A stretch of DNA of 64,000 nucleotides from the IMG/VR virus record IMGVR_UViG_3300040815_002027; one strand, given 5' to 3'. Positions within the stretch are counted from its first letter, which is position 1, and the number at the start of each line of letters is the position of its first letter. Of the stretch, positions 1 through 64,000 are shown in pieces. Source of the stretch: a virus. The notes below the pieces were generated by a model. That model was not told the origin of the DNA and did no database searches. It was given only the letters and a program-made list of their open reading frames with translations. The position numbers and the translations under genes are program-made.

Positions 1-534
1 GAAATAAATAAAAAAATACAAGCTATAAGAGATACTGTAGATAACTGTCCGTCTGTGTATCTGATTCATGGACAGTTATCAGACCAACAAATGAATGGTT
101 TGTATAACCATCATAAAGTAAAAGCGATGGTTAGTTTTACTAAAGGTGAAGGATTTGGTAGACCTTTATTGGAGTTTACAGCTACTGGTAAGCCTGTTAT
201 TGCTTCTGGATGGTCAGGACAAATGGATTTCTTAGACAGTAATATGTCCTACTTACTTCCAGGAGATTTAACTCAAGTACACAAGTCTGTAGTCAATAAG
301 TGGTTTATGCAAGAGGCACGATGGTTTACTGTTAACTATGCCTATGCTATTAAAATATTACAGTCTATAGAAAAGAATTACTCTGAGGTTTTAAAGAGGT
401 CTGAAGAACAGAGAAAGCACACGCTATCTAACTTTACTTTTGATAAAATGTCAAGTAAACTGCATCATATACTTGACAGTATTCCTGTTACTAAAGAAGT
501 TCCTTTAACACTTCCTAAATTAAAAAAGATATAA
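1..534 (+). CDS. Glycosyltransferase (GT-B/GT4-like), C-terminal part; 5' truncated by window
   Basis: Frame open from base 1; TKGEGFGRPLLEF..GKPVIASGWSGQMDF is the GT4 E-x7-E region. Confidence 0.8.
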   Translation, partial: EINKKIQAIRDTVDNCPSVYLIHGQLSDQQMNGLYNHHKVKAMVSFTKGEGFGRPLLEFTATGKPVIASGWSGQMDFLDSNMSYLLPGDLTQVHKSVVNKWFMQEARWFTVNYAYAIKILQSIEKNYSEVLKRSEEQRKHTLSNFTFDKMSSKLHHILDSIPVTKEVPLTLPKLKKI

Positions 535-1011
535 ATGGAAAATAGATTTACTTTTGATGAAATATCTCCTATAACTAATAATTTATGTGTTCTAGTAGAT
601 AAGGATTCGTCTACTGGATTATGGTCAAAACTATGTACAGAGTCTGGTTATACTACTAACTCTTTTTTAGTAGAAGGCTCAAAGACTTTAGAAGAGTTAA
701 AGGAAAAGATACCTAAGTTTGTGTACGAATTAATCAAATATGATAAAGGGTATGCCTGGGTATTATCTATGAACTCTACTAGTAAGGCTAGTATGTTCCC
801 TATATTAGACACGAACACTTCAGATTATAAATGGCAAGTAGTTCCTTTTAAGATGCTTAATGAGGAGGAGTCTAAAAACTATCCTAATCCAGATAAGCCA
901 GGAGAGTTTTACAATACTGTAGTCGATTTTGAGAATGCTTCTACTTTTGATAAAGATAAGTTTCTGGAAGCTTTTGATCAGTTTATGTTAATATCTAAAG
1001 AAGATGAGTAG
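535..1011 (+). CDS. Hypothetical phage protein
   Basis: 158-aa ORF tightly coupled to both neighbours. Confidence 0.6.
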   Translation: MENRFTFDEISPITNNLCVLVDKDSSTGLWSKLCTESGYTTNSFLVEGSKTLEELKEKIPKFVYELIKYDKGYAWVLSMNSTSKASMFPILDTNTSDYKWQVVPFKMLNEEESKNYPNPDKPGEFYNTVVDFENASTFDKDKFLEAFDQFMLISKEDE

Positions 1012-1768
1012 TACTATAAGTTTCCTAGTTACAGTTTGTGACGAGTTTAGGGAGTTAGATCGACTACTAAAGCAGCTTTCTACTGGAAAAAGTGCGGGAG
1101 ATGAAATAGTAGTAGTCTACGATTCTAATAAAGTAACAGACGATGTAAAAGAAATTCTTGTTAATTTTGATAATAAGATAGATAAGTATTCCTATCTTCC
1201 TTTTGACTTTAAAGGAAACTTTTCAGATTATAAGAACTTCGGAAATAGTTTATGTAAGAATGATTGGATATTCCAAATAGATGCAGACGAGTACCTGTCC
1301 TTACACTTATATACTAATCTTCACAATATTATAAATGTAAATGAGCCTTCTAATATAGATCTTATAGCTATACCTAGAGTTAATATAGTTAAAGGTATAA
1401 CACAAAAGCATATAGACTCTTGGGGATGGTTTATAGGTAGAGACGAGAACTACGCAGACTCAGATGAGTACGATACTTCTTCAGAGTCTTATAAGTTTCT
1501 TAAGGATAACGGCTTTATAATATCTGAGCATAATCACGCTGATAATATTAATGTAGTTAGGTATTACTGTCCTATAATAAACTATCCTGACTATCAGACT
1601 AGACTTTACAAGAATAAAGAAGGGATAAAATGGGATGGCAAACTTCATGAAAGAGTTGTAGGCTCTAACAACTTTGCCAGAATACCTGTAGATAATGATT
1701 TAGATATACTTCACTTTAAAGATATAGATAGACAAGAAAGGCAGAATAATTACTATAATACATTATAA
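1004..1768 (+). CDS. Glycosyltransferase family 2
   Basis: ISFLVTVCDE N-terminus; WIFQIDADE DxD motif; YPDYQTRLYKN..W.GKLHE. Confidence 0.85.
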   Translation: MSSTISFLVTVCDEFRELDRLLKQLSTGKSAGDEIVVVYDSNKVTDDVKEILVNFDNKIDKYSYLPFDFKGNFSDYKNFGNSLCKNDWIFQIDADEYLSLHLYTNLHNIINVNEPSNIDLIAIPRVNIVKGITQKHIDSWGWFIGRDENYADSDEYDTSSESYKFLKDNGFIISEHNHADNINVVRYYCPIINYPDYQTRLYKNKEGIKWDGKLHERVVGSNNFARIPVDNDLDILHFKDIDRQERQNNYYNTL

Positions 1769-1769
1769 T

Positions 1770-2627
1770 ATGGTTTTTTGGAGAACTTTTGGTAATGCTT
1801 TACATCCTATTAAACATGTGGATAAGTTAGGATTTTCTATAAAAGATCCATTTTATATACCAAATTTTTATTTAGAAGAGCAGTATTTTATTGTATTAAG
1901 GACCTGTATGGGAGTTGGGGATTGGGGCATTATTTCTGCAATGCCTAGAAAGCTCAAAGAAAAATATCCTAATTGTAAAGTTTTTATTCCTAATAAGGAT
2001 CTTCTTTCTCATCTATTTGTACACTTAAAAGATAATTGGGATTCTTGGGATAACCCTTTTAACGTATCTGAAGTAGTCTTTAAGAATAATCCATACGTTG
2101 ACGACTTTATAGATTACTTTTCTGAAGAGGTATTTAATGACCATTATAGAATTTATACTGAAGAAGAGGAGCCTTTACTAAAGCAGATTCTTAGGTTCTG
2201 GCAGTTTCGAGAAGATGAGATGCAAGATTTAGATCCAGAGATTTACTGGACAGACGAAGAAAAAAGTTTGGGGGATGCTATAATAAACCAACACACTGGA
2301 ACTAATGACTTCTTTACAGTATTAATATCTAATAGGTATAAGGAAGAGGAGCTGCCTATAATACAAAATAAGATAAATGAGTTAAACACATTTAACTATC
2401 CTGCTTATTACTGGTTTTCTAATCCTAATATTAATTTAAACTTTAAAAAAGCTTTAGATTTAAGGCATGTGGATATAAGAGTACAGATGTATATAAAGTC
2501 TAAAGCTAAGTTTAACATAGGAAATCAAACAGGAGTACACGATACTATAGCACGTTACGCTCCTACCTATACTATTCCTAGAGGTGATCTAGGTTCCAAT
2601 ATTATAAATTCTCAAATATATTTTTAA
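1770..2627 (+). CDS. Putative glycosyltransferase (GT9-like)
   Basis: GVGDWGIISAMPRKLKEKYP, FKNNPYVD and IGNQTGVHD resemble heptosyltransferase-like motifs; cluster context. Confidence 0.5.
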   Translation: MVFWRTFGNALHPIKHVDKLGFSIKDPFYIPNFYLEEQYFIVLRTCMGVGDWGIISAMPRKLKEKYPNCKVFIPNKDLLSHLFVHLKDNWDSWDNPFNVSEVVFKNNPYVDDFIDYFSEEVFNDHYRIYTEEEEPLLKQILRFWQFREDEMQDLDPEIYWTDEEKSLGDAIINQHTGTNDFFTVLISNRYKEEELPIIQNKINELNTFNYPAYYWFSNPNINLNFKKALDLRHVDIRVQMYIKSKAKFNIGNQTGVHDTIARYAPTYTIPRGDLGSNIINSQIYF

Positions 2628-3211
2628 TGTACAATCCTAAAACTATCTTGGATACTATTCCAGATAAATTTGATTCAAAGACGACTACTTCTAAGAGATT
2701 TAAGACAGACTTGTATAACTTTATAGTGAAGAATGGTGTCAAAAGCATATTAGAGATAGGATCTTCAGTAGGGCATACAGCTTATTTTTTAGGTCACTTT
2801 GTAGATACGTTTTCTTGTGTGGAGCTTGATAGGTCTAGAGTTGATAGAATAAATAAGTTATGTGAAAACTTAGATAGTGTCGTATGTTATAGAAAAGATG
2901 TTTATAGAGATGCTTGGGGTTTTAAGTATCATGATATGATTATAATAGACTGTGTTCATTATTATAAGCATGTTAAAAGTGATATAGAGAATGCTCTTAA
3001 ACTTAAGCCTATCTACTTAGTTTTTGACGATTATGGTTTAATACCAGAAGTTAAAAGAGCAGTAGATGAGTATGTTGACAGATCTATTTTACAGGTAGAG
3101 TTAAAAGTAGGTCATCCTATGTCTACAGAGTTCTATATGTGTAAGTCAGAAAATATTACTAAAGATAAAAGGTTAGCAGACTCTGAGGGTATAATATGTA
3201 AAGTATTATGA
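2627..3211 (+). CDS. Class I SAM-dependent methyltransferase (Methyltransf_24-like)
   Basis: ILEIGSSVG motif I; IIIDCVH..DIENAL; VFDDYG. Confidence 0.8.
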   Translation: MYNPKTILDTIPDKFDSKTTTSKRFKTDLYNFIVKNGVKSILEIGSSVGHTAYFLGHFVDTFSCVELDRSRVDRINKLCENLDSVVCYRKDVYRDAWGFKYHDMIIIDCVHYYKHVKSDIENALKLKPIYLVFDDYGLIPEVKRAVDEYVDRSILQVELKVGHPMSTEFYMCKSENITKDKRLADSEGIICKVL

Positions 3212-3912
3212 AAGTAGCTATATATACGTCCATATTCGGAAATTACGACAATTTAATAGAAGATCAATTACAGTTAGATGGCGTTGATTATATTTGTTTT
3301 ACTGATGCTGATATTAAATCAAGAACTTGGAGAGTAGTCAAATCTTTGCCTATATATAATGATGCTAATAGGAATGCAAAAAAGTATAAGGTACTTCCTC
3401 ATAGGTACTTAAAAGACTATCAGTATAGTATATGGATAGACGGTAACATAAAAGTTGTCGGAGATGTAAGAGAACTGATAGATGATTCTTTACATAAAGT
3501 CTTCGATCATAATCAAACTATCCTAGATGCTAGAAACTGTTTATACGAGGAAGCTAACGCTATACTACAGAAAGGGCAAGAGAATATGAGAATAACTCCT
3601 CATAGAGGTAAGTTAAACTATAAAGATAATCCTAAATTAATAACACAACAAGTATCCAGGTACTTAAAAGAAGGGTATCCTAGCAATAACGGTCTTGCTA
3701 CTAATCCTATAATATTAAGGCGGCATAAAGAAAAGGAGGTGGTTGATGTTATGGAAAGTTGGTGGGAAGAAATAAAGTACAATTCTAAGAGAGATCAGTT
3801 AAGTTTTGATTATATATGTTGGAAGAAGAATTTTAAGTATTCTTTATTATTAGGAGATTCTAGAGATAATGAATTTTTTAAATCTATGGGTAAACATACA
3901 GGTAAAAAGTAA
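3208..3912 (+). CDS. DUF616/TOD1-MUCI70-like glycosyltransferase
   Basis: YTSIFGNYD, YICFTD, KVLPHRY..SIWIDG, RDQLSF. Confidence 0.8.
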   Translation: MKVAIYTSIFGNYDNLIEDQLQLDGVDYICFTDADIKSRTWRVVKSLPIYNDANRNAKKYKVLPHRYLKDYQYSIWIDGNIKVVGDVRELIDDSLHKVFDHNQTILDARNCLYEEANAILQKGQENMRITPHRGKLNYKDNPKLITQQVSRYLKEGYPSNNGLATNPIILRRHKEKEVVDVMESWWEEIKYNSKRDQLSFDYICWKKNFKYSLLLGDSRDNEFFKSMGKHTGKK

Positions 3913-3915
3913 ACA

Positions 3916-4521
3916 ATGAAGATATACGAATACAAAGATTACGATCACTATAGAGATTCTCAAATAGAAGCAAATAAGAAAAAGATAAAAAATTCTTATG
4001 TAGATAAGAACTCTATAAAATATTTAATAGATTATTATAGTAATAGGTTTGGTAGGAGAGCTAATAAGATTCTTTGTCATGGTACAAGGAGAGGTTTAGA
4101 GCAGGAATACTTTAAGAAGTTTTTAGGTAAAGATATAGATATACTTGGTACAGAGATAAGCGACAATGCTAAAGATTACCCCAACACTATTCAATGGGAT
4201 TTCCATAAGTCACAAGAATCTTGGCGTTCCTATTATGACATAGTATATTCTAATTCTTTTGACCATTCTTATAAACCAGCAGAATGTTTAGATGAGTGGA
4301 TGTCTTGTATCAATTCTGAAGGTATTTGTATTATAGAGTATAGTCCAATATGTGATACAATTCTCAATAAGGTAGATTGTTTTTCTGGATCTTTACAGGA
4401 TTACAAAGAACTTATAGGAACTAAATATAATTTTGACATACTTACTAATGATGGCATCAAAGATGACGGATTAACTTGGAGAGGTCTTAGGTATTTTTTT
4501 ATAATCACAAATAAGTTATGA
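3916..4521 (+). CDS. Putative SAM-dependent methyltransferase
   Basis: LCHGTRRGLE, WDFH, YDIVYSNSFDHS. Confidence 0.6.
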   Translation: MKIYEYKDYDHYRDSQIEANKKKIKNSYVDKNSIKYLIDYYSNRFGRRANKILCHGTRRGLEQEYFKKFLGKDIDILGTEISDNAKDYPNTIQWDFHKSQESWRSYYDIVYSNSFDHSYKPAECLDEWMSCINSEGICIIEYSPICDTILNKVDCFSGSLQDYKELIGTKYNFDILTNDGIKDDGLTWRGLRYFFIITNKL

Positions 4522-5282
4522 GTAAAAATATAATATTTATACCAGCTATTGATGCGGGGAGAAATAGACATAATGCTTATAAGTATAGCATACAGTCATG
4601 GAAAAATTGGGCAGATAAGAATAATTCTGAAGTTATTGTGTGGGAAAATGCTTTATATCCTTGGAGCGAAATGACTATACCTTGGCAGAGATATTATCTA
4701 TTTGATATGCTTGAGAATAATAAAATAGATTATGATCAAGTTCTGATGGTAGACTCTGATACTATAGTACACCCAGATACGCCTAACTTTTTTGAATATA
4801 CAACAGATTATAGTGCAGTTATGGATTGTGGATGTTGGGAATGGACAGGTAGAAGTATAAGGCATTATGCCAATTTATTTGATAATTTTAAGTTGGAAAG
4901 AGGTTATTATTTTAATGGAGGATTTCAAATAGTAAATGAATCTAATAAGGAGTTCTTTAAACTTGTTTTAGAATTTTATAAGACCAATAAGAGTATCTTA
5001 CTAGAAAAACAGAAAGCTGGATTGGGTACTGATCAAACTTGCGTTAACTATTTAACGCAGATGTCTGGGGTTAAAGTTGAAATTCTTCCAGCTACTTTTA
5101 ATTTGCATAGTCTATCCTTAAAGAATCTAATAAATTTAGGTCAACCCTGGCCTGCTGATAGTTTAGAGAATCTTTATGAGCAAGGATGGGTATATCACTT
5201 TAACTCTATACCTAAAAACTCTTTAAATAGGAATACTGATTATTTTTTGGAAAGAGCATATAGAGAGCTTTGGTCTAAATAA
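4518..5282 (+). CDS. GT-A glycosyltransferase (GT8/GT34-like)
   Basis: VDSD DxD; YFNGGF; DQTCVNY; VYHF. Confidence 0.75.
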   Translation: MSKNIIFIPAIDAGRNRHNAYKYSIQSWKNWADKNNSEVIVWENALYPWSEMTIPWQRYYLFDMLENNKIDYDQVLMVDSDTIVHPDTPNFFEYTTDYSAVMDCGCWEWTGRSIRHYANLFDNFKLERGYYFNGGFQIVNESNKEFFKLVLEFYKTNKSILLEKQKAGLGTDQTCVNYLTQMSGVKVEILPATFNLHSLSLKNLINLGQPWPADSLENLYEQGWVYHFNSIPKNSLNRNTDYFLERAYRELWSK

Positions 5283-5293
5283 AATTTACAAAT

Positions 5294-6271
5294 ATGAGAA
5301 TAGCATGGTTTTCTGAAGCAGGGTTTAACAGTTCTAATACACCAAGGGACTTTCCTAATATGCGTACAGAGTATGCTTGGTATGTTGCTCAAAATGCACA
5401 CCATTATAATATAGCTACTTTACCAGAACTTAAAGACAATAGTTTTGATTTAGGTATTATAATCATACCAAAAAAACTAGCTGCTTATGCTAATATTGAT
5501 ATTATCGGGAATCTAAGGAGAACTTGTAAAAAGTATGCCTTTATGCAAGAAGGTGCTTCTTGGTATTTCCAAGAATTACACATAGGAGAAACTTTTCTTT
5601 ACTATGACATTATGGTAAATGCAGATTTCTTTTTAGCACATAACATAAAAGATTTAATGTATTATCAGTCTCTCTTGGAGAAAAAAGGATACATTAACCC
5701 TACCCTAATGATAGAGGATTCTATAAAAGACATATCTAATGTAGAAAGGGAGGGGGTTATTATAGGAGGTAATATCGGACATTACTATGGAGGATTCAAT
5801 TCTTTAGTTGTAGGTTTGCATATTGCGGATAAAGTGTATGCTCCTCAAATGGGTAGGATGAAGCCTGAAGAACGTAGTATAACTCAAATAGAGCATCTTC
5901 CTTACACGGAATGGGTTGAGTGGGTACATAACCTTAATAAGTTTAAATATGCCGTTCATATGAACCCTAACACTATTGCAGGAACTTTTAATCTTAACTG
6001 TGCTTATTTAGGAATACCTTGTATTGGGAATATAGATGCTGATACTCAAAGAATGTGTTTTCCTGAACTTTCGATGGATGCAGAAGATATTATAGGTGCT
6101 AAGATGCTTTTAGAAAAGTTGCGAGATGACAAAGATTTCTATCAAGAAATATCTGAAACTGCTAAAGATAATTACAAGAGATATTTTTCGGAAGAAGCGT
6201 ACAAAGTAAATTGGAATAATATTTTAAAACAACAATTCGATTATGAAGATTTCCCTAATACAGCCAAGTAG
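5294..6271 (+). CDS. Putative GT-B glycosyltransferase
   Basis: C-terminal GTFNLNCAYLGIPCIG and ..AKDNYKRYFS pattern; cluster context. Confidence 0.6.
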   Translation: MRIAWFSEAGFNSSNTPRDFPNMRTEYAWYVAQNAHHYNIATLPELKDNSFDLGIIIIPKKLAAYANIDIIGNLRRTCKKYAFMQEGASWYFQELHIGETFLYYDIMVNADFFLAHNIKDLMYYQSLLEKKGYINPTLMIEDSIKDISNVEREGVIIGGNIGHYYGGFNSLVVGLHIADKVYAPQMGRMKPEERSITQIEHLPYTEWVEWVHNLNKFKYAVHMNPNTIAGTFNLNCAYLGIPCIGNIDADTQRMCFPELSMDAEDIIGAKMLLEKLRDDKDFYQEISETAKDNYKRYFSEEAYKVNWNNILKQQFDYEDFPNTAK

Positions 6272-7451
6272 GAATAATTTAAAATATTTAAAGTGGTCTT
6301 ATAATGCTATAAGAAAGAACCAAGGCAAACATGATGTTCAGATTTGTGTGGCAGATGATGCATCTACAGATGGAACTTGGGAGTGGTGTATGCAAATAAT
6401 GCACACAGACTCTAACTTCAATGCGATACGAAACGAAGGACCTAAGAGATTAGGACATACTATTTTGTATGATAAATTGATCAAAGAGGTAGCAATTCAC
6501 GATATTTGTATGATATATCACGCAGACATGTACCTTGCTCCAGGTGCATTAGATGCAATAGAAAGTTATATTAAAGAAAAAACTATTGTTTCCTTAACAA
6601 GAGTAGAGCCTCCTTTACACCCAGATGGGCCAGAAAAGGTTCTTGTTGATTTTGGAACAGAACCTGAAGACTTCAATGAAAATATGTTTCTAGATTGGCT
6701 GTCTAATAAGTATACTCCTAAATCTGACAAAGGTTTTACCTTTGGAGTTTTTGCTCCTTGGGCATTTTACAAGAAAGATTTTTTAGAGATTGGAGGTCAT
6801 GATCCATTATATGCTCCACAGTCCAAAGAAGATTCAGATATCTTTAATAGATTTAAACTTAATAATGTAAAATTTATACAGACTTGGAGAGGAGTCGTAT
6901 ACCACATGACTTGTAGAGGTTCTAGATTTAATCCTACTATAACACAGGTAGGTACAGCTTCTGATGAATGGATGAGGCAGAATATAAAGAGTTCAAGAAA
7001 CTTTATTAGAAAGTGGGGACATTTTGTAAAGCATGATGAATATATGATGCCTATTGTTCCTTCTAAATATATGGTAGTTATAAAACTTATTAACTGTACA
7101 AGTATAAAATTACTATCTGCTTTAGAACCTTGGTGTTCAAAAATATTTACAGATTTCTCTGACTGGGAATCTTATGTTAAATCTGAACAAATTAATACTT
7201 CTTTTGATATGTCTAAAAGAGTATATCCTATAAATAGTATGATTCCTCAATCTGTAAAAGGACTTTTTCTTACAGTAGATGCTCATAATTTTTCTGATGA
7301 AGATTTTTTAGGCATACAAGAACTTTCTATGATAATTGATAATGCTAAAAAAGATTCTAATGATTTAGAAGGACAGATTTTTTCTTTAGGTAATATTAAA
7401 GTATATGTAAATGATTTAACTACTTATGAAAATTTATTAATAAAACTATAG
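6243..7451 (+). CDS. Glycosyltransferase family 2
   Basis: ISLIQPSRN, VADDASTDGT, HADM, IGGHD..EDSD. Confidence 0.85.
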   Translation: MKISLIQPSRNNLKYLKWSYNAIRKNQGKHDVQICVADDASTDGTWEWCMQIMHTDSNFNAIRNEGPKRLGHTILYDKLIKEVAIHDICMIYHADMYLAPGALDAIESYIKEKTIVSLTRVEPPLHPDGPEKVLVDFGTEPEDFNENMFLDWLSNKYTPKSDKGFTFGVFAPWAFYKKDFLEIGGHDPLYAPQSKEDSDIFNRFKLNNVKFIQTWRGVVYHMTCRGSRFNPTITQVGTASDEWMRQNIKSSRNFIRKWGHFVKHDEYMMPIVPSKYMVVIKLINCTSIKLLSALEPWCSKIFTDFSDWESYVKSEQINTSFDMSKRVYPINSMIPQSVKGLFLTVDAHNFSDEDFLGIQELSMIIDNAKKDSNDLEGQIFSLGNIKVYVNDLTTYENLLIKL

Positions 7452-7943
7452 ATGGGCTACGTAACTAAGTATAAAAAGGTAGAAAATAGATTTAAGCAAG
7501 ATGTATTATCTTATTTTAAAGATAAATGTAACATTACAGAGGCTACTGAGTATGAAGATATATACGGCCATTGGGATTTAGAAGTGACTGATTCTGATTC
7601 TTTTATAGGTAAAGTAGATGTAAAGGCATTAAAAAAGAGGCGGAGAAGCGACCCTTCAGTAGATGATTCTATACATTGGGTAGAACTTCAAAATGTAAAT
7701 GGAGATGCTGGTTGGTTGTTTGGTCTTGCAGATAATATAGCTTTTGAAACTTTAACAGAGTGGCTTATTGTCAGCAGGACTGCTTTGATTGATTCATTAA
7801 AATCTAGTATTTTTAAGGAGTTTGTTGACACTCCAGAGATATATAGAATGTATAGAAGAAAAGGTAGAAATGATGTTATTGTTCTTGTTCCTACAAAAGA
7901 TCTAAAGATATTAAGTAACTTAGAGATTCCTAAAATTAACTAG
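7452..7943 (+). CDS. PD-(D/E)xK-fold nuclease-like phage protein
   Basis: E..HWD...VDVK catalytic-like pattern; WVELQNVNG.AGWL. Confidence 0.55.
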   Translation: MGYVTKYKKVENRFKQDVLSYFKDKCNITEATEYEDIYGHWDLEVTDSDSFIGKVDVKALKKRRRSDPSVDDSIHWVELQNVNGDAGWLFGLADNIAFETLTEWLIVSRTALIDSLKSSIFKEFVDTPEIYRMYRRKGRNDVIVLVPTKDLKILSNLEIPKIN

Positions 7944-7973
7944 TATATTCTTATATTTATATAAAACAGTCTT

Positions 7974-8351
7974 ATGTCTAAATACTTTGATATTAATATG
8001 ATTGATGATTATCTTGACTTAGGTCTTAAGTTTAAGGTCTATGTTGATGGTGACTATCTAGTAGTGAATGATCCTTGGGATTTAATAAACGATAAGGTAG
8101 GGATAGGTTATGATTCTAAGGGAGATTCTGTAAAGTTTGAGTATATGGACATAGACCACGTTATGATAGGAAGTATTATAATGTCTAAAGAAGACTTAAT
8201 AAAATTAGAAAAACCCGATAATGAGTCAGATGATACCGAGCAACAGGGAGGAGAAGAAGCTCCTGCTGAAGAGCCTGCTGGAGATGAAACAGAACAACCA
8301 GCTGAAGAGCCTACTGGAGCAGAAGAGGAGCAGCCAGAACAGCCTGCTTAA
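7974..8351 (+). CDS. Hypothetical protein with acidic Glu/Pro tail
   Basis: Follows TATTTATA motif at 7954; tail overlaps next ORF. Confidence 0.65.
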   Translation: MSKYFDINMIDDYLDLGLKFKVYVDGDYLVVNDPWDLINDKVGIGYDSKGDSVKFEYMDIDHVMIGSIIMSKEDLIKLEKPDNESDDTEQQGGEEAPAEEPAGDETEQPAEEPTGAEEEQPEQPA

Positions 8352-10200
8352 TGAGGCTGAGCTAAATGAAATATCTAGAAAAGATATAGTAACAGGAGTA
8401 ACTGTTGCAGCATTATCTATTATGCCTTACATATCTAAGGCACAGGCTCAAACCCCAGTAAAAGATCCTGATAAGACTGAAGTAGTACAGCCTCCTACTC
8501 GAACAGATAAGTTGAGAAACTTTATTATGAGAGCCTATTCCTATTATAAGGACAATCAAAATGTAGACATCACAGACTGGATTAAGGAGAAGTACCCAGC
8601 AAAGTATGAAAAGTGGTTTAAAAATACAGGTCAAGAGCGATATGTAGTAGATGATTCTCATTTTTTAGATCCTAAAAAGTGGATGACTTTAAGTGATGAG
8701 CTTAAGAACGCCCTTTCTATGACATTATATAATAAGGGAGTGGCTGATAAGTTTATACGAACGGAGGCTCCTGGAGAAGTGGTGGCGATTATTAAGTATG
8801 ATGATAAAGGTTATAAAATAACACCTGTGACTTCTGGCGATCCTTTTAAGATGCCTAAAAATACTATAGGGTTTATAGAAGAAAAGACTCCCTTTCAAAA
8901 AGCATTTGCAGCTGCTATGAAAAAGTATAAGGAAGCTGTGAAAAGAGGGGATAAGGATGCAGATCCTTATTTTGAGTTTAATGGCAAGCTTTATAAGTTA
9001 GAGTATGGCGGGGTAGATAAACCAGGCTATTACAGGAGTGTGGATATACCTGCTACTAAAGATAGTATGCCTTCAGGGCATTTGAATGAAAAAAAAAGAA
9101 AAAAATATAGCAAGAGTAGCACAAGTCTTCACAATTGGTTTAAAAAAGAAGATTGGGTAAGGATAAATACTTCTGGAGAAATAACTGGTCCTTGTGGTAC
9201 TATGAAGGATAAGAGTAAACCTAGTAGATGTCTTCCTAGAGCTAAGGCAAATAGCCTATCAAAAAGTGAGCGAGCTGCGACAGCAAAGAAGAAAAAAGAG
9301 GGCGGGAAGAAAGGAAAGCAGTTTGTTTCTAATACTAAAAAAGCTAAAGTAAGAAAGGAAGTAGTATCTCCTAACGATCCTGTATTTAATTCTTTTAACC
9401 AGAATGATACTTTATCTAAAGATATATTTGATAATAGTAAGGTAATGCATGAGTCTATAAGAACTAGACTTATTGAGATTGCTAATATGTTTGTAAAATA
9501 TTTAGAGATACCTTTAGAGATTAAAGATATAAGACTTACAGGATCTTTAGCTAACTTTAACTGGTCTACTTACTCAGATGTAGATTTACACATAATAGTA
9601 GACTTTGATGAACTTTCAGATAAAGCAGATTTATTAAAAAAGTTCTTTGATTCTAAAAAGTCTATATGGAATGATACTTATGATATTAAAATAAAAGGAT
9701 ATGATGTAGAACTTTATGTTCAAGATATAGATGAAGTACATACAGCTTCTGGCGTATATTCTGTAACTGATAATAAATGGATAGCAGAACCTTCCGCAGA
9801 AGAAATATCAATAGATTCTAAAAAAGTTTACGATAAGACTAATGAGTACTCTAAAAGAATAGATGCTTTAGAAAAATCTAAAGATGATCCTGAAGTTATT
9901 ATAAGTTTAATAGACTCGCTTAAAGATAAAATAAAGAAGTTTAGAAAATCTGGTTTAGAGAAAGGGGGAGAGTACTCCTATGAGAATTTAGTCTTTAAGT
10001 CTTTAAGAAGATTAGGAGAGATAGAACGTCTTGTTAAGTTGAAAGTAGACTTAACAAATAAAGAGTATTCTATAAACGAGAAGAAGGATGATAGATGCAC
10101 TAGAATAGCAAAGAGAAAGTATGAAGAGTGGCCTTCTGCTTATGCTTCTGGAGCTGTTGTTAGGTGCAGACAAGGGAAAATTTGGAAAGGAGAAAAATAA
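8221..10200 (+). CDS. Multi-module (polyprotein-like) protein with a Pol-beta-type nucleotidyltransferase domain; start may be 8284
   Basis: LTGSLANFNWSTYSDVDLH (GS..DxD) plus VELYVQD; Cys/Lys-rich modules; modules separated by LNE/INE/RKE. Confidence 0.7.
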   Translation: MSQMIPSNREEKKLLLKSLLEMKQNNQLKSLLEQKRSSQNSLLNEAELNEISRKDIVTGVTVAALSIMPYISKAQAQTPVKDPDKTEVVQPPTRTDKLRNFIMRAYSYYKDNQNVDITDWIKEKYPAKYEKWFKNTGQERYVVDDSHFLDPKKWMTLSDELKNALSMTLYNKGVADKFIRTEAPGEVVAIIKYDDKGYKITPVTSGDPFKMPKNTIGFIEEKTPFQKAFAAAMKKYKEAVKRGDKDADPYFEFNGKLYKLEYGGVDKPGYYRSVDIPATKDSMPSGHLNEKKRKKYSKSSTSLHNWFKKEDWVRINTSGEITGPCGTMKDKSKPSRCLPRAKANSLSKSERAATAKKKKEGGKKGKQFVSNTKKAKVRKEVVSPNDPVFNSFNQNDTLSKDIFDNSKVMHESIRTRLIEIANMFVKYLEIPLEIKDIRLTGSLANFNWSTYSDVDLHIIVDFDELSDKADLLKKFFDSKKSIWNDTYDIKIKGYDVELYVQDIDEVHTASGVYSVTDNKWIAEPSAEEISIDSKKVYDKTNEYSKRIDALEKSKDDPEVIISLIDSLKDKIKKFRKSGLEKGGEYSYENLVFKSLRRLGEIERLVKLKVDLTNKEYSINEKKDDRCTRIAKRKYEEWPSAYASGAVVRCRQGKIWKGEK

Positions 10201-10209
10201 TACTATTAG

Positions 10210-10593
10210 ATGAAACTTAAATTATTACTAGAACAACTTACCGAAGAGAGAGTAAATATATTAGAGGAGTTTGTAGACTACTGTACAAAAGAACTTAAAA
10301 TACAGAGACCTACTATGAAGTTAGTAAACTCTCAAAATTTTGCGAAGAAGTACAGAACCTTTGGACAATACTCCCCACAGGATAATACTTTAAAAGTATA
10401 TGTTTATAATAGAAACTTAGCTGATATACTTAGAACTATAGCACATGAATTAGTACACCATAAGCAGATGGGTAAAGGACAATTAGTCCCTGGAGCTGGA
10501 GAGACTGGTTCTCCCCAGGAAAATGAGGCCAATTCTTTGGCTGGAGTCTTACTAAGACATTACGGTAAAATTAATCCAAATATTTACGAATAA
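10210..10593 (+). CDS. HExxH zinc metallopeptidase-like protein with MKLKLLLE leader
   Basis: RTIAHELVHHKQ plus ENEAN. Confidence 0.7.
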   Translation: MKLKLLLEQLTEERVNILEEFVDYCTKELKIQRPTMKLVNSQNFAKKYRTFGQYSPQDNTLKVYVYNRNLADILRTIAHELVHHKQMGKGQLVPGAGETGSPQENEANSLAGVLLRHYGKINPNIYE

Positions 10594-10669
10594 TTTATTA
10601 TACTTTACCATAGTTGAATATAATTTAGTATATTTGTACCAGTTATTAATTTTTAAAAATAAAATATTT

Positions 10670-10867
10670 ATGGAATTTTATTTAGTTAAGTTTAAAGAAC
10701 AGTACGACACCGACAAAGGACCTAAATGGAGTACAAAGCAGTACTTGGTCAATGCAGTAAGCGTGGGAGATGCGGAAGCAAAGACAACTGAAAATCTTTC
10801 ACAACATGGTATTGAGTTTATGATAGTCTCTGTCTCTAAGAGTCCTATAGAAGAAATACTACAGTAA
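10670..10867 (+). CDS. DUF4494-like small protein
   Basis: QYLVNAVSVGDAEAK..I.SVSKSPIEE; ATG at 10670 lies after a TATATTTG element. Confidence 0.55.
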   Translation: MEFYLVKFKEQYDTDKGPKWSTKQYLVNAVSVGDAEAKTTENLSQHGIEFMIVSVSKSPIEEILQ

Positions 10868-11082
10868 TGTTTAGATCATTTTCAGAACCTTTAAAAGATT
10901 CACAAGGATCTATTTCATCAAAGAGGGTGGTTACTATAACCACTCTCTTGTTGATAGTCTTTTGTGTTTTTCTAGATTTGTTTACGTCCTTTAAAGTCTC
11001 AGAGTATATCTTTGACGGGTTAATGTGGATTGTTTTATCTGGTATGGGATTTATATCATCAGAAAAATTCGCTAAAAAATGA
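10867..11082 (+). CDS. Small two-TM membrane protein (holin-like?)
   Basis: SSKR followed by two hydrophobic segments. Confidence 0.45.
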   Translation: MFRSFSEPLKDSQGSISSKRVVTITTLLLIVFCVFLDLFTSFKVSEYIFDGLMWIVLSGMGFISSEKFAKK

Positions 11083-11453
11083 CAGAATCAGAATTAGTAA
11101 AAGATATTTTAGAGAAAGATATGTCCAAGATAATAAGTGTAGAGGACATACCTTGGCCGAAAAGATATTCAGATAAAGATAAGTACTATTTTTTATCTGA
11201 TTTAAAAGATTGTTATGAGCATATAGAAAACTATGATATGTGTAATTACATATCAAACTTAATTGTAAAACTAGGATTCGATGAAGAAGAGGATTTTTAA
11301 TAAAAAACTATCAGTAATAACGTTAGGCGTTAGTAAAGTGTGTATCCTATATACAGTAGATAGAAATAGTGGCAGACCAGTTAGTGCTGATCTGTTTTCT
11401 TTATTTTGGTTTCCGTTGTTATATGTATACTCTAAAACATTAAACTTATTTTT

Positions 11454-11684
11454 ATGAGTAGTTACTGCTTGAGACTGGAAACTTCTAAACAGATAGATGT
11501 TAATGTTATGACTCTTGTACTATGTACATACCTTCCTGTACCAGAGTCTCAAGCTGAACAAATATCAATGCTACTAAACAGAAACAAATCTATAGAGATT
11601 TTTACAGGGTATAGTAAATCTGATTTGGAAAAATACCAAAAGATCTTGAGTAAAAATGTTAAATGTGATATAATAAAAATTTAA
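11454..11684 (+). CDS. ClpS-like adaptor (degenerate)
   Basis: VLCTYL...QAEQISMLLNRNKSIEIFTG follows the ClpS helix pattern. Confidence 0.4.
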   Translation: MSSYCLRLETSKQIDVNVMTLVLCTYLPVPESQAEQISMLLNRNKSIEIFTGYSKSDLEKYQKILSKNVKCDIIKI

Positions 11685-11690
11685 ACTGTT

Positions 11691-12215
11691 ATGCATAATA
11701 GCAAAGCATACGAATTGTCAGAGGCTAAAATAAGGTATGCAATGGCTAATACTAAGTCAAATAGACAGGCGGCCAACTTTTTGAATGTTGCTTTTAATAC
11801 CTATAAAAAGTACGCAAGCATATATATCGACAAGGAGACTAGTAAGTCTCTATACGATCTTCATAAGAATATAGGACTAAAAGGAGGAAGAAAAGGTATA
11901 AGATCTCCCCAGGGTGGCCATGTAACTTCTATGGAGATAATAGAAGGTAAATTTCCTAAATACCCTCCAGGAAAACTAAAAGACAAACTACTACAGGACG
12001 GTCTATTAGAAGCTAAGTGCTATAATGAACTTTGTACTTTTAACAAAAATCCAGAGGAGAGGATAAAAGATAATAGCATACCTTTAAGACTAGACTGGAA
12101 AGATGGCGACATGACAAACCATAAACTAGATAACTTACAGTTACTATGCTATAACTGTTACTTCCTACAGGTAGGTAACTTGAATGGTAATATGAAAAAA
12201 TTTGAAGATTTGTAA
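11691..12215 (+). CDS. HTH + HNH-like endonuclease
   Basis: AANFLNVAFNTYKKYA HTH; C..C...LDWKDGDMTNHKLDNLQLLCYNC with W at the first HNH His position. Confidence 0.65.
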   Translation: MHNSKAYELSEAKIRYAMANTKSNRQAANFLNVAFNTYKKYASIYIDKETSKSLYDLHKNIGLKGGRKGIRSPQGGHVTSMEIIEGKFPKYPPGKLKDKLLQDGLLEAKCYNELCTFNKNPEERIKDNSIPLRLDWKDGDMTNHKLDNLQLLCYNCYFLQVGNLNGNMKKFEDL

Positions 12216-12565
12216 TGGAAGATATTTCTGACTTATATAGAAAACTAGGAGTAGTTGAGTATAACATCACCATATATACGGAGACTTTAAGACAACTACA
12301 AGAGACTAAAGAAACTATTTTATTAGAGATAGATAAACTAGAAGCTAAAAAAATAAAAGATGAAGGTGACAATATGGACAAGGCTGAATAATGTAAGGTA
12401 CATACATGAAGGTACTTGTGAGTATAGTTGGTTTATTAAAAACCCTACACAAGCCGATGCTGTACAGTTAGAGATTGATTATGATACTTTTTTTAATCTT
12501 TTAGATAATTTTGAGCATTATTTAGTTTTGTTTTGACTATTTATATAGTAGATACGTTTAACAAA

Positions 12566-13432
12566 ATGAGTTTAAAGAAAATAGTAAAAGAAGCCTTACA
12601 GGATAAGGATCTTTTTAAGAAGAATCTTTCTAAGATACAGTCTACTACTATAGATGCCAATGAGATGCCTAAAGGTATCACATCGTTCCCTAATGAGTTT
12701 AGGTTGGTTTTTGTCGATGCTCATTTAGCATTATTAAAACACTTTAAGAAAAAATATAAACTAAGAGGAGAGAAAGCTAGAGTGGAGAACTTAATGGATC
12801 AGTTAGGGGCGGAGAAACATGTTAGAATAAGCAGTTTGTATCCTCCATTTAAGATACTAAGAAAATCTGTACTTAACGCAAAGGGAGAGAACCAAGGTAG
12901 ACTTGCCAGAGTATTTCAGTACAAAAATAAGTTTATACCTTTAGATAGAGAGGACTTTCATATTATGGCTATAGATGCTATAGAGAATGATAAGTTATTA
13001 GGACCTTGTTCTGTTGTCGATTTATCTGATAGTACCAGAGAAGATATTGGGAATCCTTTGGGTGATATGACCAGGATGGAAAGAGTCTACCAGTTCTTGG
13101 AGATACCTAAAGAAGACGAAGTAAAAGATGAGCCAGACTTATACGATAAGGAAGGAGGAAAGTTGACTAAAAAACAGATAGACTTATTTAATAGACCTGG
13201 GGATGATGCTAGTGTAGATATAGGCTTTAAGAATCCTATCGACACTACAGCAAGCATACAAGGTTTAGACGATCTTGATAACTACGCTCATAAAGTAAGA
13301 GCTACTCTATTAATGATAAACAGAGCTAAGGCTACTCTAAAGAGAACTAAAGATCCTAAAAAGAAACGTAATATTATATCTAGTTTGAAGAAATGGCAAA
13401 ACTATAAAAATAGACTAATAGATAAACAATGA
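12566..13432 (+). CDS. Hypothetical protein with MSLKKIVKE leader
   Basis: ATG 12566 downstream of TATTTATA at 12538. Confidence 0.6.
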   Translation: MSLKKIVKEALQDKDLFKKNLSKIQSTTIDANEMPKGITSFPNEFRLVFVDAHLALLKHFKKKYKLRGEKARVENLMDQLGAEKHVRISSLYPPFKILRKSVLNAKGENQGRLARVFQYKNKFIPLDREDFHIMAIDAIENDKLLGPCSVVDLSDSTREDIGNPLGDMTRMERVYQFLEIPKEDEVKDEPDLYDKEGGKLTKKQIDLFNRPGDDASVDIGFKNPIDTTASIQGLDDLDNYAHKVRATLLMINRAKATLKRTKDPKKKRNIISSLKKWQNYKNRLIDKQ

Positions 13433-13833
13433 AAAAATTTATAGAAATACTAAAGTACGGGGATACTGAACCTTTAGAAATTGTTTTAGCTATTGTTCTC
13501 ATAGGACAGTTATGCCATCCTTCTCCTTCCATATTCTGCTGGCATAGTATACTGCCAGAGTATTATTATTTTTTAGGAGCATTGTCAGGAGCTGGTATGC
13601 TTTTTGGTAATATGTTAGGAAGTTTACAGGTTAGGAAGTGGAGTTCTAATATAGGCTTTGTTGTTATTCTAGGTATAATCGTCATATCTGCTTACAATGG
13701 TTTTACAGGTTTGCAGATGTACATAATATTGTTTGTTGAGTTTTTAGCATTGTTTTGGGTCACTTGGAGATGCAGTACATTAGAGGTTTTGCACCATTTA
13801 AAGACTTCCAAAACTCAAAAACAAAATGGATGA
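13429..13833 (+). CDS. Multi-TM membrane protein
   Basis: About four hydrophobic segments. Confidence 0.55.
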   Translation: MKKFIEILKYGDTEPLEIVLAIVLIGQLCHPSPSIFCWHSILPEYYYFLGALSGAGMLFGNMLGSLQVRKWSSNIGFVVILGIIVISAYNGFTGLQMYIILFVEFLALFWVTWRCSTLEVLHHLKTSKTQKQNG

Positions 13834-14140
13834 GAACTTATATACGGTATTAATAACTCTTATAACAGTTGCAGGTTCTGCGGGTGCGTGGAAATTTTAT
13901 GAGTCTAAACTAAAACTAAGAAGTAGAATAAGAGACTTAGATGTCAAAGAAGGTGTTTTGTTTAGAGAAGATTTGAGAGAAAGGGTTTCTCTATTAGAGA
14001 GTAAATTAGAAGAAAAAGAGCGGGAGAAAGAAGAACTACAAAACCAAATATCAGACTTAAAAACACAACTAGCTGAATATAAAGTAAGGTTAGAGTACTT
14101 AGAGAAAGACAATAGAAGGTTAAAGAATGCTAATAATTGA
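13826..14140 (+). CDS. TM plus coiled-coil protein
   Basis: N-terminal hydrophobic helix; heptad-rich C-terminus. Confidence 0.55.
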   Translation: MDENLYTVLITLITVAGSAGAWKFYESKLKLRSRIRDLDVKEGVLFREDLRERVSLLESKLEEKEREKEELQNQISDLKTQLAEYKVRLEYLEKDNRRLKNANN

Positions 14141-14780
14141 AGTAAATTTTAAGAAAAGAGAGTATATAGGATCTGGAGCAGAAGGAGATGTTTATGATTT
14201 TACTACAAAATCAGGTAAACTTCCAAGTGGTGTTATAAAGTTATATAATTTAGGAAGTTATAGCGGAGGTCTAAGAAGACTTCAGACTAAATACGAAACT
14301 CAGAGCAAGTACCCAGAATTGTTTGCAAGAGTATATAGAATCAGGCCTGGCAGTAAAAACCCTAACACTGCTTATGTTGTTATGGAAAAACTTGATACAA
14401 CTAGGATATCAAAAGCTATAGAGGCTCTTCAGAGTAGTATAAAAAAAATAATTAAAGACAATACATCTACTTTAAAGTTTACCGAGCCTTATAAGAGTTT
14501 ATATAATAGGTATAGGAGTGATTTTTTAGGAGGTATGTATGAGGAAATAGTAGAAGACGGCAATACTGATTTTATAGATTTTATAAAAGAGAATTTACCT
14601 ACTTCACAGTTAAATGTTTTAAGTAAACTAGAAGAGTATATCTATAAGATAAAAAATATAGCTAAAGATTTATTCGATAAATTTGAGTTTTTAGATGTTC
14701 ACTCAAATAATATAGGCATAGACACTAGTGGGAACATTAAGATGTTTGACTTTGTTACTTTATCAGATGTAAAAAACTAA
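14127..14780 (+). CDS. Protein kinase-like (ePK/APH fold)
   Basis: IGSGAEGDVY, VIK, VMEKL, DVHSNNI, MFDF. Confidence 0.75.
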   Translation: MLIIEVNFKKREYIGSGAEGDVYDFTTKSGKLPSGVIKLYNLGSYSGGLRRLQTKYETQSKYPELFARVYRIRPGSKNPNTAYVVMEKLDTTRISKAIEALQSSIKKIIKDNTSTLKFTEPYKSLYNRYRSDFLGGMYEEIVEDGNTDFIDFIKENLPTSQLNVLSKLEEYIYKIKNIAKDLFDKFEFLDVHSNNIGIDTSGNIKMFDFVTLSDVKN

Positions 14781-14787
14781 TTAAAAT

Positions 14788-15150
14788 ATGACACACCCAA
14801 AATCTGAACTTTACAACTATAAATGTAAATTACTTAGAGTAATTGATGGAGACACTATTGAGTGCGATGTTGATTTAGGTTTCTATACTTGGAGGAAAGT
14901 AATCCTGAGACTAGCTGATATAGATGCTCCTGAAATTAGAACTAAAGACTTACAAGAGAAAGAAGCAGGACTAAAGACTGCTTATATTTTAGAATTAAAA
15001 CTATTAGAGGAAAATCCAGAAGGTATTTTCTATATTAAATCTAACGGTGTTGATTCCTTTGGTAGGTCTATTGCTACTATCTTTACAGAGACTGGAGATG
15101 ACATCAATATGTATCTTTTGGAGTCAGGCAATGCAAAAGAATGGAAATAA
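14788..15150 (+). CDS. Thermonuclease (SNase family)
   Basis: RVIDGDT, RLADIDAPE, DSFGR. Confidence 0.9.
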   Translation: MTHPKSELYNYKCKLLRVIDGDTIECDVDLGFYTWRKVILRLADIDAPEIRTKDLQEKEAGLKTAYILELKLLEENPEGIFYIKSNGVDSFGRSIATIFTETGDDINMYLLESGNAKEWK

Positions 15151-15174
15151 TTTTTTAATTTAAATTTAATAGAT

Positions 15175-15342
15175 ATGAATGACAAAGCAAAAGGTTTAGG
15201 AGACACTGTAGAAAAAATCGCTAAAGCAACTGGTATGGACAAAGTTGCTAACAGTGTCGCTAAGGCTATGGGAAAAGAAGATTGCGGTTGCGGTAAAAGA
15301 AAAGAACAACTGAATCAAATATTCCCTTACAAGAATAAGTAG
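15175..15342 (+). CDS. Small conserved-type phage protein (55 aa; not in ORF track)
   Basis: MNDKAKGLGDTVEKIAKATG...DCGCGKRKEQLNQIFPY. Confidence 0.7.
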   Translation: MNDKAKGLGDTVEKIAKATGMDKVANSVAKAMGKEDCGCGKRKEQLNQIFPYKNK

Positions 15343-15479
15343 TCTAGTTTTAAACTACTTTGAATATAACCTGCCATGCCTCTCGTAAAACGGTTCTTTT
15401 GGCCAAAGGATATAGAAGCACACTTTGGCAGGTTTTCTCTTTTTAGGTATATTTATAGATGTACCTAAAACTTAAAAAC

Positions 15480-16427
15480 ATGTCTAATAAAGTATCCGTA
15501 CCGCCTTATATAATAAATGTACTTAACCCTATACTTCCTTTTTCGCAAACTGTTGATTGGGGATTAAAAAAACTAGGTATAGAAGACTTACATAAAAAAG
15601 GATATACAGGTAAGGGAGTAAAGATTGGTATCATAGACTCTGGTTGTGATTTATCTCATCCTGATCTTAAAATAGCTTCTTCGCAAGATTTTACAGGGTC
15701 AGGAACTCCTGAAGACTCTTCTGGTCATGGTACTCATGTTGCAGGTATAATAGCAGCACAAGGCAATAATCACGGTGTATTAGGTGTAGCTCCAGATTCT
15801 GAGATACATATATTTAAAGGACTTGATGGAGGCAGTGGGAATCTAAAGAGTATTACGTCCGCTTTAGATGCAGCCATAAATTCTGGAATGGATATAATAA
15901 ATATGTCTTTAGGTACTCCTTCTGATTCTAAAACACTGCATAAACTGATAAAAAAAGCTAAAGATAAAGGTATTATAGTAGTGGTAGCTTCTGGTAATAC
16001 AGGTAAGGATGAGGATTTTTATCCTGCATCTTATGAAGAGTGTGTAGCTGTTGGTGCTATTGATAATAGTTTTCAAGTAGCTTATTTTACAACATTTGGA
16101 GACCAGTTAGATGTGGTATCTCCAGGCGCAAAAATACTAAGTACGCACTTAAATGGAGGTTATGCAGTTCTATCTGGCACTTCTATGGCAGCACCTTTTG
16201 TCACTGGCTGTTTAGCTTTGATGAAGGAAGCAGGAATAGAACTAACTTATGAGACTATAACTAAATCTACTATAGACATAGAAGATCCTAGCTTCGACAT
16301 AAAGTCAGGGTATGGGATCTTAGATCCTAAGATACTCATACTAAATACTAAAACAGAAGTTAAAAGCGATACTAAATCTTTTAACTTATTTTCTAATTTT
16401 TTTTGCAAAAAAAAGAAATCTATTTGA
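15480..16427 (+). CDS. Subtilisin-family (S8) serine protease
   Basis: IIDSG, HGTHVAG, SGN, GTSMAAP catalytic motifs. Confidence 0.95.
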   Translation: MSNKVSVPPYIINVLNPILPFSQTVDWGLKKLGIEDLHKKGYTGKGVKIGIIDSGCDLSHPDLKIASSQDFTGSGTPEDSSGHGTHVAGIIAAQGNNHGVLGVAPDSEIHIFKGLDGGSGNLKSITSALDAAINSGMDIINMSLGTPSDSKTLHKLIKKAKDKGIIVVVASGNTGKDEDFYPASYEECVAVGAIDNSFQVAYFTTFGDQLDVVSPGAKILSTHLNGGYAVLSGTSMAAPFVTGCLALMKEAGIELTYETITKSTIDIEDPSFDIKSGYGILDPKILILNTKTEVKSDTKSFNLFSNFFCKKKKSI

Positions 16428-16483
16428 ATTGTAAAAAAATGTTACTATATTGCACTCCAAAGTTACGATTAAATAAAAAAGTT

Positions 16484-17251
16484 ATGGAATATTCAAAAAG
16501 TATATTTTCTTTGTTCGTATTCATTATGGGCTATTTAATAGGCTCTTATACACGAATGCCTAGCAGTGTGGCTTCTGAACCTACAACTACTATGTCTATT
16601 GTAGCTCCTCAAAAAGTTGGGGGAGAAGACCTACCAAAAGATAACTACATAGAAAAAGTAAATGACATAAAAGTAAAAAGTACTTTTAGTCAAGACCTAA
16701 ACAGTATTTTAGCAAAAGCTTATGAGAAGGATAGTATTCATGCTTACTATATTAATAGGTATGCTAAACTAGCTTTAATAGAAAAAGACTTATACGGATT
16801 TCCTGCATCAGTTAAACTAGCACAGTTTTTAGTTGAAGGAGGTTATGATGAGAAAAACCCTAACGGATCCAGGTTAGTCTTTGAAGGTAATAACCCTTTT
16901 GGTATAAAGTATTACGGTAATAATATACCTAAAAGAGTAGACAATTGGGAAGATTTGGCTTTTGTTAATGACTATGTACTTGCAAAAGATGATTGTCCAG
17001 ATAAGTGTAAGTTTATAAAGTTTAAAGGTATCTGGCACTCTTTTAGGTATCATAGCAAGTTTATGGTAGGGACTAAGAACGAGCCTTCTCATTATATGAG
17101 GTATGTGGGTAAAGGAGATTGGAAAGATTGGTTAGATGCTATAGACAAAGGAAACTATGCTACCTCTAATAACTATAAGAACTTACTATATCAAGTTATA
17201 ACTCAATATAACTTGTACCTATTAGATAATCACCAAAATGAAGGTATATGA
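16484..17251 (+). CDS. GH73 glucosaminidase-like peptidoglycan hydrolase with N-terminal TM
   Basis: PASVKLAQFLVEGG, NNPFGIK, YATSNNY. Confidence 0.8.
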   Translation: MEYSKSIFSLFVFIMGYLIGSYTRMPSSVASEPTTTMSIVAPQKVGGEDLPKDNYIEKVNDIKVKSTFSQDLNSILAKAYEKDSIHAYYINRYAKLALIEKDLYGFPASVKLAQFLVEGGYDEKNPNGSRLVFEGNNPFGIKYYGNNIPKRVDNWEDLAFVNDYVLAKDDCPDKCKFIKFKGIWHSFRYHSKFMVGTKNEPSHYMRYVGKGDWKDWLDAIDKGNYATSNNYKNLLYQVITQYNLYLLDNHQNEGI

Positions 17252-18601
17252 AAACTTTTGTAACTAAGTATACAACACCTAATGATCTTACAGAATGGTC
17301 TGGTCCTAATATTGTAGCACCTGATGTTAAGTCTGCTAAAAAGCATTTAGAGAAGTTAAGAGAAAACTATCCTACTATAGAATTGGTAGGGGAGTTAGTA
17401 GAGATTTTGGAGGAAGGGAAAGAAGGAAAACAGATTTTACACGATTAAATTTTTATTTTATGAAAAAGTTATTATTTTTGTTATCATTAGTTATGTTTAT
17501 GTCATCTTGTTCTGTGTATCCATCTTTAAGCAGTAACTTTAATGTTCCTCTTTCTGATAAGGTAGATTCTAGAATAAACGTAAACGCATCTAATAGATAT
17601 CTTAGTACAGATTTTAATATATCCATTAGAGGTAAACGTTCTACTTCTAATATAAGAATACCTGTTACTTTTAATAAATAATAATTATTATGAATCCATT
17701 TAATTTGTTTTTAACACTAGACTCCTCAGAAGAAAACTTCAAATCAGCTATGAAGTTAGAGGAGATTTTTAAATCTACTACAGAGAATCTAGAGAGCGGT
17801 TCTTTAGATAGTGATGACATCTTAATGACAGTATGTTATGCTTTAGTAGTTTACTACATTAATGCTTATACAGAAGGTATTTTGTATAGGGGAGAAGATC
17901 CAGCAGATGAACATACTTATAAGACCTTATTAGATATTGCAGAGGCCGTGTCAAAAAGATCTGAAGATTTAGAATACGATGTAGAAATTCTCACAAATTT
18001 GGCGGAGCTGAGAATAGCAGAACTTCATATAGTTAAATATTCCTATAATAGAAAGACAACAAGTATAGCATAATGCAATTAGTTATAGATAACTCAGACT
18101 TTTCTAAGAAAGGTATATTAGATGCCTTATATAACTACTCAGAAGGTATTAAAGAAGAGATGTACACTCAAGTATGTGGGCTAGTATACACTACTATGTT
18201 AAATAAGGTTATAGATAATTCTAAACATACTTTTACTTTTGAGAAAGGAGACTCAGATAACCTTTACATAAAAATTATAATGATAGAAATATATGCAAGA
18301 GGATAATATTTTTTTTATAGAGGATGAATTTATGGACTCTGATTTCATAATCAAGTCGAGAAGGTTTCATGAGTTCCTACTAAAAAATATATCCGATAAC
18401 ATAGAAAGTGGATTATACGGTACTCTTGAGTTTACTTTTATATCTAGTACCGATTATGTTATAGAAGGGAAGCTGCCTAAAGAAGGTTACAGTAAGAGTT
18501 TACAGACTAGTTTAGATTACTTTGTTAGTGAGGAGTTATATGAGTATGCTGCTAAATGTAAAAAGATATTAGATAAACTAAATAATTTACAAAATGATTG
18601 A
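17248..18601 (+). CDS. Five small hypothetical genes (17248, 17460 lipoprotein-like, 17690, 18073, 18293)
   Basis: Contiguous ORFs; lipobox-like MSSC in 17460; UVR-like YEYAAKCK in 18293. Confidence 0.55.
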
Positions 18602-18902
18602 AGAATTTGATACATTGATGGATCATGTAATAAGTTGGGCAGAAGCAAAGGATTTAATAAAAAAAGAAAATGCCACTAAGCAAATGTTAAAGGTAGTAGA
18701 AGAAGTAGGAGAAACTGCTGGAGCATTGGCCAAAGGAAAAGAAGATGCTATTAAAGATGGTATTGGAGATTCTTTTGTAACTTTAATTATATTAGCAAAA
18801 CAGTTAGGATATGAACCTAATGAGTGCTTGTCTAAAGCCTGGTATGAAATAAGAAACCGTACAGGTAAAACAGTTAATGGTGTATTTGTAAAAGACGAAT
18901 AA
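18594..18902 (+). CDS. MazG-like NTP pyrophosphohydrolase
   Basis: KVVEEVGE..DGIGD; RTGKTVNGVFVKD. Confidence 0.85.
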   Translation: MIEEFDTLMDHVISWAEAKDLIKKENATKQMLKVVEEVGETAGALAKGKEDAIKDGIGDSFVTLIILAKQLGYEPNECLSKAWYEIRNRTGKTVNGVFVKDE

Positions 18903-18946
18903 ATAGTTTATATTTGTAAAAGTTTTAATCATTAAAAATAATTATT

Positions 18947-19504
18947 ATGTCACAAATTGGATTTGGATCTAACAACGGAGTTGGGAGAAAATTAATTACA
19001 TTGAACATTAAAGACTTGCCCCCTCTTTTTGAACTAAAGGAGAAGGTGGACGATTCCTGGCAAACTACGGATAAGACTAACGAGATCGCTGGTTATTTGC
19101 AAAACGTACAAGTTTTAACCAAAACTAGTGATAAGTATGGAGATAAAAAGCAGGTAGTTTTAGATATGGATTTAGGAGATTTTCTTGCACGAGTTAGAGT
19201 TAACTTAAACTCTGTAGGTAAAGAGATTCTTAACAGAATGTCAAATTCTGATGACCTAAAAGGTTCTGTTTTAAAGATGAGAGTTTATGTTGATAAGAAG
19301 AACTATCCTAGTATTGTATGTTATAAGGATGATGAGATTATGCAATGGGGACTTACTACTGATCAAGTTAAATTAAATTTTGCACAAGAAGGTTTTTGGG
19401 TTTCTTTATATGAAACTAAAATTAGACCTCAATTTGATTCTACGGTAGTAACTGAAGAAGCTACTAGTGATTTAGATGACTTTATGAAAAATGTTAAACT
19501 GTGA
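18947..19504 (+). CDS. Hypothetical, possibly ssDNA-binding protein
   Basis: Beta-rich body and acidic DLDDF tail; weak. Confidence 0.35.
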   Translation: MSQIGFGSNNGVGRKLITLNIKDLPPLFELKEKVDDSWQTTDKTNEIAGYLQNVQVLTKTSDKYGDKKQVVLDMDLGDFLARVRVNLNSVGKEILNRMSNSDDLKGSVLKMRVYVDKKNYPSIVCYKDDEIMQWGLTTDQVKLNFAQEGFWVSLYETKIRPQFDSTVVTEEATSDLDDFMKNVKL

Positions 19505-20000
19505 CAATAGGCAAAGCTTTTGAATCTCAAATTAAGAATAATTTGCCAGCAACAGAGCAAGGTATTAGGGTTTTAATTAACCCTATATACCACTCTGGTA
19601 GAAAGATAAATGCTGGCGATATTGCTTTATGGGCTAAATTAAGAGAAGAAGATGGCTCTACGACTATAGTACTTATACATCCAGATGATATAAAGATGTA
19701 CTCTTTAGATAGAAAAGTTAAAAAAGTAGATCCAGACCTTCCTTGCATTGTTCTGAAAAATAAAAAATAAGTTATGTTATATTCAATATACGCAAGTCTT
19801 TGCGGTAAAGTGTATCTAGAGGAGTATACGGACCACGTTAAAGCGTACTCCAGATACTCGCAGTTATCTTATAAATTAGAAAAACTATCAAAAAATAAGT
19901 TAGAGATTAGTGATCTCTCTCACGAACTTTCTGAGAATTTAGACAAGCACTGTACGTCTTCTTTAGGTTTTGTTCACTGTGAGAAATTTGAGGGAGATTT

Positions 20001-20717
20001 ATGAAAACAGTAGTTCTTGGAGATATACACGGTTTAGGTGTATGGGAGTTAATAGTAGCTAAAGAATCTCCTGATAGAGTTATTTTCTTAGGGGACTATT
20101 TCGACTCTACAGAAGTAAGTACTTCTCAGCAAATAAATAACTACAATAAAATAGTAGAGTTTAAAAAAAGTGGCGGAGCAGACATAATAATGCTAGTAGG
20201 AAATCACGACTTTCATTATCTTCCTTACATAGACACAGACGATATAAGTGGTTTTCAGAGTCACAGTGAAGATGTGTTAAAGGAACTTGTAGGAAGTACT
20301 TTAAACAATCTTACAATGTGCTATAAACAAGGTAACTACTTATTCACACATGCAGGAGTTTCAGATAATTTCTTACTAAAAGCACAAATAAATTATAGTA
20401 GAGACACAATAGATTCTTCTATTAATACTTTATTTTTGAGTAATCCTCATATATTTGATTTTGATGAAGATTGTGAAGATGCTTCTGGAGATAATAAGGA
20501 GCAGTCCTGTATATGGATACGTCCTAGAAGTCTTATGAATAATTCTCATACTATAAAAAAAGACTATATTCAAATTGTAGGGCATACTACACAAAAGAGA
20601 GTAGATGTAAAAGGAGTAGCTACAGATGGGAGGTTCTATTTTTTAGATACTTTAAGAACTTCTGGACAGTACGGTATTATTGAGTTTAACAATATTACTT
20701 TTAACTCGTATAAATAA
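20001..20717 (+). CDS. Calcineurin-like metallophosphoesterase
   Basis: GDIHG, GDYFD, GNHD, THAG, GHT. Confidence 0.9.
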   Translation: MKTVVLGDIHGLGVWELIVAKESPDRVIFLGDYFDSTEVSTSQQINNYNKIVEFKKSGGADIIMLVGNHDFHYLPYIDTDDISGFQSHSEDVLKELVGSTLNNLTMCYKQGNYLFTHAGVSDNFLLKAQINYSRDTIDSSINTLFLSNPHIFDFDEDCEDASGDNKEQSCIWIRPRSLMNNSHTIKKDYIQIVGHTTQKRVDVKGVATDGRFYFLDTLRTSGQYGIIEFNNITFNSYK

Positions 20718-20723
20718 TAGGTT

Positions 20724-22010
20724 ATGAACTACTATAAGATAAAAAGAAAACAAGTAAAGCGTGATGCTGAAGAATCTTATTACTACGGCACTTCTATAGT
20801 ATATAGGATGTATCCTAATAAGAAGCAGGAGGAGTGGTTAACTGAGATAGGCAACAAATGTCGGGGAGCTTATAACAAACTGGTAGAAGAGTTCTGCCAA
20901 AATCCAGATAAACCCAGGAACTTACCTGGAACTTCTTTAAAGGAGATTAATAGGCTTAGACATTATTTAAAAGAGTTTGACTGGTTAGATGATGTTCCTT
21001 CTATATTTTTGTATAATGTTTGTAATAATTTTATTAAAGGAGTTGATAACTTTTATACTCAAATTAAAAAGAATAAAAAGATATTAGAGAAAGATCCTTA
21101 TGCTACAGTTAGAAAAACAAGTCCCCCTAAAAAGAAAAAGTCTTATAGAGACCTGCATTTTGGGTCTAATAACTCAACTATAGAAAGAAGCACTGCTATT
21201 GACTATGACAACAATAGATATTATTGTTTTACGAAAACATTAAAAAGATTAGGTATTAGTGATTCTTTTAAGATAAAATGTCACAAGAAGTTTTATAATA
21301 GCAAAATAAAAAGAGTTTCTTTTATGAGGGACAGTTCTATGTGTTGGTATGTGTCTTTTGGTTTGGAGCTTCCGCAAATAGATAGGTATGATAAAATTTA
21401 TGTACCTAAAGATAATAGTTTAGGTATAGACTTGGGTGTAAAAACCGCAGCTACTACTTCTGATGGGGTAAAATTTCACCCTCCAGTAGAGCAGATAAAA
21501 AAGTTGGAGAAGAAGATAGATGTTTTAAATAAAGTTATTAGCAGGAAACAAAGATTAGATAAAAAGAATTACTGGAAGAGTAATAACTATAGTAGGGTGT
21601 TGGAGAAGAAGTACAGAATACAGAAAAAGATAAATAACATAAGAGCTAATTATAACGAGTATGTATCTCATGTTCTTACCAAAGGAGAGTATAATAAGAT
21701 TCAGATGGAAGATCTTAAGTTAAATTTTATGGTAGAAAAAAGGAAGAAGAAGTTTGGTATGAGTAGATCGGCAACTCGTTTAGGTTTGGGAAGTTTAACT
21801 AATAAGATAAAATCTAAATCTCAGGTAAGAGGTATAGAGTTTAATAAAATAAATCCTGCAAACACAACTAAGTATTGTAGTAATTGTGGACATATAGAGA
21901 ACAGTTTAACTCTTAATACAAGAGAGTGGACGTGTCCTAGATGTGGTGTTGACCACGATAGAGATATAAATGCTGCAAAAAATATTCAAAAAAGTTTGGA
22001 TATTAGATAA
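20724..22010 (+). CDS. tnpB: CRISPR-associated TnpB/Cas12f-like RNA-guided nuclease (428 aa)
   Basis: YRMYPNKKQ N-terminus; RuvC-I GIDLG, RuvC-II MEDL, Zn finger CSNCG/CPRCG, RuvC-III DRDINAAKNI; adjacent array. Confidence 0.92.
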   Translation: MNYYKIKRKQVKRDAEESYYYGTSIVYRMYPNKKQEEWLTEIGNKCRGAYNKLVEEFCQNPDKPRNLPGTSLKEINRLRHYLKEFDWLDDVPSIFLYNVCNNFIKGVDNFYTQIKKNKKILEKDPYATVRKTSPPKKKKSYRDLHFGSNNSTIERSTAIDYDNNRYYCFTKTLKRLGISDSFKIKCHKKFYNSKIKRVSFMRDSSMCWYVSFGLELPQIDRYDKIYVPKDNSLGIDLGVKTAATTSDGVKFHPPVEQIKKLEKKIDVLNKVISRKQRLDKKNYWKSNNYSRVLEKKYRIQKKINNIRANYNEYVSHVLTKGEYNKIQMEDLKLNFMVEKRKKKFGMSRSATRLGLGSLTNKIKSKSQVRGIEFNKINPANTTKYCSNCGHIENSLTLNTREWTCPRCGVDHDRDINAAKNIQKSLDIR

Positions 22011-22026
22011 AAGGTTTGTAGATTTA
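21995..22026 (+). promoter_or_regulatory. Bacteroidota-type promoter for the tracrRNA/array
   Basis: TTTG (21995) - 20 nt - TAGATTTA (22019), one mismatch to TAnnTTTG. Confidence 0.5.
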
Positions 22027-22029
22027 CGA

Positions 22030-22245
22030 TCTAAGTAAGTTCATTGAAATAATCGCCCGTGTGTAGCGGGTTTAAAGGCTTGCAGATATAGCGTCAACCC
22101 CTTCTTTGCTACGCAAGTGGTAAAGTCGCTCAAAATCTTTCTTTAAAATGAAAGCGAGAGGCCGAGAGGACGCTAGGCGGCTAATGTCGAAAGACATAAC
22201 GTGTGAGAACACACGAAATATCTTTTAAATTGTAGCCTTTGTATA
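22030..22245 (+). ncRNA. omegaRNA-derived tracrRNA-like scaffold with 3' anti-repeat
   Basis: Stems CCCG/CGGG (22056-70), TAGCGTC/GACGCTA (22089-95/22169-75), ATGTC-GAAA-GACAT (22184-97), CGTGTG/CACACG (22200-15); 22216-35 is 17/20 identical to the repeat reverse complement. Confidence 0.75.
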
Positions 22246-22250
22246 GTTAG

Positions 22251-22921
22251 GGTGTATACCACCACAATTTGAAAGGTGTTTACAACTAATGTTAGACAAA
22301 AAAATAAGTATAGCTTGGTATATAGCACCACAGTTTGAAAGGTATTTACAACGGAAACTTAGGTTACCTACTATCTGCTGAAGGTGTATACCACCACAGT
22401 TTGAAAGGTATTTACAACGAAAACTTAGGTTACCTACTATCTGCTGAAGGTGTATACCACCACATTTTGAAAGGTATTTACAACCAAATGAAGAACGATG
22501 CACAATAAGATGTAGGTGTATAGCACCACAATTTGAAAGGTGTTTACAACAGATCTAAAAGAAGAAGCAGAAAAACTTTCAGTGTATACCACCACAATTT
22601 GAAAGGTATTTACAACTAGTACCTATAGTATCAAAGTTAAATCAGAGGTGTATACCACCACAGTTTGAAAGGTATTTACAACTTATGTTATGAAGGTAGT
22701 ACTCCTTATATTGGTGTATACCACCACAATTTGAAAGGTATTTACAAACGGTGTCTCTTTAGCATCATAATTTTAAAACTGTTTACAACATAGCGACATC
22801 AATGTCGTTACCATAGATGGCTGTATACCACCACAATTTTAAAACTGTTTACAACATAGCGACATCAATGTCGTTACCATAGATGGCTGTATACCACCAC
22901 AATTTTAAAACTGTTTACAAC
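22251..22921 (+). CRISPR. CRISPR array: 11 repeats of 36 bp (consensus GGTGTATACCACCACAATTTGAAAGGTATTTACAAC), nine 30-bp spacers
   Basis: Repeats start at 22251, 22317, 22383, 22449, 22515, 22581, 22647, 22713, 22754 (degenerate), 22820, 22886; 66-bp period except a 5-bp gap at 22749-53. Confidence 0.96.
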
Positions 22922-22938
22922 ATTAAAAAATCAAAGTT

Positions 22939-23334
22939 ATGAAAAGAATTAGTTTAGTTTTAGTATTACTGTTATCAGCATATCTTGGGTATTCACAAAA
23001 AGGCCAGGATATTGTCTCTTTAGAAGAGATCTTAGAAACTATAAACACTGGCTTGGAAGATCAAGCCTTTGAAAAATTACGGCAAGAAGCACACTCCAAA
23101 GAAGATAACGTTATCTTTAATGTAAAGTATCTATATCCTAATGTATGTTACAGACAACTAATAACTAAAGCAACAGGACAGAAGCTTTATATACAGGTAG
23201 CTTGTGATGCTATACACGCTAAGAATGGTCTTACTTTTAAAGAAGAAGAGGCGTATGAAAGATACCAGTTTCTTATAAAGAACAAACGTAAATTTGATAG
23301 ATTAGATAGAAGAATAGAAAGAATGCACAATTAA
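22939..23334 (+). CDS. Exported hypothetical protein
   Basis: Signal-peptide-like MKRISLVLVLLLSAYLGYS. Confidence 0.6.
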   Translation: MKRISLVLVLLLSAYLGYSQKGQDIVSLEEILETINTGLEDQAFEKLRQEAHSKEDNVIFNVKYLYPNVCYRQLITKATGQKLYIQVACDAIHAKNGLTFKEEEAYERYQFLIKNKRKFDRLDRRIERMHN

Positions 23335-23525
23335 CACTATGAAAAACTTTTTGGAGAGGTAACTACTGCCTCTCCTTTTTAAATTTTAACTATGAAGATA
23401 CAAACATTCACAAATGCAAATACCTTTTATCTTATTCCAACCTTCTATATTAAGGAGGATTGTGATTATTCTTTAAACTTTACCTGGCTTCATTTTGGAG
23501 TATGTGTAGAAATAATAAAATGTAA

Positions 23526-24854
23526 ATGACACCAAAAGAAAAAGCAGAAGACCTTGTTAACCAATTCAGAATGATATTAATGGCTGAAGATACTGACTGT
23601 GGTAATGAAATACTTTGCACTTCGATAGCAATTAAGAATGCGTTAATATGTGCAGATGAAGTCTTGATGCGAGTGCCTCATAAAGACGTAGCTAATTGGA
23701 TTGCAGATGATTTGGCTGTTAAATATTGGATTGATGTAAAAATGGAATTAAGACAAATGTAATTATAAGAAAAAGCAAAAGAATTAATTGTAAGTATTAG
23801 TCACGATTCGTTTGTAGGAGCATCTTTGAACGCTTCACAAGTTAAGCACATTGTATTTATACATTTAAATAATATGATTGCTGAACTACAGAGTGTTGAG
23901 AATATTTATGAACTTGATATGAAGGGTACTATATCTTATTGGATGAGAGTTAAGGGAGAAGTAATAAAACTATAACCTAAATTACAAATATATGCTAGAA
24001 TCTATACTTGAAAATTACTATGAAGAAGAGTTCTTAAAAGCTGATGGATTTGATGATGCTATTATAGGAGTAGAAGAAAACTCTATGAGACTTATCTATT
24101 CAGTTAAAAAGTGTTTAGAGATCTTACAGACTGATATGGATGAGATAGATGCTATGGAGTACTTTACTTATAATGTAAGTGGAGCTTATATGGGAGAAAA
24201 GACTCCTATCTGGTGTTGTGATTTATTTGAAGATTAACTATAGACTATGAAAAAATTAATAAAAGAGGTACTTAGTAGTTTTGACTTTGAAAAAGTACAT
24301 AAGACTATGACATTTTTAAATTGGACTTGGTATTTTAAAGAAGTACCAAATTTACTTAAGTTGAAAAGTACAGCACAAGAATTGTTAGAAGAGGCTTGTG
24401 GTAGGTGTTTAGAAAGTAAAAAAACAAGTCGTGACATACCTTATATTATTATGACAGGTGGGTTTAGAGTAGAGGCATACCCTAACAAAAAGAGAACAAA
24501 GATTAAAAAGTTAAAATTAGACTTTATATTAACTACATCTTTTGATTATAGATGATGAATATTTAATAAAATTTCGACATAACTTATATTAAGCAAAAAA
24601 TTATGAGTAAAGACAAAAACATTGTGTTGGCATTTAATATTATCAATGCAGTTAGGGATAATAATTGGGAGGAAATGTTGAAATTATTTCCAGAGGGTGT
24701 AGAGCATAGAACGTATAAATACGATAGCATAGAATGTTTTACAGATTGGGAACATTACCAAGATTATGCAAGATATGTAGCACCTGCACGAGATATAATG
24801 AAAGAAAAATGTCTGGACAAAGCACTTGAGTGTCTTAATGTGTATGATAAGTAA
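23526..24854 (+). CDS. Small hypothetical phage genes (23526, 23992, 24247, 24603)
   Basis: MTPKEKAEDL and LKADGFDDAIIG starts are typical of aquatic-phage small proteins. Confidence 0.55.
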
Positions 24855-24872
24855 TTCAAAAAATCTATACAA

Positions 24873-25490
24873 ATGAATACAGTAGAGTTGATTGGGTATT
24901 ATGGTAGTGATTTAACCCACGCACAAAGTGCCTGGACCAGTACAAGTAGAGATTTGAGTGATGAGAAGTTATCGAGAGTTCCTGCCCTTCTTAAAATGTT
25001 GGCAGAAAATGGACATCATACTCCGTTTGAAAAAAGTACACTACACTTTTTAGTTACTGTCGACCAGGCATCTCATATCCATTTATTAAAACATCGTATA
25101 GGTGTGAGCATCAATGGGGAGAGTGCAAGGTATAAAGAACTTAAAGAAGATAAAACATATATACCTCAAGACTTTCCAAAAGAATGGCAAGGTAAGTTAG
25201 AGGTGTTTTCTCAAGCATCAAACAACTTATACCATAAGTGCCTGGAAGAACTTACGCCAATACTTGGTAGGAAAAGAGCAAAGGAATCAGCAAGATTTTT
25301 TAAGACATTTAATAGTCAGATTACTATGGATGTTTCTTTTAATTGGAGAAGTTTTTACCACTTCTTATCTTTAAGAAATAAACCTGATGCTCAAAAAGAA
25401 ATACAAGAGATTGCACAGCAGATGTTAGATTTGGTTCTTGATATAGAAGGCAATCCATTTAAAAATACGATTATAGCTTTTGGGTTATAA
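24873..25490 (+). CDS. thyX: Flavin-dependent thymidylate synthase
   Basis: GHHTPFE; KHR..SINGESARY variant of RHRx7SxR; NWRS..FL.LR...AQKEI. Confidence 0.9.
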   Translation: MNTVELIGYYGSDLTHAQSAWTSTSRDLSDEKLSRVPALLKMLAENGHHTPFEKSTLHFLVTVDQASHIHLLKHRIGVSINGESARYKELKEDKTYIPQDFPKEWQGKLEVFSQASNNLYHKCLEELTPILGRKRAKESARFFKTFNSQITMDVSFNWRSFYHFLSLRNKPDAQKEIQEIAQQMLDLVLDIEGNPFKNTIIAFGL

Positions 25491-25544
25491 CCCTAAACTT
25501 ATACTTAGACTTAAAAGTTTTTAGGGGTATAACCATAAAAATAC

Positions 25545-25671
25545 AACAAGGAGGTGAGTACGCTTTAGTTGAGAGGTAGAGTGGATTAATTGCCGAAAAA
25601 GGGTTTGTAGTAGGTAGACGTTCCTCATTGCACTCAACAAGAAACCCTGAAACACCCAAAGCCTCCTTGTT
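25545..25671. ncRNA. Candidate structured RNA, possibly pseudoknotted
   Basis: 10-bp closing stem AACAAGGAGG/CCTCCTTGTT; crossing pairs GTTGAG/CTCAAC and AGGGTTT/AAACCCT. Confidence 0.4.
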
Positions 25672-25705
25672 TTTTGTTTACTATATTTATATATAAAGTA
25701 AAGAT

Positions 25706-26248
25706 ATGAAAGATTCGAGAAAGCTTTTAGCAACCATTGCAAAGGGATATTTGAGTGAAGAATTAAATCATAATATAGATGGGATAATAGCATATCATAG
25801 AAGCCCCAAAAAATTTTATGATTTTAAATTGTCAAATGTTAGTTCTGACAGTAATAGACAGAGATATGGGTGGGGGTTATATTTTTCAAACAGTATTCCA
25901 AATACGCAATATGGTGATTATTTATATCAAGTAAGTCTTTTTAAAAATAAGAAACAGTATGTTTTAATTGATTTAAAACAACCAGTTGAAGGACTTATAG
26001 TTAATAGGATTGTAGAAGCACTTAATCATTATAACAAAAAATCTGATGAAGTTGTTGAGTTTGCTTATAATGGATTTTTGTTTTATAAAACGTTATCAAG
26101 AATTTTAGGTGGTGATAAAAACGCATCTTTGTTTTTATCTAAAAATGGTATAGATGGGTTACTAAATAAAATAACTAAAAATTGGCACGATTATATATTA
26201 TTCAATGACGATAATATAATAATTGATGAGATTAAATATGACCCATAA
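25706..26248 (+). CDS. ADP-ribosyltransferase-like (PolyVal-type) domain with MKDSRK leader
   Basis: AYHRSP..F, YGWGLYFS, GIDG. Confidence 0.55.
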   Translation: MKDSRKLLATIAKGYLSEELNHNIDGIIAYHRSPKKFYDFKLSNVSSDSNRQRYGWGLYFSNSIPNTQYGDYLYQVSLFKNKKQYVLIDLKQPVEGLIVNRIVEALNHYNKKSDEVVEFAYNGFLFYKTLSRILGGDKNASLFLSKNGIDGLLNKITKNWHDYILFNDDNIIIDEIKYDP

Positions 26249-26376
26249 AAATAAAACAAAAAGAATGTTACGATGAAAATTAATACGAAGATGAAACGTA
26301 GCATTGCATATAACTGTTTGTTAATCCAATATGCTTCTGGCTATGTTTTGCAACTATTTATTAATAAAGTAAAGGT

Positions 26377-26871
26377 ATGAAAGATTCGAGAAAGCTTTTA
26401 GTAACCATTGCAAGAGGGTATTTAAATGAAAATATTGAAGATTATTCAAAATGGAAACGTAAAAATGTAACTTTGCGTGGAATGAAAGAATTAGGTAAAG
26501 CAAATGAAGTATATGGTTCTTTTGGAAAAGGATTATATACAGTACCTTTAAGTAATAAAGCAATGGCAAAACAATATGGTAAAATATATTTTGTTGTAAA
26601 TGGGATACCAAGAAAACCAAAAATTGTTGATTCATTAAATAATGCTGAATTGTTAAGACAAAAATTAATTAATGATTTTTGTAAAAAACATAACGAAGAT
26701 TATAGTCCTCGTTTTTTTGAATCAAATACAACTATGGAAGATGAAATGTTAAAGTTGGGTTATGATGGTCTTATAATAAAAGGTAGAGAGATGGTTAACT
26801 ACACCCCAAAGGATATTAAATATTTTAAAAATGAAAATGATTTACAACGTTACTATGAAGCACTTTCATAG
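26377..26871 (+). CDS. ART-like domain with MKDSRK leader
   Basis: LRG, FGKGLYT, GYDGLII..EMV. Confidence 0.5.
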   Translation: MKDSRKLLVTIARGYLNENIEDYSKWKRKNVTLRGMKELGKANEVYGSFGKGLYTVPLSNKAMAKQYGKIYFVVNGIPRKPKIVDSLNNAELLRQKLINDFCKKHNEDYSPRFFESNTTMEDEMLKLGYDGLIIKGREMVNYTPKDIKYFKNENDLQRYYEALS

Positions 26872-26949
26872 TATTGGTGCTAAATTATTACTTAACCCAA
26901 TCTCTAAAAGCATCTATTTCGATGCCTTTAAAAATTAAATAAAAAAGTT

Positions 26950-27537
26950 ATGAAAATAGTAGAAAACACAGTTACAGCCATTATGGTTATTTTTGTTTTG
27001 GTATTTCTTTATTTCTTTATGTCTGCCCAAAAAAGTGTGGGAGAAGAACCTAAAACAGAACAAGTCTCTCACGATGTCATTCTAAATTCTGTGCGAGAAG
27101 TAATCTCCCTAACAGTAATAGAAGCAAACTTTACAGAGATATATACTAAAGAAGACTATTGGAAGTTAGATCTATCTCCTTTCAGAAAGAAGATGGTAGT
27201 TAAAGTAAAAGCTAATGTAGGTATAGGGTATGATCTAAATGAGTTATATATAGATGTAGATAGAGAATCTAAAACTATATTAGTATTAAGAATGCCTTCT
27301 CCCAAACTTTTGTATATAGATGATACATTGGAGTATTTTGATATATCTGAAGGATATTTTAATTGGTTTGACCCAGGAGATTACACAGAGATAGACAGAG
27401 AGACAAGAGATAAGATAGAGTCTATGGTAACTAATAGTAGTCTTTTTACTGATGCAGACATAAAATTATTTGAAAATTTAAAAATAATTCGTAACTTAGC
27501 ATCCGAGATGGGATGGACAGTAGTTATAAAGGATTGA
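26950..27537 (+). CDS. DUF4230 family membrane-anchored protein
   Basis: N-terminal TM; KVKANVGIGYDL; MPSPKLL. Confidence 0.75.
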   Translation: MKIVENTVTAIMVIFVLVFLYFFMSAQKSVGEEPKTEQVSHDVILNSVREVISLTVIEANFTEIYTKEDYWKLDLSPFRKKMVVKVKANVGIGYDLNELYIDVDRESKTILVLRMPSPKLLYIDDTLEYFDISEGYFNWFDPGDYTEIDRETRDKIESMVTNSSLFTDADIKLFENLKIIRNLASEMGWTVVIKD

Positions 27538-27567
27538 TACTCTCGTTTATATTTATAGTAAAAGCTA

Positions 27568-28062
27568 ATGAAACTTACAAAACTTTTAGAGACAGTTAGG
27601 GAAGATTTCGTAAATGAAGATATTAACCGTGATAAGTCAAGGAAAGTGTTGTTTGTTGATGGACACGGGAAACAAATTGTTTACGATGATGGTGCTTTTA
27701 GGATTGCTGTTGATGATAAAGATGATGCACTATATGTAACTTTATGGCATAAAGAAGATGTGAAAGGTAAAGAGTATTGGGTTAAACGTGGGTACATAGA
27801 TGCTTGGAAGAGTAAAATGAACTTTAAAGATAGAAGTGGTACTTATTTATCTATTCGTTCAATAGAAATTGAGAATAAATATAGAAATAAGGGGTACGGC
27901 ACAAAGTTATACAAAGCTCTATTTGATTTTTCAGCAAATGATGTTAAAGGTGTTTATTCTTACTTACCAAATAGGGTTAATAAAAAACAAGTGCCTAAAA
28001 TATATAATAAATTAGGTGCTATTACTGATGGTGATTACCAATTTATTGAGTTTAGTAATTAG
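27568..28062 (+). CDS. GNAT acetyltransferase with MKLTKLLE leader
   Basis: IENKYRNKGYGTKLY acetyl-CoA motif A. Confidence 0.75.
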   Translation: MKLTKLLETVREDFVNEDINRDKSRKVLFVDGHGKQIVYDDGAFRIAVDDKDDALYVTLWHKEDVKGKEYWVKRGYIDAWKSKMNFKDRSGTYLSIRSIEIENKYRNKGYGTKLYKALFDFSANDVKGVYSYLPNRVNKKQVPKIYNKLGAITDGDYQFIEFSN

Positions 28063-28110
28063 TGATAAAACAAAAGTATTTAAAATATTAATTAATTAAA
28101 AGTTACAAAA

Positions 28111-31100
28111 ATGAATTACAAAGGTTTTGATGTACAGATTGAGATTAAGCAGTACAAAAATGGGGGAGATGCTATCTATCTAATAGATAAGCAGGACCAT
28201 TCACCAGTAGCAGTAGCAACAAGTTGGATTGAAGGTTTAGAACCTGATGAGTTAGCCATTAAAGATTATAGTGAGAATGAAGGTATATATAGATGGTTAG
28301 TAGACAATAATATTGTTACTCCATCCGTTAGAATGCTTTATGGATTTCCTATTTGTAAATTAGTTAACAATTAAATAAAAAAAGTTATGGAAAAGCAAAT
28401 TAAAAACTTAATCGAATTAGCAGAGCAGTATTACCAATATGCCATAGAAGAAGATTTCCCAAGTGGACACACCTGGTTACAGACAGACTATGGGGAGGTT
28501 GGGGTATACTTATCCACTTACAGTAGAAGAGATTACTCAGTGAAATTCGATGGCGAAGTGGAGGTTGCAGGATATGCAAATAGAATAGCAATGGGATTTA
28601 CTGCCACTTCAGAAACTTTAGAGAAATTATATAATAACTTTTCAAAATATCTTAAAACTGAAAAAGATAAGATTCAAGAACAAGTAGCAGTCCAAAGAGC
28701 TGAGAAGATAAAAAATTTGGAAGAAGAACTATCAAGATTAAAAAACTTATGAATAGGTTCACTTTCTTAAAAGTCTATAACTCTCCATTTAAGCCATTCC
28801 TACCTAAGTTATATATAGGTAGGATGACTATTGGAGTACCTTACTTTTATTCTCGTAAAAAAGTAGGGTTTGACCTTGTAGGCTTAGGTTATAAGACAAA
28901 GTGGTCAGATACTGACTATAGGTTCGAGTATAATCCTATATGGTCATTTACATTTTATAAGTGGCAGATTGCTTTAATCTTTGCACCTATTGAATGTAAC
29001 TATTATTGGCAGGCTTGGTTGTACTACTTTTACAATACTAAAGGTACGAAGGAAGAAAGGATAAGAGAATGTAAGAAGGAGTATCCACTTAAAATTACAG
29101 TAAGTGGTGTAAAGGATGGGAGGAGGTATGAGTATAGTTACGATGCGTATGATAAAGTTTTAAAATCGTAAAAATTATGGAAAACGAAGAAGTAAAAAAC
29201 AACGAAAAATATTCAATACCAATCTATGAGAATGGTGTGAAAACTGAATGGACTATTGATGGTGTAATAGGTGATGAAAAATATTTTGAGTTGTTGAAAT
29301 ATGGAAATGGTAAAGATTTACCTGATATGGTTAATGTTGGCGTAAAGAAATAATTTTTATATTTTATAACTTTTTGTTAATTCAAGTTTTTAAACATAAA
29401 ATTATGGAAAGAAATATAAGCGAAACACCCGAAAAATGGGTAATATTAAAACTACCAAATAATTACTATAAAGTTTTTGGAACTTGGGCTGGTGGTTATT
29501 TATATGGTGACAGATATAGATTAAATTCTGGAATTAGTAAAGTAGAACAAGACGAAAACTTTTATTATTTTATTGGATTTAGTGGAAGTTGCTATAAGTG
29601 TCACAAAAAAGGATATGGAACAGCGACATCTTACGGGTTAGGTGTTTTAAATAAAATAATAGAACAAGGAAACGGACAGATTGAGTTAATGGAAGATGCT
29701 GACGATTGGATAAATGTGGTATAACTATTTATTAATTAAAGTTTTAAACCTATCGAAATCGATGCCTTTAATAAATTACTAACAATTAAATTTTTAAAAT
29801 TATGAAAATGTATTATTACAATCCAAACAATTATAGTGCTGAATTTTTCGTTATGGCTGAAAACAAAACAAAAGCACATGAATACTTATTAAAACATTTA
29901 GAAAATAAGATTGTATCTGAAAGTTGCTATGCTGAGATGTATCAAGAAGATTTAGAAATATGGAAAAAAGTAAATCCCTTGGATATTAAAACATTTCCAG
30001 GTAAATATACTTTGGATGAACATGAAATTGGTTCAGTTATCGAATCTGAAATTGCTTAGTGGTTGCACTTTCGTAGCATTGTGTATAACTATTTGTTAAT
30101 CCAAGGTTTTAAACCCATCGAAATTAAGGGGTTTGTAAATTAAAAACAGATAAAATGGAATTAAAAAGAGTTATTGAAACATTAGAAAAACATCAAGAGT
30201 GGAGGCGTGACCAAAACGTACCACCAAAAGTAGAAATGCAAAGCCCTATTGAAATAGGAGCAGCTATTGATTATGCAATAAGCGAGTTAAAAAAATTGCG
30301 TTTATCTGATGTTGTAAAATCGTTGCCTAAAGACACAGACGGATGCAATATAAACAGTGTTAGCAACTATTTTCACTGCCAAAGAGAAGAAGAGATGGAA
30401 AGTAAATGTCAAACACAATGTGAACACTGTAAAGAATATTACAAACCATTAGAGCAATAATATTACTGCCAACGTTTTGGCTATGTGCCGTATGACGATA
30501 GGAATATGGACATATAGCCGTTGTTGTGCATAGTAGCGGATTAATTAACTAAAGTTTGAATAAATGAAATTACAATTCTTAACAATCGAAATTGATGGAA
30601 AATGCTTTGACTTACCAAAGGATATGCAGATTCCGCAGAAAGGTAGCACTGTATTTATTGAGGGTAAAACAGGGATAGTTGAAAACATTCACTACCATAT
30701 AGTAGACGGAAAAGTACACATGATAAGCATTTTTGCTACGAAAGGGTAGCTATTATGCACAACTATTTGTTAATCCAAGTTATTAAGATAAAAAACAATA
30801 AAAGATGAAAAAGTACAGAATTACAATTAGAACCAGTTTTGGGTCATTTGAGATTGATGACATTGAAGCACAAGATGAGGATGAGGCATTTGATAAGGCT
30901 TGTGAAGAGGCTAAAAAAGAAATTGATTGTGCAAAACTGGATGAAGTTTATGAGTACGATTCTTAATGGTGCATAACGGTACAGTATAACAGTAGTGCGG
31001 ATAATTAAAAACAATAATATGGATAAGTACACGAAAAAAGCGGTGTTTAGTTACTTAAAGAAGTATGACCACATAGCAAACGAAGAGGACTTTATAGAAG

Positions 31101-32625
31101 TTACTGAATGGAAAAACGGTGAAGGATTTGATGTAGAGATAGTTGGAAAATTAAGTACAAGGTTTCAATTAACTTGGGGTGAATACACCGCTTTGAAGAA
31201 GTTGGTTAAAAAACTTGATGGTTAGCATTACTGTTATACATTGTTGTAGTGTCGTTTTAATGCACTACAACGGCTACAGGTATGGCAATGTAATTTTACG
31301 GATTTGAAACACGGAAATTAATTATGGACAAGATAGATAGATTAAAGCAATTACTTCTGACACACAGAACAGAAGATATAAGCAAATTAACATTTGAAGA
31401 AAGGATTGATTTTGACGATGCGTTTGCACAAGAGATAGTAAAATTATTTGCTATACCTGATGTTATAGAGCCGAAGGGAAAGTTAAAATGCGAATGTAAA
31501 GATGAGTGGATGGAAGATGTTATTTATGTTCAGTGTAGTAAGTGTGGTGAAAAGTACTAACGCATTTTAATTCTCTATAACTATTTGTTAATCCAAGTTA
31601 TAAAAATAAGGAACATTGGCAAATAAAAATAAAGACCTTAAATTAGTAAAAGTTGGTACTGTTCGAAAACATATGGATGCGCATTTTAGAGATGAAATCA
31701 GCTACTCTGAAGCAGTTAATAGAATAAATAAAGAAGCAAATAAAAATATGAGAAATATGAAAGCAAAATTAACATTTATACTGCCAGAAGATAGGTACGA
31801 ATATGACATGGCAGTCAATGGAAGCAATTGGCATCACGTTGCTTGGGAGATGTACCAATACTTGAGAGGCAAAACTAAATATGCACCAGATGATGCTCAT
31901 GAGGAGTACACTCAAGCAATGTCTGATTGTAAGGATAAGTTGTTTGAAATTATGCGAGAAAACGGAGTAGATTTTGACTTATGAGAAAATCAAAGTTTGA
32001 CATATCATCACAAAAACCTTTGAGTTTTAGAATCAAAGAGTTTTTTAGAAGCCTACTTTTTTGGAAAGGTAGACAGAAAGGTGTGATTCATACCCGTAAT
32101 ATTATATTGGATGATTTCCGATATAAGGATGATTTCCGATACATCTTTTTTCCAAAAGATTTTGCTGAGAAATATGGATATTTGGGTACTTCTGTTTGGA
32201 ATGAGGATAGTGTTTATTTCAAAGCACTTTATCCACTTGTTCTTGCATTAGATTATGAAGCAAAACCAAAATGGTGTCCAAGATGGTTTCTTCGTTTTCT
32301 TGATGTATTTGGTTCTGATAGGTCAGTCGTTAGAGTTAGGAATTTGAGATTGCACAATTTACAAACAAAACTAACCAAAGGAATTGCATTTGTAGATTGG
32401 AAAACAAAATGGAGTGATTACGATTTAAGAATCAGTATCCATGCACCTTCTCACTTACAAGATTTGGCTTCAGCCATTGAAGAAAAGTTTTATTCTAAAG
32501 GTAGACAGAAAGAGTTAGTAAAACAAATCAAACAGTTAGACCCAAATGCCTCTATAATATGGGGGAGTATAAAACGGTTAGAAGAACAATTAGAGAAGTT
32601 AGAAAATAAGGTTGTAGACTTATAA
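28111..32625 (+). CDS. Run of about 14 small hypothetical genes, many in cassette-like units (includes 29177-29353 and 30805-30966, absent from ORF track)
   Basis: Same-strand short ORFs, several ending at AAC-type boundary sites. Confidence 0.6.
30464..30530. repeat. attC-like hairpin
   Basis: TGCCAAC-GTTTT-GGCTATGTGCCGTAT..ATATGGCATATAGCC-GTT-GTTGTGC. Confidence 0.6.
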
Positions 32626-32661
32626 TACCTATAAATAAGGTTGTAGACTTATAATACCTAT
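32604..32661 (+). repeat. Perfect 29-bp tandem duplication
   Basis: AAATAAGGTTGTAGACTTATAATACCTAT x2 across the stop of 31981..32625. Confidence 0.9.
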
Positions 32662-32714
32662 AATTGTGAATAACTACGATAAGTTTATTGTATATTTATA
32701 TATAAACAGAATTA

Positions 32715-33419
32715 ATGAAAGACTTAAGAAAATTCTTATCTACAACTGCGAAACAGTATTTGAATGAACAAGCATCATTAGAAAATGTGAAACTAAATGA
32801 TAATTTTTGGGAATGGTTTGGTAATAGTAAAGTTGTTGATAAAGATGGGAATCCAATGATTTGTTATCATGGAACACCAAAAGGTGGTTTTACTGAATTT
32901 AAACCAAAAACTGGTTATAAAGGTAAATCAAAACAACAAGTTGATTTAGGTTCGCATTTTTCAATTGATAAAGAATATGCTTCAGGATATGCTGGTGATA
33001 AAAAAACATCAAAAGTTTATGAATCATTTTTGAGAATAGAAAATCCGTTATATACTAATCAAATGTTTTATAGAGAGGATAATGAAAAATTATTTCTCAA
33101 TTATTTGAATTTTATAACCAAAACATTCAAATTAAAATTAGGTGGTGATTACTACTATAACAAAAATGGAGATAAGCAAAATGAACCACAAAATATTATG
33201 CTCAATAGTTTTTTGATTGATAAAATACCATCAAATAAACTTTATAATAGTTTAATAGAATTTGGTTTTGATGGTGTTTTTCACGAACCATATAATAGGG
33301 AGGGGTTGAGTCATTTTAAAAAACATCCATTGGCATACATAATTATAGAACCGAACCAAGTTAAATCAATTGATAATGATGGTAGTTGGGATGTAAATGA
33401 TAATAATATTTATTCTTAA
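32715..33419 (+). CDS. ART-PolyVal-like protein with MKDLRKF..YLNE leader
   Basis: FWEWFGNSKVVDKDGNPMICYHGT; GFDGV; EPNQVKSIDNDGSWD. Confidence 0.7.
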   Translation: MKDLRKFLSTTAKQYLNEQASLENVKLNDNFWEWFGNSKVVDKDGNPMICYHGTPKGGFTEFKPKTGYKGKSKQQVDLGSHFSIDKEYASGYAGDKKTSKVYESFLRIENPLYTNQMFYREDNEKLFLNYLNFITKTFKLKLGGDYYYNKNGDKQNEPQNIMLNSFLIDKIPSNKLYNSLIEFGFDGVFHEPYNREGLSHFKKHPLAYIIIEPNQVKSIDNDGSWDVNDNNIYS

Positions 33420-33550
33420 TTTTGTGTGGTGGAGAAAAAGTAAAACAAAAAGATTATAATCACGAAACTTAATACGAAGCACAAACGTAGCATTGCATAT
33501 AACTAATCGCTATCCGCATATTTATGGTGGATATACAACAAAAACAAATT

Positions 33551-34294
33551 ATGAAAACAGTTATATTAGGAGACATCCACGGAACAAATTATTGGCAAAC
33601 TATAATAAACTTCGAGAAACCTGATAGAGTTGTGTTCGTAGGAGATTATTTTGATTCTTTTGATATTCCTTACGATAAGCAGATAGATAACTTCCTGGAC
33701 CTCATAGAGTACAAGGAAAAAAGTGGGGGAGAAGTCATACTACTAATAGGTAACCACGACTATCATTATCTACCCTATATAAACGACACATATACATCAG
33801 GCTATCAATCTAAATATGCTCATTTAATAAAACAAGTAGTAGAAACTAACTTACACCATCTACAGATAGCCTATCAGTTTGATGACTTTCTAATAACACA
33901 TGCAGGAGTAAGTGAAGAGTTTATGGATAATAACTTTGATAAGTGGTCTGAGGAAACTATAGTAGAACATCTTAATGATTTATTTAAATATAAACCTAAT
34001 AAGTTTTTATTTAATGGTCTTGACCCTTATGGAGACGATACTTACCAGTCTCCTATATGGATAAGACCTAAAAGTCTTATGAGAGCAAACAAGACATCAG
34101 AACTAAAGAGAAGGTATGTTCAAGTAGTAGGGCATACTCAAGTAAAGGAAATTGATACGAAGGGAGGTGCTACGGGAGGAAGGTATTATTTTATCGACTG
34201 CTTATCTACGAGTGGGCAGTATATGATCGTAGATGAAGATTCGTTTATTAATTTTAAAAGTTATAGAGATTATGATAAAGAAGATACTGAGTAA
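33551..34294 (+). CDS. Metallophosphoesterase (paralog of 20001..20717)
   Basis: GDIHG, GDYFD, GNHD, THAG, GHT; shared KG.AT.GR.YF.D. Confidence 0.9.
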   Translation: MKTVILGDIHGTNYWQTIINFEKPDRVVFVGDYFDSFDIPYDKQIDNFLDLIEYKEKSGGEVILLIGNHDYHYLPYINDTYTSGYQSKYAHLIKQVVETNLHHLQIAYQFDDFLITHAGVSEEFMDNNFDKWSEETIVEHLNDLFKYKPNKFLFNGLDPYGDDTYQSPIWIRPKSLMRANKTSELKRRYVQVVGHTQVKEIDTKGGATGGRYYFIDCLSTSGQYMIVDEDSFINFKSYRDYDKEDTE

Positions 34295-35063
34295 AGTTTG
34301 GAATTCAAAAATAATTTGTATATTGTTGCACACCAGGATAAAGATAAAGGACTTTCCTTATGAGATAGATCCTGTAACACAACGGCCCTACGGTAGGTAT
34401 AAGTGTAAAATTTGCGGGAGAAGATACCTTGCCAATAATAGATTCGATTGGTATCAAATAGATATAAAGAAGAAACATAAATAAACTAATTATAGAATGA
34501 ACATAGGCGTACTAAAACATAACGAGACTGGATGGTACATCGAAACTCCAGATAGAGACTATAAACTACATCCTGAAGAAGAGAAGGTCTGTAACATGTA
34601 TGTAGACTATTCTATAGACTGGATAGGAAAAACTGTAGAGTTCCGTATAAAGAAAGATAAAAAAATATCCTATGCTATTACAGAAAAGTTTGTAAAATAG
34701 AAAATAAAGATTTATATTAGCGTTTATGAAACACATTAAGCAAGCGTTACGACTATTACTACTATGTTGGCTTATTGTATTTCTATTATTTATATTATTA
34801 ATTAACTTAAATTAAAAGGTTATGGCATTATTTTTTTTCGGTTTGGGAGCAGGAGTTTCTCTGTCGTTGGTTTTATCGTTTATTGGTATAAGGTCTTTAA
34901 TTTTATCTAAAAAGAACAGCTCTTCTATAGAGGTGTTAGAGAATGACATTAGTTACAAGCTATCTATGATGCAAAAGCAGATAGCCAGACTTAAGTAAGA
35001 TTTTATGTGGGGACAAACTGTCCCCATTTGTTTTGAACTTTAATTTTAATAAAATAATTAACT

Positions 35064-35552
35064 ATGAATTTATTTTTTTTCCTTGTTGGTGTTAGCTGTT
35101 GCTTAATAGTTCTTCTCATTATCAACGCTGTTATTTTGCGAAACGATATAAATAGACTTAGGAAATCAGCATACAGAATGGAGAAGATGATTGAAGATGT
35201 TAATAATTCTTCGGACACTATGGCTATAACGTTAGAGAATAGACAAGATCGTTTAGCAGAAAGTCTCTCTCGCAGAATAGATGATTTGATTGCTACTGTA
35301 GATGCTAATGAAAAAGATCTCTACAGAGCCTTATCGAACAAAGAGTGTGACATCGATACCAGATTTAATTCTAGTATAAATGGTATTTACACTTCTTTAA
35401 AAGATATAGAAAATGTTGTTGATAACAACTCCAAAGAGGTTTATAACTCTTTAGATAAGTTAGAAGACAGGTTTGATAATAGGATAGATACTGCTATGAA
35501 AATCTTTTATGAAGATTTACAAAGTCTAGAAGGTTCTATTGATAAGGCTTAA
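35064..35552 (+). CDS. TM-anchored coiled-coil protein
   Basis: N-terminal hydrophobic helix; heptad repeats. Confidence 0.55.
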   Translation: MNLFFFLVGVSCCLIVLLIINAVILRNDINRLRKSAYRMEKMIEDVNNSSDTMAITLENRQDRLAESLSRRIDDLIATVDANEKDLYRALSNKECDIDTRFNSSINGIYTSLKDIENVVDNNSKEVYNSLDKLEDRFDNRIDTAMKIFYEDLQSLEGSIDKA

Positions 35553-37212
35553 TACTCATGCTTTTTTTATACGTGGGAGGCTAGTCCTCCTACTTTTTAA
35601 ATTTAAATTATGATTAATACGTTACAATACTATTCTGAAAAATCTAAGTTTTTAGTATTCAAATACCATAGAGTAATTTTTGATGATCTACTTTTTAAAG
35701 GCTGGTCTGCGCATAATAATTATAGAGAGGTTTTATCTTTATACATCTATCTTATGAATGTTTACTTTAGAGTCCCTTTAAACTTATTAGCATCTACTCT
35801 TCCGATTGAGGAGTGTAGGTGTAAACTATATCTGGATAGTATTAAGATTTCATATATAACTAAAATATCTGAAAAATTAGACAATTATTCTGAACAGTAT
35901 GATATAACTTTAGCTAAGTTGTTTAAGTAGCCCAAACAAACTCTTCGCATCTTAGTTTGTTTTTAAATGTTTTTTTGTGAAAGGGTGAGGTAAAGTTCTC
36001 ACCCTATTTAGAATCCAAAAAAGTTGCCGAGAAGCCCTAATGAAAAATATACATACACTACAACTACATAATAAACTAATAATAGATAATAACACTTCAG
36101 TACTAAAAGTACCCAATGGACTAATATATACTATAAAGACAATAGAAACTATAACTAATACTAAAGATAATTCTAAATACACTATAACAAATACTAATAT
36201 AGTGTATGTACCTTATACTAATAACACTGATACTATAACAAATAAGGATACAGATAATAAACCTAACCCAGATATAGATCTACCAGATAGTCAATACACT
36301 ATAATATAACTTTATTATGTTTATCAAACTAAAATGATTGTTAAATTAAATACATACACTATAACTAATAGGTTATTTTATAGTATATATACACTATAAT
36401 ATATAACTACAAAGTATACGTTAGTCTTTCGTTTTTACAGGCTTCTCACTTAGGTGGGAGGCCTTTTTATTTATAACCCTAAAGGGTGGAGGTGGGAAGG
36501 ATTACAAAACGCATTCTAAAGGTTTACAAAATGTTTATCAAACTGGGGTGTCAAATTGGGGAGGTAGGTGCATATTTGCCCTGTCTTTTTCTCGACCCTC
36601 CATTTTTTTCCTACCAAATTTTATTTGGCCTGGGCTGGCCATCCTTCCTGGTTGATCTTCACCTGCCTGGTGGGTGGAGGACCTGGTCTGGTAGGAAATG
36701 CTTATAAGGGTCTACCTCATATCTATTTGTTTTGCGTGTTTGGTCAACCAGGGTCTGGTTGGAATAACTTATTTTTGAAAAAAGTTGGGAAAATATTTGG
36801 AGATGTGGGTGAGGTTATATTATCTTTGTGGAACTTTAAGCAAGGGGGGAGTCCTTCCTCCCGTTTCCATGTTTTAAGTTTTAGTTGATTAATGATTTTG
36901 GGGCCTCCTCTTTAACTAGGGGAGGCTTTCTTTTTATAACTCCAGAAGCTTATAAGGATGTTTCTGTATACTGGATTGTTTGCGTGTTTGACCAACCAGG
37001 CCTGGCAGGCTGGTAAGTTTGGTGTGAAGTTAGTAGGCGGCTTGGATCCTTAAGTTCAGTATAAAGTTAAACTACCTATTATATAAGGTGTAGTATACTA
37101 TATACACTATATACTATAAAGTTATTTTTTTTTAAAAAAGTTGCAGCGAGGTATTGTGTAATTAAAAACTTACTTATATATTTGCGACATCGTTAATCAC
37201 TAAAATAGAAAT

Positions 37213-40200
37213 ATGATGAAAAAGATCAGGGTAACAAATGAAGAACTATTCTACGGTAAGAATGTAGAAGTATTTACTGAGAACTTAAATGTAGGTACTA
37301 TTAGAGGTAGGTTTATTGGTACTGGACATTTACGCATTGTATGGGATGGGGACTCTATGGTAAGTTCTGGTGAGTTTGGGAGGGATGATTTTGAGGAGGA
37401 CTTTGGGTTTGTGTTTGAGGTGGAGAAAAATCCTAAAGAGGAGCAGTACTTTATACTGAGGGATATCCAGAGGTCTGGGTATAATGTAGTAACGTGTGGA
37501 GATTGTGGCACGGTTAATCTTGTTAGGTTTTCTGATGGAGACTTTTACAAGTGCCATAAATGTGGGTTTGATGATGACAGTAGTTCTTTTCCAGATTTAT
37601 TTTATTAATTAATTTAAAACTTAAATATTATGACAAAGACAAAGATGTGTTCATTGGTAAAGTTAAACAACCTTATCTACAACTTTACCAAAGTTATTCC
37701 TTCCCTAAAGGAGCAGTACCTTCACTTTCATTATGATATATCTACGGATACAATATCTCTATTAGAGATTAATGGTGGAAAGCCTATGGAGGGAGATGAT
37801 ATGTCTATAAGGTTTTCTGAGGAGGGTGATTTGTATGAGATTACTGTAACTGGGGATAAGTCCTTTTGTAATACGGTAGGTGATGTATTAAATCATATAG
37901 AGAATTGGTTTGCATAATAACTTGTTTTATATCTGGAATTGGTGATGAACCTCTCCCCAACTTTTGGTGGAGGGGTTTTTTTATGCTTATAAGGATCTAC
38001 CTTATATCTATTTGTTTTGCGTGTTTGCCCAACCAGGGAAGGTCTGGCCTGGTTAGTTTACTTTGAAGTTATTATAGAGCTGGTTAGTTTACTATAAACT
38101 TATTATATGTAGATCTACTTTAAAGTTATTTTTTTTGAAAAAAGTTGGGGTGAGGTATTGCGTAATTAAAAACTTACCTATATATTTGCAACATCATTAA
38201 TCATTAAAACAAAAAATTATGAAAGCTTTTGTAGTATTAATCCTAGTTGAAGGTTCATTAGTAGAGCCAAGAAAGACTTGTGAATTCCTTGAAGGAACTA
38301 AATTTGATATCGGAGGTTCAGTTCAAGCCACATCTACTGACGTATTGAACAAGGTTCTGTTTGAATTAGGTCTAAATGATTCTGATGGCATAGGAGTGCT
38401 TTCAATTTCAGACTTTATGGACAGGTTTAATGACCAAGAATTAAACCCAGATGACTACTTTATGTCTTATGTGTATGCTTAGTATTGTGTAATTAAAAAC
38501 TTTCCCCTATATTTGCAATCATTAATTAACTTTAAACTAAACAATATGGAAAACTTACAAATGATAAATATGTTAGACTTTCTGTTTGATATGTTAGAGC
38601 ATTACCCAGACTTCCCAAATTATTCAGAAGCAAAACAGTTATCTGTTCTTACAAAGCATATAAACTATCAAGATGGTCATACTAAATTAAATTTACAGTA
38701 TGATTATATAGGAGAAGCATCAGATGATTACTATAAAGTTATATTTGATATGAGTGATTTTGGTGAGGTATTTAAGTATGCAGATGAAGAGGTTTTATCT
38801 GAAATAAAAAGTAGTGAAGAGTTTAAGAGTAATAATAAGTATTTTATGTTTAATGGTAAAGGTATAGTATCTAATGATGATATTACTGTGTTAGGTTTTG
38901 ACTCTAAAAAGATTGCACAGTACATATTAGAAGAGTATCATAATTTTATATGTTAGCATAGTTTCGGATAGTATGTTTGAGCCTCTCCGCCAGATTTTGG
39001 TTGGAGGGGTTTTTTTATGCTTATAAGGATCTACCTTATACCTATCTGTTTTGCGTGTTTGCCCAACAGAGCTGGCTGATCTGTAAGTTTACTTTGAAGT
39101 TATTATATGTACTGGGTAGTTTACTGTAAACTTATTATATATAGGTTTAATAAAAAGTTATTTTTTTTTCAAAAAAGTTTGCGGAGAAGAAATAAAAAAC
39201 TATATTTGCAGAACATTAATCATTAAAACATAACAAACATGAACAATTACGATTTCTTTTTATTCACAAAACTAGTGGATGTAAGATTCCCCAACAATAA
39301 GGATTCTTACGATGAGTTGTACGATACCTTATCTATGGCTTATAACTCTTTTCTATCAAGTAAGTATAACGACTTTGATAAAGGAGTTTATGAGTGTATA
39401 GAAGAATACTTGGAAGATGAGGACTTACCATTCAGACAATGTACAAAGACTGGTAGTTACATTGTAGAGGGGTATATGGTCAATCACAATTTAATGTCGT
39501 ACGGAGATATCGAATACTATGCTTCAGAAGAAGATTTAGTAGAAAGATTGAAGGAAACTTATCCTGAAATTTCAGATAAGGAAGAACTACTGGCTACTGC
39601 CTATGAAGATGAGTATTACTGTTGGACACAATTTAATAATTAACTTTAAACTAAAACTATTATGGAAGATTTCAAATTAATCAATGTACTGGAACTGGCT
39701 TCTGAACTAGCAGATATGAAAGTTAGAGAAATTATGGTAAACTTTTCAGATATTTACATTGAAGATAGTGATGGAAGTACAAGGTATACTGAAGAGGCTC
39801 AAGACCTATTTAACGAGTGGTACGATTCCTACACTGAACTAATACAATCTATTTAACTTTAAACTAAAACTATTATGGACAAATTACTTAAATCTGAAAT
39901 TGACAAAGCAAAAAAACTTTTAAAAGACAATGGCTACCAAACGTATAACTTGTGGCACATTGACGATGTATTGGATGAAGAAGGGCTTTTAGAGGATGGC
40001 GATAAGATGGAGATACTGGAAGAAGCACTCACAAATGAATGGGTTATAGAACAAATTTTTTTTATTATAAACGACATTAGAGATAGGTATATTGAAGAAG
40101 TTAAAAACAAAAAAGCATGAGAAGGAAGTATTTAAATAGAGTAACAGAAAGTGATTTTATAAACTGGTACTTTAGCGATTCAGAAGACTTGACCGAATTT

Positions 40201-40368
40201 GCAAAAGGTATTATTGATGAACTGGCAGAGACTGGTAAATGTAACTTGACTGTAAAGAAAGTATTTGATAACTGTGGGTATATACCCTCACACATTTGCG
40301 AGTCTAAACTGGATGGGGAAGAATACCAACCGCACGAAGTTAGACTGGTAAAAGATATTTCTAATTAA
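37213..40368 (+). CDS. Small acidic early-type hypothetical genes (37213 with Zn ribbon, 37630, 38219, 38546, 39239, 39662, 39875, 40117)
   Basis: Each unit preceded by a TATATTTG promoter; CGDCG/CHKCG in 37213. Confidence 0.65.
39178..39208 (+). promoter_or_regulatory. Bacteroidota sigma-A promoter (near-identical copies at 40638, 41607, 42664, 43697)
   Basis: TTTG-N19-TATATTTG matches the -33/-7 consensus. Confidence 0.85.
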
Positions 40369-40702
40369 AAGTAAAAAAGTTAGGGGAGAGTGTATAATAA
40401 TTAAAAACTTTCCCCTATATTTGCAGAACATTAATTAACCATAAAAACTTAAAGTTATGAAAGTAGCAAGACCCAAGACAGAAAAATGGCATAATGACCA
40501 AGAAGGTGATTGCAGAAAACCTATTGATAGAGATGGAAGTAAAAAATCATATTATAAAAAAGGATGGTGGAAAAGATATGATAGAAAGAAGTTTTTCCGC
40601 AATATTAACAAGTGGTTTGGATAATTACCGCTAAAAGTTTGCGGAGAAGAAATAAAAAACTATATTTGCAGAACATTAATTAACAACTAAAAATTTAAAA
40701 CT

Positions 40703-41362
40703 ATGCCAAACTGGTGTTCAAATTACGTAACGATTTACGGAGAAGATTTCTCCAAAGTAAAAGATTTACTTTTAACTAAAACTGATGATGATGGTCTTTT
40801 CGAGCATACTGTAGGTATTGTAAAGGAAGGCTATTTAAGAGATGAAAAGTATAAAAATTTAGGAGAGGTTATGCTTGATAACAAATACTTTAACTGGTAC
40901 GACCACAACATAAACGAGTATGGTACAAAGTGGGATGTTAATGAGATTTCATTTGATGTTTTTGCCGACCCATCTGATGAGCATATTTCCTTTAGTTTTG
41001 AGTCCGCTTGGTCTCCTCCTTTAGAATGGGCAAGAAAACTGTCAGATAAGTTTAAAGTAATTGTGGTAATAGAGTATGCTGAAAATGGTTGTGATTTTGG
41101 AGGTAGGTCAATATTTGAGAATGGAGATGAAAAGGAATTTGCACAATACACATACCTTAACTGGATGTTAGTTGATGATACGAGTGGAACTAGGTTTATG
41201 GAGGAAATAGAGTACATAACATCTCATATGGACAAAGATGAGTTTGAAGAGTATAAGCAGGATATTATAGAGTCTGCTGAAGAACAGTTAGACTCTACTT
41301 TTGTAAAGACTGTTGTGGATGTATTTGATGAAATAGAAAAGAGTATGTTTGAAGAATCTTAA
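40703..41362 (+). CDS. DUF1281/YubB ferredoxin-like domain protein
   Basis: MPNWCSN; WYD..I..YGTKWD; FESAWSPP; Y.E.G.DF.G. Confidence 0.8.
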   Translation: MPNWCSNYVTIYGEDFSKVKDLLLTKTDDDGLFEHTVGIVKEGYLRDEKYKNLGEVMLDNKYFNWYDHNINEYGTKWDVNEISFDVFADPSDEHISFSFESAWSPPLEWARKLSDKFKVIVVIEYAENGCDFGGRSIFENGDEKEFAQYTYLNWMLVDDTSGTRFMEEIEYITSHMDKDEFEEYKQDIIESAEEQLDSTFVKTVVDVFDEIEKSMFEES

Positions 41363-41670
41363 TAGTAATAGGTTATGTTTTAGAGTGCCTCTCCCCCGCT
41401 TTTGGAGGAGGGGTTTTTTTGTGCTTATAAGGATGATCCGATATACCTACTAGTTTGCGTGTTGTGTGAACTGGTTGAACGTATTTGTAAGTTTATTTTA
41501 AAGTTATTGTACATACTATATGTTTACTTTTAAGTTATTATATGTATTATATGTTTACTGTAAAGTTATTCTGTTTACTTTTAATTTATTTTTTTTTGTA
41601 GAAAAGTTTGCGGAGAAGAAACAAAAAACTATATTTGCAGAACATTAATCAACATTAAAAACTTAAAGTT

Positions 41671-42391
41671 ATGGAAACTTACAAAAAGATTGGTAATTAC
41701 ACATTCAAGTTAACATCAAAATACAATATTGGTGATGAAATTTTTTATCAGAATATGAAATGGAGTTATAAAGATGAGAAAAATATCATTACAAAAGAAA
41801 AGGCAAAAATAGTTGATATGTATGATTATGGTAATAAAAATTGGGGAACACTAAATGTTAGAGTTATACCTGAAAGAAAAGAATTGTGGGATAAGGATGG
41901 TGGTAGGTGGATTAGTGAAAATGATATTATTTCAAAGGTGGGTGGGTAAAAATTATTGCACATAACTATTTGTTAACCCAAGTTTAAACTTAATACCAAT
42001 GAAACTAACATTCAGTATTTTAATTATCTTTATATCTTTAACTGTACATTCACAGTCCAGAAGATTCACTTTAGATAAAAGTAATTTAGCAACAGTACAA
42101 AGTAACAATATTAATCAACCAACAAAACAATCTACTATGAAGTTATTCATCGCAATCGAAGAAGGAAGGAACCTACGTTCCAGATTCATTACAAGCTTGG
42201 AAATTATTGCTAGAAATGAAATTGAAGCTAGAAAAATTATCAGAGAGTATAATCGTTATGTATTTGATAATAAGTTAAAAGTAAAAGAATTGAACAGACC
42301 TATCATTTGTGAAGTAACTATGACTGGTGCATTTGAACACCATAAGAACTCTACTAGAGGGTTTTATAACCCTACTACAGAAGTACAGTAA
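41671..42391 (+). CDS. Two hypothetical genes (41671..41949, 41999..42391)
   Basis: First ends at a cassette boundary site at 41963. Confidence 0.55.
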
Positions 42392-42512
42392 AGATATATT
42401 CACTCACTCTGTATAAAGGTGCTACATTAATTTGTAGTGCCTTTTTTTATGCTTATAAGGATGATCCTTTATACCTATTAGTTTGCGTGTTTGATGAAGT
42501 GACCAGTCAGTA

Positions 42513-42636
42513 TATATGTTTATTGTAAAGTTATTCTGTATACTATATGTTTACTTTTAAGTTATTCTGTATACTATATGTTTACTTTTAAGTTATTCTG
42601 TATACTATATGTTTACTTTTAAGTTATTCTGTATAC
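42513..42636 (+). repeat. Four tandem 31-bp repeats TATATGTTTACTTTTAAGTTATTCTGTATAC
   Basis: Copies at 42513, 42544, 42575, 42606; related arrays near 38055, 39085, 41490, 43570, 44450. Confidence 0.9.
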
Positions 42637-42725
42637 TTTTAAGTTATTTTTTTTGCAGAAAAGTTTGCGGTGATGAAATAAAAAACTATATTTGCAGAAC
42701 ATTAATCATTCTAAAACAACACAAT

Positions 42726-43448
42726 ATGAAAAGTTTAACGTTTTTATCAGCCAATCAAAAAGTTGTAAATGTCATTGCATTAAATAAAACTAAAAATGGC
42801 AAAATAACTACACCGAATAAATTAATACTACAAACCTATCACTTTGATATTGAGCAAATAAATTTTGCCAAACAAGGTGGTAAAGGTATTAATTTAGATA
42901 CTGGATTTCTTAATCCTAAATTAACTGAAAATAATTGTTTGAGCTGTCCTTTAAGATTTGGCGGTTGTTATACACATCACGGTATCCAGCCTGTAGGCCA
43001 TTTATCTATGTTACGTAGATTGGCTAAATTAGATAAAATACCTCAATATTCTGTTGATACCATTAACCAATCTTTAGCAATGTTACAATTAACTACAAAT
43101 AAATACATTAGGTTTGGCAGTTATGGGTGTCCAACAAATTTACCCTTTAATTTGGTACAATTATTAGCCGAAAATGCTAATAACTATACGGGATATACGC
43201 ATGAATGGCACAATCCTAAAAACTACAAATATATGGCTTATTTTATGGCTTCTACTCACCAAAGTGACCCTATATTCAGTAGCAAATTAGCCAATGATTT
43301 GGGTTTTAGAACATTTGAGATAGACGGAAAAGTTAATACCGTCCAATGTCCACATTCAACCAACAAAGATATTAAATGTGACAAATGTGGTTTATGTAGC
43401 GGATATAAAGGTAAAGGAAAAACAAATATAGGTATCCCAAAACACTAG
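42726..43448 (+). CDS. Cys-rich phage protein (gp88-like, possible Fe-S)
   Basis: CLSCPL..GCY, IRFGSYG.P, TGYTHEW, FMAST, CP...CDKCGLC. Confidence 0.6.
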   Translation: MKSLTFLSANQKVVNVIALNKTKNGKITTPNKLILQTYHFDIEQINFAKQGGKGINLDTGFLNPKLTENNCLSCPLRFGGCYTHHGIQPVGHLSMLRRLAKLDKIPQYSVDTINQSLAMLQLTTNKYIRFGSYGCPTNLPFNLVQLLAENANNYTGYTHEWHNPKNYKYMAYFMASTHQSDPIFSSKLANDLGFRTFEIDGKVNTVQCPHSTNKDIKCDKCGLCSGYKGKGKTNIGIPKH

Positions 43449-45075
43449 GTTTAGATTGATTAATTAGTTTAACGGCCTGGCAATAAGTTAGGCCGTTTTT
43501 TTTATGCTTATAAGGATGATCCTTTATACCTATTTATTTGCGTGTTTGATTAATTACTAATTAGTGTTTATGTTTACTTTTAAGTTATTATACACACTAT
43601 ATGTTTATTGTAAAGTTATTCTATATAGTATATGTTTACTTTTAAGTTATTCTATATAGTATATGTTTACTTTTAAGTTATTTTTTTCTAGAAAATTTTG
43701 CGGTGATGAAATAAAAAACTATATTTGCAAAAGATTAATTAACAATTAAAACTTATTAAAATGAGGAATTTAAAATTGCACGAAATTATTGAAAGGTCTG
43801 AATCGCTTGTGGAAATTAGCTATAAAGACGTTGCACCAAAAGTAAAACAATTAAAAACTTACTACGGTACTAAAGTTTTCTTTTTGGCTACATTTGTTAG
43901 CAATGCTATTCAAGGTGGTATTGTTGTCCCAATAGATTATATAAATGAAGCAATAGATGAAATAGCACTACTACATTCAGAAGATAATGAGGAATTTGAA
44001 TATTTAAAAGAATTATACAGTCACCAAACAGTATTATTATAATTAATTAACAATTAAAACTTATTATTATGCCGTACTCAATTGAAGATACTATGGAAAT
44101 TTACCTGTTAAATAATGAAACAGGCGAAGAATGTACTTTTAAAGTAGATTTCAACTATTACTATGACGAAGGTAGATATCACAGTGCGTGGGAAGATAGT
44201 TATCCTGCTGAAGAATGTCTGGAAGTTACATGGGTTGAAAATGAAGAAAATTTGCCCGACTGGGTAACTGAGGAAATGATATATAATGAGGTGGAAAATA
44301 ACTTACACTGTTATTAATATCATAGAAAAATAGTGTTAAAATAGGGTAACATTAATTTGTTATCCTATTTTTTTTCTTATAAGGAAGACCTAATATGCGT
44401 ACTTGTTTGCGTGTTTGACCAATTGACTGGTTGACTGGATCTATTTTTATATGTTTACTTTAAAGTTATTCTGTATACTATATGTTTACTTTAAAGTTAT
44501 TCTGTATACTATATGTTTACTTTTAACTTATTATTACTATCAAAATAACTTTTTAGTAAAAAAAATTAACTTGATATTGAAATAAAAACTATCTTTGTAT
44601 CGTATTAATTAATAACTAAAACAACACAACATGGAATTTTTAAAAGAATTCGAATTGCAAGGATTTACTTACCACCTAGTTTTACACTGCGAAAAAACAT
44701 ACTTTTTTTTCGCTGGACTATTTTTTGAGGCTAACGGTTTTGAGTCTCAAATAACCGTTGAAAATTACATTTTATCATTATTAAATTAATTAACTATGCT
44801 AAACTTAATCAAGCTCGTATTTTTGGTTTTAATTGGTATTGCATTATTGTATATTGATGCGGTTATAAAAATACCACAATTAAAACTTATTGCATCATTT
44901 CCTTTTATGACAGTGGGAATATATCTAATTATCCTATTCCTTTTCCCTAAATTGGAAAAGCGGATAATTGGCTAACTTTTTTTTAATTGGGTGAAAATTT
45001 TTTCATCCAATTATTCTTTATTTCAAATTTATTTATATCTTTGCTATCATTTTAAACTTTAAAAATTTTCAAAAC

Positions 45076-45864
45076 ATGGAAAAAGTAATTTCAAAAGACG
45101 AATTAATTAAGATTTGTCCAGCAGTAATTTCAAAGCAATCACCATCAGTTAAAAGCCGTTATGTTCATATTAACACTATGGACGTTATTGAGCAAGTATT
45201 AAACAGTGGCAATTGGGATATTACCAAAGCAATTGGTAAGGACCAATACGGTTACCATCAAGTTATCTTGACTCAAAACGATAGTTTTGAGAACACTGAC
45301 AAATTAGGAAAATTGTTTCCTCAAATTAAAGTAATTTCGTCTCATGACGGTACAACAAAATTTCAGATGCTTATGGGTATTTTTAGACTCATTTGTGATA
45401 ACGGTTTAGTTGCACCGATGAAAAATACTTCAGAAGCAAATACCGTAAAACATATTGGCATAGACACTGATTATGTTAACGGGGTAATCGAAAATACTTT
45501 ATCTAACGGTTACGGTATTATTGGGAAAATTTCTAAAATGAGGAACACTGATATTTTTGAGGATGCAAAAATAGACCTTATTAACACCGCACTATTGACT
45601 AAAGGTAGGGTACATGAAAATGAGGCTAGTAACTTTATTTCAAAGTTAAATACCGAAACCTACAAATCTATTTGTGAAATAAATAGACCACAGGATGCGG
45701 GAAATAATATTTGGAATGTTTTTAATACCGTTCAAGAAAATGTGCTACGTGGTAATTATACGGTTTACGGGGAAAAGAATAGAAAGGCTAGACCTGTTAC
45801 TGATTTTCGACTAAACGACCGTATTAATACAGCTATGTTTGAAAAGGTATTAGAACTAGTATAA
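45076..45864 (+). CDS. DUF932/DUF945 family protein
   Basis: RYVHINT, SSHDGT..FQ..GIFRLICDNGL, WNVFNTVQEN. Confidence 0.85.
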   Translation: MEKVISKDELIKICPAVISKQSPSVKSRYVHINTMDVIEQVLNSGNWDITKAIGKDQYGYHQVILTQNDSFENTDKLGKLFPQIKVISSHDGTTKFQMLMGIFRLICDNGLVAPMKNTSEANTVKHIGIDTDYVNGVIENTLSNGYGIIGKISKMRNTDIFEDAKIDLINTALLTKGRVHENEASNFISKLNTETYKSICEINRPQDAGNNIWNVFNTVQENVLRGNYTVYGEKNRKARPVTDFRLNDRINTAMFEKVLELV

Positions 45865-45888
45865 CATTAAAATAGTCTAGCATTAAGA

Positions 45889-45921
45889 TAGGGTAACATT
45901 AATTTGTTACCCTATTTTTTT
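45889..45921 (+). terminator. Intrinsic terminator with ACATTAATTTGT core (related copies near 42417, 44341, 46635)
   Basis: TAGGGTAACATTAATTTGTTACCCTA plus T-run; stems covary between copies. Confidence 0.8.
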
Positions 45922-46148
45922 ATCTTATAAGGACGGTATAATATGTATATTTATTTGCGTGTTTGACCTATTTTAAAGCGGTTTTTTTAGACGTTTTTTT
46001 GTTGACTGGGATTGTTCCCTATTGAGTAAAAAAAAGTCCTGAAATTAGCCTTAAAATAGCCTTGTAAAAAAAATGAAAAAAAATTAACTTGATATTGAAA
46101 TAAAAACTATCTTTGTGGAAATTAATTTTTTAACTAAACTTAACTATC

Positions 46149-46616
46149 ATGAAAAATTTAAAAGAACTTTTAGATTATTTGCACAAATTAATCGTACTGG
46201 AAAACCGCTCAAATGTCGGCTTTGTATGGATAGGGAAAACGTCCATTGCTAACTTAAATAAGTTAGGCAAAGAACTTTATCCTGAGGGAATAACTAAGGT
46301 GCAAAAGACTAAGGCTAATATTGCTAATAAAATTAGCCGTCATTTTGATAAAGTTAATGAGCCGTTAAAAGGTATTGGTACATGGGGAAAAAGGATACAT
46401 GCTGGACGTGTTGACCACAAAGAAGCAAGTTATATTGAAGTTTTCAGTGCGAAAAATGAGTATCAATATTTTTGCAATGCTACGGGCAATGAATTAAATT
46501 TTGCTGAAATTAAGCAATACCTATCTTTAAGACAGCCAACAGCACATAAATATAGACGTTTTAAATTGGATGCAAATGTAGATTTTGTTTCCTTTGCAGG
46601 AAAGCGATTTAAATAG
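46149..46616 (+). CDS. Hypothetical early protein
   Basis: Own TATCTTTG promoter element and terminator. Confidence 0.6.
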   Translation: MKNLKELLDYLHKLIVLENRSNVGFVWIGKTSIANLNKLGKELYPEGITKVQKTKANIANKISRHFDKVNEPLKGIGTWGKRIHAGRVDHKEASYIEVFSAKNEYQYFCNATGNELNFAEIKQYLSLRQPTAHKYRRFKLDANVDFVSFAGKRFK

Positions 46617-47028
46617 CCTATAATTTAGTTTAAATAGGGGACTACATTAATTTGTAGTCCCTTTTTTTGTGCCTATCTTATTCTAATAGGCTATTTAGAC
46701 GTCAAATTTTAGACGTTTTTTTATTTTAGGTATATTACTATCATATTGATACAAGTATCGAAATTTCGCCTTAAAATAGGCAATTAGACCATCCAGAATA
46801 TTATACTATTATTTAAGTGTTTTACGAAATTATATTTTATAATTTAAAAGTATAATTTAGCCAAAGTATAATATAATAATATAATTTGGTATTATACGTG
46901 TATGGCGAAATTATATTTGGGGGTTAGGTTTCTTGGCGATATAAAATTTGGTGGAGGGTGGCCTGGCGCAGACTCGTTTTTATATCGAGGTCAAAATTTT
47001 TTACTGGGAAAAGTGTTTATCAAACTGG

Positions 47029-47126
47029 ACCTACCTCCCTACCTCCCTACCAACCCTATCCTTCCATCCTACCTACCCACCTACCTACCATCCTACCAAC
47101 CTACCTACCAACCTACCAACCCATCA
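47029..47126. repeat. 98-nt G-free (CCTA/CCAA)n low-complexity tract
   Basis: No G on the + strand from 47029 to 47126. Confidence 0.9.
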
Positions 47127-47282
47127 GTCTACTTAGTCATATACCTCCAGCCTTACTCTTTGTATCAAACATAAAGGATCGAAAAAAGTTGGGGGGAGAC
47201 TCTAAAAAATTATTTGCCTAAAAAGTAAATATTTATATAAGAATAGTATTTTAAAAAAATTCCGCAAAAAAAATTTTTTCCT

Positions 47283-47915
47283 GTGAGACTAGTTTCCCTA
47301 CTTCCTATTAGAGAGTCTGTAACTTCCAAGTTTTCTTCTATGATCAAGTCTAATCCAGGGCTTATTACAAAGACTTTACTACCCACTTCAGTTCTTATGT
47401 TAATACCTTTATTAGCTAATAGTAGGAGTGTTAAGTATTTGGTTCCAGATCATAAAGACACTTTGTTAAGTTTTTGGCGAAGGTCTATTAAGTATTTAGG
47501 AAGTAGTGTAATTTCTATAAAGGAGTATGATATAGACTTGGATAAGTTAACTCCAGAAATTGTTGGCGAGATGTCTGCATCTTCTGTTGATATTATAACA
47601 GCCAGGGTAATCTTAGATTTGCTTTCCAAAGATATTTTAACAAAAGTTAAGGTTAGATCAGATAAGGTAAGAAAAGCTGTGTCGTATTTGGTAAAGGATA
47701 TTACCAATTTAAAGGATATTGACGATAGTGCTATAGATGCGTATTTAGAGTCTTTAAGGGATGGGAGTAATACTTTTTCTTATAATGGCATTCAGTATAA
47801 TACCTATTTAGAAGATAGTCCTATTCAGATTGCAAAAGCAGAATTAAGTGATAAGGCAAGTGATCATAAAAAAGTTGGCGAGATGGTAGACGAATTAGAA
47901 AAACTGTTAAAATGA
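47283..47915 (+). CDS. Hypothetical protein, first gene of the late-type block
   Basis: After TATTTATA at 47230; GTG start. Confidence 0.55.
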   Translation: MRLVSLLPIRESVTSKFSSMIKSNPGLITKTLLPTSVLMLIPLLANSRSVKYLVPDHKDTLLSFWRRSIKYLGSSVISIKEYDIDLDKLTPEIVGEMSASSVDIITARVILDLLSKDILTKVKVRSDKVRKAVSYLVKDITNLKDIDDSAIDAYLESLRDGSNTFSYNGIQYNTYLEDSPIQIAKAELSDKASDHKKVGEMVDELEKLLK

Positions 47916-48565
47916 TAAAACTAAAAGACATACTTTTAGAGGTTAGTAAGGTGTTTTATCACGGCACTCCAGATTCCAGGCAGATATCAAAACAAGCTGG
48001 TTTTGAAAGAAAGACAAAAACTATAAACTATATAGAGGATTTGGATAGATACAAAGAATTACAAAGACAGCTTAAGGATACAGACTATGCTAATATAGGA
48101 CAGATAGGTAAAGAGATAAAGTCTTTAGAAAAAAAACATACTTTTAGATCTCCTATATTTTTAACAGATACTCTTTCAGTTGCAAAGACATATAGTAAGA
48201 AGCCTGCCTGGGGTAGTCAGAATAGTACCCCTAAAGTGTATAAGGTAAAGACCAGTCCTTCAAAGATATTAACCTTAGATATAAAAGGTAAGAGGTTTGA
48301 TTTTTTAGATGTAGGTTTAGTTGCAGGTGCGTTTAAAAGTGCGGGAGAAGATACTAACACCTTCCATAATTTATTACAAAAGTATGAGTACTATCAGTTA
48401 GGTAACATAGAAGGAGTACCTACAGACTCTTTAGTGGCTATTGCAGACGAGTTAGGCTTTGACTGTATTGATGTTTTAAATGCAGAGGATAGTTATAATG
48501 TAGGAAACAAATTATCAACAATAAGAATTATGTTGGAACCAAACGATATAAATATTATAAGATGA
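47912..48565 (+). CDS. ART-PolyVal-like protein with MIKLKDILLE leader
   Basis: FYHGT, IFLTD..VAKTY, GFDCI. Confidence 0.6.
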   Translation: MIKLKDILLEVSKVFYHGTPDSRQISKQAGFERKTKTINYIEDLDRYKELQRQLKDTDYANIGQIGKEIKSLEKKHTFRSPIFLTDTLSVAKTYSKKPAWGSQNSTPKVYKVKTSPSKILTLDIKGKRFDFLDVGLVAGAFKSAGEDTNTFHNLLQKYEYYQLGNIEGVPTDSLVAIADELGFDCIDVLNAEDSYNVGNKLSTIRIMLEPNDINIIR

Positions 48566-49581
48566 TTAAATTAAAAAACATTGTAGAGAGTATCTTAAAA
48601 GAAAGAATATCAGATATAGTATACCACGCTACGTATCTTAATAAAGGCCTAAGCATATTAAAACAAGATGCTTTTGTTTTAGCTACTGTAACTGGTACTA
48701 AATCTGAAAAAGAAAAAAATAAAGGTAAAAACTACTATATGTCTTTAGCAAGATCTATGAGCAGTGGTTATAATCTTTTTAGAAATGCTAGACAAATTAT
48801 ATTTTTTAAACTTGATGGAAAATTGTTGGGAAATAACTTAAAAGGAGGTCCTATAGATTATTGGGATGGTATGCATATGATGAATATAAGTAATATGACA
48901 AATAAAGAAATGGAAGATAGAATATTCTCGGATAAACCTAAAATAGAAAATGCTTCTAAATATATAGAAGAGGTATATATTTTTTTAGGAGAAAAAAAAT
49001 TTAAAATGAATAAAGATGAAAAAGGTATACCTACTGGTACATATACATCCTGGTATGAATTGGAAAATATGTTATCAGATAATACAAAAAACATTATATT
49101 ACAAATACTTGTACTACTAAAAAAAAGAGGCATACCTTTTTACATATACTTTAATAAATCAGATTTATTATCAAACAATAAGAAAAATGCCGTCAATTTT
49201 AAACAACTTAATTTAGGAGATAGAAAAGGTAATTTAGAATACAGTTATGACCGCTCAGATGTAAATAAATATAGGTATTTGGAAAAATCTCAATTATTAA
49301 TATACTTATATTATTTTAACAATATAAATAAAATTAAAAACATTGTTCCAAAACACTATAAAGATATTGTAAAATCTAAAGTATACGATATAACTAAGTT
49401 ACATAAAAACGATTTTCTAATGAGTGAGTATATTAGAAGTTTAAAAGGTGAGATCCACAATGAAAAATCTAAAAACAACAACTATATTAATAGGCTCAAT
49501 AAAATAATGAGAGATGAAAAATTAACTAATTTAGAAGACCTTGTTACCTTAATATCAAAAAAATGGGATAAAATATTATGA
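48562..49581 (+). CDS. Leader-bearing protein with ART-like H-S-E pattern; paralog of 57482..58504
   Basis: VYHAT, YYMSLARS, LDG, EMEDR. Confidence 0.5.
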   Translation: MIKLKNIVESILKERISDIVYHATYLNKGLSILKQDAFVLATVTGTKSEKEKNKGKNYYMSLARSMSSGYNLFRNARQIIFFKLDGKLLGNNLKGGPIDYWDGMHMMNISNMTNKEMEDRIFSDKPKIENASKYIEEVYIFLGEKKFKMNKDEKGIPTGTYTSWYELENMLSDNTKNIILQILVLLKKRGIPFYIYFNKSDLLSNNKKNAVNFKQLNLGDRKGNLEYSYDRSDVNKYRYLEKSQLLIYLYYFNNINKIKNIVPKHYKDIVKSKVYDITKLHKNDFLMSEYIRSLKGEIHNEKSKNNNYINRLNKIMRDEKLTNLEDLVTLISKKWDKIL

Positions 49582-50063
49582 TTAAATTAAAACAAATACT
49601 AAACACCTTAACAGAATCATTAGAAAGATTACAATTCTCAAACTGGGAGATTCCTGACTTAAAGCAGCTTAAGCTAGAGTTTAAGGTAGAGCATCAGCTA
49701 AAAAGAAATAACTTTTTTGAAAGTGAAGAAGATTTCTTAGAAAGAGTAGATAAAGGTGAGATAATAACAATAACAGAGCAAGATGATAGAAGTATATCTT
49801 ATAGATCAAGAACAAAGAGCTTTGATCAGCTACATAATCTTATAAGAAGTTACGCTTCTTATCCAGAGTTTAGAAATGAGGATACTTTAAAAAATATTTA
49901 CAAAGGTTTTAGAGAAGGTAAGGCTATGGATTTACCTATTGTAATTGAGTTTAGTAACGGAGCAAGAAGAATATTCTCTGGAAATACAAGATTAGATGTA
50001 GCCTTTCAGTTAGGGGTTACTCCTGTAAAGGTTCTTCTTATAAAGTCTGACCGAGAATATTAA
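49578..50063 (+). CDS. ParB/Srx-like domain protein with MIKLKQIL leader
   Basis: LPIVI..IFSGNTRL. Confidence 0.55.
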   Translation: MIKLKQILNTLTESLERLQFSNWEIPDLKQLKLEFKVEHQLKRNNFFESEEDFLERVDKGEIITITEQDDRSISYRSRTKSFDQLHNLIRSYASYPEFRNEDTLKNIYKGFREGKAMDLPIVIEFSNGARRIFSGNTRLDVAFQLGVTPVKVLLIKSDREY

Positions 50064-50115
50064 TATCCGCTGCGTATTTTGTGGCGGAGAAGTATATTTA
50101 TATTAAAACAACAGT

Positions 50116-51216
50116 ATGAACAAACAACTTATTAAAGAAGAAATCGCCAAAATACAGAGAATTGCAGAGGTAAAACAGCAATTAGACGGCAAATATGAGT
50201 ATCCTTCCTATACAAATGAGCAAATTGAGGTCTTAAAGGAGGGTTTTTTAGACAAAATGAAGGCTAAGTTTAAGGATAAGTTTACATATGATCCTAACGT
50301 AAAAGCTATCTATTCTTATATAAAAGGTGGCGGAAAAGGCAATTTAAGGCTTCAAAACTACCCTTATGGTACATTTCCACCTGAATTGAAGAAAGTTGGC
50401 GGCAATTTTACTGTATCTTCTTCTAAAATAGAGGAGTTTTCTCCTAAAATGCAGATAGATGGAGATTTAACTGTTATGAAAACAGATATAAAGAATTTAG
50501 GAAAAGACTTAACTATTAAGAATGACCTAGCTATTATAAACTGTACTAACTTAAATGTATTTCCTAATAAGATTTTTGTTGGGGGAAGTATTGCAATCAA
50601 GGACACTCCGATAAAATCTTGGCCCAAAACTATATCAAAGATCAACGGTAATCTAGGATTATATAAAACAGATGTAGCTGAACTACCTTCAGGTCTATCT
50701 GTAAACGGAGTTCTAGATTTAAGAGACACTCCGATAAAGAAGATTCCAGATAATTTATTTGTAGCAGATAGTTTGTATGTGACTGGATGTCCTAATCTTA
50801 AGGGTGTATTCAGTTTTGGAAAAAATATTAGAGTAGATAAGAATGTTCATTTAAAGAAGACTCCTTTGATGAAGAGCTTAAGTACTCAGGATGATGTAAA
50901 AAGTTTTGTTGAAGCTACTGGTATGCAAGTAGGTGCGATACACTACGGTAAAAAATATCCTGTTGCTTTTAATGCTGGAAAAAAATCAAAGAAGGTAACA
51001 GCAGACATTGGAGGTAAGATCAGAGCTAAGCGAACAGCTCAAGGAGGTGGAGGGTTTGGCGGACAACTTGGAGCAGGTGGTAGAGCTGCTGGTGGAAGTA
51101 GAAAGAAGAGTATCTTCAACATCTTCAGAGAAAGTTTAAAAGAGGCTGAATATAGTCCAGAGGAGTTAAAGGAGATCGAAGGTGCTATTTCTATCTTACA
51201 AAAATATGATGCCTAA
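50116..51216 (+). CDS. Leucine-rich-repeat protein
   Basis: About 22-aa LP.xLxVxGxLDLxxT repeats; Gly-rich tail. Confidence 0.7.
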   Translation: MNKQLIKEEIAKIQRIAEVKQQLDGKYEYPSYTNEQIEVLKEGFLDKMKAKFKDKFTYDPNVKAIYSYIKGGGKGNLRLQNYPYGTFPPELKKVGGNFTVSSSKIEEFSPKMQIDGDLTVMKTDIKNLGKDLTIKNDLAIINCTNLNVFPNKIFVGGSIAIKDTPIKSWPKTISKINGNLGLYKTDVAELPSGLSVNGVLDLRDTPIKKIPDNLFVADSLYVTGCPNLKGVFSFGKNIRVDKNVHLKKTPLMKSLSTQDDVKSFVEATGMQVGAIHYGKKYPVAFNAGKKSKKVTADIGGKIRAKRTAQGGGGFGGQLGAGGRAAGGSRKKSIFNIFRESLKEAEYSPEELKEIEGAISILQKYDA

Positions 51217-51770
51217 TGAACATATTAAAGGTAAGTAAGAATAAGCCTTTAGTAGATGCTATTGCCAACAGACATCCTATATCTTTTATGTATTATGGAG
51301 ACAAGAACAGAGATGTACTTGTAGGTAAGAGGCAGTACGCTGAACCTGTTGCTATAGGAATCTCAAAAAAAGGCAATCTTATGATAAGATGTTACATAGA
51401 GCCTCCAACCAAGTCTAAGTCAGGCTATAAGAGGAGTTACTGGAGAACTTATTTAGTCTCTGGTATGAGAGGTGTGGTTGTTATGAAATCTAAAACTTTT
51501 GATTTAACAAGACCATTATATAATGGTGGAGGGGATGATAGGACTATGGTAACTACACTGTTTTCTAATGAGCCTGGTGCTGATCCGTACAGAACTCCAA
51601 AACAGATTCAGGCTGATGAGAAAAAGAAGCAAAGAGAAAAGGACACTCAGATTTCAGATAAGATAAAGAAGTCTATACAAGATAAGGTTAAAAAAGCAAG
51701 AGGGAACTTGAGTGCGAGGGATAAGGCCTTTATCAAACAGCAACAAGAAAAGTTAAAAAGAAAAAGATGA
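51216..51770 (+). CDS. WYL-like domain protein
   Basis: AIANRHPISFMY..R..EPVAIG..LMIRCY..WRTYLVSGM. Confidence 0.65.
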   Translation: MNILKVSKNKPLVDAIANRHPISFMYYGDKNRDVLVGKRQYAEPVAIGISKKGNLMIRCYIEPPTKSKSGYKRSYWRTYLVSGMRGVVVMKSKTFDLTRPLYNGGGDDRTMVTTLFSNEPGADPYRTPKQIQADEKKKQREKDTQISDKIKKSIQDKVKKARGNLSARDKAFIKQQQEKLKRKR

Positions 51771-52372
51771 CAAAGCTATCTGAGTTAAAAAAAGAAACGC
51801 TTTTAAATACTGAAGAGTATTATGAGGTAGCTAAGGCTATAAGAGCTGGCAAACCTATAGACTTTTATTACTCACAAAAAAGTTCAGTATCTCCTTTATA
51901 CTGGGCTGGTCCTGGTGCTGGACCTGAAGCTTCAAAAAGAATAACCGTCCAACCCTATGCTTTAGGTATATCTAATAAGTATACTGGATCTGGAGTCTTT
52001 ATGTTGGCAATGATAAGAAAAGGAGAAACCTTTAGTATGTCCAACACAGGAATTTGGAGAACTTATTATTTACATAGAATGGCAGATATAGAGCAGTCTT
52101 CTGAAAGGTGGGTAACGCCTAATAAAAGACCGCCAGATGATAAATTATTTAAAAATATAGGAGATATAACAATGGTACACAGAGAATTAAACAGCATACC
52201 TCAAGATGACACTCTAGATACAGACGTAGACTATGAGATAAGCGAAGCTGAAGAAGCGGATATTAAAAACCTACAAAAAGATGTAGAGGAGTTTAGTAAG
52301 AATAAGGAGAAGATAAAGACAAAGTTATCTGATATTGCCAAACAACTTTTAGGAGATAAAGACAAGAAATGA
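51767..52372 (+). CDS. WYL-like domain protein (paralog)
   Basis: AIRAGKPIDFYY..RITVQPYALG..WRTYYLHRM. Confidence 0.6.
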   Translation: MTKLSELKKETLLNTEEYYEVAKAIRAGKPIDFYYSQKSSVSPLYWAGPGAGPEASKRITVQPYALGISNKYTGSGVFMLAMIRKGETFSMSNTGIWRTYYLHRMADIEQSSERWVTPNKRPPDDKLFKNIGDITMVHRELNSIPQDDTLDTDVDYEISEAEEADIKNLQKDVEEFSKNKEKIKTKLSDIAKQLLGDKDKK

Positions 52373-52935
52373 TAAAGATATTACTTTTTACATTTGCCCC
52401 CATCTTTTTGATGGCACAAGATAACTCTCTATTTTATAGTTTTGGCTTTTATATGAACGATGTAAGAGACTTAGATGGGAGAACTCCTATATCTTTAGAG
52501 ATAGGTGCTGATATGGACACTTACACTGCGTCTTTGCAATCAGATGTAAGAAGAGGAAAGACTTACATAGGGAATTATGTTTCTAACTCTGATCCTGTTA
52601 GTATAGACACCAGGTATGTAATTAATGGTAAGATAAATAAGAATCATTTATTAGGAGGGTATGGGCAGTTTACAACAACTGCAATGGCCATAGATGGAGC
52701 TGCCATAGGATTATCTTATAGGTATATAAATAAGCCTACAAAAGTTTTTTCTTTTTTTGCCGACTTTTTTTTGCCTGTATTAGGCTATAACAAAATAAGA
52801 AAGTGGAACCCTGTTGACGAGCGTGTAAATAGTATTATCTTTGGACATAACCTTAATCCTGCCTACAAAGCCAGGAACACAGAAATTAGGTTTAAAGTAG
52901 GATTAGTAATTAGAAACTTTATAAATGAAAGATAA
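52369..52935 (+). CDS. Exported beta-strand-rich protein (paralog of 55323..55955)
   Basis: Signal peptide; shares GKTY, GGYGQ, DG.A.G and E.RF.VG with 55323. Confidence 0.55.
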   Translation: MIKILLFTFAPIFLMAQDNSLFYSFGFYMNDVRDLDGRTPISLEIGADMDTYTASLQSDVRRGKTYIGNYVSNSDPVSIDTRYVINGKINKNHLLGGYGQFTTTAMAIDGAAIGLSYRYINKPTKVFSFFADFFLPVLGYNKIRKWNPVDERVNSIIFGHNLNPAYKARNTEIRFKVGLVIRNFINER

Positions 52936-54255
52936 AGAAGAAATGTCTCCACAAGAGAAAAAGATGGAGATGTTAAAAAAACATTACAAGTCTTTACCTC
53001 TTCCTAAAGTAAGAGATATACAGGCGCAGTTAAAAAGAAAGTCTAAAAGATACCAGGACTTAGGTACAAAAGTTCCTAAAGATGTCACGTCTTTACAAAG
53101 AACATTAACTTATATTATCAGAGCAAAAGAAGCAGAAGCTATAGAAAAAGGTGCGGTGAAGGAAAGCATTGATTATGGGGTTTTAAAGGATCTAATAACA
53201 AGTAGGATAAAGGTAAAGCCTTTAAAAAAAGTAAAACAGTCTATTTTTCCAAATGCTATAGATGTTTGGAAGTTATCAGAAAATATTTACTTAAAGACTA
53301 CAGACGATAATAACCTAGTATTATTTAGTATGTCTGCTGATGATAATTTAAAACTTAAGTACAAAGAGTTGAAAAAAATTGGCGGAGATGAAGATCTCTC
53401 TAACTTTTTAAATTTAGCAAAAAGAAAAAAAGTATGAAACAAAACACTTTTTACAAATTATATGATAAGTTAATATTAGAAACTATAAGCATCCTATCAG
53501 AATCTCAGTTAGACCAATTAAAGGCAACTTTTGTTGGGGAAGGAGAATTAGACAAACCTGTTAAGATAGGAGGCAAAAAAGAGAAAGGCAAAAAAATGTC
53601 GGAAGATGTTTGGAATAAAATCTCTAATTTAACTGTATCTCGTGCTAATAAGGATAATACCAAATTAAAAGATTTACCTCAATATTTTATCTGGTTGTTA
53701 AAAATGGTAGCAGCAGAAAAACTCCCAAAGGAAGATATAGACCAATTTGGAGATTCCAGTTTTGGAAAAGGTCTTATATCCAGGTTTATTAGTAAAAAGA
53801 TAGCAAAGTATCTAAAACAAAGAGATATAACAAAGTATAGTAATATAGAGGATTTAAGAACTGACGTAGCTGATGCAGAAGACCAATTACCCTACGAGTA
53901 TGAACAAGGAGAAAATTTAGTGCCTAAAGAAGGTATAGATGAGTTAAAACAAGTTGGAGTAGACCTTATAGGTACTGTTGCAGGATATCAATGCTTTAAA
54001 GTATCTCAAGGAAATGATAGTGAAGAGACTTTTAAAGTATATACTAAATATTTGGCAAAATGTGCAAGTGGGGATATCACTTTAGATATTTGTACTATGA
54101 GAAATTATGATAGTTTTAAAAAGTACATAAAAAATGAAGATTATTATATATTCTTTAACACTAATGATAAAAAAGCACCTTACCAGTTTGGATACGGTAG
54201 TCAGCAGTTTCACGATGTAGGAAATAGAAGTGTCATTGCCGCTGATTATGAATAA
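52925..54255 (+). CDS. Two hypothetical proteins (52925..53437, 53434..54255)
   Basis: Coupled ORFs; no firm motif. Confidence 0.55.
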
Positions 54256-54266
54256 AGTATAGGATA

Positions 54267-54881
54267 ATGAAAAAACACATATTACAATTTTTTAAATTTT
54301 TAAAAGATAAGGAAGGTAAATCAGCTCCCTTAAAACTCAAGCTCTTAGACCCACAAACTTTTGGTAAACCCACAAAAAATCAGTTAAATGTAAAAGGTGA
54401 CTTAAATTTAAGTAAGACAAATATAAAGGAACTACCTCAAGGACTACAGGTGAGTGGGGATTTAGATTTAAGCGGTTGCACATCTCTTACAAAACTTCTA
54501 CAAGGACTACAGGTGGGTGGGAGTTTAGATTTACAAGGCTGTACTTCTCTAAAAGAACTACCTCAAGACCTTAAGGTGGGTGACGGTATAAATTTAATGG
54601 ATTGCACATCTCTTAAAGAATTACCACAAGACCTTTATGTGGGTGAAGATTTAGATTTAGAAGGTTGCACATCGCTTAAAGAACTCCCACAAGGACTACA
54701 GGTGGGTTGGAGTTTAAATTTAATGGATTGCACATCTTTAAAAGAACTTCCACAAGGTCTTAAGGTGATTGATAATTTATGGTTAGTAAACACACCTATA
54801 GCAGATAAATACTCAAAAGAAGAGATAAAAAAGATGATAGAAGATGGGGGAGGATTTGTTGAAGGTGAAATTAATGTATAA
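54267..54881 (+). CDS. LRR protein, 22-aa repeats
   Basis: (GCTSLKELPQGLQVGxxLxL)n, 66-bp DNA period. Confidence 0.85.
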   Translation: MKKHILQFFKFLKDKEGKSAPLKLKLLDPQTFGKPTKNQLNVKGDLNLSKTNIKELPQGLQVSGDLDLSGCTSLTKLLQGLQVGGSLDLQGCTSLKELPQDLKVGDGINLMDCTSLKELPQDLYVGEDLDLEGCTSLKELPQGLQVGWSLNLMDCTSLKELPQGLKVIDNLWLVNTPIADKYSKEEIKKMIEDGGGFVEGEINV

Positions 54882-55306
54882 TGAAAAAACACATAGCACA
54901 ATTCTTTAAATTTTTAGAGGATAAGGAAGGTAAGCCTGCTCCGTTAAGACTCAAGCTCTTAGATCCTCAAACATGGGGTAAACCTACGAAGGAAGATTTA
55001 AACGTTAAAGGTGATTTAGATTTATCAGAAACAAACATAAAAGAGCTTCCACAAGGACTTAAGGTAGATAAGAATTTATGGCTAGATGGTTGTACATCGC
55101 TTGAAAAACTACCCCAAGGTCTTAAGGTGGGGTGGCTTTTAGATTTAACAGATTGCACCTCCCTTGAAAAACTACCCCAAGGACTTGAGGTGGGTATGGG
55201 TTTAAATTTAACAAACACACCCATAGCACAAAAATACTCAAAAGAAGAAATACGAAAAATGATCGAGCGTGGAGGTAAATCTGTTAAAGGTCAAATTATT
55301 ATATAA
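54881..55306 (+). CDS. LRR protein, shorter paralog
   Basis: Same N- and C-caps, three fewer repeats. Confidence 0.85.
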   Translation: MKKHIAQFFKFLEDKEGKPAPLRLKLLDPQTWGKPTKEDLNVKGDLDLSETNIKELPQGLKVDKNLWLDGCTSLEKLPQGLKVGWLLDLTDCTSLEKLPQGLEVGMGLNLTNTPIAQKYSKEEIRKMIERGGKSVKGQIII

Positions 55307-55322
55307 TGGAAAAACACAAATT

Positions 55323-55955
55323 ATGAAACAGATTATAACAACATTCCTACTACTATTAGGAATCACAACCTATTCTCAAACAGGGTGCTATACTTTTCCT
55401 TCAAGTACAAGATCATCGGTAGGTGTTTTAAAACTTGGAGCAGGTATTATGCCATTTATGATGCAAGACAATGACCAGCTTCCTATTAGAATGTTTATGA
55501 TGGAGATGGAGTATAAAACTTGGGGAGGAGGAGTTCAACTTGATGCGAGATCAGGTAAGACATATCTATCAAAAACATTTCCCTATGCTCCTTCCATATC
55601 TATGGATTCAAGACTCTACGGCTATCATAATATGAATGATAATGTATCTATAGGAGGATACGGACAGATTAACTCTACAAGTATGTGGGTGGATGGATGT
55701 GCTTTGGGAGGACTCCTACGATACTCACAAGACTTTAAGAACGTTGGTATGTTTGGACAAGTACAACTACCTTTCTTTAGTATGCAAAGAAGACCTCCCT
55801 CAACGGTAGCAAATGGGATGGAGCATCAAAAACTATATTGGTTTGGTATTCCTGAAAATTTTGGGCAAGATGACTTTCACAAAACAAGACCATCAGAATA
55901 TAGATTTACAGTTGGAGTATATATAAGAATAAACAGTAGAATATATCCATATTAA
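55323..55955 (+). CDS. Exported beta-strand-rich protein
   Basis: MKQIITTFLLLLGITTYSQ signal; paralog of 52369. Confidence 0.55.
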   Translation: MKQIITTFLLLLGITTYSQTGCYTFPSSTRSSVGVLKLGAGIMPFMMQDNDQLPIRMFMMEMEYKTWGGGVQLDARSGKTYLSKTFPYAPSISMDSRLYGYHNMNDNVSIGGYGQINSTSMWVDGCALGGLLRYSQDFKNVGMFGQVQLPFFSMQRRPPSTVANGMEHQKLYWFGIPENFGQDDFHKTRPSEYRFTVGVYIRINSRIYPY

Positions 55956-55968
55956 TAAACCCAGCCTT

Positions 55969-56469
55969 ATGATTAAACTAAAGGAAATATATAATACATA
56001 TATCATTTCAGAATTTACAAAATCTGATTATATAGAAATACCTTATGGTAAAGATGATGGTATAGATTATGATACTTTAGAGGATGAAGGGTTAGAAGAT
56101 TATGAAGATGATATACTTGACCAAATAGATACCTTAGAAAAAGAGTCTGGAATACATTTTACAAGAGATAGGTTTATAGATACAATATTATTTCATAAAA
56201 AAGATAATAAGGTAGTTGGAGTGTTATACTATTCTGATGATACTGATAAATTTACCTTTGATGTAATAGTCTCTAAAGATTATAGAAATAAAGGAATAGC
56301 TTCTTATTTAGTTAAATTGGCTTTAGATTTTTATAACTTTGATACAGAAATGTTTAATAATAAAATAGAAGTAGATGCAGTTAATCCGATTATGGCTAAT
56401 TTACTAAAAACTAAATTTAATTTTAAAGTAAAAGAAAAACTACCTGGTAGAGAAATACTCACACGATAA
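55969..56469 (+). CDS. GNAT acetyltransferase with MIKLKEI leader
   Basis: VSKDYRNKGIASYLV; AVNP. Confidence 0.75.
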   Translation: MIKLKEIYNTYIISEFTKSDYIEIPYGKDDGIDYDTLEDEGLEDYEDDILDQIDTLEKESGIHFTRDRFIDTILFHKKDNKVVGVLYYSDDTDKFTFDVIVSKDYRNKGIASYLVKLALDFYNFDTEMFNNKIEVDAVNPIMANLLKTKFNFKVKEKLPGREILTR

Positions 56470-56480
56470 GACAACTAATT

Positions 56481-57059
56481 ATGATTAAACTAAAGCCACT
56501 TGTAGAAGGTATTTTAAAAGAAAGATATGATATTTCCAAATACGACAATATGTTAAAACAAAAATATGATATAGATTATTCAGACTTAAATTATTTAGGA
56601 AGTGGAGACTTTGGTGAAGCATATTCTGATGATGAAGGGAAGGTCTTTAAGTTTACAAGTTCTAAAAGCGAGGCATCATTAGCAAAAGAAATATTGAAAA
56701 GTAACTCAAAGTATGATGCCTTTGCAGATATCTACGATGTAGTAGATTTAGATAATAGAGTGACACTCATAGTACAAGAAGAATTAGAAGAAGACAGTTC
56801 TATAGAAGATATGTACTATCAAGTAGAAAATATATTAGCTAATCAAGAACTTCCTATACAGTATATACATAATTTAGATTATGATGAATTAGACGAAGAA
56901 ATTGATTCAGAGTTAGAAAAATTTATTAACGATTTAGAAGATATAGTTAGGTCGTATAGAATGTTAGGTATAGAAGCCTCTGATATACGCCCAGAAAATA
57001 TGGGATATGATAAATCAGGTAAACTAAAAGCATTTGATATAGATGATAAAAATAAGTAA
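56481..57059 (+). CDS. Kinase-like protein with MIKLKPLVEGILKE leader
   Basis: LGSGDFGEAY, VFK, E, DIRPENMG, AFD. Confidence 0.75.
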   Translation: MIKLKPLVEGILKERYDISKYDNMLKQKYDIDYSDLNYLGSGDFGEAYSDDEGKVFKFTSSKSEASLAKEILKSNSKYDAFADIYDVVDLDNRVTLIVQEELEEDSSIEDMYYQVENILANQELPIQYIHNLDYDELDEEIDSELEKFINDLEDIVRSYRMLGIEASDIRPENMGYDKSGKLKAFDIDDKNK

Positions 57060-57060
57060 G

Positions 57061-57489
57061 ATGATTAAACTAAGACAACTATTAAAAGAAGCCAAGAAGA
57101 AACTCTATCCTTGTCCTAAACCAACAAAGGATTTAAAACTTAATACAAAGAATAGAAACAAGGCTATTAAAGCAGACCACATTAAGTATGGTCCTTTAAA
57201 CGTAGATAAGCCAGGAAACTTTTGGAAACAAATAGCAAAGTTTTGGAACACAGAAGAAGATGCAGCAAAGTCTTCTTTATGCGGTAACTGTGCTGCATTT
57301 GATGTATCTCCAAGAATGAAGCAGTGTATGCCTGGAGAACTACAAGATGATGATGGAGAGTTAGGATATTGTTGGATGCACCACTTTAAGTGCCACTCTG
57401 CAAGGACTTGTAGAACTTGGGCGAAGGGTGGACCTATAAAAACAGATGATGTATCTGAAACTTGGCAAAATCAAAAATCAGATGACTAA
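57061..57489 (+). CDS. Cys/His-rich protein with MIKLRQLLKE leader
   Basis: CGNCAAFD, GYCWMHHFKCHSARTCRTW. Confidence 0.6.
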   Translation: MIKLRQLLKEAKKKLYPCPKPTKDLKLNTKNRNKAIKADHIKYGPLNVDKPGNFWKQIAKFWNTEEDAAKSSLCGNCAAFDVSPRMKQCMPGELQDDDGELGYCWMHHFKCHSARTCRTWAKGGPIKTDDVSETWQNQKSDD

Positions 57490-58504
57490 ATTAAAGATAT
57501 TATTAGAACAAGTATTAAAAGAGCGTATAACTGATAAAGTGTATCATATAACTACTATAGAAAATGCTCTAAATATCTTACAATCAGATTCTTTTAAAGC
57601 ATCTAAAGTGTATGCTAAAGACAAAGAAAAGGAGATAAACCCAGAAGGTTATGATTATTATATGTCTACTGCCAGGGTAAGAAATAGTATTTATATTAAA
57701 GATCACGCATCCTCATTCTCTGAAGTTATGTTTGTATTAGATGGTAATAAGTTAAATCAGAATTTCAAAGGAAGAGCTGTGAATTATCACGCAGGTAGTT
57801 CACATTCGCCTACAAGAAGGTATTCAGAAGATGAAGATAGAGTGTTTTTGAAAAAACCCTTTATAAAAAACTTCTCAAAATATATAAAAAGAGTAGATAT
57901 ATTTATTAAAGAATCTACAAATAGTAATAATATTAATTGGATAGCGGCTAGAAAAATTATTTTAAAATGTAAAAAATATAATATAGACTATTTAATATTT
58001 AATAAAAGGGGAGATTTTATAAAAGGAGACAAAAAATTATCTATCCCTTTTGAAGATGTTAAAGGCTATATGAAAGGAGACTTACCAAAACGTAGACCTT
58101 TTCTAGATACTTTAGATAGAAAAGAGAAACAGTATGTAACATCTTTTATATTTCTATACCATTCTAAGTCTTTATATGATTTCTATGTTAAAAATAAAAC
58201 AAAAGGCTATCCTTATATTTTTCCTAATAATAATTTAAAACCAGAAGAGTTAAAAAAATGGATAAGCAATCCTAAGAATAAGGCTGATTTATTATCATCT
58301 CTAGTACGTGTACTAGACGAGTTTGGTGATATAACAAGCTATTCATTCTTTTTTAGTATACGTGATAAAGATAATACACACAAAAGAATAAGTGATGCTA
58401 TAGAAAAAATATTTAGAACAGAAAGAGTAAGAAGTTTAGATGATAAGTTAGAGTCTAAAATAATAAACAAGTGGAAAGATATATTAGATAATTATATAGA
58501 ATAA
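57482..58504 (+). CDS. Leader-bearing ART-like protein (paralog of 48562)
   Basis: VYHIT, YYMSTARV, LDG, EDEDR. Confidence 0.5.
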   Translation: MTKLKILLEQVLKERITDKVYHITTIENALNILQSDSFKASKVYAKDKEKEINPEGYDYYMSTARVRNSIYIKDHASSFSEVMFVLDGNKLNQNFKGRAVNYHAGSSHSPTRRYSEDEDRVFLKKPFIKNFSKYIKRVDIFIKESTNSNNINWIAARKIILKCKKYNIDYLIFNKRGDFIKGDKKLSIPFEDVKGYMKGDLPKRRPFLDTLDRKEKQYVTSFIFLYHSKSLYDFYVKNKTKGYPYIFPNNNLKPEELKKWISNPKNKADLLSSLVRVLDEFGDITSYSFFFSIRDKDNTHKRISDAIEKIFRTERVRSLDDKLESKIINKWKDILDNYIE

Positions 58505-58505
58505 G

Positions 58506-59603
58506 ATGACTAAATTAAAGATATTATTAGAACAAGTTTTAAAAGAGCGTATAACTGATGAAGTCTATCACCTGACTACCACACGAAGAGCTTTGTCTAT
58601 TTTAGAGTCAGATACTTTTAAAGCATCTACTGTATTTGGAACATATTTAGATACGAAACAATTAATTAGAGAAATATTAAAGGAGAAAACAATTAATAAT
58701 TTGGGATTAATGACCCAAATATTATATCATGGCACAAAGTATGAATTTGATAAATTTGATTTAAATTTTTTTAATAGTGGTTCTGGAGATGGTGGATGGC
58801 TAGGTTATGGTATTTATTTAACTAATGATTATGAATATGCTGAATCATATGGTAATGTTTTGGAGTGTAAGATTAATATTAAAACCCCATATATTATTTC
58901 AGAATTTAGTTATAGTAGAAGTCCAGAAAAATTAGCCAATGAATTAGGTGTTAAAAATGCTAGAGAAATTACAAAAAAATTAATAAAAGAGGGCTATGAT
59001 TCAGTTGTTTTAACCTATCCAGATAAAGGTTACACTAAAGACGATGAATATAGTGAATTTATAGAGATATGCGTTTTTAATCCAAATGATATTCAAATAA
59101 TGAATAATTTAAATGAACAACAAATATCCTTACATAAAAGTGAGTTGTTTGCCTTAGAAGATGATATACTAAAAAACATTCCAGATGGTTACTTATATCA
59201 TGGTTCAAATAACATATCTTACTTTAATGATACGTCTGATATAGATACATCAAACAATACGGTTAATGCTAAAAGTAAATATTTATTTTTAACACCAAAC
59301 AAGTTAACAGCATTCAATTATTCTACAATAAATAATGGTATGAATGTTAAAATAAGTGATAAAAGTGGTGTTTTATCGTTTGCTTTAAAAAAAGCTAAAG
59401 GTAAGAAATTAACATCAAACGAACTAAAATATAGTAATATGGTTGAGTTTGAAGAGATATTAGATTATTACAAAAACAAAGGCTATGATTATGTGATAAT
59501 AGTACCAGATGGTAGAAACTATGCTATACTAAATCCTAGTATATTAAAAATAGTAAGTAAAACATATACATATGATATTATTAATAATCAAACTATAAAT
59601 TAA
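58506..59603 (+). CDS. Chimeric protein: duplicated N-terminus plus two ART-PolyVal-like domains
   Basis: First ~42 aa copy 57482; LYHGT..GYGIYLT..GYDSV and LYHGS..LFLT..GYDYV. Confidence 0.65.
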   Translation: MTKLKILLEQVLKERITDEVYHLTTTRRALSILESDTFKASTVFGTYLDTKQLIREILKEKTINNLGLMTQILYHGTKYEFDKFDLNFFNSGSGDGGWLGYGIYLTNDYEYAESYGNVLECKINIKTPYIISEFSYSRSPEKLANELGVKNAREITKKLIKEGYDSVVLTYPDKGYTKDDEYSEFIEICVFNPNDIQIMNNLNEQQISLHKSELFALEDDILKNIPDGYLYHGSNNISYFNDTSDIDTSNNTVNAKSKYLFLTPNKLTAFNYSTINNGMNVKISDKSGVLSFALKKAKGKKLTSNELKYSNMVEFEEILDYYKNKGYDYVIIVPDGRNYAILNPSILKIVSKTYTYDIINNQTIN

Positions 59604-59695
59604 AATCCAAGATAATAAAAAAGTGGAAAGATATATTAGATAATTATATAGAAAAGCAAAACTAAGATATATTTATACATAAAACCTATTCTATA

Positions 59696-60118
59696 ATGAA
59701 AACTCACAAACTAAAAGTAACTCTTAACGAGATAAAAAGAATGCAAGAATTGGCAGGAATACAGACTTTAAAAGAGTCGATGTCTAATAACCAAAATATA
59801 GAAGTTATTGTAAATTTTAAAAAATCACAATTAGAATTTTATGACCCAGAAGAACACGATTTAATTGGGTCTTTTGAGTTTGAACCTCTTGCGAATGGGA
59901 CTATTGATACTGACAAAACAGGTATCTTAGATTTATTTAAAAATGATTATAGTTTTAATATCTTAATAAAAGGTATAGATTATGAAGGTAAAGAACTAAG
60001 AAATTTAGAAATGGACGATGTTATAAGGAATCCTAAAGACCTTATGGATACATTAAACGATGCTGTTCTTGATTACGATAGTATGATGAATCTTGATGCT
60101 ATGGGAAAACTTGGTTAA
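59696..60118 (+). CDS. Hypothetical protein with LNEIKRMQELAGI..LKE leader
   Basis: After TATTTATA at 59670. Confidence 0.6.
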   Translation: MKTHKLKVTLNEIKRMQELAGIQTLKESMSNNQNIEVIVNFKKSQLEFYDPEEHDLIGSFEFEPLANGTIDTDKTGILDLFKNDYSFNILIKGIDYEGKELRNLEMDDVIRNPKDLMDTLNDAVLDYDSMMNLDAMGKLG

Positions 60119-60162
60119 TATAAAAACTACATACTTATACACAAACAAACAATTTAAACATT

Positions 60163-60753
60163 ATGAAATTACACAGTTTATTTTTTATTTTAATGTTATC
60201 TCTTTTTAGTTGTTCAACTGAGGGAGATGTAGACACAACAGAACAGGAAGGAAAAGATACAGTAATTGTAGATGTTCCTACAGGAGATGTGGTTGATGCT
60301 CCTGTTGTTTCCGCTCCTATAAAAAAGAAGAAGCCAGTTTTAAAACAAGAAGACTTGCCTAAATCTCCAGATGGTAGTGTTGTAGAAATGTCTACAGAAG
60401 AAGTAGAGGAGTCAGTAGTAACTCCTCCTATCTTTTTTGACTGTGAGCTTAAAAAAAGAGAAAGATCTCAGATGAGATGCTCAGAAAAGTATTTACAGTC
60501 TTATGTAGAAGAGCATATTGAGTTTGAAGCAGAACAAGGAGTAGAACATTATGCTTCTGTTAAGTTTAGTATTAGAGCTAACGGATCAACAGGAACCGTA
60601 ACTATTTTAGGCACTAGTGACGATCAGTTCGGTGCAGCTGTTGTAAAAGTTATAAAAAAACTCAATGTAGATGGTCTTATGTGGACTCCAGCTTATAAAG
60701 ACGGAGAAGCTATTAATTATGACTATTATACTGAGTTTGAGATAAAGTATTAA
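60163..60753 (+). CDS. Lipoprotein with TonB C-terminal domain
   Basis: Lipobox LFSC; VKFSIRANGS..V.IL..AVVKVIKKL..WTPAYKDGEAI. Confidence 0.7.
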   Translation: MKLHSLFFILMLSLFSCSTEGDVDTTEQEGKDTVIVDVPTGDVVDAPVVSAPIKKKKPVLKQEDLPKSPDGSVVEMSTEEVEESVVTPPIFFDCELKKRERSQMRCSEKYLQSYVEEHIEFEAEQGVEHYASVKFSIRANGSTGTVTILGTSDDQFGAAVVKVIKKLNVDGLMWTPAYKDGEAINYDYYTEFEIKY

Positions 60754-60972
60754 TATTTAGTGTATTTTTAGTAACTTAAAGGAGACTTACAGTAATGTTT
60801 GTCTCCTTTTTTTATATTTATATTAAAGTATTATTATGATTATAGAGAGTCCGCTCCCGCTAATTTTACTGTATACATTTCTGTTTATTATAGTAGGATA
60901 TGGTATAAAGTTTCATCAAGATGGTGTTACTTTTAAAGATTTGTACCGTAGTTTAAAAGATAAGTTTAGAAA

Positions 60973-62619
60973 ATGAAACACCAAGAAAAATATATAAAAC
61001 TTATATTAGAGAATCTTTCTAGTATTAATAATTTAGAAGAAGATATAACAGCAGGAAGAGCTGTAGTATACCATAGAACAGGTAATGATGCAACGGTAAA
61101 AGGGGTATCAACAAATGGATATAGGGTAGGAGTCGGAGCTTATTATGGTGCTGGAATCTATACTTGCTATGAATTAGAATCTCAACTAAGATCAGAAATG
61201 AAGAATAGTTACGGCAGTATTTTAATTGAAAATAAAGTAAGAACTTTAGATGATTTTATAATTTTTGACTATGATATAGCTAAAAAGATATACAAATCAA
61301 ACTACACCTTGGATAAGCAACTTCAAAAAATTCTAGGTAACGAGTGGAGTAAGTATAAGAACAATAAATACTTAAAAGAAATAATAGAGTCTACAGAAAA
61401 AGCTCAAGGAGGATTTACTTCCAATGTAGCTCAAGCGTTTTATAATAGTTTCAGTGAAACTATAGTGAGAAAATGTAGGGGCATGATTATGTATGGGCGA
61501 AAGGATGGAAAAACATTATTAGCTTATGATGCCAAAAATATAGTACCTATAAGATACTCTTTAGATGATGGTAAAACCTGGAAAAATGTTTTAACTAAAG
61601 ATTTTTATAAACACATAAAAAAGTTAAACCCTAAACCTAAAGATGCAGGAATTTCTCATGATATTTCGAATTTAGATAGGGGGGTATTCGCTCCTGCTGA
61701 TAGGTTTAAGAAATTATCTGATTATGATAAAAATAGATTTATAGATATAATTATACAAAAAAAATTAAACTCTATACCGAAAGAGTACGCTGAGTATCTT
61801 CCAAAAGAATCTAGGGATAAATATGTAAACTATATTTTAAAAATAGCAACACTAAAAGACCCCAATTTTAGTATAACTGCTTCTGATTTTTTAAATTGGC
61901 CAAAAGACATACAAGACAAGTTTTTGGATGGGATTATCAAACTAAATTTTAACTCTGATACTGAAACTTATGCAACTTTTACGGGTATGTCTGAGTTAAG
62001 TGGAAGCGATTTTGTTAAACTTGATAAAAAAACTAGAAATAATCTAAATAGACTATTTACTAAATATCCTAATTTTAGAAAGGTATCTATAGAGCAGATA
62101 AAATCTATGAATTTTGACCAACTAAAAGATATATTTGTTAAGAAAAAGCACGAATTTAACGGTTTAGAAACAAGGCCAGATTTAATAAAAATAATCCCAG
62201 AACCATTACAAATTTTATGGGTTAAGCAGTATAATGGTACTTTTGGTAATGAGATCCTAAATGCTATTAAGTCTGTAAGAGTAAAAAAGTATATAGCAGA
62301 TAAATTATCTGAAAAAAGCGATAGGATACCATCTAGTATATGGAGGTATTTTACCACAGAACAAAGAAGAGAGTATATAAATAGCATTGTTGAGCGTAAT
62401 AATACTACAAAGTACCCAGTAATATTACCAGCTGAAGTTCTTTCTGATAAGGAAAATAAATACTATATAGACAATGTATTAGAAATTGGAGATAAACTAC
62501 CAGTTAACTATTTTGATAAGCTCCCACAAAACTTAAAAGACTATTATTCTGAAAAATATAATTCAAAAAATAAGTTAAAAAATATTGCAGAAATATTTAT
62601 CAAGAAATATAAGAAATAA
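60973..62619 (+). CDS. Large protein with N-terminal ART-like motif and helical repeats
   Basis: VVYHRT, YYGAGIYT. Confidence 0.5.
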   Translation: MKHQEKYIKLILENLSSINNLEEDITAGRAVVYHRTGNDATVKGVSTNGYRVGVGAYYGAGIYTCYELESQLRSEMKNSYGSILIENKVRTLDDFIIFDYDIAKKIYKSNYTLDKQLQKILGNEWSKYKNNKYLKEIIESTEKAQGGFTSNVAQAFYNSFSETIVRKCRGMIMYGRKDGKTLLAYDAKNIVPIRYSLDDGKTWKNVLTKDFYKHIKKLNPKPKDAGISHDISNLDRGVFAPADRFKKLSDYDKNRFIDIIIQKKLNSIPKEYAEYLPKESRDKYVNYILKIATLKDPNFSITASDFLNWPKDIQDKFLDGIIKLNFNSDTETYATFTGMSELSGSDFVKLDKKTRNNLNRLFTKYPNFRKVSIEQIKSMNFDQLKDIFVKKKHEFNGLETRPDLIKIIPEPLQILWVKQYNGTFGNEILNAIKSVRVKKYIADKLSEKSDRIPSSIWRYFTTEQRREYINSIVERNNTTKYPVILPAEVLSDKENKYYIDNVLEIGDKLPVNYFDKLPQNLKDYYSEKYNSKNKLKNIAEIFIKKYKK

Positions 62620-62641
62620 TGCAAAAGCTAAAAGAAAATAA

Positions 62642-63346
62642 ATGATAAACTTCTGTAACTATACCTGGATAACAAAAGAAAGATGGGGAGAAGTACATCC
62701 AGATAAACCTTATGTCTGGTATGATAGTGATAGTGTTGTGCAGAATAGTAGTACAGAGATAAGTTTAATATCTAAATATAAGCCAAAGTATTTTGAACAT
62801 ATAGGAAGAACTGCTCAAATGGCAGTAGGGTTATTATCTTCTACCGAAAAATTTGGGTATGGTAGATTTGATCTTGAAGCAAAGCTTCCAAACCTACCTT
62901 ATAGTTGGCCCGCCTTTTGGATGTGGTCTTGGTCAGATTGGCCGCCAGAAATAGATGTATTTGAAGGGTATAGTGATAAGAAAGGAAGGTACGATTTATC
63001 GTTATGGTCTAAAATATTTAATAATATATTCTATAAAGTAGAATCAAATATACACATTAAAGATAGAGATACTAAATGGGATATAGGAGGAAGACCTCAC
63101 TTTTTTGGTCATAGGGACCCAAGATATAATTTTAACAAATATTCAGTTATATGGACACCGAGATTGATATCTTTTTACTATAATGATACTTTAGTCAGAA
63201 AAGTAGAGGACGGTAGAGTTTTACAGTTAGTAAATGGTCATAAAATGAACGTGATTATAAACACGAGCTGTTACAGATACCATAAAGATCATCTCAAAAA
63301 TGTGGGGGAGATGAAAATAAAAAACTTTAAGTACACAAGTTTATAA
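62642..63346 (+). CDS. Glycoside hydrolase family 16
   Basis: FGYGRF..EAKLP, WPAFWM, EIDVFE catalytic ExDxxE. Confidence 0.88.
   Translation: MINFCNYTWITKERWGEVHPDKPYVWYDSDSVVQNSSTEISLISKYKPKYFEHIGRTAQMAVGLLSSTEKFGYGRFDLEAKLPNLPYSWPAFWMWSWSDWPPEIDVFEGYSDKKGRYDLSLWSKIFNNIFYKVESNIHIKDRDTKWDIGGRPHFFGHRDPRYNFNKYSVIWTPRLISFYYNDTLVRKVEDGRVLQLVNGHKMNVIINTSCYRYHKDHLKNVGEMKIKNFKYTSL

Positions 63347-64000: not shown

Follow-up and report, generated by a model that had tools for sequence, protein, structure and literature searches.

A phage-borne, immobile TnpB-family nuclease with a fused guide scaffold and a CRISPR array as a probable minimal type V-like effector

The results indicate that a domesticated, immobile TnpB most probably acts as a minimal type V-like effector of the TranC/V-U type in Bacteroidota phages, by way of the steps that are proposed below. 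The nuclease gene is followed by a structured RNA with an anti-repeat and by a CRISPR array (Table 1). The locus lies in a window of 64,000 nucleotides, which is the whole stretch of DNA analysed and to which the coordinates refer, and the viral record spanning it is linear, 85.5 kb long, about 47% complete and derived from estuary metagenomes. The phage is large and estuarine, and its host probably belongs to Bacteroidota. A Shine-Dalgarno-like motif was found upstream of 3 of the 93 phage genes (background 10.8%), and positions -12/-11 before the genes are A-rich, which is a Bacteroidota-like feature. No host was identified from the phage ThyX. Scans of the 64-kb window returned no Rfam family at the gathering score and no tRNA.

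Table 1. Features of the locus, with positions in the window.
Feature	Position	Strand	Remark
Metallophosphoesterase (calcineurin-like) gene	20001-20717	+	Syntenic neighbour, outside the system
TnpB-family RNA-guided nuclease gene, 428 aa	20724-22010	+	NCBIfam, Pfam, invariant residues, ISDra2 alignment
Putative Bacteroidota-type promoter, -7 element TAnnTTTG	22011-22030	+	Directly past stop; imperfect in focal copy
AGTTCwTTGAmAT element, putative boxA-like antiterminator	22038-22050	+	In 12/12 aligned loci and the sister lineage
OmegaRNA/tracrRNA-like scaffold	22053-22233	+	Covariation, RNA-library contigs
Scaffold P1	22055-22060/22066-22071	+	Invariant loop GUGU at 22061-22064
Scaffold P2	22078-22080/22179-22181	+	
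Scaffold P3	22089-22095/22169-22175	+	Encloses variable insert
Scaffold P4	22184-22188/22193-22197	+	
Scaffold P5	22200-22205/22210-22215	+	GAGAA loop
Anti-repeat	22216-22233	+	18-bp duplex with repeat positions 14-31; short loop to repeat 1; MFE fold
Repeats R1-R8 (36 nt, 3' end TTTGAAAGGTATTTACAAC) with 30-nt spacers S1-S7	22251-22748	+	Canonical copies
Spacer S1, guide joined to scaffold	22287-22316	+	
Degenerate repeats R9-R11, duplicated spacer S9=S10	22754-22921	+	Variant core, weak duplex with anti-repeat

The original prediction had described a 428-aa protein with a complete RuvC D/E/D triad and a zinc finger, a description that the analysis confirmed. The protein scores 194.5 bits against the NCBIfam guided_TnpB model (cut-off 100), gives HTH/OrfB/TNB matches in Pfam and has the HTH/WED-REC-RuvC-zinc finger architecture of the TnpB family with its D/E/D triad. 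The RuvC residues D236/E329/D414 and the zinc-finger cysteines C385/C388/C404/C407 are invariant across 14 clade members; the former align with the catalytic residues D191/E278/D361 of ISDra2 TnpB (PMC10097598), and the CCCC fingers are aligned as well. The AlphaFold model is of moderate quality (pLDDT 74, pTM 0.50, poor C-terminus), and the top fold matches are the TnpB proteins of ISFba1 and ISDra2. The dN/dS values of 0.13-0.27 place the gene under purifying selection. At the level of sequence, these data support a TnpB-sized nuclease with an intact catalytic triad that is no longer mobile, in agreement with the predicted TnpB-derived, array-linked and catalytically intact effector.

The immobility of the gene is indicated by its surroundings. 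As had been noted from the open reading frames, the ATG lies 6 nt past the stop codon of the phosphoesterase gene, which leaves no space for an IS left end. The search for Y1 tnpA, serine recombinase/resolvase and cas1 genes gave none in the 85.5-kb record (about 47% complete), in line with the predicted lack of a transposase and of adaptation genes; cas1 was likewise not found in G000 or G001, both of which are incomplete records. Because the focal record is 47% complete, adaptation genes may sit elsewhere in the phage. Each record has a single copy of the nuclease, and its site is unchanged in phages with effectors of 95% and 59% identity, with similarly diverged neighbours (48-79% identity beside the effector of 59%). 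Purifying selection, together with a site that remained fixed while the gene and its neighbours diverged to this extent, therefore argues for a domesticated rather than a mobile gene. Only the nearest phages, L001 and L002, have the metallophosphoesterase upstream of the nuclease, and the other clade loci have different neighbours; an empty-site search via the phosphoesterase gene found none. An assignment to an IS200/IS605 or IS607 element was rejected, as no transposase was found in the incomplete record, no left end is present, an array takes the place of the right end and the close copies share one insertion site.

A homolog search recovered 13 proteins of 40-95% identity at E 1e-72 or better, with ordinary TnpBs next at E ~1e-31, and when 1.84 billion representatives were searched with a profile, one further core member was obtained together with a next relative, P0122. 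The sister lineage L089/P0122, which is about 33% identical to the clade, has the same RNA layout, a longer array and the same repeat. In a quick tree, the clade and its sister form a single branch (SH-aLRT 98). The tree places the protein among TnpBs and apart from Cas12f-like proteins, and its Cas12n score is low. The scaffold RNA and a related array were found in 13/13 distinct clade or sister proteins, counting only members with sufficient downstream DNA, so the close homologs are not ordinary IS elements never located beside arrays, the outcome that would have spoken against the prediction. The repeat core occurred in 0/149 non-clade TnpB loci, 76 of which carry an IS605-like right-end motif. 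The clade is small and apparently phage-borne: the L009 locus lies on a 117-kb IMG/VR contig, and the remaining loci are on short contigs that are phage-like or have too few genes to tell.

The predicted structured RNA was substantiated both by the focal sequence and by comparison of the loci. The RNA of about 200 nt has a fold z-score of -2.7 on the focal sequence alone. Across 12 loci, the named structure was paired in 99.7% of cells, with compensatory changes at 16 of the 29 pairs, a level of covariation that was reached by 0/500 shuffles, and slid controls were paired at 32-48%. In the clade, the compensatory changes include those in the core repeat:anti-repeat helix, where the anti-repeat has AAA opposite TTT of the focal repeat and GAC opposite GTC elsewhere; the variable helix P3 became evident via anchored comparison. 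The covarying helix and the stems identify the RNA as a scaffold of omegaRNA origin whose anti-repeat pairs to the repeat. The stem-1 GUGU loop is complementary to the repeat end, with Watson-Crick pairs at positions -5 to -3 and a G opposite -2A, and the same pseudoknot geometry has been described for the ISDra2 omegaRNA (PMC10097598). The ACAA of the terminal ACAAC may therefore pair with this loop; the loop and the repeat-end bases are invariant in the clade, and because these columns never vary, covariation does not bear on the pseudoknot. A search with an nhmmer profile of the scaffold detected no isolated copies, and its match to the sister RNA was no better than E 0.08.

A perfect TAnnTTTG is found just after the stop codon in 12/14 loci and an imperfect one at the focal locus and L177; we take this motif to be a promoter from the Bacteroidota consensus. 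The AGTTCwTTGAmAT element downstream of it is presumably boxA-like. The position of both elements past the stop codon suggests a separate RNA transcript. Contigs 22056-22384 and 22066-22305, which come from two RNA libraries, span the scaffold, R1 and S1; as their strand and ends are unreadable and DNA carry-over is possible, they offer a weak hint of scaffold transcription.

The array had been described as having 11 repeats, and 11 copies were indeed located at 22251-22921, with a 36-nt repeat, a 30-nt spacer and a 66-nt period, but only R1-R8 are canonical. R9 is half-degenerate and begins 5 nt past R8, R9-R11 share a variant core, and their duplex with the anti-repeat amounts to -4 to -6 kcal/mol compared with about -18 kcal/mol for the canonical repeats; R9-R11 are probably an old, non-functional array end. 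The A/G variants within R1-R8 are pairing-neutral. A single base separates spacer S2 from S3, and S9 and S10 are identical, which gives seven distinct full spacers. Throughout the clade, the repeats end in a TTTGAAAGGT..ACAAC core and are located after the scaffold RNA directly 3' of the stop codon. The 3' core of the downstream repeats is kept clade-wide, and the terminal repeat, which is followed by no guide, is without its 3' half in L003, L009, L169, L171 and L172. The retained pairing of R1-R8, the weakness of R9-R11 and the loss of the 3' half from terminal repeats therefore fit the type V polarity, in which the repeat is followed by its spacer. A single complete repeat is present in L169, and the arrays of L172 and L176 are degenerate. 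The sequence past R11 resembles the start regions of the phage's own gene cassettes.

To place the repeat in a wider context, 185,579 genomes were scanned for two tandem repeat cores with a pattern made from the 3' half of the repeat. The 19 stretches obtained all belong to Bacteroidota; the neighbour is cas13b in five cases, a type III-A operon in one and a Cas12f-like gene in another. The clade repeats are identical to the Cas13b-adjacent ones at 22-32 of 36 positions, with the same orientation and the same 66-nt period. A specific derivation of the repeat from type VI-B was rejected, since the same family adjoins III-A and Cas12f-like genes. The repeat search also gave four viral stretches in three records, and a TnpB- or Cas12f-like gene directly precedes every one of these arrays; the encoded proteins are only 26-28% identical to the focal nuclease, and L197 and L199 fall outside the clade in the tree. 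The membership of the repeat in a Bacteroidota family common to Cas13b, III-A, Cas12f-like and other phage TnpB loci therefore points to array capture or to shared host adaptation. Most simply, the data can be read as a repeat format of the host lineage that host adaptation enzymes serve and that phage nucleases have taken up several times. In Flavobacterium (F. columnare), the Cas1 of a II-C system drives in-trans acquisition into a VI-B array that has no cas1 (PMC8092290). A more far-reaching proposal, possible though tentative, is that phage TnpBs repeatedly became CRISPR effectors via one existing Bacteroidota repeat family. The ACAAC end would replace the omegaRNA 3' end in the pseudoknot, the guide polarity would be flipped relative to Cas13b, and host Cas1-Cas2 integration at the scaffold-proximal repeat would swap the guide of a natural single-guide RNA; targeting would thus become adaptive without RNA splitting or phage cas genes.

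Other explanations of the array have to be weighed against host capture. The 3' end of the omegaRNA could have been duplicated serially to give the array, in which case convergence or type V ancestry would account for the resemblance to VI-B, III-A and V-F repeats. Of the two routes to such arrays given in PMC10691335, one is de novo duplication, and inspection by eye shows some scaffold-like motifs and a terminal GTTCAA in L051, the closest outside relative. The 3' likeness is moreover partly built in, because the search pattern was derived from the 3' half; the 5' half, which is outside the pattern, is nevertheless up to 14/17 identical to Cas13b-adjacent repeats. The same 36/30 format also stands beside at least three unrelated phage TnpB-like lineages (25-30% identity) as well as Cas12f-like, Cas13b and III-A genes, and every cellular match of the repeat is in Bacteroidota, so that an origin by duplication is considered rather unlikely. 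It is far less probable still that the array is an orphan of VI-B type that loads a host Cas13b or another host effector, by hijack or as a decoy, while the TnpB uses its own omegaRNA only. The resemblance to Cas13b-adjacent repeats in identity, orientation and period, and the GTTG..CAAC hairpin retained in many repeats, would suit such an orphan. Nevertheless, covariation ties the repeat's 3' half to the anti-repeat in the TnpB scaffold, the focal repeat hairpin is weak (-5.5 kcal/mol) with a drifted 5' end, and a TnpB- or Cas12f-like gene is what directly precedes the array at all viral matches. A search of the whole record for Cas13b gave no match, and neither did its control.

The preferred reading, in which the TnpB and its array act together, can be set out as a series of steps. 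A single transcript would begin just past the gene and run through the scaffold, R1, S1 and the array. The scaffold and R1 would fold in the manner of a TnpB omegaRNA, with the anti-repeat paired to the 3' half of the repeat; this fold, closed by the pseudoknot, would make S1 a ready guide, and the joined scaffold, R1 and S1 therefore a natural single-guide RNA. S2-S7 may be used through in-trans pairing of the anti-repeat with the downstream repeats, as in a tracrRNA. The RNP would cut double-stranded DNA matching approximately the first 16-20 nt of the spacer beside a 5' TAM/PAM, the likely targets being competing phages or other mobile DNA, and new spacers may be added by a host Cas1-Cas2 that accepts the Bacteroidota 36/30-nt format.

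The step that concerns S2-S7 has a competitor, in which only the fused guide is used, the remaining array serves as a store of spacers or results incidentally from host integration at R1, and tracrRNA:crRNA splitting does not occur. The anti-repeat is fused in cis to R1 at every clade locus, the scaffold is present once per genome, and L169, as noted above, has one complete repeat. The link between the scaffold and R1 is also graded, from a complete repeat and an 18-bp anti-repeat at the focal locus to a short hairpin and half a repeat (L177, L172, L174, L089); R1 is a short omegaRNA-like hairpin with an anti-repeat core of about 6-8 nt in L177, L172, L174, L176 and L089. These features would agree with exclusive use of the fused guide, but the focal 18-bp anti-repeat pairs equally well with R2-R8, and the 3' core is kept in downstream repeats and lost from the last, guide-less ones, which makes this explanation a minority one that is unlikely to hold. 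An even more improbable alternative is that the system is a regulator or homing-type element, which would bind the DNA of the host or of the phage itself, or cleave sibling phages without an array at the cognate site, and would not be devoted to adaptive anti-phage targeting. The negative protospacer search in phages and the cassette-like sequence past R11 would be compatible with it; on the other side stand the invariant catalytic triad, the lack of spacer matches in the phage's own record, the poor pairing of R9-R11 with the anti-repeat and the turnover of spacers between strains.

This turnover is visible in L009 and P0009/L175, whose effectors are 98% identical and which have no spacer in common, and in a related strain from the 2024 seawater run X13, which carries different spacers at both array ends. 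The P0010 lineage has the same four spacers across six samples, and because of this constancy and the degenerate arrays of L172 and L176, some arrays are regarded as static. The predicted use in inter-phage competition gained no support from target searches, since no credible protospacer was found for about 45 clade spacers and no PAM can thus be derived; by analogy with the active CauTranC9, such a role is plausible. Exact 18-20-nt scans of IMG/VR with S2/3, S4, S6 and S7 gave no matches. S5 has a 20-nt exact match inside a huge gene of a 95.6-kb phage and a 30/33 match in the Bacteroides phage DAC16 (E 0.02). These were not counted as targets, because they are near the chance expectation of about 0.1-0.3 (a rough value from assumed collection sizes that ignores coding bias) and no clear motif is common to both flanks. 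The L089 and L009 arrays gave chance-level matches only against INPHARED, and the clade spacers had no matches in 2.5 Mb of collected DNA.

The value of the clade lies in a well-resolved new lineage and in the origin test that it provides, and not in a new class, as this kind of system has already been published. It makes testable the question of whether type V arrays come from a duplicated transposon guide RNA or from captured arrays, because on one homologous scaffold the forms grade from a complete repeat whose anti-repeat is long down to a minimal omegaRNA-like hairpin. In addition, about 15 natural nucleases of 397-428 aa with a natural single guide of approximately 170-235 nt are offered for PAM screens.

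Among known systems, the best structural and sequence match is ISDra2 TnpB (PDB 8h1j, 8exa), which has the same domain set and an RNA topology in common with the focal scaffold, namely the stem-1 loop pseudoknot, stems 2 and 3 and a terminal stem. Unlike the IS200/IS605 TnpBs, the focal system is immobile, without transposase or IS ends and with an array downstream, and its RNA, which starts past the stop codon, has a separate putative promoter and two extra hairpins. Cas12f and Cas12n resemble it as miniature RuvC effectors whose tracrRNA forms repeat:anti-repeat and pseudoknot pairings. Assignment to Cas12f (V-F) was rejected, as the protein scores 45.8 bits for Cas12f2 (cut-off 450) and 64.1 bits for C2c8 (cut-off 350) and groups among TnpBs; in the tree, the focal clade is apart from the Cas12f-like L199 and L185. 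Cas12n is about 485-544 aa long, and the tracrRNA lies within the sequence encoding its unstructured C-terminal tail (bioRxiv 10.64898/2026.03.27.714800). The focal protein ends 14 aa past D414, its RNA begins after the stop codon and the PADLOC Cas12u4 score is 110 bits, hence Cas12n (V-U4/V-N) was rejected too.

The guide of Cas13b is the spacer 5' of the repeat. The focal array shares with VI-B arrays the repeat family, the 36/30-nt geometry, the orientation to the upstream gene and the lack of cas1, and it has the 36-nt GTTG...CAAC repeat and 30-nt spacers of that type, although this family is not exclusive to VI-B. It differs in that its effector is a RuvC protein and its guide would come from the spacer on the 3' side of the repeat. 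A type VI-B system was rejected, since the gene before the array is a TnpB and not cas13b.

The closest relation is to the transposon-CRISPR intermediates. These include TranC (Jin et al., Cell 2025, PMID 41027434, as relayed in PMC13565253 and bioRxiv 10.64898/2026.03.27.714800) and V-U6 to V-U45, candidate Cas12 branches for which de novo duplication or insertion near an existing array has been named as the route to an array (Altae-Tran et al. 2023, PMC10691335). About 50 independent TnpB-CRISPR associations have already been inferred (PMC10691335, PMC12669027, PMC13565253, bioRxiv 10.64898/2026.03.27.714800), and CauTranC9 is a phage-borne, active, ISDra2-like protein of about 414 aa with 38-bp repeats, compared with 36 bp in the focal clade (bioRxiv 10.64898/2026.03.27.714800). 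The novelty implied by the original prediction was therefore overstated. That prediction did not mention the joining of the anti-repeat in cis to repeat 1, the putative Bacteroidota promoter of the RNA or the host family of repeats to which Cas13b, III-A and Cas12f-like loci also belong. Judged by published descriptions, the locus works like a TranC/V-U* system: the TnpB-like protein falls within about 300-600 aa, the array is clade-wide (13/13 vs 0/149) and no adaptation genes were found in the incomplete records. With TranC it has in common a nuclease of TnpB size (300-600 aa) with an intact active site, an array, an anti-repeat between gene and array and no cas1/cas2, and with V-U6 to V-U45 an immobilised TnpB clade that is array-linked without other cas genes. 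LaTranC (PDB 9jfo/9jfq) matches the RuvC/zinc-finger part only (E 5e-15), below the ISDra2 TnpB match. What distinguishes the focal clade from TranC is the fusion of the scaffold in cis to repeat 1 throughout the clade, with its graded forms, and a repeat format common to the VI-B and III-A systems of Bacteroidota.

The CRISPR repeat family of the window, a Bacteroidota family of 36-nt repeats, is found beside effector genes of several kinds in both phage and cellular sequences (table below). At the two phage loci L197 and L231, the array lies downstream of a TnpB-like gene, the protein products of which share 25-30% identity with the window clade and with one another, and the RNAs located between gene and array also differ. 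These two loci are probably independent TnpB-CRISPR associations.

Loci carrying repeats of the window's family
Feature	Locus	Strand	Source
TnpB-like gene (418 aa) and array	L197:9180-10908	-	phage
TnpB-like gene (436 aa) and array	L231 = G004:C1:2166-4309	-	phage
Cas12f/V-U3-like gene and array	L199:11954-14036, L200		362-kb complete phage
Cas12f/V-U3-like gene and array	L185:2230-5336		Flavobacteriales MAG
Type III-A operon, 36-nt repeats	L190:16-6359		Flavobacteriales MAG
837-aa ORF, then array	L189:459-3561		Kordia MAG

The array beside P0010, an effector protein of the window's clade, looks static, because the same four spacers were present in six samples (L003-L008). An ART-PolyVal-like gene located 4-5 kb upstream in these samples varies in presence or absence. 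In the window array, spacers S9 and S10 (22790-22819 and 22856-22885) are identical, and the duplicated sequence itself forms a hairpin.

Approximately nine repeated intergenic cassettes, spaced at about 1 kb and preceding short genes, were observed at 36600-46200 of the window. They combine a hairpin resembling a terminator with a 57-nt conserved block, tandem repeats of 31 nt and a promoter-like TATATTTGC element, and look like early-gene or recombination cassettes. The sequence directly 3' of the last CRISPR repeat (22917-22941) is similar to the 3' end of these cassettes. A contig of the seawater run X13 carries a cassette-type promoter where the array would stand, before 22922; it may correspond to an empty site or to the downstream start region present in a further copy.

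The window also encodes a second metallophosphoesterase (33524-34294), which shares 47% identity with the enzyme encoded upstream of the nuclease gene. Among the genes at 25706, 26377 and 32715, and likewise among those at 48562, 57446 and 58506, the upstream DNA and the N-terminal leaders are nearly identical, but the remaining parts of the proteins differ. Coding repeats with a 63-nt period, together with two larger duplicated blocks, occupy 54250-55320.

The 837-aa ORF preceding the Kordia array had no NCBIfam match and a weak CARF match. The Cas12f/V-U3-like proteins of L199/L200 and L185 comprise 509 and 603 aa, respectively, their arrays belonging to the window's repeat family, and no cas1 was found in the 362-kb complete phage. 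After the stop codon of the L199 gene, promoter-like and boxA-like elements are present, as in loci of the window's clade.

Follow-up and report, generated by a model that had tools for sequence, protein, structure and literature searches.

The window analysed here, a stretch of 64,000 nucleotides, is part of an IMG/VR virus record of 85.5 kb that is estimated to be 47% complete. A nuclease open reading frame is followed in the window by 240 non-coding bases and these in turn by a CRISPR array whose repeats are 36 nt and spacers 30 nt long (Table 1). The nuclease locus is present as a single copy in the record, and a search of its 85.5 kb for a Y1 transposase (TnpA), Cas1 or a second array found none of them. 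The locus is carried by a phage and the host belongs to the Bacteroidota.

Table 1. Features of the locus and of loci compared with it. Positions without a locus label are those of the window; core pairings are given as anti-repeat / repeat.
Feature	Position	Strand	Remarks
Gene for the 428-aa TnpB-family RNA-guided nuclease (P0001)	20724-22010	+	NCBIfam, Pfam and PDB matches
Promoter, Bacteroidota-type (predicted)	21995-22026	+	TTTG (21995-21998), N20, TAGATTTA (22019-22026)
Conserved scaffold	22037-22215	+	10-locus alignment, RNAalifold, covariation
Scaffold 5' block	within 22037-22215	+	AAGUUCAUUGAAAU
Hairpin P1	22055-22071	+	loop GUGUA (22061-22065); covariation
Scaffold blocks UUUAAAGG and GCAGAUAU	between P1 and P2; UUUAAAGG at 22072-22079	+	conserved
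P2, long variable stem-loop	22090-22174	+	per-locus folding
AGGCGGC block	22175-22181	+	conserved
Hairpin P3	22184-22197	+	covariation
Hairpin P4	22200-22215	+	CGUGUG-AGAA-CACACG; covariation
Anti-repeat	22216-22235	+	AAATATCTTTTAAATTGTAG; pairing, folding, core covariation
Anti-repeat 7-nt core (core pairing, window)	22216-22222	+	AAAUAUC / GGUAUUU
Anti-repeat extension	to 22235	+	pairs with repeat positions 11-23
Linker from anti-repeat to repeat 1	22236-22250	+	15 nt, without terminator
Weak further arm	22240-22245	+	UGUAUA; may pair with the 5' end of the repeat
CRISPR array	22251-22921	+	36-nt repeats, 30-nt spacers, period 66
Core pairing, L003			GGUUAUC / GGUAAUC or GGUAGUU
Core pairing, L005 and L252			GACUACC / GGUAGUU
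Core pairing, L011, L251 and L255			GACUAUC / GGUAGUC
Core pairing, L091			AAUUACU / GGUAGUU
Parapedobacter deserti dCas12f	L257:333-1427	+	arrays L257:2024-5069
Parapedobacter luteus dCas12f	L258:4985-6079	-	arrays L258:1211-4749

The encoded protein scores 194.5 bits against the NCBIfam model for guided TnpB (NF040570, cut-off 100), and the Pfam families HTH_OrfB_IS605, OrfB_IS605 and Cas12f1-like_TNB match it. Its RuvC residues D236, E329 and D414 and its CxxC...CxxC zinc ribbon are intact, and the RuvC residues and the four zinc-ribbon cysteines are invariant across 14 relatives. Among solved relatives, the best by sequence are ISDra2 TnpB (PDB entry 8h1j, E = 6.5e-23) and an AI-designed TnpB-like nuclease, followed by LaTranC (PDB entry 9jfo, E = 5e-15, C-terminal part only) and then by several Cas12f proteins. 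An AlphaFold model (pLDDT 76.6) has ISFba1 and ISDra2 TnpB as its first fold matches, and in the sequence and fold searches alike Cas12f structures rank under those of TnpB. The protein scores below the cut-off of the IS200_TnpB model (NF038281; 138.5 bits, cut-off 425) and of the Cas12f model (NF049972; 45.8 bits, cut-off 450), and far under the cut-offs of the Cas12f2 and c2c8 models. The effector is TnpB-sized and nearer to TnpB than to the established Cas12 subtypes; judged by the sequence signature of the family, it is not a Cas12f.

Protein searches of two very large collections place the nuclease in a small, isolated lineage. Its close relatives are 95%, 76% and 59% identical to it, the next group consists of about ten proteins at 40-46%, and beyond the lineage there is a sharp fall to generic TnpB proteins at about 33% identity. 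The DNA that we compared comprises ten distinct loci of the lineage and one more distant locus (L091, 29% protein identity), and protein identities across these 11 distinct loci span 29-95%. Pattern-based searches yielded one member of the lineage in IMG/VR (L011) and, from metagenomes, the distant L091. A set of 185,579 prokaryote genomes, one per species, contained no recognised member, the best match there being 31% identical. The surroundings of the relatives are mostly phage-like, with rows of small open reading frames without families, and two of the loci are on IMG/VR virus contigs. In two of them (L002 and L003) the locus is syntenic with that of the window and lies behind a metallophosphatase gene. 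Every one of the 11 loci keeps the order of nuclease gene, scaffold and array, with an array or mini-array always present and lying directly 3' of the scaffold on the same strand.

A candidate promoter at 21995-22026 had been proposed in a sequence-only reading of the window, and this segment reads exactly TTTG-N20-TAGATTTA. Its -33 element sits within the end of the nuclease open reading frame. The motif TTTG-N20-TAnnTTT[G/A], which we take to be the -33/-7 promoter type of the Bacteroidota, recurs with the same spacing in the equivalent place, at the stop codon, in ten of the 11 related loci, and T9, A10, T13, T14 and T15 of the motif are invariant in the scaffold alignment. The motif predicts a transcription start near 22033-22038, just ahead of the conserved AAGUUC block.

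The scaffold RNA that follows is about 200 nt long and structured. An alignment of ten loci contains invariant blocks (AGUUC, the CUCGC-hairpin-GUUWAAAGG region, GCAGAUAU, AGGCGGC and the GAGAAC loop), and the stems between these blocks differ in sequence. RNAalifold returns three hairpins, P1, P3 and P4, in which 12 of the 16 pairs show changes on both sides. All of the 160 cells in this structure are paired (100%), as against 27-56% in controls with slid partners, and none of 500 shuffles reaches the observed covariation. The stems that had been seen upstream of the anti-repeat are thus real, and the covariance check on homologous loci that had been put forward with them turned out in their favour, with the core of the anti-repeat co-varying with the repeat as described below. 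The region from GCAGAUAU to AGGCGGC, which contains P2, could not be aligned, but in every locus its fold is a stem-loop that is closed or nearly so. We note that the UUUAAAGG block resembles AUUUGAAAGG of the repeat and could form an alternative 8-bp pairing with the extended anti-repeat; the block is conserved equally in relatives without an extended anti-repeat. Visual inspection suggested tertiary pairings of GCAGAUAU with AUAUC and of UUUAAAGG with the anti-repeat, but neither persists throughout the sub-lineages, and both were set aside.

Two finer points of the earlier reading found no support. The 5' end of the scaffold had been likened to those of IS605 TnpB omegaRNAs; an Rfam scan of 20000-24000 with E values up to 10 gave chance matches in the array only and no omegaRNA family, and an nhmmer profile of the scaffold, run against about 240 TnpB loci, matched only the lineage itself and L091. 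The second concerns the loop of P1, which had been given as UGUAG at 22062-66 and had been suggested to form a pseudoknot with UUACA of the repeat. The loop is GUGUA, one base further upstream, and G22066 is part of the stem as the partner of U22060. It is nearly invariant, being GUGUA in eight of the ten aligned loci and GUGUC in L005 and L256, and this single change is not compensated in the repeat: the repeats of L005 and L256 still end in UUACAAC, and loci with UCACAAC retain GUGUA. Three or four invariant loop-repeat pairs (UGU with ACA) are possible.

At the end of the scaffold, 22216-22235 had been matched to the reverse complement of the repeat at 17 of 20 positions, with two of the three differences giving G:U pairs, and our analysis confirms this. 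Against the consensus repeat 19 of the 20 bases are paired, 17 of them in Watson-Crick and two in G:U pairs, and the segment is the top ungapped 20-mer of the 240-nt leader. Leaders generated from a first-order Markov model (n = 300) gave a mean of 14.7 and a maximum of 17, none of them reaching the observed pairing. The anti-repeat is paired with repeat 1 in the minimum free-energy fold of 22011-22286 (z = -3.2) and also when the tail is folded alone (z = -3.9, 0 of 200 shuffles). When whole leaders were run against repeats in RNAduplex the energies were no better than those of shuffles, because the pairing is AU-rich, and they were not taken as evidence.

In all of the loci, the seven nucleotides directly after P4 pair with the seven repeat nucleotides that precede ACAAC (Table 1). 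Across the 11 loci 75 of the 77 cells of this core are paired, a value that permuted partners equal in 14 of 5000 trials, and at the third core position C-G, A-U, U-A and U-G are all seen. The pairing is lengthened to 17-20 bp in the sub-lineage of the window, and at the 17th position the G-C pair of the window (repeat CACAAUUU) is replaced by A-U in L003 (repeat CCUAAUUU); most relatives conserve no more than 7 nt of anti-repeat. Eight of the nine loci that were folded share the same topology of the tail, consisting of P4, an abutting anti-repeat/repeat stem, exactly five free bases (ACAAC) and the spacer. As judged from these alignments, the pairing of repeat and anti-repeat is under selection.

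Comparison of the individual loci indicates that fused and split forms of the guide coexist in this one lineage. In the window, L002 and L003 a linker of 15-35 nt separates a long anti-repeat from a full repeat, and L005 has a two-part anti-repeat which pairs with both ends of the repeat. The 7-nt core is directly followed by the first full repeat in L251 and L252, and the first repeat is reduced to its 3' part in L253, L256 and L091. The locus with 76% protein identity (L004) has the duplex of the window type cut to a 9-bp hairpin, GGAUAUCUU/AAGGUAUUU, with a short closing loop, which makes it a natural single guide of the form that one would design. Further repeat-spacer units lie downstream in all of the loci, including the fused ones.

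The array of the window consists of eight regular repeats followed by three variant ones (...TTTTAAAACTGTTTACAAC). The variant repeats disrupt two of the seven core pairs with the anti-repeat, and apart from these three decayed terminal copies the later repeats retain all seven. No terminator was found between the scaffold and repeat 1 of the window; the only terminator-like call in the vicinity, a weak candidate, consists of P4 and the AAAUAUCUUU behind it. In the four relatives for which the end of the array is available (L005, L011, L251 and L253), the sole terminator-like hairpin that we saw, reading by eye, lies 3' of the array. The downstream border is kept among these four: a truncated repeat closes the array, and then come an A-run, sequence resembling ATGTTNNCAATATG and a strong terminator hairpin (L005:4690-4760, L011:4700-4775, L251:1640-1705 and L253:3965-4040). 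The window differs in this respect, with the array continuing directly into a 131-aa open reading frame (22939-23334).

Several further features of the arrays were noted. The terminal three repeats of the window (22749-22921) surround two identical spacers that contain the palindrome CGACATTGATGTCG, and repeat 8 nearly abuts the first variant repeat. Spacers 2 and 3 (22353-22448) are one base apart (GGAAACT... and GAAAACT...), which points to duplication of a repeat-spacer unit. The same locus was recovered from six different metagenome samples (L005-L010), each time with one and the same small array of four repeat-spacer units (L005:4420-4655), and there is thus no evident turnover of spacers in that phage lineage. 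The search for protospacers in the window and the whole 85.5-kb record, allowing up to 5-7 mismatches, gave no convincing candidate. A blastn search of the array against the INPHARED phages gave as its best result a low-complexity 33-nt match to Bacteroides phage DAC16 (E = 0.02), and exact 22-mers from three spacers of the window and three of L005 gave no convincing target in IMG/VR. With no protospacer found for any spacer tried, these searches yield neither a PAM/TAM nor a direct sign that the array is used.

The repeat of the window belongs to a family that also occurs in cellular genomes. An exact search of the species genomes with the 3' half of the repeat returned Parapedobacter deserti, P. 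luteus and Tenacibaculum agarivorans. The Parapedobacter loci contain several discontinuous arrays, whose repeat is identical to that of the window at 32 of 36 positions and which adjoin a 364-aa nuclease-dead Cas12f (PDB entry 9n9c, E = 7e-126); one spacer is common to the arrays of the two species. Loci of this dCas12f-sigmaE kind have been published (PMC13472631). BLASTP detected no similarity between the phage nuclease and the Parapedobacter dCas12f. The repeats of the lineage are also identical to the PspCas13b repeat at 19-27 of 36 positions (shuffles, about 12), and they bear the GUUG/CAAC ends and U-rich middle that are hallmarks of Cas13b repeats. Two arrays belonging to this repeat family occur in T. 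agarivorans (L259:57-814 and 6505-7119), where they flank a 1085-aa open reading frame (L259:854-4111, minus strand), a CBASS cGAS-like cyclase and a TIR-domain protein, and the region looks like a defence island. The 1085-aa frame was considered as a Cas13b and not called as such, there being no match to it in the PDB, Pfam or NCBIfam. On the evidence of these repeats, one family serves unrelated effectors in the Bacteroidota and their phages. This sharing may plausibly reflect dependence on the same host adaptation enzymes in trans; for type VI-B, such action by II-C Cas1-Cas2 has been demonstrated.

In our view, 22030-22250 probably encodes the scaffold RNA of a TnpB-derived phage CRISPR effector and serves functionally as a tracrRNA. 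A dedicated promoter straddling the nuclease stop codon would drive a single transcript comprising P1-P4, the anti-repeat and the array. The anti-repeat, lying beside P4, would pair with the 3' two-thirds of the repeat and so rebuild the terminal stem of an omegaRNA, leaving ACAAC and the spacer as a 3' guide. The last stem of the omegaRNA would in effect have been opened, such that any repeat of the array could supply its 3' strand. With repeat 1 the pairing would be intramolecular and would give a natural single guide for spacer 1; for later spacers, the anti-repeat would have to find its partner either in a more distant repeat of the same transcript or, in trans, in a processed crRNA. The nuclease, with its intact RuvC site, would then cut DNA that matches the spacer, the targets presumably being rival phages or other mobile elements in the Bacteroidota host. 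The sequence-only reading had likewise proposed a tracrRNA made by splitting an omegaRNA. What stands of that proposal is a conserved scaffold of a TnpB-family nuclease whose 3' end pairs with the repeat and shows compensatory changes, and what found no support is the resemblance to the IS605 5' end and the pseudoknot. The natural single guide that read-through into repeat 1 was expected to form agrees with the lack of an intervening terminator in the window, with the single-guide fold and with the fused loci.

An alternative is that the RNA is a plain omegaRNA with one fixed guide, spacer 1, and that the downstream repeats are a separate host-type mini-array for Cas13b or (d)Cas12f, or a decoy, which the phage nuclease does not use. 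The close likeness of the repeat to those of the Parapedobacter dCas12f arrays and, to a lesser degree, of Cas13b would fit such an array; yet the array follows the scaffold immediately and on the same strand in 11 of 11 loci with no intervening terminator in the window, and the terminator-like hairpin that we identified by eye in L005, L011, L251 and L253 comes only after the array. Pairing in cis with repeat 1 would explain all of the covariation equally well, and the first unit is fused in cis in L004, L251, L252, L253, L256 and L091. However, the window, L003 and L005 independently have long anti-repeats (17-20 bp or two-part), whereas a 9-bp stem suffices in L004, and the later repeats of the window keep all of their core pairs, bar the three decayed ones. 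The 7-nt anti-repeat of most relatives, which is short for pairing in trans, counts against a tracrRNA and fits a single guide; the searches that gave no protospacer, the identical L005-type array of six samples and the RNAduplex energies also weigh against the reading that we favour. Weighing these points, we regard a single fixed guide as unlikely. It is less probable still that the locus is an inactive remnant, with the inverted match arising from rearrangement of the array (for example an inverted partial repeat) and the locus being a captured element that decays without present function. This would fit the failure to find a target, the duplicated spacers, the degenerate repeats at the end of the array and the static arrays of relatives, but the two-sided changes in the pairing and in three hairpins across proteins 29-42% identical, the invariant catalytic residues and the conserved promoter together indicate that protein, RNA and pairing are all under purifying selection.

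The scaffold RNA with a tracrRNA-like function that we favour has a close counterpart in the TranC class, which consists of TnpB-sized effectors with arrays in which the omegaRNA is split into a tracrRNA and a crRNA (Jin et al., Cell 2025, doi 10.1016/j.cell.2025.09.004, as represented in PMC13565253 and bioRxiv 10.64898/2026.03.27.714800). Members described include LaTranC (PDB entries 9jfo and 9jfq) and, in the preprint, the phage-borne CauTranC9 from a Caudoviricetes genome. About 50 independent associations of TnpB with arrays have been inferred. Both systems have a TnpB-sized nuclease beside an array without adaptation genes. The omegaRNA of TranC is divided in function between a crRNA and a tracrRNA that bears an anti-repeat, a division predicted for the present locus from the pairing and its covariation, and one published member comes from a Caudoviricetes genome. 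By sequence, ISDra2 TnpB (E = 6.5e-23) is nearer to the present nuclease than is LaTranC, whose match (5e-15) covers the C-terminal part only; LaTranC is distant from it and is the only TranC in the PDB set compared. The repeat is 36 nt long here as opposed to 38 nt in the phage TranC9, and the present lineage is also distinguished by having fused and split forms among close relatives and a repeat family shared with host Cas13b/dCas12f arrays. The locus is best described by sequence as a TranC-like or type V-U system, a kind already published, LaTranC being the one TranC member with which it was compared.

The best match in both sequence and fold is to the TnpB-omegaRNA pairs of IS200/IS605 elements (ISDra2, PDB entries 8h1j and 8exa; ISFba1, 8iaz), in which the nuclease is of equal size and the guide lies at the 3' end of a multi-stem scaffold; the fused forms of the relatives look like omegaRNA. 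In contrast to these elements, the locus has no TnpA, shows no sign of mobility and occupies a fixed, syntenic phage location. Its scaffold begins after the stop codon and has its own predicted promoter, whereas an omegaRNA overlaps the 3' end of the gene; an array of exchangeable guides follows, and no sequence match to other omegaRNAs was found in Rfam or among the roughly 240 TnpB loci searched. The locus is therefore not an IS200/IS605 transposon module.

Type V-F Cas12f and the dCas12f-sigmaE single guides of Bacteroidota (PMC13472631; PDB entry 9n9c) resemble the locus in having a compact effector whose long scaffold RNA base-pairs with the repeat, and the repeat of the Parapedobacter arrays is almost that of the window. 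For the dCas12f guide RNA the published account puts forward the same history, a split followed by renewed fusion (PMC13472631). The proteins, however, are not detectably alike by BLASTP, the Cas12f model gives 45.8 bits against its cut-off of 450, and the nuclease site is kept in the phage protein. Type VI-B (Cas13b) systems share with the locus repeats of 36 nt that have GTTG...CAAC ends and are U-rich in the middle, and native VI-B arrays also have spacers of about 30 nt. They differ in that the guide lies 5' of the repeat in Cas13b and 3' of it here, and in that the effector here is a RuvC-type DNA nuclease; no Cas13b gene was identified in any of the loci studied.

The locus offers nothing new in kind, and its particular value lies in the series of fused, shortened and split forms and in the shared repeat family. 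The splitting of a transposon guide RNA is held to be the key step in the origin of type V CRISPR systems (Jin et al., Cell 2025, as cited in the sources above). Close relatives here show fused, shortened and split states of one RNA, which makes the pairing testable with natural variants. They also tie a phage nuclease to a repeat family found with two unrelated effectors of the host, a point relevant to how spacers enter orphan arrays, and in practical terms they provide a 428-aa candidate nuclease with a scaffold defined by covariation. We tentatively suggest, as a possibility that may well not hold, that a TnpB lineage confined to phages has re-tooled the last stem of its omegaRNA for the 36-nt repeat family of Bacteroidota Cas13b/(d)Cas12f arrays; the nuclease could then use arrays built by host Cas1-Cas2 in trans, and it might load host crRNAs. 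If this were true, the lineage would provide a natural series for the transition from omegaRNA to tracrRNA and crRNA, and would point to a split that is reversible and driven by the kind of repeat that the host adaptation machinery can extend.

Follow-up and report, generated by a model that had tools for sequence, protein, structure and literature searches.

A phage TnpB-family nuclease gene followed by a CRISPR array of a Bacteroidota repeat superfamily points to guide arrays shared among unrelated effectors

Results

A TnpB-family nuclease gene lies directly upstream of the array

The window analysed in this work is a stretch of 64,000 nucleotides from the IMG/VR virus record IMGVR_UViG_3300040815_002027, which has 85.5 kb in total and is about 47% complete according to CheckV. 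The region of interest contains the following elements:

20724-22010, plus strand: P0001, gene for a 428-aa TnpB-family RNA-guided nuclease (profile matches, RuvC residues)
22011-22250, plus strand: predicted scaffold region, omegaRNA/tracrRNA-like (GC content, fold)
22216-22233, plus strand: predicted anti-repeat (18 contiguous pairs with repeat positions 14-31)
22251-22748, plus strand: main CRISPR array (eight 36-nt repeats, seven 30-nt spacers)
22749-22921, plus strand: variant mini-array, a degenerate repeat and then two variant repeats with two identical spacers
about 22750-22789, plus strand: degenerate repeat, start of the variant mini-array
22820-22855 and 22886-22921, plus strand: two copies of one variant repeat
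22790-22819 and 22856-22885, plus strand: mini-array spacers, 30 nt each, identical

The protein encoded by P0001 was assigned to the NCBIfam guided_TnpB family (NF040570, E 3.5e-57) and also matched the Pfam entries Cas12f1-like_TNB, OrfB_IS605 and HTH_OrfB. Its best relatives of solved structure were an AI-designed TnpB-like nuclease (9yyg, 1.7e-23) and the ISDra2 TnpB (8h1j/8bf8, about 7e-23), with LaTranC at 5e-15 and Cas12f proteins at 1e-10 to 1e-13. The RuvC triad (D236, E329 and D412) aligned with the catalytic motifs and is conserved in the clade of P0001 described below, as are the four cysteines of a CxxC..CxxC zinc finger, and the motif HDRDINAA corresponds to the DRDxN motif of the 'typical' TnpBs. 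The gene is present in a single copy and has the GC content of the phage (31%). Two other assignments were considered and rejected: a mobile IS200/IS605 element, as TnpB is single copy and no Y1 transposase was detected in the 85.5-kb record, and the Cas12 'hacker' family (Cas12p), whose members have 500-700 aa and a thioredoxin-binding domain.

From the end of P0001 to the first repeat there are 240 nt, and both gene and array are on the same strand, so a TnpB with an intact RuvC domain is placed directly upstream of the array and in its orientation, as in TranC and type V-U systems. P0001 is most likely the effector served by this array. Elsewhere in the window, in which no tRNAs were found, a 63-nt (or 126-nt) tandem repeat of about 5 copies with 73-76% identity, probably a coding repeat, is located at 54424-54757, and a 31-nt tandem motif, TATGTTTACTTT(T/A)AAGTTATTC..., is found at no fewer than five intergenic places within 38049-44532.

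The main array and a variant mini-array

The eight repeats of the main array start at 22251, 22317, 22383, 22449, 22515, 22581, 22647 and 22713, with a period of exactly 66 nt and TRF scores of 236-309. The array thus shows what is expected of CRISPR arrays in general, with more than three near-identical repeats separated by unrelated spacers of near-constant length. The 36+30 units had been described as invariant in the original prediction; this holds exactly for their geometry, but the repeat sequence varies at positions 4, 9, 17 and 28, and these polymorphisms are spread over the array, not restricted to its far end. The complementary termini that had been noticed are present (5' GGTGTA vs. 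3' TACAAC, five of the six positions pairing), the 5' end of the repeat being GGTG compared to GTTG in type VI-B repeats. The 3' half that had been reported, TTTGAAAGGTATTTACAAC, is also there, but is exact in only 5 of the 8 copies, since position 28 is G in R1 and R5 and the last bases of R8 are ACAAA. Regarding the spacers, numbers 2 and 3 differ by a single nucleotide.

The range first given, 22251-22748, contains the main array but ends too early, since array material continues to 22921. In this variant mini-array the core of the repeat is TTTTAAAACTG, at the place where the main repeat has TTTGAAAGGTA. Repeat 8 abuts the degenerate repeat without any spacer between them, and this junction looks like a recombination scar joining two arrays.

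A predicted scaffold RNA pairs with the core of the repeat

The region between P0001 and the first repeat has a GC content of 41%, vs. 31% for the genome. Folding of 22031-22286 produced several stem-loops followed by a terminal helix of 18 bp between the anti-repeat and the repeat (z = -2.9), which leaves ACAAC unpaired ahead of the spacer. The energies calculated with RNAduplex for scaffold vs. repeat were not distinct from those of shuffled sequences, the sequences being AT-rich, so a contiguous-helix test with 2000 shuffles was used in their place. The 18 contiguous pairs were reached by none of the 2000 shuffles, the maximum among them being 15. The helix is possible only in RNA from the plus strand and is kept in seven of the eight main repeats, and the A/G polymorphisms at positions 17 and 28 of the repeat both face U in it. 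Against the variant repeats, the same anti-repeat formed at most 7 contiguous pairs, and no second anti-repeat suited to the mini-array was seen.

A scaffold RNA with an anti-repeat pairing to the repeat, as found in TranC and type V-U systems, is therefore present here as a predicted RNA fold, and the layout of scaffold and array in the window would be the guide architecture described for compact type V/TranC systems (bioRxiv 10.64898/2026.03.27.714800). As the anti-repeat is predicted to pair with the repeat core and to free ACAAC and the spacer, the first unit would be a natural single guide, and the later units could pair in trans with the same scaffold. A search against Rfam, including the CRISPR-DR families for the repeats, revealed no matching family, with chance-level matches only.

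The repeat belongs to a superfamily that includes type II-C and VI-B arrays

The array geometry had been predicted to be borrowed from type VI-B/II-C systems of Bacteroidota. In order to search for related repeats, a 16-base core motif, TTTGAAAGGTANNNACAAC, was scanned across one genome per prokaryote species. Multi-copy matches came nearly all from Bacteroidota, with a few in Chlorobiota and Ignavibacteria. Uniform arrays of 36-nt repeats with a period of 65-66 nt were found adjoining Cas13b (NF038190, up to 808 bits), among them those of Segatella buccae ATCC 33574 (L203:2195-3283) and Flavobacterium jejuense (L193). The Cas13b-adjacent repeats have 36 nt with the form GTTG..TTTGAAAGGTA...ACAAC and spacers of 30 nt, so the Cas13b format given in the original prediction is correct, also for these two species. 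Heterogeneous and discontinuous arrays in Sphingobacteriaceae adjoined a gene for a 368-aa TnpB-like protein together with an ECF sigma factor, and correspond to the dCas12f-sigmaE systems reported in PMC13472631, a paper that mentions one Sphingobacterium locus whose CRISPR arrays resemble the guide scaffold.

The type II-C array of F. jejuense was located through cas1, independently of the motif and on a contig separate from that of the VI-B array. In this locus (L361:8853 onward), cas9, cas1 and cas2 precede an array in which a 46-nt repeat occurs 42 times, with spacers of 30 nt, and this repeat aligns end to end with the 36-nt repeats except for one 10-nt insert. Most II-C repeats of Bacteroidota have about 46-47 nt. 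In a second Flavobacteriaceae II-C locus (L385, minus strand), the repeat that follows cas9-cas1-cas2 has 36 nt, its spacers have 30 nt, and 24 of the 36 repeat positions are identical to those of the window repeat. In a third genome (G397), no array was found within 7 kb of Cas1.

The modal spacer length was 30 in all four kinds of array, and the GTTG end was directed toward the effector or leader side in every kind compared. When the window repeat was aligned globally with each member of the superfamily, the score was above those of all 2000 shuffles, with z values of 5.9-7.7 for VI-B repeats, 6.0 for the motif-independent II-C repeat and 7.6-12.8 for type V-linked repeats. As the motif used to collect most of the comparison repeats came from the window repeat itself, similarity is inflated at 16 positions; to counter this bias, the other 20 positions were scored and the motif-independent II-C array was included. 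These data show a superfamily of arrays throughout Bacteroidota, with 36-nt repeats of the form GTTGT ... TTTGAAAG ... ACAAC and 30-nt spacers, which spans Cas9 II-C, Cas13b VI-B and no fewer than two additional TnpB/Cas12f-like lineages, represented by their arrays or guide scaffolds. The likeness of the window repeat to VI-B and II-C repeats is thus real and reflects relatedness.

Part of this pattern had been described before. The II-C and VI-B repeats have a GTTGT end in common, and the VI-B array of F. columnare gains spacers via the II-C Cas1, which agrees with the in-trans acquisition first stated for Flavobacterium VI-B arrays; such trans-acquisition was shown only where both repeats have 36 nt (PMC8092290).

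When the scan was restricted to 401 Flavobacteriaceae genomes (up to 3 mismatches at 25 positions), five genomes gave matches, none of them close to the window repeat, and the window repeat, used as an exact pattern, had no match in IMG/VR. As a separate observation, about a dozen IMG/VR contigs (L297-L299, L309, L318, L326, L337, L343, L344, L348, L351 and L358) carry a large Cas13b-like gene (about 22% identity over about 600 aa, weak but consistent) adjoining uniform 36-nt-repeat arrays of the same superfamily. The genes may be Cas13b variants carried by phages or prophages, or the contigs may be host DNA that was binned as viral. On another IMG/VR contig, of 66 kb, an array of 37-nt repeats (L052:880-1150) comes after the gene of a further phage TnpB relative, with 31% identity in the C-terminal half; the repeat of this array is unrelated, and therefore unions of phage TnpB and arrays are not limited to the Bacteroidota repeat family.

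The window repeat falls in the type V effector-linked branch

The mean identity to the window consensus over the 20 positions free of the motif was 11.6 for TnpB-linked viral repeats and 11.4 for Cas12f-like viral repeats, compared to 9.3 for dCas12f-sigmaE repeats and about 8 for Cas13b-linked ones. The best dCas12f-sigmaE copy, from Parapedobacter deserti (L204), reached 15 of the 20 free positions and 31 of 36 overall. There was no Cas13b-linked repeat among the 20 nearest to that of the window. The segment that discriminates both groups corresponds to positions 10-17, with A(T/C)CACAA in type V-linked repeats vs. GCC(T/C)TT in VI-B repeats, and the window repeat has CACCACAA at these positions. 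In all four VI-B repeats that were folded, this segment pairs with AAAGG to form an inner hairpin, whereas in the fold of the window repeat the GCCUUU/AAAGGU inner hairpin inside the terminal GUUG/CAAC stem is absent.

These data place the window repeat in the type V effector-linked branch. The VI-B/II-C character first proposed therefore stands as regards the geometry, the GTTGT/ACAAC ends, the TTTGAAAG core and the polarity, but Cas13b repeats are not the nearest relatives. Clustering with known type V repeats had been named in the original prediction as an observation that would count against it, and this was found in part, all the nearest repeats being TnpB- or Cas12f-like-linked. Loading of the window crRNAs into a host Cas13b, which had been put forward as well, is unlikely on the predicted folds because the VI-B hairpin is absent and the core would pair with the anti-repeat instead. 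No match to the Cas13b profile NF038190 was detected in the 85.5-kb record (about 47% complete).

A solitary repeat followed by a 29-nt spacer and a partial repeat was found on the minus strand of a 26-kb IMG/VR contig (L338:360-440). It ties for the highest identity to the window repeat (15 of the 20 free positions), and no TnpB, Cas12f or Cas13b gene was detected in the 5.4 kb of this contig that were examined.

The association of nuclease and array is shared by the clade

Besides the window, P0001 is encoded on six other contigs, the longest of the seven having 158 kb, and its closest relatives have 95%, 76% and 59% identity. Among 1.8 billion library representatives, just two matches to P0001 were below 1e-99, the remaining ones being ordinary TnpBs with about 30-36% identity, and a close-relative protein scan of IMG/VR with P0001 gave no match. 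Two more distant relatives were informative: L009 (42% identity), present on four phage contigs of 97-309 kb, and L089 (29% identity), from a lake metagenome. In a FastTree phylogeny of 168 TnpB-like proteins, P0001, L009 and L089 formed one clade with a support of 96, and the Cas12f-like and dCas12f proteins, as well as an array-bearing phage TnpB (L306), were placed elsewhere, among TnpBs without arrays.

The order gene-scaffold-array was found in all three clade members with a readable context (the window, L009 and L089), and their arrays have 36-nt repeats of the same family with spacers of 29-31 nt. The L009-type array is identical on its four contigs. In both L089 and L009, a repeat-like 3' end closes the scaffold and the guide comes directly after it. 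The motif was not found downstream of the gene in three neighbouring TnpBs without arrays.

As the same array family accompanies all readable members of the clade, the association appears to be old and inherited. The capture of the array by this particular TnpB, as originally proposed, does not agree with the presence of the same array family in all three of them, down to 29% identity; the array format was probably inherited within the clade and not recently borrowed by the window phage. According to the same tree, the format would have joined TnpB-derived lineages at least three times, a count of independent associations which is approximate because several branches of the tree are long.

Adaptation genes and spacer turnover

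No cas1, cas2 or cas4 gene was detected in the 85.5-kb record, i.e., in about 47% of the phage genome. Adaptation genes of the phage's own had been named in advance as an argument against host-supplied spacers, and over this part of the genome there are none. Cas1 was likewise absent from five other phage records with arrays of the superfamily, including a complete genome of 362.6 kb, and from the Sphingobacteriaceae chromosomes with the most similar repeats. The complete genome just mentioned (record G408, with L325 and L356) is a jumbo phage of 362,603 bp with direct terminal repeats and 100% completeness, and carries a Cas12f-like gene, at least 16 repeats of the superfamily and unique spacers of about 30 nt, with no Cas1 genome-wide.

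Unrelated spacers of exactly 30 nt imply the action of a Cas1-Cas2 ruler at some time. The II-C arrays were the only ones of the superfamily found adjoining cas1-cas2, and as II-C modules are the only cas1-cas2 modules found with this repeat family, the idea of acquisition in trans is reasonable and a supply of spacers by a host II-C integrase is plausible. On the other hand, the ongoing updating by host Cas1-Cas2 that had been proposed is not visible: units are duplicated, repeats are polymorphic and a related array is identical on four contigs. Unit duplication together with repeat polymorphism suggests that the array is largely static.

Spacer targets and host

The seven spacers of the main array had no match within 9 mismatches in the rest of the phage record, and no convincing match among 50,697 cultured phages. 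Spacer 5 (22551-22580) matched, at 30 of 33 bases, a hypothetical gene found in Bacteroides phage DAC16 (178 kb) and in its relatives (E 0.02), but this spacer is purine-rich and the match may be due to chance. Scans of IMG/VR with the core of spacers 2/3 and with the spacer of the variant mini-array gave no match for either. In the opposite direction, none of 689 spacers from the host and phage arrays that were fetched matched the window phage, so that no spacer-based link to a host was obtained. The host is likely a member of the Bacteroidota, as judged from matches of the phage proteins to those of Prevotella, Maribacter and Flavobacterium phages.

Discussion

The locus resembles the TranC/V-U systems (PMC10691335; LaTranC, 9jfo/9jfq) in having a nuclease of TnpB size with an intact RuvC domain (DRDxN) and the array downstream, in its scaffold of several stem-loops with an anti-repeat:repeat helix and a few unpaired bases before the guide, in the absence of cas1/cas2 and in being phage-borne. 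This likeness is one of architecture; P0001 is nearer to ISDra2 TnpB than to LaTranC, and the repeats reported for CauTranC9 have 38 bp vs. 36 bp in the window. With the VI-B systems it has in common the 36-nt repeat, the 30-nt spacers, ends of the GTTG/ACAAC type, the TTTGAAAGGTA...ACAAC 3' half, an array placed after the effector gene and oriented like it, and the lack of adjacent cas1/cas2, but the repeats are identical at only 21-25 of 36 positions, the inner hairpin is missing and the phage record has no cas13b. The II-C arrays of Flavobacteriaceae are similar in the GTTG...ACAATTT(T)GAAAG...CACAAC core, the 30-nt spacers and a leader on the GTTG side, and that of L385 has the same 36+30 geometry, whereas in the window there is no cas9, cas1 or cas2 and TnpB is the only large neighbouring gene. 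The most similar repeats found (up to 31/36) are those of the dCas12f-sigmaE systems (PMC13472631), which are also heterogeneous, belong to genomes without Cas1 and serve an effector of TnpB/Cas12f descent. Membership in this last group, defined by a nuclease-dead, C-terminally truncated protein in an operon with an ECF sigma factor, was nevertheless rejected, as P0001 keeps the RuvC triad and the zinc finger and has no sigma factor or HTH neighbour among the ORFs; a tblastn search with P0001 against dCas12f proteins detected no similarity at E 1e-3.

We consider it probable that this array supplies the guides for the TnpB-derived nuclease encoded by the phage itself, and that the locus represents a transposon-to-CRISPR intermediate of the TranC/type V-U kind. 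The array format would have entered the nuclease lineage from the pool of host II-C/VI-B arrays, at or before the root of the clade, a direction from host arrays to TnpB lineages suggested by where cas1-cas2 are located. The unique spacers of exactly 30 nt would have been made by a Cas1-Cas2 integrase of II-C type, either in trans or before the capture, and the present array would change mostly via point mutation and duplication of units. The probable targets are rival phages or other mobile elements.

A more recent capture was also weighed, in which the phage TnpB took a host VI-B/II-C array to which host Cas1-Cas2 regularly adds spacers, the crRNAs loading Cas13b. The 36+30 geometry and the repeat ends match VI-B/II-C arrays, the record has no adaptation genes, F. 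columnare VI-B arrays do gain spacers via II-C Cas1 (PMC8092290) and the exact 30-nt length of six different spacers implies an integrase ruler. This scenario nonetheless seems unlikely to us: the array family is ancestral to the nuclease clade, the nearest repeats are linked to type V and not to Cas13b, the VI-B inner hairpin is absent and the core of the repeat is tied to the phage anti-repeat. The record of turnover is also against it, with scattered polymorphisms instead of identical repeats at the leader end, duplicated units (S2/S3 and both spacers of the variant array), a related array identical on four contigs and no Cas1 in the Sphingobacteriaceae genomes with the most similar repeats. 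If, on the contrary, the repeats had arisen by serial duplication of the 3' end of the TnpB omegaRNA, their likeness to II-C/VI-B repeats would be convergent or accidental. Duplication of omegaRNA segments is seen as a likely general origin of type V arrays (PMC10691335), the scaffolds of L089 and L009 do run into a repeat-like 3' end and guide, and unit duplication is apparent in the window array. But the similarity to VI-B/II-C repeats exceeds all 2000 shuffles (z 5.9-7.7), the motif-independent II-C repeat included, and extends to repeat length, 30-nt spacer mode and polarity; three or more distinct TnpB/Cas12f lineages carry the repeat family, the motif is missing in the neighbours without arrays, and duplication cannot yield unrelated spacers of exactly 30 nt. 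An origin de novo is thus even more doubtful than a recent capture, although it would be favoured if the omegaRNA 3' ends of array-less sister TnpBs were found to carry the TTTGAAAGG...ACAAC motif.

Finally, the array could be independent of TnpB and act as a hijack or decoy, feeding guides to the Cas13b or Cas9 of the host or soaking them up. The phage contig with solitary units of the repeat family and no effector nearby (L338) fits this possibility, to which we nevertheless give very little credit: the order effector-scaffold-array is conserved across the clade, a strand-specific anti-repeat of 18 bp lies immediately upstream, the repeat lacks the Cas13b hairpin and Cas9 II-C crRNAs are read from the strand opposite to the window motif (PMC8092290).

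The general object, a phage TnpB with split guide and array, is already published: typical-clade TnpBs with CRISPR arrays and no adaptation module were described in PMC10691335, and TranC intermediates, including the phage-borne CauTranC9 of roughly 414 aa, in bioRxiv 10.64898/2026.03.27.714800. In the literature covered, which did not include the Cell 2025 TranC paper, there was no statement that TnpB/Cas12f-linked arrays of Bacteroidota and of their phages share the repeat family of II-C and VI-B. The present analysis adds a comparison with a motif-independent II-C array, sets a type V-linked branch apart from that of VI-B, ties the core of the repeat to the anti-repeat and provides evidence that the association is as old as the clade. 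The origin of TnpB arrays had been left between duplication of omegaRNA segments and insertion beside an existing array (PMC10691335); several distantly related TnpB/Cas12f lineages, both phage-borne and chromosomal, carrying the repeat family, spacer length and polarity of II-C/VI-B arrays are what array capture predicts.

Beyond the guide array of a phage nuclease favoured above, these results point to guide arrays shared among unrelated effectors. In its widest form, which we put forward tentatively and with less confidence than the reading favoured for the window, a single Bacteroidota array format (30-nt spacers, GTTGT..TTTGAAAG..ACAAC) built by II-C Cas1-Cas2 would be a communal guide supply into which unrelated effectors have plugged repeatedly, namely Cas9, Cas13b, Cas12f/dCas12f and at least two phage TnpB lineages, the phage TnpB arrays still being extended in trans by the host integrase during infection. 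If this were true, phages would arm themselves with the host's own adaptation machinery, and the transitions from TnpB to Cas12 could start by array capture and not only by duplication of the omegaRNA. A single host (F. columnare or a relative) with a phage array on a plasmid would suffice to put the question of array capture to the test, and the case of the window suggests a route by which phage CRISPR systems devoid of cas1 may obtain their spacers.

Follow-up and report, generated by a model that had tools for sequence, protein, structure and literature searches.

A repeated intergenic motif at the junctions of exchanged gene cassettes in a large uncultured Bacteroidota phage, a candidate promoter-type module

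The window analyzed here is a stretch of 64,000 nucleotides within the 85.5-kb contig of IMG/VR record IMGVR_UViG_3300040815_002027 (G000), which belongs to a large uncultured Bacteroidota phage. A 22-mer, TAACTATTTGTTAATCCAAGTT, occurs seven times in the window with zero to three mismatches, against an expectation of 0.01 copies obtained from 100 dinucleotide-preserving shuffles, and all seven copies lie where the initial annotation had placed them (26311, 29367, 29722, 30086, 30760, 31578, and 41963). Every copy is on the plus strand, which is the coding strand, in a short gap between co-directional genes, and most are clustered in a 2.2-kb array; a profile search of the entire contig returned the same seven copies and no further one at an E value below 1e-4. 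The upstream open reading frame ends 0 to 65 nt before these seven copies, and the next start codon follows 14 to 58 nt after them.

The first copy (26303 to 26332, plus strand, motif at 26311) is degenerate, with three mismatches, an upstream ATTGCATA block, and an E value of 1.2e-5, and separates the 3' untranslated tail of the gene at 25706 to 26248 from the gene at 26377 to 26871. The tail of the gene at 25706 to 26248 is repeated at 33436 to 33521 (family D18; 26247 to 26332 versus 33436 to 33521, 78% identity), and there the left block of the motif stands by itself as ACGTAGCATTGCATATAAC (33482 to 33503, plus strand), joined to unrelated sequence; it closes the tail of the ART gene cassette, and homology between this block and the first copy stops just after TAAC. 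A weak motif-like element, AACTATTTATTAATAAAG (26355 to 26373, plus strand; family D14), scored an E value of 1.3 in the profile search and sits where TATATTTATAT stands upstream of paralogous leaders at 25682 and 32691.

The second copy (29359 to 29388, plus strand, motif at 29367, two mismatches) heads a cassette at 29367 to 29721 with the gene at 29404 to 29724, the stop codon of which is the TAA of the third copy (29714 to 29743, plus strand, motif at 29722). This third copy is a variant (A10, T16, A17) that heads the cassette at 29722 to 30085 (gene at 29802 to 30059) and recurs with the same leader in a metagenome locus (L031:304) behind a different left flank. The fourth copy (30078 to 30107, plus strand, motif at 30086, E value of 4e-10) heads the cassette at 30086 to 30759, which holds genes at 30155 to 30460 and 30564 to 30749, and the fifth (30752 to 30781, plus strand, motif at 30760, a CAAC variant) heads an 818-nt cassette at 30760 to 31577 with genes at 30805 to 30966, 30995 to 31225, and 31324 to 31560. 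The sixth (31570 to 31599, plus strand, motif at 31578) is a perfect match and heads the gene at 31616 to 31984, which has a TTG start and has homologues located after the motif in combination with five different left flanks. The seventh (41955 to 41984, plus strand, motif at 41963, one mismatch) heads the gene at 41999 to 42391 and is an outlier within a host-type promoter/terminator unit. No Pfam or PHROG family matched the cargo genes.

The comparison set comprised the window, the IMG/VR relatives G001 and G002, and 16 metagenome loci, which together provided 28 distinct motif contexts; the loci were obtained by an exact 19-mer search, from which 8 of 24 were left out as unrelated chance matches. 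No known phage relatives were found among 50,697 phage records by megablast with 16 kb, blastn with the module, or tblastn with a 548-amino-acid protein. A degenerate motif scan of IMG/VR returned, among the matches listed, more than one copy only in the two known relatives, and the remaining matches listed were single copies at chance level. An exact 17-mer scan of GTDB genomes gave 42 single matches in unrelated taxa, again at chance level, so the motif is neither a host repeat nor a resident prophage. The spacers of the TnpB-linked array of the phage matched neither the motif nor the cassettes of the relatives.

The initial annotation described genes pointing toward the site, which is half the picture: in each of the 28 contexts a co-directional gene also starts 5 to 58 nt downstream of the motif, so that the layout is that of a promoter followed by a leader. 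The closest start codon comes 5 to 6 nt after the motif (L026), and the distances fall mostly into two classes, one of 14 to 26 nt with an A-rich leader and one of 40 to 58 nt with a hairpin leader. The TAA of the motif itself serves as the upstream stop codon in 12 of the 28 contexts, and the gaps are often wholly occupied by the motif and its leader. That annotation was correct in describing a variable left side and a nearly fixed right side, to which we add that A(-8), T(-7), and T or G (K) at -6 are conserved in 19 left flanks that are unrelated to one another, including those in which these bases belong to the last codons of the upstream gene. The retention of this ATK block in unrelated coding tails implies that the DNA or RNA itself is constrained. 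The full signal is a putative element of approximately 30 bp, A-T-K-N4-M-YAACTATTTGTTAATCCAAGKT, followed by an A/T-rich or stem-loop leader. Across loci with no more than 75 to 85% identity, conservation of the motif exceeds that of coding sequence, and the near-identity of the motif at all 22 positions could reflect homogenization by recombination rather than recognition of every base. The concentration of most copies in one array would suit a functionless repeat, the relic of a recent tandem duplication of a single gene-plus-spacer unit, but we regard this explanation as scarcely credible: the genes between the copies are mutually unrelated, the flanks show no relationship even immediately beside the motif, and neither the excess conservation over coding sequence nor the upkeep of the ATK block would be expected of such a relic.

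Comparison of the contexts supports the view that the motif marks junctions at which related phages exchange gene cassettes. Nineteen classes of left flank and 15 classes of right flank form 25 observed combinations in the 28 contexts, with one left neighbor pairing with different right neighbors and vice versa. L031 and L045 share, between unrelated flanks, a 257-nt motif-to-motif cassette at 95.7% identity, and the 818-nt cassette headed by the fifth copy is present in some loci and missing from L040 and L046. Cassette order is permuted between loci, and filled and empty alleles both occur, together with reordered ones. Blocks that are 96 to 98% identical to G001 break exactly at 30086 (position 2647 in G001), the fourth copy being the exact right breakpoint of a segment that is replaced in that relative. 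The exchange points are scattered (left edge, position 5, right edge, and 32 and 47 nt), and some exchange junctions are without the motif; GNAT and ART cassettes, for example, in which the 5' element is TATATTTATAG/T, are gained or lost at motif-free junctions. Because the 22 bp are common to all copies, there is too little variation among them to place a crossover inside the 22-mer, and a fixed cleavage point within it would be compatible with the data.

The proposal that these copies constitute dispersed landing pads thus holds insofar as they are cassette junctions, whereas its further claim, that each is an attI-like site for a tyrosine recombinase, found no support. Simple tyrosine-recombinase sites of the dif, lox, and FRT type have inverted arms of 11 to 13 bp around a spacer of 6 to 8 bp, and attC sites are imperfect inverted repeats (R''-L''...L'-R') that fold as single-stranded DNA and cross over at G|TT within GTTRRRY. 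The two inverted half-sites of the initial annotation are real but amount to TAAC/GTTA only, that is, 4-bp arms around TATTT, and a frequency matrix of the 28 contexts revealed no symmetry beyond 4 bp, unlike in sites of the dif/lox/FRT type. An attC-like fold was likewise rejected: folding of the DNA of four sites on both strands gave z scores of -1.5 to +1.5 relative to shuffles, and single-strand pairing at the motif was confined to the same 4 bp. The core does not fit GTTRRRY either, as GTTAATC (GTTAACC at 41963) has T or C at the third R position. PF00589 had no match at an E value of ≤0.1 in G000 or G001, both less than 50% complete, under conditions in which all control genomes scored, and a search of these 156 kb (85.5 plus 70.8 kb) revealed neither a tyrosine nor a serine recombinase. 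A search for phage recombination genes gave only an exonuclease-like gene at the start of the contig.

A dedicated site-specific site of approximately 30 bp, at which a recombinase with its gene in the unsequenced genome half would insert or excise circular cassettes, with a fixed exchange point near AAC|TAT, is nonetheless compatible with several of these observations. Cassettes are bounded exactly from motif to motif and recur, in permuted order, in unrelated contexts; the left block (..ATTGCATATAAC) occurs alone at 33482 to 33503 with homology ending just after TAAC; the ATK block is kept within coding sequence; and a recombinase gene could be missed in two contigs that are both less than 50% complete. 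We consider such a site unlikely, given the short dyad, the lack of a single-strand fold above shuffled controls on either strand, the ill-fitting core, and the negative recombinase search in the available sequence, to which must be added the heterogeneous exchange points, the junctions without a motif, and the equal mobility of cassettes with other 5' elements. Moreover, a recombination site would not require so strict a placement, 5 to 58 nt ahead of start codons. There is a very slim prospect that the phage possesses an integron-like system of its own, in which the motif would be the core site and a recombinase from the unsequenced half would move single-gene cassettes between minimal sites, about 30 bp long, that carry the expression signal as well.

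Bacteroidota primary-sigma promoters consist of a -33 TTTG and a -7 TAnnTTTG separated by a spacer of approximately 19 nt. True promoters of this type are present in the window at 39178, 40638, 41607, 42664, and 43697; the TAnnTTTG box occurs in most gaps between 37 and 46 kb and in no listed intergenic gap between 23.3 and 36.6 kb. At the motif, there was no match to a -33 TTTG at the right spacing or to TTTG-N19-TAnnTTTG, and ACTATTTG within the motif agrees with six of the eight positions of the host-type -7 box TATATTTG, the conserved TA being missing. Between 26 and 32.8 kb there were 25 matches of the sigma70 type, fewer than the average of 37.3 in shuffled sequence, and no such match fits the copies of the motif taken as a class; a single nominal match (9/12) falls at a motif copy, at 29374. 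The motif therefore fits neither the Bacteroidota consensus nor the sigma70 type, and a host-type promoter reading was rejected. Pfam models for sigma factors and multisubunit RNA polymerase had no match in either half-genome (G000 and G001); the model for T7-type RNA polymerase had none there either, but it also matched none of the control genomes, making that result uninformative. The motif and TATATTTATAT are the only recurrent upstream elements in the array stretch, and the distance from TTTG to the start codon in the short-leader class (26 to 38 nt) resembles that in the canonical Bacteroidota promoters of the phage itself (29 to 34 nt).

We consider it somewhat more probable than not that the 22-mer is a lineage-specific promoter-type module, sometimes accompanied by a leader hairpin, which doubles as a short homology patch for gene shuffling. 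Since the motif matches no host promoter consensus, we infer its promoter activity, as we do the factor that would read it and the homology-driven, rather than recombinase-catalyzed, character of the exchange. A possible although doubtful alternative places the element at the RNA level, the genes being transcribed from an upstream promoter as one long message in which the motif is an intercistronic processing site or the target of a translational regulator and shuffling is a by-product. The strict strand specificity and intergenic location of the motif would agree with this, as would its misfit to any known promoter consensus, the start codon as near as 5 to 6 nt in L026, and the absence of plus-strand terminators between 26 and 32.8 kb, which would permit read-through. 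On the other hand, the motif itself has no associated secondary structure, no Rfam family was matched in the entire window at gathering thresholds, the TTTG-to-start spacing is like that of canonical promoters, and the conserved block runs upstream across the stop codon into coding sequence, which is more usual for DNA recognition. The long contiguous conservation over about 30 bp and the restriction of multiple copies to this phage group, among the matches listed, could also denote an operator that binds a phage regulator, such as a repressor shutting off the genes, and is not itself a promoter. This is improbable in our estimation, as no separate promoter is detectable beside the motif, the gaps are often completely taken up by motif and leader, and the dyad symmetry usual for dimeric repressors is lacking.

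A leader stem-loop, AAACCC..GGGGTTT (30110 to 30135, plus strand, behind the fourth copy), is found downstream of the motif in roughly one-third of contexts, and its alignment has 10 pairs with almost no covariation. In L034 and L038, hairpin-leader genes stand directly behind a conserved terminator-like noncoding block without the motif, which is accordingly not obligatory for those genes.

We suggest that the motif serves as a 5' regulatory module for small genes without known function, located in a hyperplastic region of this large Bacteroidota phage, most likely as a phage-specific promoter of the middle or delayed type. In such a promoter, ACTATTTG would represent a degraded version of the host -7 box (TAnnTTTG) that is recognized with the help of a phage factor, the predicted transcription start lying near CCAAG. 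As it stands in front of many unrelated genes, the module would present an identity patch of 22 to 40 bp through which general homologous or short-homology recombination could swap, delete, insert, or reorder the intervening genes, in the manner of the promoter-early stem-loop (PeSL) elements of T4-type phages.

A gene-start signal that doubles as a recombination patch has already been described for T4-type phages, and the present module is most likely an analogue in a Bacteroidota phage. If this is so, the PeSL principle, by which a repeated expression signal is the linker for trading small accessory genes without breaking their neighbors, extends beyond T4-type coliphages, and a large uncultured phage of Bacteroidota seems to have evolved it independently, using a signal that bears no relation to the host promoter. 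The module would then be a candidate for a third class of promoter in a phage group that lacks cultured members, and the motif could be used as a marker for retrieving the mobile accessory-gene pool of the lineage, which is likely to include host-takeover or anti-defense genes, from metagenomes.

The arrays share with integrons their single-gene cassettes, an order and content that differ between relatives, AAC and GTT triplets at the junctions, and cargo that is mostly of unknown function. They differ in that no IntI-type gene was found in G000 or G001, the site forms no folded imperfect palindrome, its core is not GTTRRRY, and the exchange points are not fixed; furthermore, the motif lies at the 5' end of the cassette near the start codon, whereas integron cassettes are promoterless and carry attC at the 3' end. 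T4 middle promoters combine a MotA box with a -10 element. Cellulophaga phage phi14:2 has an extended tripartite middle-promoter motif that is read by host RNA polymerase (bioRxiv 10.1101/2020.03.07.982082). In both cases, as predicted here, a long phage-specific block replaces the upstream host element and is combined with a partial host-type proximal box, and the module coexists in the same genome with host-type (early) and TATTTATA-type (late-like) classes; no sequence similarity to these promoters was established, however, and no activator or sigma gene was identified in the sequence available for the phage. The morons of lambdoid and other phages consist of a gene and its own expression signal between resident genes (PMC2839356), an arrangement similar to that of our cassettes, but moron insertion is not tied to a conserved flank, whereas here the conserved motif is a preferred junction. 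The closest comparison is with the PeSL cassettes of the T4-type phages RB49 and phi1, in which a strong host sigma70 consensus promoter is present and promoter and terminator activities were measured (Arbiol et al. 2010, PMC2839356). The two systems come from unrelated phage lineages and host phyla, the conserved patch here is approximately 30 to 60 bp rather than the 100 bp or so of PeSLs, and the motif fits no host consensus, its promoter role being predicted where that of PeSLs was measured. Nevertheless, in both systems modules repeated in intergenic gaps populate a hyperplastic region rich in small genes to which no function is assigned; the module lies directly upstream of a gene, and the CCC..GGGG hairpin of some modules here may correspond to the G/C-rich stem-loop of many PeSLs; near-identical relatives differ by insertions, deletions, and replacements whose ends fall in modules; and gene and module together make up a cassette, with crossover points spread over the module.

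The 22-mer TAACTATTTGTTAATCCAAGTT occurs seven times in the window at no more than three mismatches, against 0.01 copies expected, always on the + strand (starts at 26311, 29367, 29722, 30086, 30760, 31578, and 41963) and each time in a short intergenic gap flanked by co-directional genes. Searching the whole contig with a profile of all collected copies recovered the same seven, and no others at E<1e-4. The copies reported in the initial annotation are thus present as written, and the repeated motif is real and significant. The window comprises bases 3404-67403 of an 85.5-kb IMG/VR virus contig (completeness estimated by CheckV at 47%; GC content about 31%) in which the + strand holds nearly all of the coding capacity; recognizable genes include those for a baseplate wedge protein, endolysins, an exonuclease-like product, several glycosyltransferases, and a TnpB-type transposase homologue. 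No similar sequenced phage was found in a collection of 50,697 records. The TnpB-type gene is followed by an array of repeats with a 66-nt period (gene and array, 20724-22940), the spacers of which matched neither the motif nor the cassettes of the fetched relatives.

An exact-core scan of IMG/VR yielded two relatives, G001 (70.8 kb) and G002 (5.5 kb), and scanning metagenome contigs with a 19-mer added 24 loci, 16 related and 8 chance matches in unrelated DNA; together with the window, these sources provided 28 distinct motif contexts. Among the IMG/VR matches listed, only contigs of this lineage carried multiple copies, and no GTDB genome did so. Positions 2, 5, 7-9, 13, 14, 18, and 19 are invariant, and most others are kept in at least 25 of the 28 contexts, with positions 1, 16, 17, and 21 being looser. 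The conserved signal exceeds 22 nt: across 19 unrelated left flanks, A(-8), T(-7), and T/G(-6) are retained and position -1 is invariably A or C, even when these bases form the last codons of the preceding gene, and positions +4 and +5 on the 3' side are AA in 23 to 24 of the 28 contexts. The motif's own TAA is the stop codon of the upstream ORF in 12 of 28 contexts, and in most others the stop lies 7-29 nt before it. The next start codon lies 5-58 nt beyond the motif; the two main leader types are short and A-rich (14-26 nt) or carry a stem-loop, AAACCC..GGGGTTT (40-58 nt).

G001 and the window share blocks of 96-98% identity broken by replacements and indels; unrelated cassettes take the place of window positions 29167-30085 in G001, and identity returns exactly at motif base 1, at 30086. 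Over all loci, 25 combinations arise from 19 left and 15 right flank classes; multiple partners on the opposite side are seen for five left and for five right classes, and cassette order differs from locus to locus. The metagenome loci L031 and L045 share a 257-nt unit, measured from motif start to motif start, at 95.7% identity in unrelated surroundings (37% over the left 46 nt and 54% over the right gene bodies); L045 and L039 share a second cassette at 95% identity, here too behind unrelated left flanks. The comparison of empty and filled alleles proposed in the initial annotation was borne out, for example by an 818-nt cassette (30760-31577) that the window, G001, and L042 possess and L040 and L046 lack; in the latter two, an identical arrangement on the left is followed by one motif and then directly by a homologue of gene 31616-31984 (C-terminal part). 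The motif is therefore a cassette junction, and the cassette element of that earlier interpretation was right. Gene 31616-31984 is itself a composite, its N-terminal module being fused to one that stands alone as a motif-headed gene in L034 and L040, and gene 30155-30460 contains a breakpoint at 30313, its N-terminal half recurring with other C-terminal parts in L026, L033, L038, and L039. Two gaps inside cassettes (30461-30563 and 31226-31323) are free of the motif and hold long hairpins (GGCTATGT..ACATATAGCC and GTTGTAGTG..CACTACAAC, respectively).

The same annotation took the junction for an attI-like, tyrosine-recombinase landing site. An inverted repeat is indeed present, limited to TAAC/GTTA, but four sites folded as single-stranded DNA, on either strand, did no better than shuffles, the core GTTAATC misfits the integron core, and the 156 kb available, from two incomplete genomes, contain no gene for a tyrosine or serine recombinase. 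Exchange points also vary, with homology breaking off at the left edge, position 5, or the right edge, or 32 nt or 47 nt in. G001 has lost the motif from one gene through a deletion between short TTTAAAAT repeats, L034 and L038 join the hairpin leader straight to a different upstream block, and cassettes of another kind in the same region, both with TATATTTATAG/T at the head and without the motif, are also mobile: a GNAT gene (27540-28088) and an ART gene (32605-33550). With such varied exchange points and motif-free junctions and cassettes, the pattern fits recombination at any repeated regulatory sequence; the motif is probably not a dedicated recombination site, and we regard the attI-like reading as unlikely.

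A promoter-type signal is the best reading that the sequence suggests. The motif is strictly strand specific, with a start codon always just downstream. Canonical Bacteroidota promoters (-33 TTTG, 19 nt, -7 TATATTTG) precede several genes of the contig, so that a Bacteroidota host would fit, and this host -7 box occurs in most gaps of 37-46 kb and in none of the intergenic gaps listed for 23.3-36.6 kb. The stretch at 26-32.8 kb contains fewer sigma70-type matches than shuffled sequence does, and none of its matches agrees with the motif copies as a class; no + strand terminator was found there, and the only upstream elements to recur in it are the 22-mer and TATATTTATAT. The last six positions of the motif block ACTATTTG are those of the phage's own -7 box, and TTTG lies as far from the start codon in the short-leader class (26-38 nt) as in canonical promoters (29-34 nt). 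The leaders of genes 25706, 26377, and 32715 are paralogous, and ahead of 26377 (26355-26373) the place that TATATTTATAT holds in the other two is taken by a weak motif-like element. On the basis of position, strand, absence of rival promoters, -7-like block, and spacing, we propose that the motif may constitute a third, phage-specific promoter class that would require a phage factor; no sigma factor or RNA polymerase gene was found in the window contig or G001, both incomplete.

TATATTTATAT looks like a late-type promoter class. Exact copies lie on the coding strand at 7952, 25682, 32691, 50093, and 60813 and single-mismatch copies at 15448, 27548, and 59668, mostly 10-25 nt ahead of start codons; with one mismatch allowed, the 25 matches against 17 expected are only a marginal excess. 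Among the genes that follow it are a protease-like one and those of the mobile GNAT and ART cassettes. Genes 25706, 26377, and 32715 (ART), otherwise different, have in common an upstream element and the first ~18 codons (MKDSRKLL...; 25684-25759, 26355-26430, and 32693-32768), and two of them a 3' untranslated tail (26247-26332 and 33436-33521); this common start and tail is a second cassette chassis, separate from that of the 22-mer. A 28-nt unit (AATAAGGTTGTAGACTTATAATACCTAT) is tandemly duplicated at 32605-32660, on the left edge of the ART cassette, which G001 lacks.

A conserved noncoding block of ~125 nt (25545-25675), 77-93% identical in five metagenome loci, is closed by an 11-bp stem (CAAGGAGGT../..GCCTCCTTG) with a T-run after it; the relatives' stem, CAAGGACGC/GCGTCCTTG, carries a compensatory change, and the 3' neighbor differs in each relative. 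It matched no Rfam family, its fold z-score was just -1.07, and it may represent a phage small RNA or a terminator block. Window positions 37000-46200 hold a series of transcription units with one element order: hairpin terminator, 57-nt conserved element (GCTTATAAGGAT...TTTGCGTGTTTG), two to four tandem 31-bp repeats, canonical Bacteroidota promoter (TTTG-N19-TATATTTG), and a single gene. Between the modules, G001 again has different genes.

The middle promoters of T4 offer one analogy for the promoter class proposed here. Another is the extended motif of the middle promoters in Cellulophaga phage phi14:2 (bioRxiv 10.1101/2020.03.07.982082). In anatomy, the motif module resembles the promoter-early stem-loop (PeSL) elements, regulatory cassettes of the T4-type phages RB49 and phi1: both are repeated promoter-proximal modules with an optional G/C stem-loop (here a putative one) and cargo without known function, and in both indel endpoints fall in the modules and crossover points vary. 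The sole anatomical difference is that PeSLs contain a host sigma70 promoter of measured activity (PMC2839356), which the motif module does not match. By this comparison, the module would fall outside the PeSLs in the strict sense through its lack of a host promoter while appearing PeSL-like in its working, and we file it as a putative variant of the PeSL kind.

Follow-up and report, generated by a model that had tools for sequence, protein, structure and literature searches.

The segment between positions 30460 and 31600 of the window (the whole 64,000-nucleotide stretch analyzed, taken from the Bacteroidota phage record IMGVR_UViG_3300040815_002027) is most plausibly a cluster of integron-like, i.e., rAID-like, cassettes and folded recombination sites of Bacteroidota that lacks a recombinase of its own. 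This interpretation is drawn from the grammar (AAC, GG, a short spacer, a helix, a loop, a helix and GTT) that the island has in common with recombinase-headed chromosomal arrays. An integron-like AAC/GTT grammar had been proposed in the first-pass annotation of the window, and its recurrence beside Xer/IntI-like recombinases in Flavobacteriaceae bears that proposal out. The phage arms and the cassette-separating sites of the Flavobacteriaceae arrays are members of one family of folded sites, so that an integron-like pool of exchangeable genes is probably common to phages and their hosts. The island itself is no canonical integron. Integrons are a classic gene-capture system and, to our knowledge, are not known as a feature of phages.

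All the arm pairs listed in that annotation lie where it had placed them (Table 1). The left partner of the outer box at 30461 is decayed, and the end of this box resembles the right arms of three viral contigs (L001, L154 and L201) as well as boxes of an array in Formosa. An imperfect hairpin is present around 30461-30537; the empty-loop site in this region matches chromosomal sites in spacers and helix type, with a stem (9 bp, then a bulge) that falls under the threshold of the site detector. The cassette at 30523 is unchanged in the relative L001 and has the end structure of short chromosomal cassettes (L610, at 11830 and 13083), including a G.T pair at position 11. The divergence of the window from L001 is mosaic and limited to one unit, with all 11 differences within 30828-30963 and none in 30425-30827 or 30964-32518. 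The arms around gene 31019-31225 accompany it in L201, L202, L281 and L283 and covary in L285-L287, and remoter homologs of the gene are free of them. At the position homologous to the site at 31277, L201 has other arms that are still complementary, and the RNA fold extends the 12-nt pair of the window into a helix of 12+10 bp with one bulge and G.T pairs (31277-99/31438-59). The frame of gene 31324-31560 runs across the junction of this site with the next cassette, the junction encoding the linker P-D-V-I. The lone mismatch in each of the pairs 30523/30749, 30984/31225 and 31277/31448 is a G on the left opposite a T on the right, as is the first mismatch of the stem 30479-89/30508-19. Searches of the island proteins against Pfam and PHROGs returned no family.

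Table 1. Features of the island and of the upstream synteny break, in window coordinates
Feature	Position	Strand	Description
Right-arm-like orphan box with AAC end	30076..30089	+	Fused to the motif copy at 30087; synteny breakpoint versus the closest relative
Outer box with AAC end	30461..30473	+	3' end of the unit bearing the Cys-rich C-terminus of gene 30155-30460
Empty-loop site	30479..30519	+	Inner helix 30479-89/30508-19, 18-nt loop; AAC, G, TTTT upstream, GTT downstream
GTT...AAC-class cassette	30523..30763	+	Arms 30523-37/30749-63 (15 nt, 14 complementary) around 61-aa gene 30564-30749
19-nt direct-repeat motif copy, promoter-like	30761..30779	+	Joined straight to the AAC of the cassette end
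53-aa gene	30805..30966	+	Between the 19-nt motif and a second AAC-ending box (30968-77); mosaic segment
Gene-in-loop site	30984..31239	+	Helix 30984-98/31225-39 (15 nt, 14 complementary) around leader and 68-aa gene 31019-31225; AAC, GG, 4 nt upstream, 3 nt, GTT downstream
Empty cassette hairpin	31243..31271	+	9-bp stem (9+9 nt), GTT/AAC ends, constant 11-nt loop; sole such hairpin in the 85.5-kb phage record
Site	31277..31459	+	Arms 31277-88/31448-59 (12 nt, 11 complementary); loop is leader and N-terminal half of gene 31324-31560
GTT...AAC-class cassette	31462..31581	+	Outer helix 31462-70/31573-81 (9 nt), inner helix 31483-92/31561-70 (10 bp in the RNA fold); Cys-rich C-terminal half and stop of gene 31324-31560
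19-nt motif copy	31579..31597	+	Fused to AAC; marks the island end

In viral relatives, such helices tile entire segments end to end (e.g., 2966-4150 of L201 and 6169-7100 of L285). Their arms covary, and nearly all mismatches place a G of the 5' arm opposite a T of the 3' arm, which leaves the + strand as the only one that folds well. Hairpins like that at 31243-71 number more than 120 among viruses, with the 11-nt loop constant and at least 25 different complementary stems, and one is found in the Cellulophaga phage phi39:1. Among 123 pattern matches in IMG/VR, 98 have fully complementary stems (chance for the 6-bp variable stem being 1 in 4096 each), and the relatives of the window hairpin show five stem versions, all complementary. 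The 26 nt upstream of the hairpin have a complementary partner in 84 of 131 viral and genomic contexts versus 15 in the control, and at a score of at least 14 in 46 versus 0. These pairings comprise 1269 Watson-Crick pairs, 116 G(5').T(3'), 7 T.G and 11 others. A comparison of 65 distinct helices shows covariation: four pairs are near-constant, and at almost all other positions several types of pair occur with hardly any unpaired combination. The placement of genes both between sites and inside hairpin loops, as claimed at first pass, holds; the loops of phage-type sites carry genes, protein domains and small RNA-like cargo. Some of this cargo is about 100 nt long, with T-loop-like hairpins and no reading frame; ARAGORN found no tRNA in it. 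A promoter consensus was absent from the flanking DNA of 143 hairpins and from 79 leaders. Pairing of the hairpin loop with gene leaders was considered and rejected, a complementary 8-mer occurring in just 1 of 79 leaders. No description of the loop motif, or of integron-like arrays in Flavobacteria, turned up in the literature searched.

When the site detector was applied to seven Flavobacteriaceae genomes, each proved to have an array built on the same grammar, with 7-23 same-strand sites and a Xer/IntI-like tyrosine recombinase alongside. On the Formosa chromosome, 23 sites lie on one strand versus 2 on the other within 32 kb, and their consensus is that of the phage helices; a 19-site, 20-kb part of it has 263 Watson-Crick, 40 G.T, 5 T.G and 1 other pairs, and the cassette-specific end repeats are 9-14 nt long. 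The recombinase, of 390 aa, adjoins a repeat cluster in four Formosa genomes, three of which lie beyond the seven examined with the detector and have it at one end of the cluster. Its best families are XerA/integron-integrase (215 bits) and the integron integrase TIGR02249 (209 bits), the latter score (208.9) being below the curated cut-off of 265, and it resembles the solved IntI4 and XerA. In Formosa it runs co-directionally with the cassettes, the foldable strand is antisense to the cassette genes, and the array includes a CdiI_3 gene. In each of six further genera, 7-16 sites adjoin the recombinase gene, all on the strand opposite to it, with 901 Watson-Crick, 94 G.T, 13 T.G and 15 other pairs.

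Inside one Formosa array, a phage-type unit and its empty hairpin sit in register. The 68-aa gene of this unit has 97% identity to a gene of the viral contig L447, and the cargo of the two units is 93-95% identical; the outer arms and hairpin stem differ and stay complementary. The first-pass annotation had reported no integrase in the window and had advised a search for an IntI-like recombinase in phage and hosts. Neither tyrosine (PF00589), serine or Y1 recombinases nor a reverse transcriptase or RNase III were found in the phage record, which is 47% complete, or in four relatives, one of them a complete 166-kb genome, whereas orthologs of the array enzyme are encoded by 29 of 121 sampled Flavobacteriaceae genomes. 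In IMG/VR, a single-protein search for the array enzyme found nothing and a profile search recovered only shorter Xer-like enzymes of at most 42% identity; three of the seven viral recombinases nearest to it have genuine sites within 2 kb, as against none of 73 others.

In the units, one strand (here the + strand) can fold into two alternating kinds of helices. One is the inner helix of the site, of 15-22 bp with a conserved A-G.T-T step; ahead of it come AAC, GG and a spacer of 2-5 nt, and behind it 0-3 nt and then GTT. The other arises where both ends of the same cassette (GTT...AAC) pair. Chromosomal site loops are non-coding segments of 58-185 nt, the genes lying in the cassettes, whereas in phages a small gene, a domain or a small RNA-like sequence usually occupies the site loop, and the cassette position is often taken by the empty 29-nt hairpin. 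In the mechanism proposed, the folded strand would be recognized by a Xer/IntI-like tyrosine recombinase that either the host array or certain phages supply, the G.T pairs rendering one strand foldable and its complement unfoldable, and this enzyme would exchange DNA at the AAC/GTT borders. Such exchange could shift units between phages and between phage and chromosomal array, and could join protein halves across a junction. The anatomy, the covariation, the strand asymmetry, the grammar common to recombinase-headed arrays and the sharp breaks at AAC are observed; recombinase action at these sites and continued activity of the phage copies are our inference. The stronger proposal, that phages actively exchange cassettes with one another and with chromosomal defense and immunity arrays by means of a host or phage Xer/IntI-like recombinase, carry cargo inside the sites and assemble proteins from halves at the junctions, is advanced only tentatively. 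Against a cassette interpretation, the loops span 100-470 nt, which is long for DNA sites that act by folding, and the foldable strand in phages is the sense strand of every cargo gene, some cargo being small-RNA-like, so a role at the RNA level would fit too.

The architecture overlaps with that of integrons and CALINs (clusters of attC sites that lack an integrase; IntegronFinder 2.0, PMC9024848), which likewise have imperfect palindromes with AAC and GTT cores between cassettes, outer and inner paired boxes, an unpaired asymmetric spacer, a variable loop, one strand that folds well, complementary ends to each cassette and a recombinase of the Xer/IntI clade heading chromosomal arrays; the phage island would be the analog of a CALIN. 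An attC-type architecture is present in the island, the viral contigs and the seven chromosomal arrays, with strong strand asymmetry, and the boundaries at the G|TT/AAC core agree with those of integrons in 32 pairs of units and at the break at 30086. Visual comparison with the attC consensus RYYYAAC/GTTRRRY gives a fit for AAC/GTT and for part of the purine/pyrimidine pattern only. An adjacent and divergent IntI is found neither in the phage and its four relatives nor in the chromosomal arrays: intI is divergent from its cassettes, whereas the array enzyme is co-directional and scores below the TIGR02249 cut-off. Moreover, strand bias in integrons comes about via described extrahelical bases and here via conserved G.T pairs, the paired boxes here are longer (14-22 bp), and, unlike in integrons, the variable loop in phages carries genes, domains or RNA-like cargo while the cassette may be an 11-nt loop. 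Canonical integrons are nearly absent from the host phylum Bacteroidota (PMC9024848).

A counterpart to the chromosomal arrays is rAID-1 of Bacteroidales (recombinase-associated acquired interbacterial defense arrays), in which a XerD-like tyrosine recombinase is followed by co-directional short genes with conserved intergenic repeats that have been termed reminiscent of integrons (Ross et al. 2019, bioRxiv 10.1101/471110; 10.1101/2025.05.03.651265). The Flavobacteriaceae arrays have this recombinase-headed, co-directional layout and, with CdiI_3 in Formosa, likewise immunity-type cargo; the recombinase-less phage island does not have the layout. rAID-1 is described for Bacteroidales only, and the cited texts make no mention of a folded repeat architecture, G.T polarity or presence in phages.

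It is hardly credible that an AT-rich intergenic region has produced the arms as inverted repeats by chance or uses them as ordinary terminators. It is true that the 9- and 12-nt arm pairs are individually within chance and that about 0.5 gene-flanking repeats of score 12 are expected genome-wide, with two seen; the RNA fold places both short pairs in longer helices. Yet within 30460-31600, there are three GC-containing inverted repeats of score at least 10 versus a shuffle mean of 0.12 (none of 200 shuffles reaching three) and two of score at least 12 versus 0.01, and control stretches (1-20000 and 47000-64000) are at chance. The covariation in relatives adds to this, and going by the comparative sequence data, chance is already refuted. 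As for terminators, which the first-pass annotation had named as the alternative, the GC-rich hairpin with a U-run that marks intrinsic termination is missing from the island: what comes after the hairpins 30479-30519 and 31243-71 is GTT or GG and no T-run, in contrast to the canonical terminators at 35000-46000 of the same phage.

Portable flanks of the PeSL type, documented as shuffling ORFans in T4-type phages (PMC2839356), offer another explanation: the arms would be homology patches for general phage recombination, with no dedicated recombinase and no role for folding, and their likeness to the chromosomal array repeats would reflect shared descent only. We consider these propositions, taken jointly, improbable. 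The breakpoints speak for the cassette interpretation and for this one alike. In 32 independent pairs the upstream unit is common and the downstream differs, divergence setting in 0-3 nt after AAC, and the alignment of the window with its 98%-identical relative L001 starts at 30086, upstream of which L001 has another AAC-ending box; the window's own 19-nt direct repeat marks this synteny break. The first-pass prediction that gene-content breaks map to AAC/GTT is thus upheld in these instances and fails for two of the three gene-content differences with the close relative, which lie elsewhere. Breakpoints, resolved to a few bases, coincide with the ends of common sequence, and plain homologous recombination, too, would leave sharp breaks where a shared 29-nt hairpin ends. 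The units common to Formosa and L447, with their differing outer arms, likewise fit crossovers in conserved inner arm segments, and neither an excision product nor an empty-versus-filled pair at one locus was seen. Homology alone nevertheless leaves unexplained the covariation in 65 helices, the G.T polarity and the 25 complementary stem variants. PeSLs are direct repeats with a sigma-70 promoter and a terminator stem-loop in T4-type phages (Arbiol et al. 2010, PMC2839356; PMC4122927). Common to them and the island are a large phage, a hyperplastic region in which conserved flanks frame ORFans, and close relatives told apart by whole cassettes inserted, deleted or replaced. Unlike PeSLs, the island has inverted flanks that covary and are strand-asymmetric, lack a shared promoter consensus, and recur in arrays adjoining one recombinase family in seven of seven genomes and three more Formosa clusters; the 19-nt direct repeat is the sole PeSL-like element. 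PeSL-type promoter/terminator cassettes acting in RNA were in fact our first reading, demoted once the chromosomal arrays were found. The remaining explanation places the helices in RNA, as stems that, like those of ribosomal RNA, flank genes, domains and small RNAs and, with the conserved hairpin, govern processing, stability or translation, shuffling being seen only since selection keeps the brackets intact and conserved parts provide homology. This combination appears unlikely to us, though several observations speak for it: the foldable strand in phages is always sense (116 G.U versus 7 U.G, no A.C), the folding energy of 30460-31600 is -255.6 kcal/mol for the + strand and -187.6 for the opposite one, and, of 80 units, 79 have the closing helix in their minimum-energy fold when folded as sense RNAs, with 70 for antisense RNAs, 63 for sense DNAs and 49 for antisense DNAs; the T-loop-like cargo lacks a frame and the phage a detected recombinase. 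Against it stand the chromosomal arrays, where in Formosa the cassette genes are co-directional with the recombinase and the foldable strand is antisense to them, and the sites lie opposite the recombinase strand in the six further genera (cassette gene orientation being determined for Formosa), so that a shared RNA role would need antisense transcripts. Further, helices cut reading frames at domain borders (31438-31470), where a processing stem would destroy the frame, and the phage has one island with one canonical hairpin (31243-71) and no genome-wide expression signal. Rfam gave nothing relevant in 25000-35000 or in six loci with RNA-like cargo, and no phage RNase III was found.

If the integron-like interpretation is true, a system parallel to integrons, with a site design of its own, is present in about a quarter of the sampled Flavobacteriaceae genomes, and the same sites occur on hundreds of environmental phage contigs and in cultured Cellulophaga phages, at least phi39:1. 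It would offer a concrete virus-host route for phage ORFans and anti-defense or immunity genes, a natural case of domain-level shuffling at a recombination junction, and a directly testable combination of short, structure-defined sites with a compact recombinase. Should the sites act in RNA instead, they would still constitute a large, undescribed class of gene-bracketing structures.

Within the phage, the organization is local. The strict site detector finds only two + strand sites in the 85.5-kb record, both inside the island; as its background is 44 hits in 974 kb of unrelated viral loci, some of them spurious, counts lean on strand asymmetry. Gene-flanking repeats as a genome-wide habit of the phage were rejected, observed and permuted values being about equal except at genes 30564-30749 and 31019-31225. 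A GenBank phage blastn search with 8 kb of the window gave no match. The 19-nt motif was dismissed as a widespread signal, an IMG/VR scan giving mostly chance single hits and real occurrences only in the close relatives L098, L114 and L154; in the phage itself, it has seven + strand copies against 0.11 expected, those besides 30761 being at 26312, 29368, 29723, 30087, 31579 and 41964.

The phage island can be read, unit by unit, as sites (AAC, GG, spacer, helix, loop, helix, GTT) and cassettes (GTT...AAC units with complementary ends). This is in keeping with the integron-like AAC/GTT grammar proposed by the first-pass annotation, every named arm of which is present where it had been placed. 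The phage record is a one-strand fragment of 85.5 kb and 31% GC, of which the window covers 3404-67403. Within 30460-31600, GC-containing inverted repeats with a score of at least 10 number 3 where shuffles average 0.12, none of the 200 reaching 3, and inverted repeats with a score of at least 12 number 2 against 0.01; two control stretches from the same genome are at chance level. Gene-flanking repeats are not a phage-wide habit: only genes 30564-30749 and 31019-31225 (the 68-aa gene) stand out. By RNA folding, the short arm pairs are parts of longer helices (table).

The empty unit of the island, a hairpin with a 9-bp stem, GTT/AAC ends and a constant 11-nt loop, served as a probe, with the six variable stem positions per side left free. 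Of 123 matches in IMG/VR, the stems are fully complementary in 98 and complementary at five of six positions in 22; in bacterial genomes 47 of 123 are perfect, most of them from Bacteroidota. The hairpin also turns up in cultured phages: in Cellulophaga phage phi39:1, arms of 17 bp that include two G.T pairs (a G of the 5' arm facing a T of the 3' arm) enclose gp03 and are followed by two such hairpins; phi19:1, as well as phages of Polaribacter and Riemerella, match more weakly. For the 26-nt stretch upstream of the hairpin, a complementary partner exists 96-469 nt further up in 84 of 131 cases versus 15 in the control (46 versus 0 at a score of at least 14), with 1269 Watson-Crick, 116 G.T, 7 T.G and 11 other pairs. 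Across 65 distinct helices, almost every position shows several pair types, except those of two near-constant steps (T-A, A-T; and A-G.T-T); half of the helices have a second G.T 5 bp farther out. Recurring upstream units are joined to differing downstream sequence in 20 of 21 instances, the first difference lying 0-3 nt past AAC in 32 pairs.

The arms enclose coding cargo (a gene or a domain) in some cases and, in others, roughly 100 nt bearing T-loop-like hairpins, for which there was neither an ARAGORN call nor an Rfam match. Such non-coding cargo, with one or two GGTTCGAnTCC hairpins, occupies site loops in the loci L363 (~3780-3945), L434, L593 (~1930-2085) and L460, and may represent a new class of small RNA travelling as cassettes.

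The 68-aa gene has 136 homologues in IMG/VR and 136 in metagenomes. Its arms are kept solely in the closest homologues; in the relatives L285-L287 both have changed in a compensating manner, and the adjacent hairpin occurs in relatives with an unchanged loop and five different stems, all complementary. In L201 (2966-4150) and L285 (6169-7100), helices cover the sequence end to end, with one class enclosing a leader plus gene or N-terminal domain. It alternates with a GTT...AAC class around either a short loop or a Cys-rich C-terminal domain, and where the two classes meet the sequence translates to a P-x-V-I linker. Among 38 mismatches in helices of this type, 23 are G.T, 3 the reverse and none A.C. 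The 68-aa gene also contains a perfect 10-bp long-range complement. Most of the close homologues inspected, at about 84-96% identity, retain it; L284 and L288 do not.

One match to the hairpin maps to Formosa sp. A9, whose chromosome is complete, next to IS21 and a CdiI_3 immunity gene. Adjoining it is a ~140-nt repeat present as dozens of clustered same-strand copies, as in all 11 Formosa genomes searched. In Formosa sp. A9 these repeats follow the phage grammar (AAC, GG, ~4 nt, helix, 58-142-nt loop, return helix, 0-3 nt, GTT), their helices share the consensus and G.T positions of the phage helices, and the cassettes bear cassette-specific inverted repeats of 9-14 nt at their ends; over 32 kb the two strands carry 23 and 2 sites. 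A phage-type unit sits in register within the array; the gene it carries has a 97% identical counterpart on viral contig L447, and outer arms and hairpin stem differ between the two and keep their complementarity. A type I restriction-modification system and a GNAT are among the array cargo, as is the CdiI immunity gene. The array (about 1.656-1.688 Mb, ~30 kb) has an Xer/IntI-like recombinase at its head and also carries an IS21 insertion; orthologous arrays in draft genomes are often at contig ends.

This tyrosine recombinase, of 390 aa, borders a repeat cluster on one side in four Formosa genomes. Among curated families it matches XerA/integron-integrase and integron integrase best, in each case slightly under cut-off, and the solved structures it resembles are XerA, a XerC-like protein and IntI4. 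Of 121 Flavobacteriaceae genomes sampled, 29 encode a single orthologue each, at 41-54% identity. In 6 of 6 additional genera the recombinase gene has 7-16 sites no more than 18 kb away, every one on the opposite strand. In line with the earlier remark that the window lacks an integrase, no recombinase was found in the phage record, nor in four relatives, one of them complete. Of the seven IMG/VR enzymes most like the array recombinase, three have genuine sites within 2 kb versus 0 of 73 others; these (L635 with five sites, L630 and L631) show the same family ranking as the array recombinase.

IMG/VR contig L001, the nearest relative, shares 30086-32604 at 98% identity. Synteny stops precisely at 30086: there the same 19-nt motif is fused to a different AAC-ending box in each of the two. 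Divergence in the shared block is mosaic, with 11 differences within the 53-aa gene and 0 in the 400 and 1550 nt flanking it. A breakpoint at AAC/GTT, as envisaged for relatives, is seen at 30086; gene content also differs at two places away from AAC/GTT, 27540-28088 and 32605-33550. At the first, a 164-aa gene is lacking in L001, with junctions free of AAC/GTT boxes and the 19-nt motif.

Simple exchange by homology, as with PeSLs (PMC2839356), would account for the breakpoints, but leaves the covariation and G.T polarity unexplained and is less likely. A role of the helices at the RNA level, also less likely, is kept as the main rival because the strand able to fold is, in phages, invariably the sense one, the best folding is that of the sense RNA and part of the cargo is RNA-like. 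Against it, the foldable strand of the Formosa array is antisense to the cassette genes, that in the six other genera, judged against the recombinase gene, is the opposite one, and helices cut reading frames at domain borders.

In overall behaviour the site family is like integron attC sites: outer and inner boxes pair, the spacer is asymmetric and the loop variable, a single strand is foldable, and the enzyme belongs to the Xer/IntI clade; recombination at the sites is what we infer. Canonical integrons are almost unknown in Bacteroidota (PMC9024848), and the family most resembles the rAID-1 arrays of Bacteroidales, whose intergenic repeats have been termed integron-like (10.1101/471110). Different from known systems are the strand bias based on G.T, site loops holding genes and domains, near-empty cassettes and the phage setting.

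Coordinates of features in the phage window
Feature	Position	Strand
428-aa gene, then CRISPR-like array	20724-22938	
19-nt direct repeat	26312, 29368, 29723, 30087, 30761, 31579, 41964	+ in all
164-aa gene region lacking in L001	27540-28088	
10-bp complement within 68-aa gene	31037-31046 / 31185-31194	
Longer helix containing a short arm pair	31277-99 / 31438-59	
Two pairs forming one longer helix	31462-70 / 31573-81 plus 31483-92 / 31561-70	
Second further difference from L001	32605-33550	
~28-nt tandem duplication	32606-32662	
ART-PolyVal gene	32715-33419	
Repeated intergenic modules	36700-47000	

The 19-nt direct repeat occurs in 7 copies versus 0.11 expected, 3 of them adjoining an AAC-ending box inside the island or at its edge. 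It lies directly past a stop codon and 37-68 nt ahead of the next start, departs from the TTTG / TAnnTTTG consensus of Bacteroidota, and is probably a phage-specific promoter. In each of the repeated intergenic modules, two conserved boxes and ~35-nt tandem units accompany a host-type promoter (TTG ... TAnnTTTG) and a canonical terminator made up of a hairpin and a T-run. The tandem duplication covers the final codons of gene 31981-32625 and adjoins a gene for a 234-aa ART-PolyVal ADP-ribosyltransferase missing in L001. The CRISPR-like array has ~36-nt repeats, whose ends seem to resemble the GTT...AAC hairpin ends, and ~30-nt spacers, some duplicated; its last units are degenerate.
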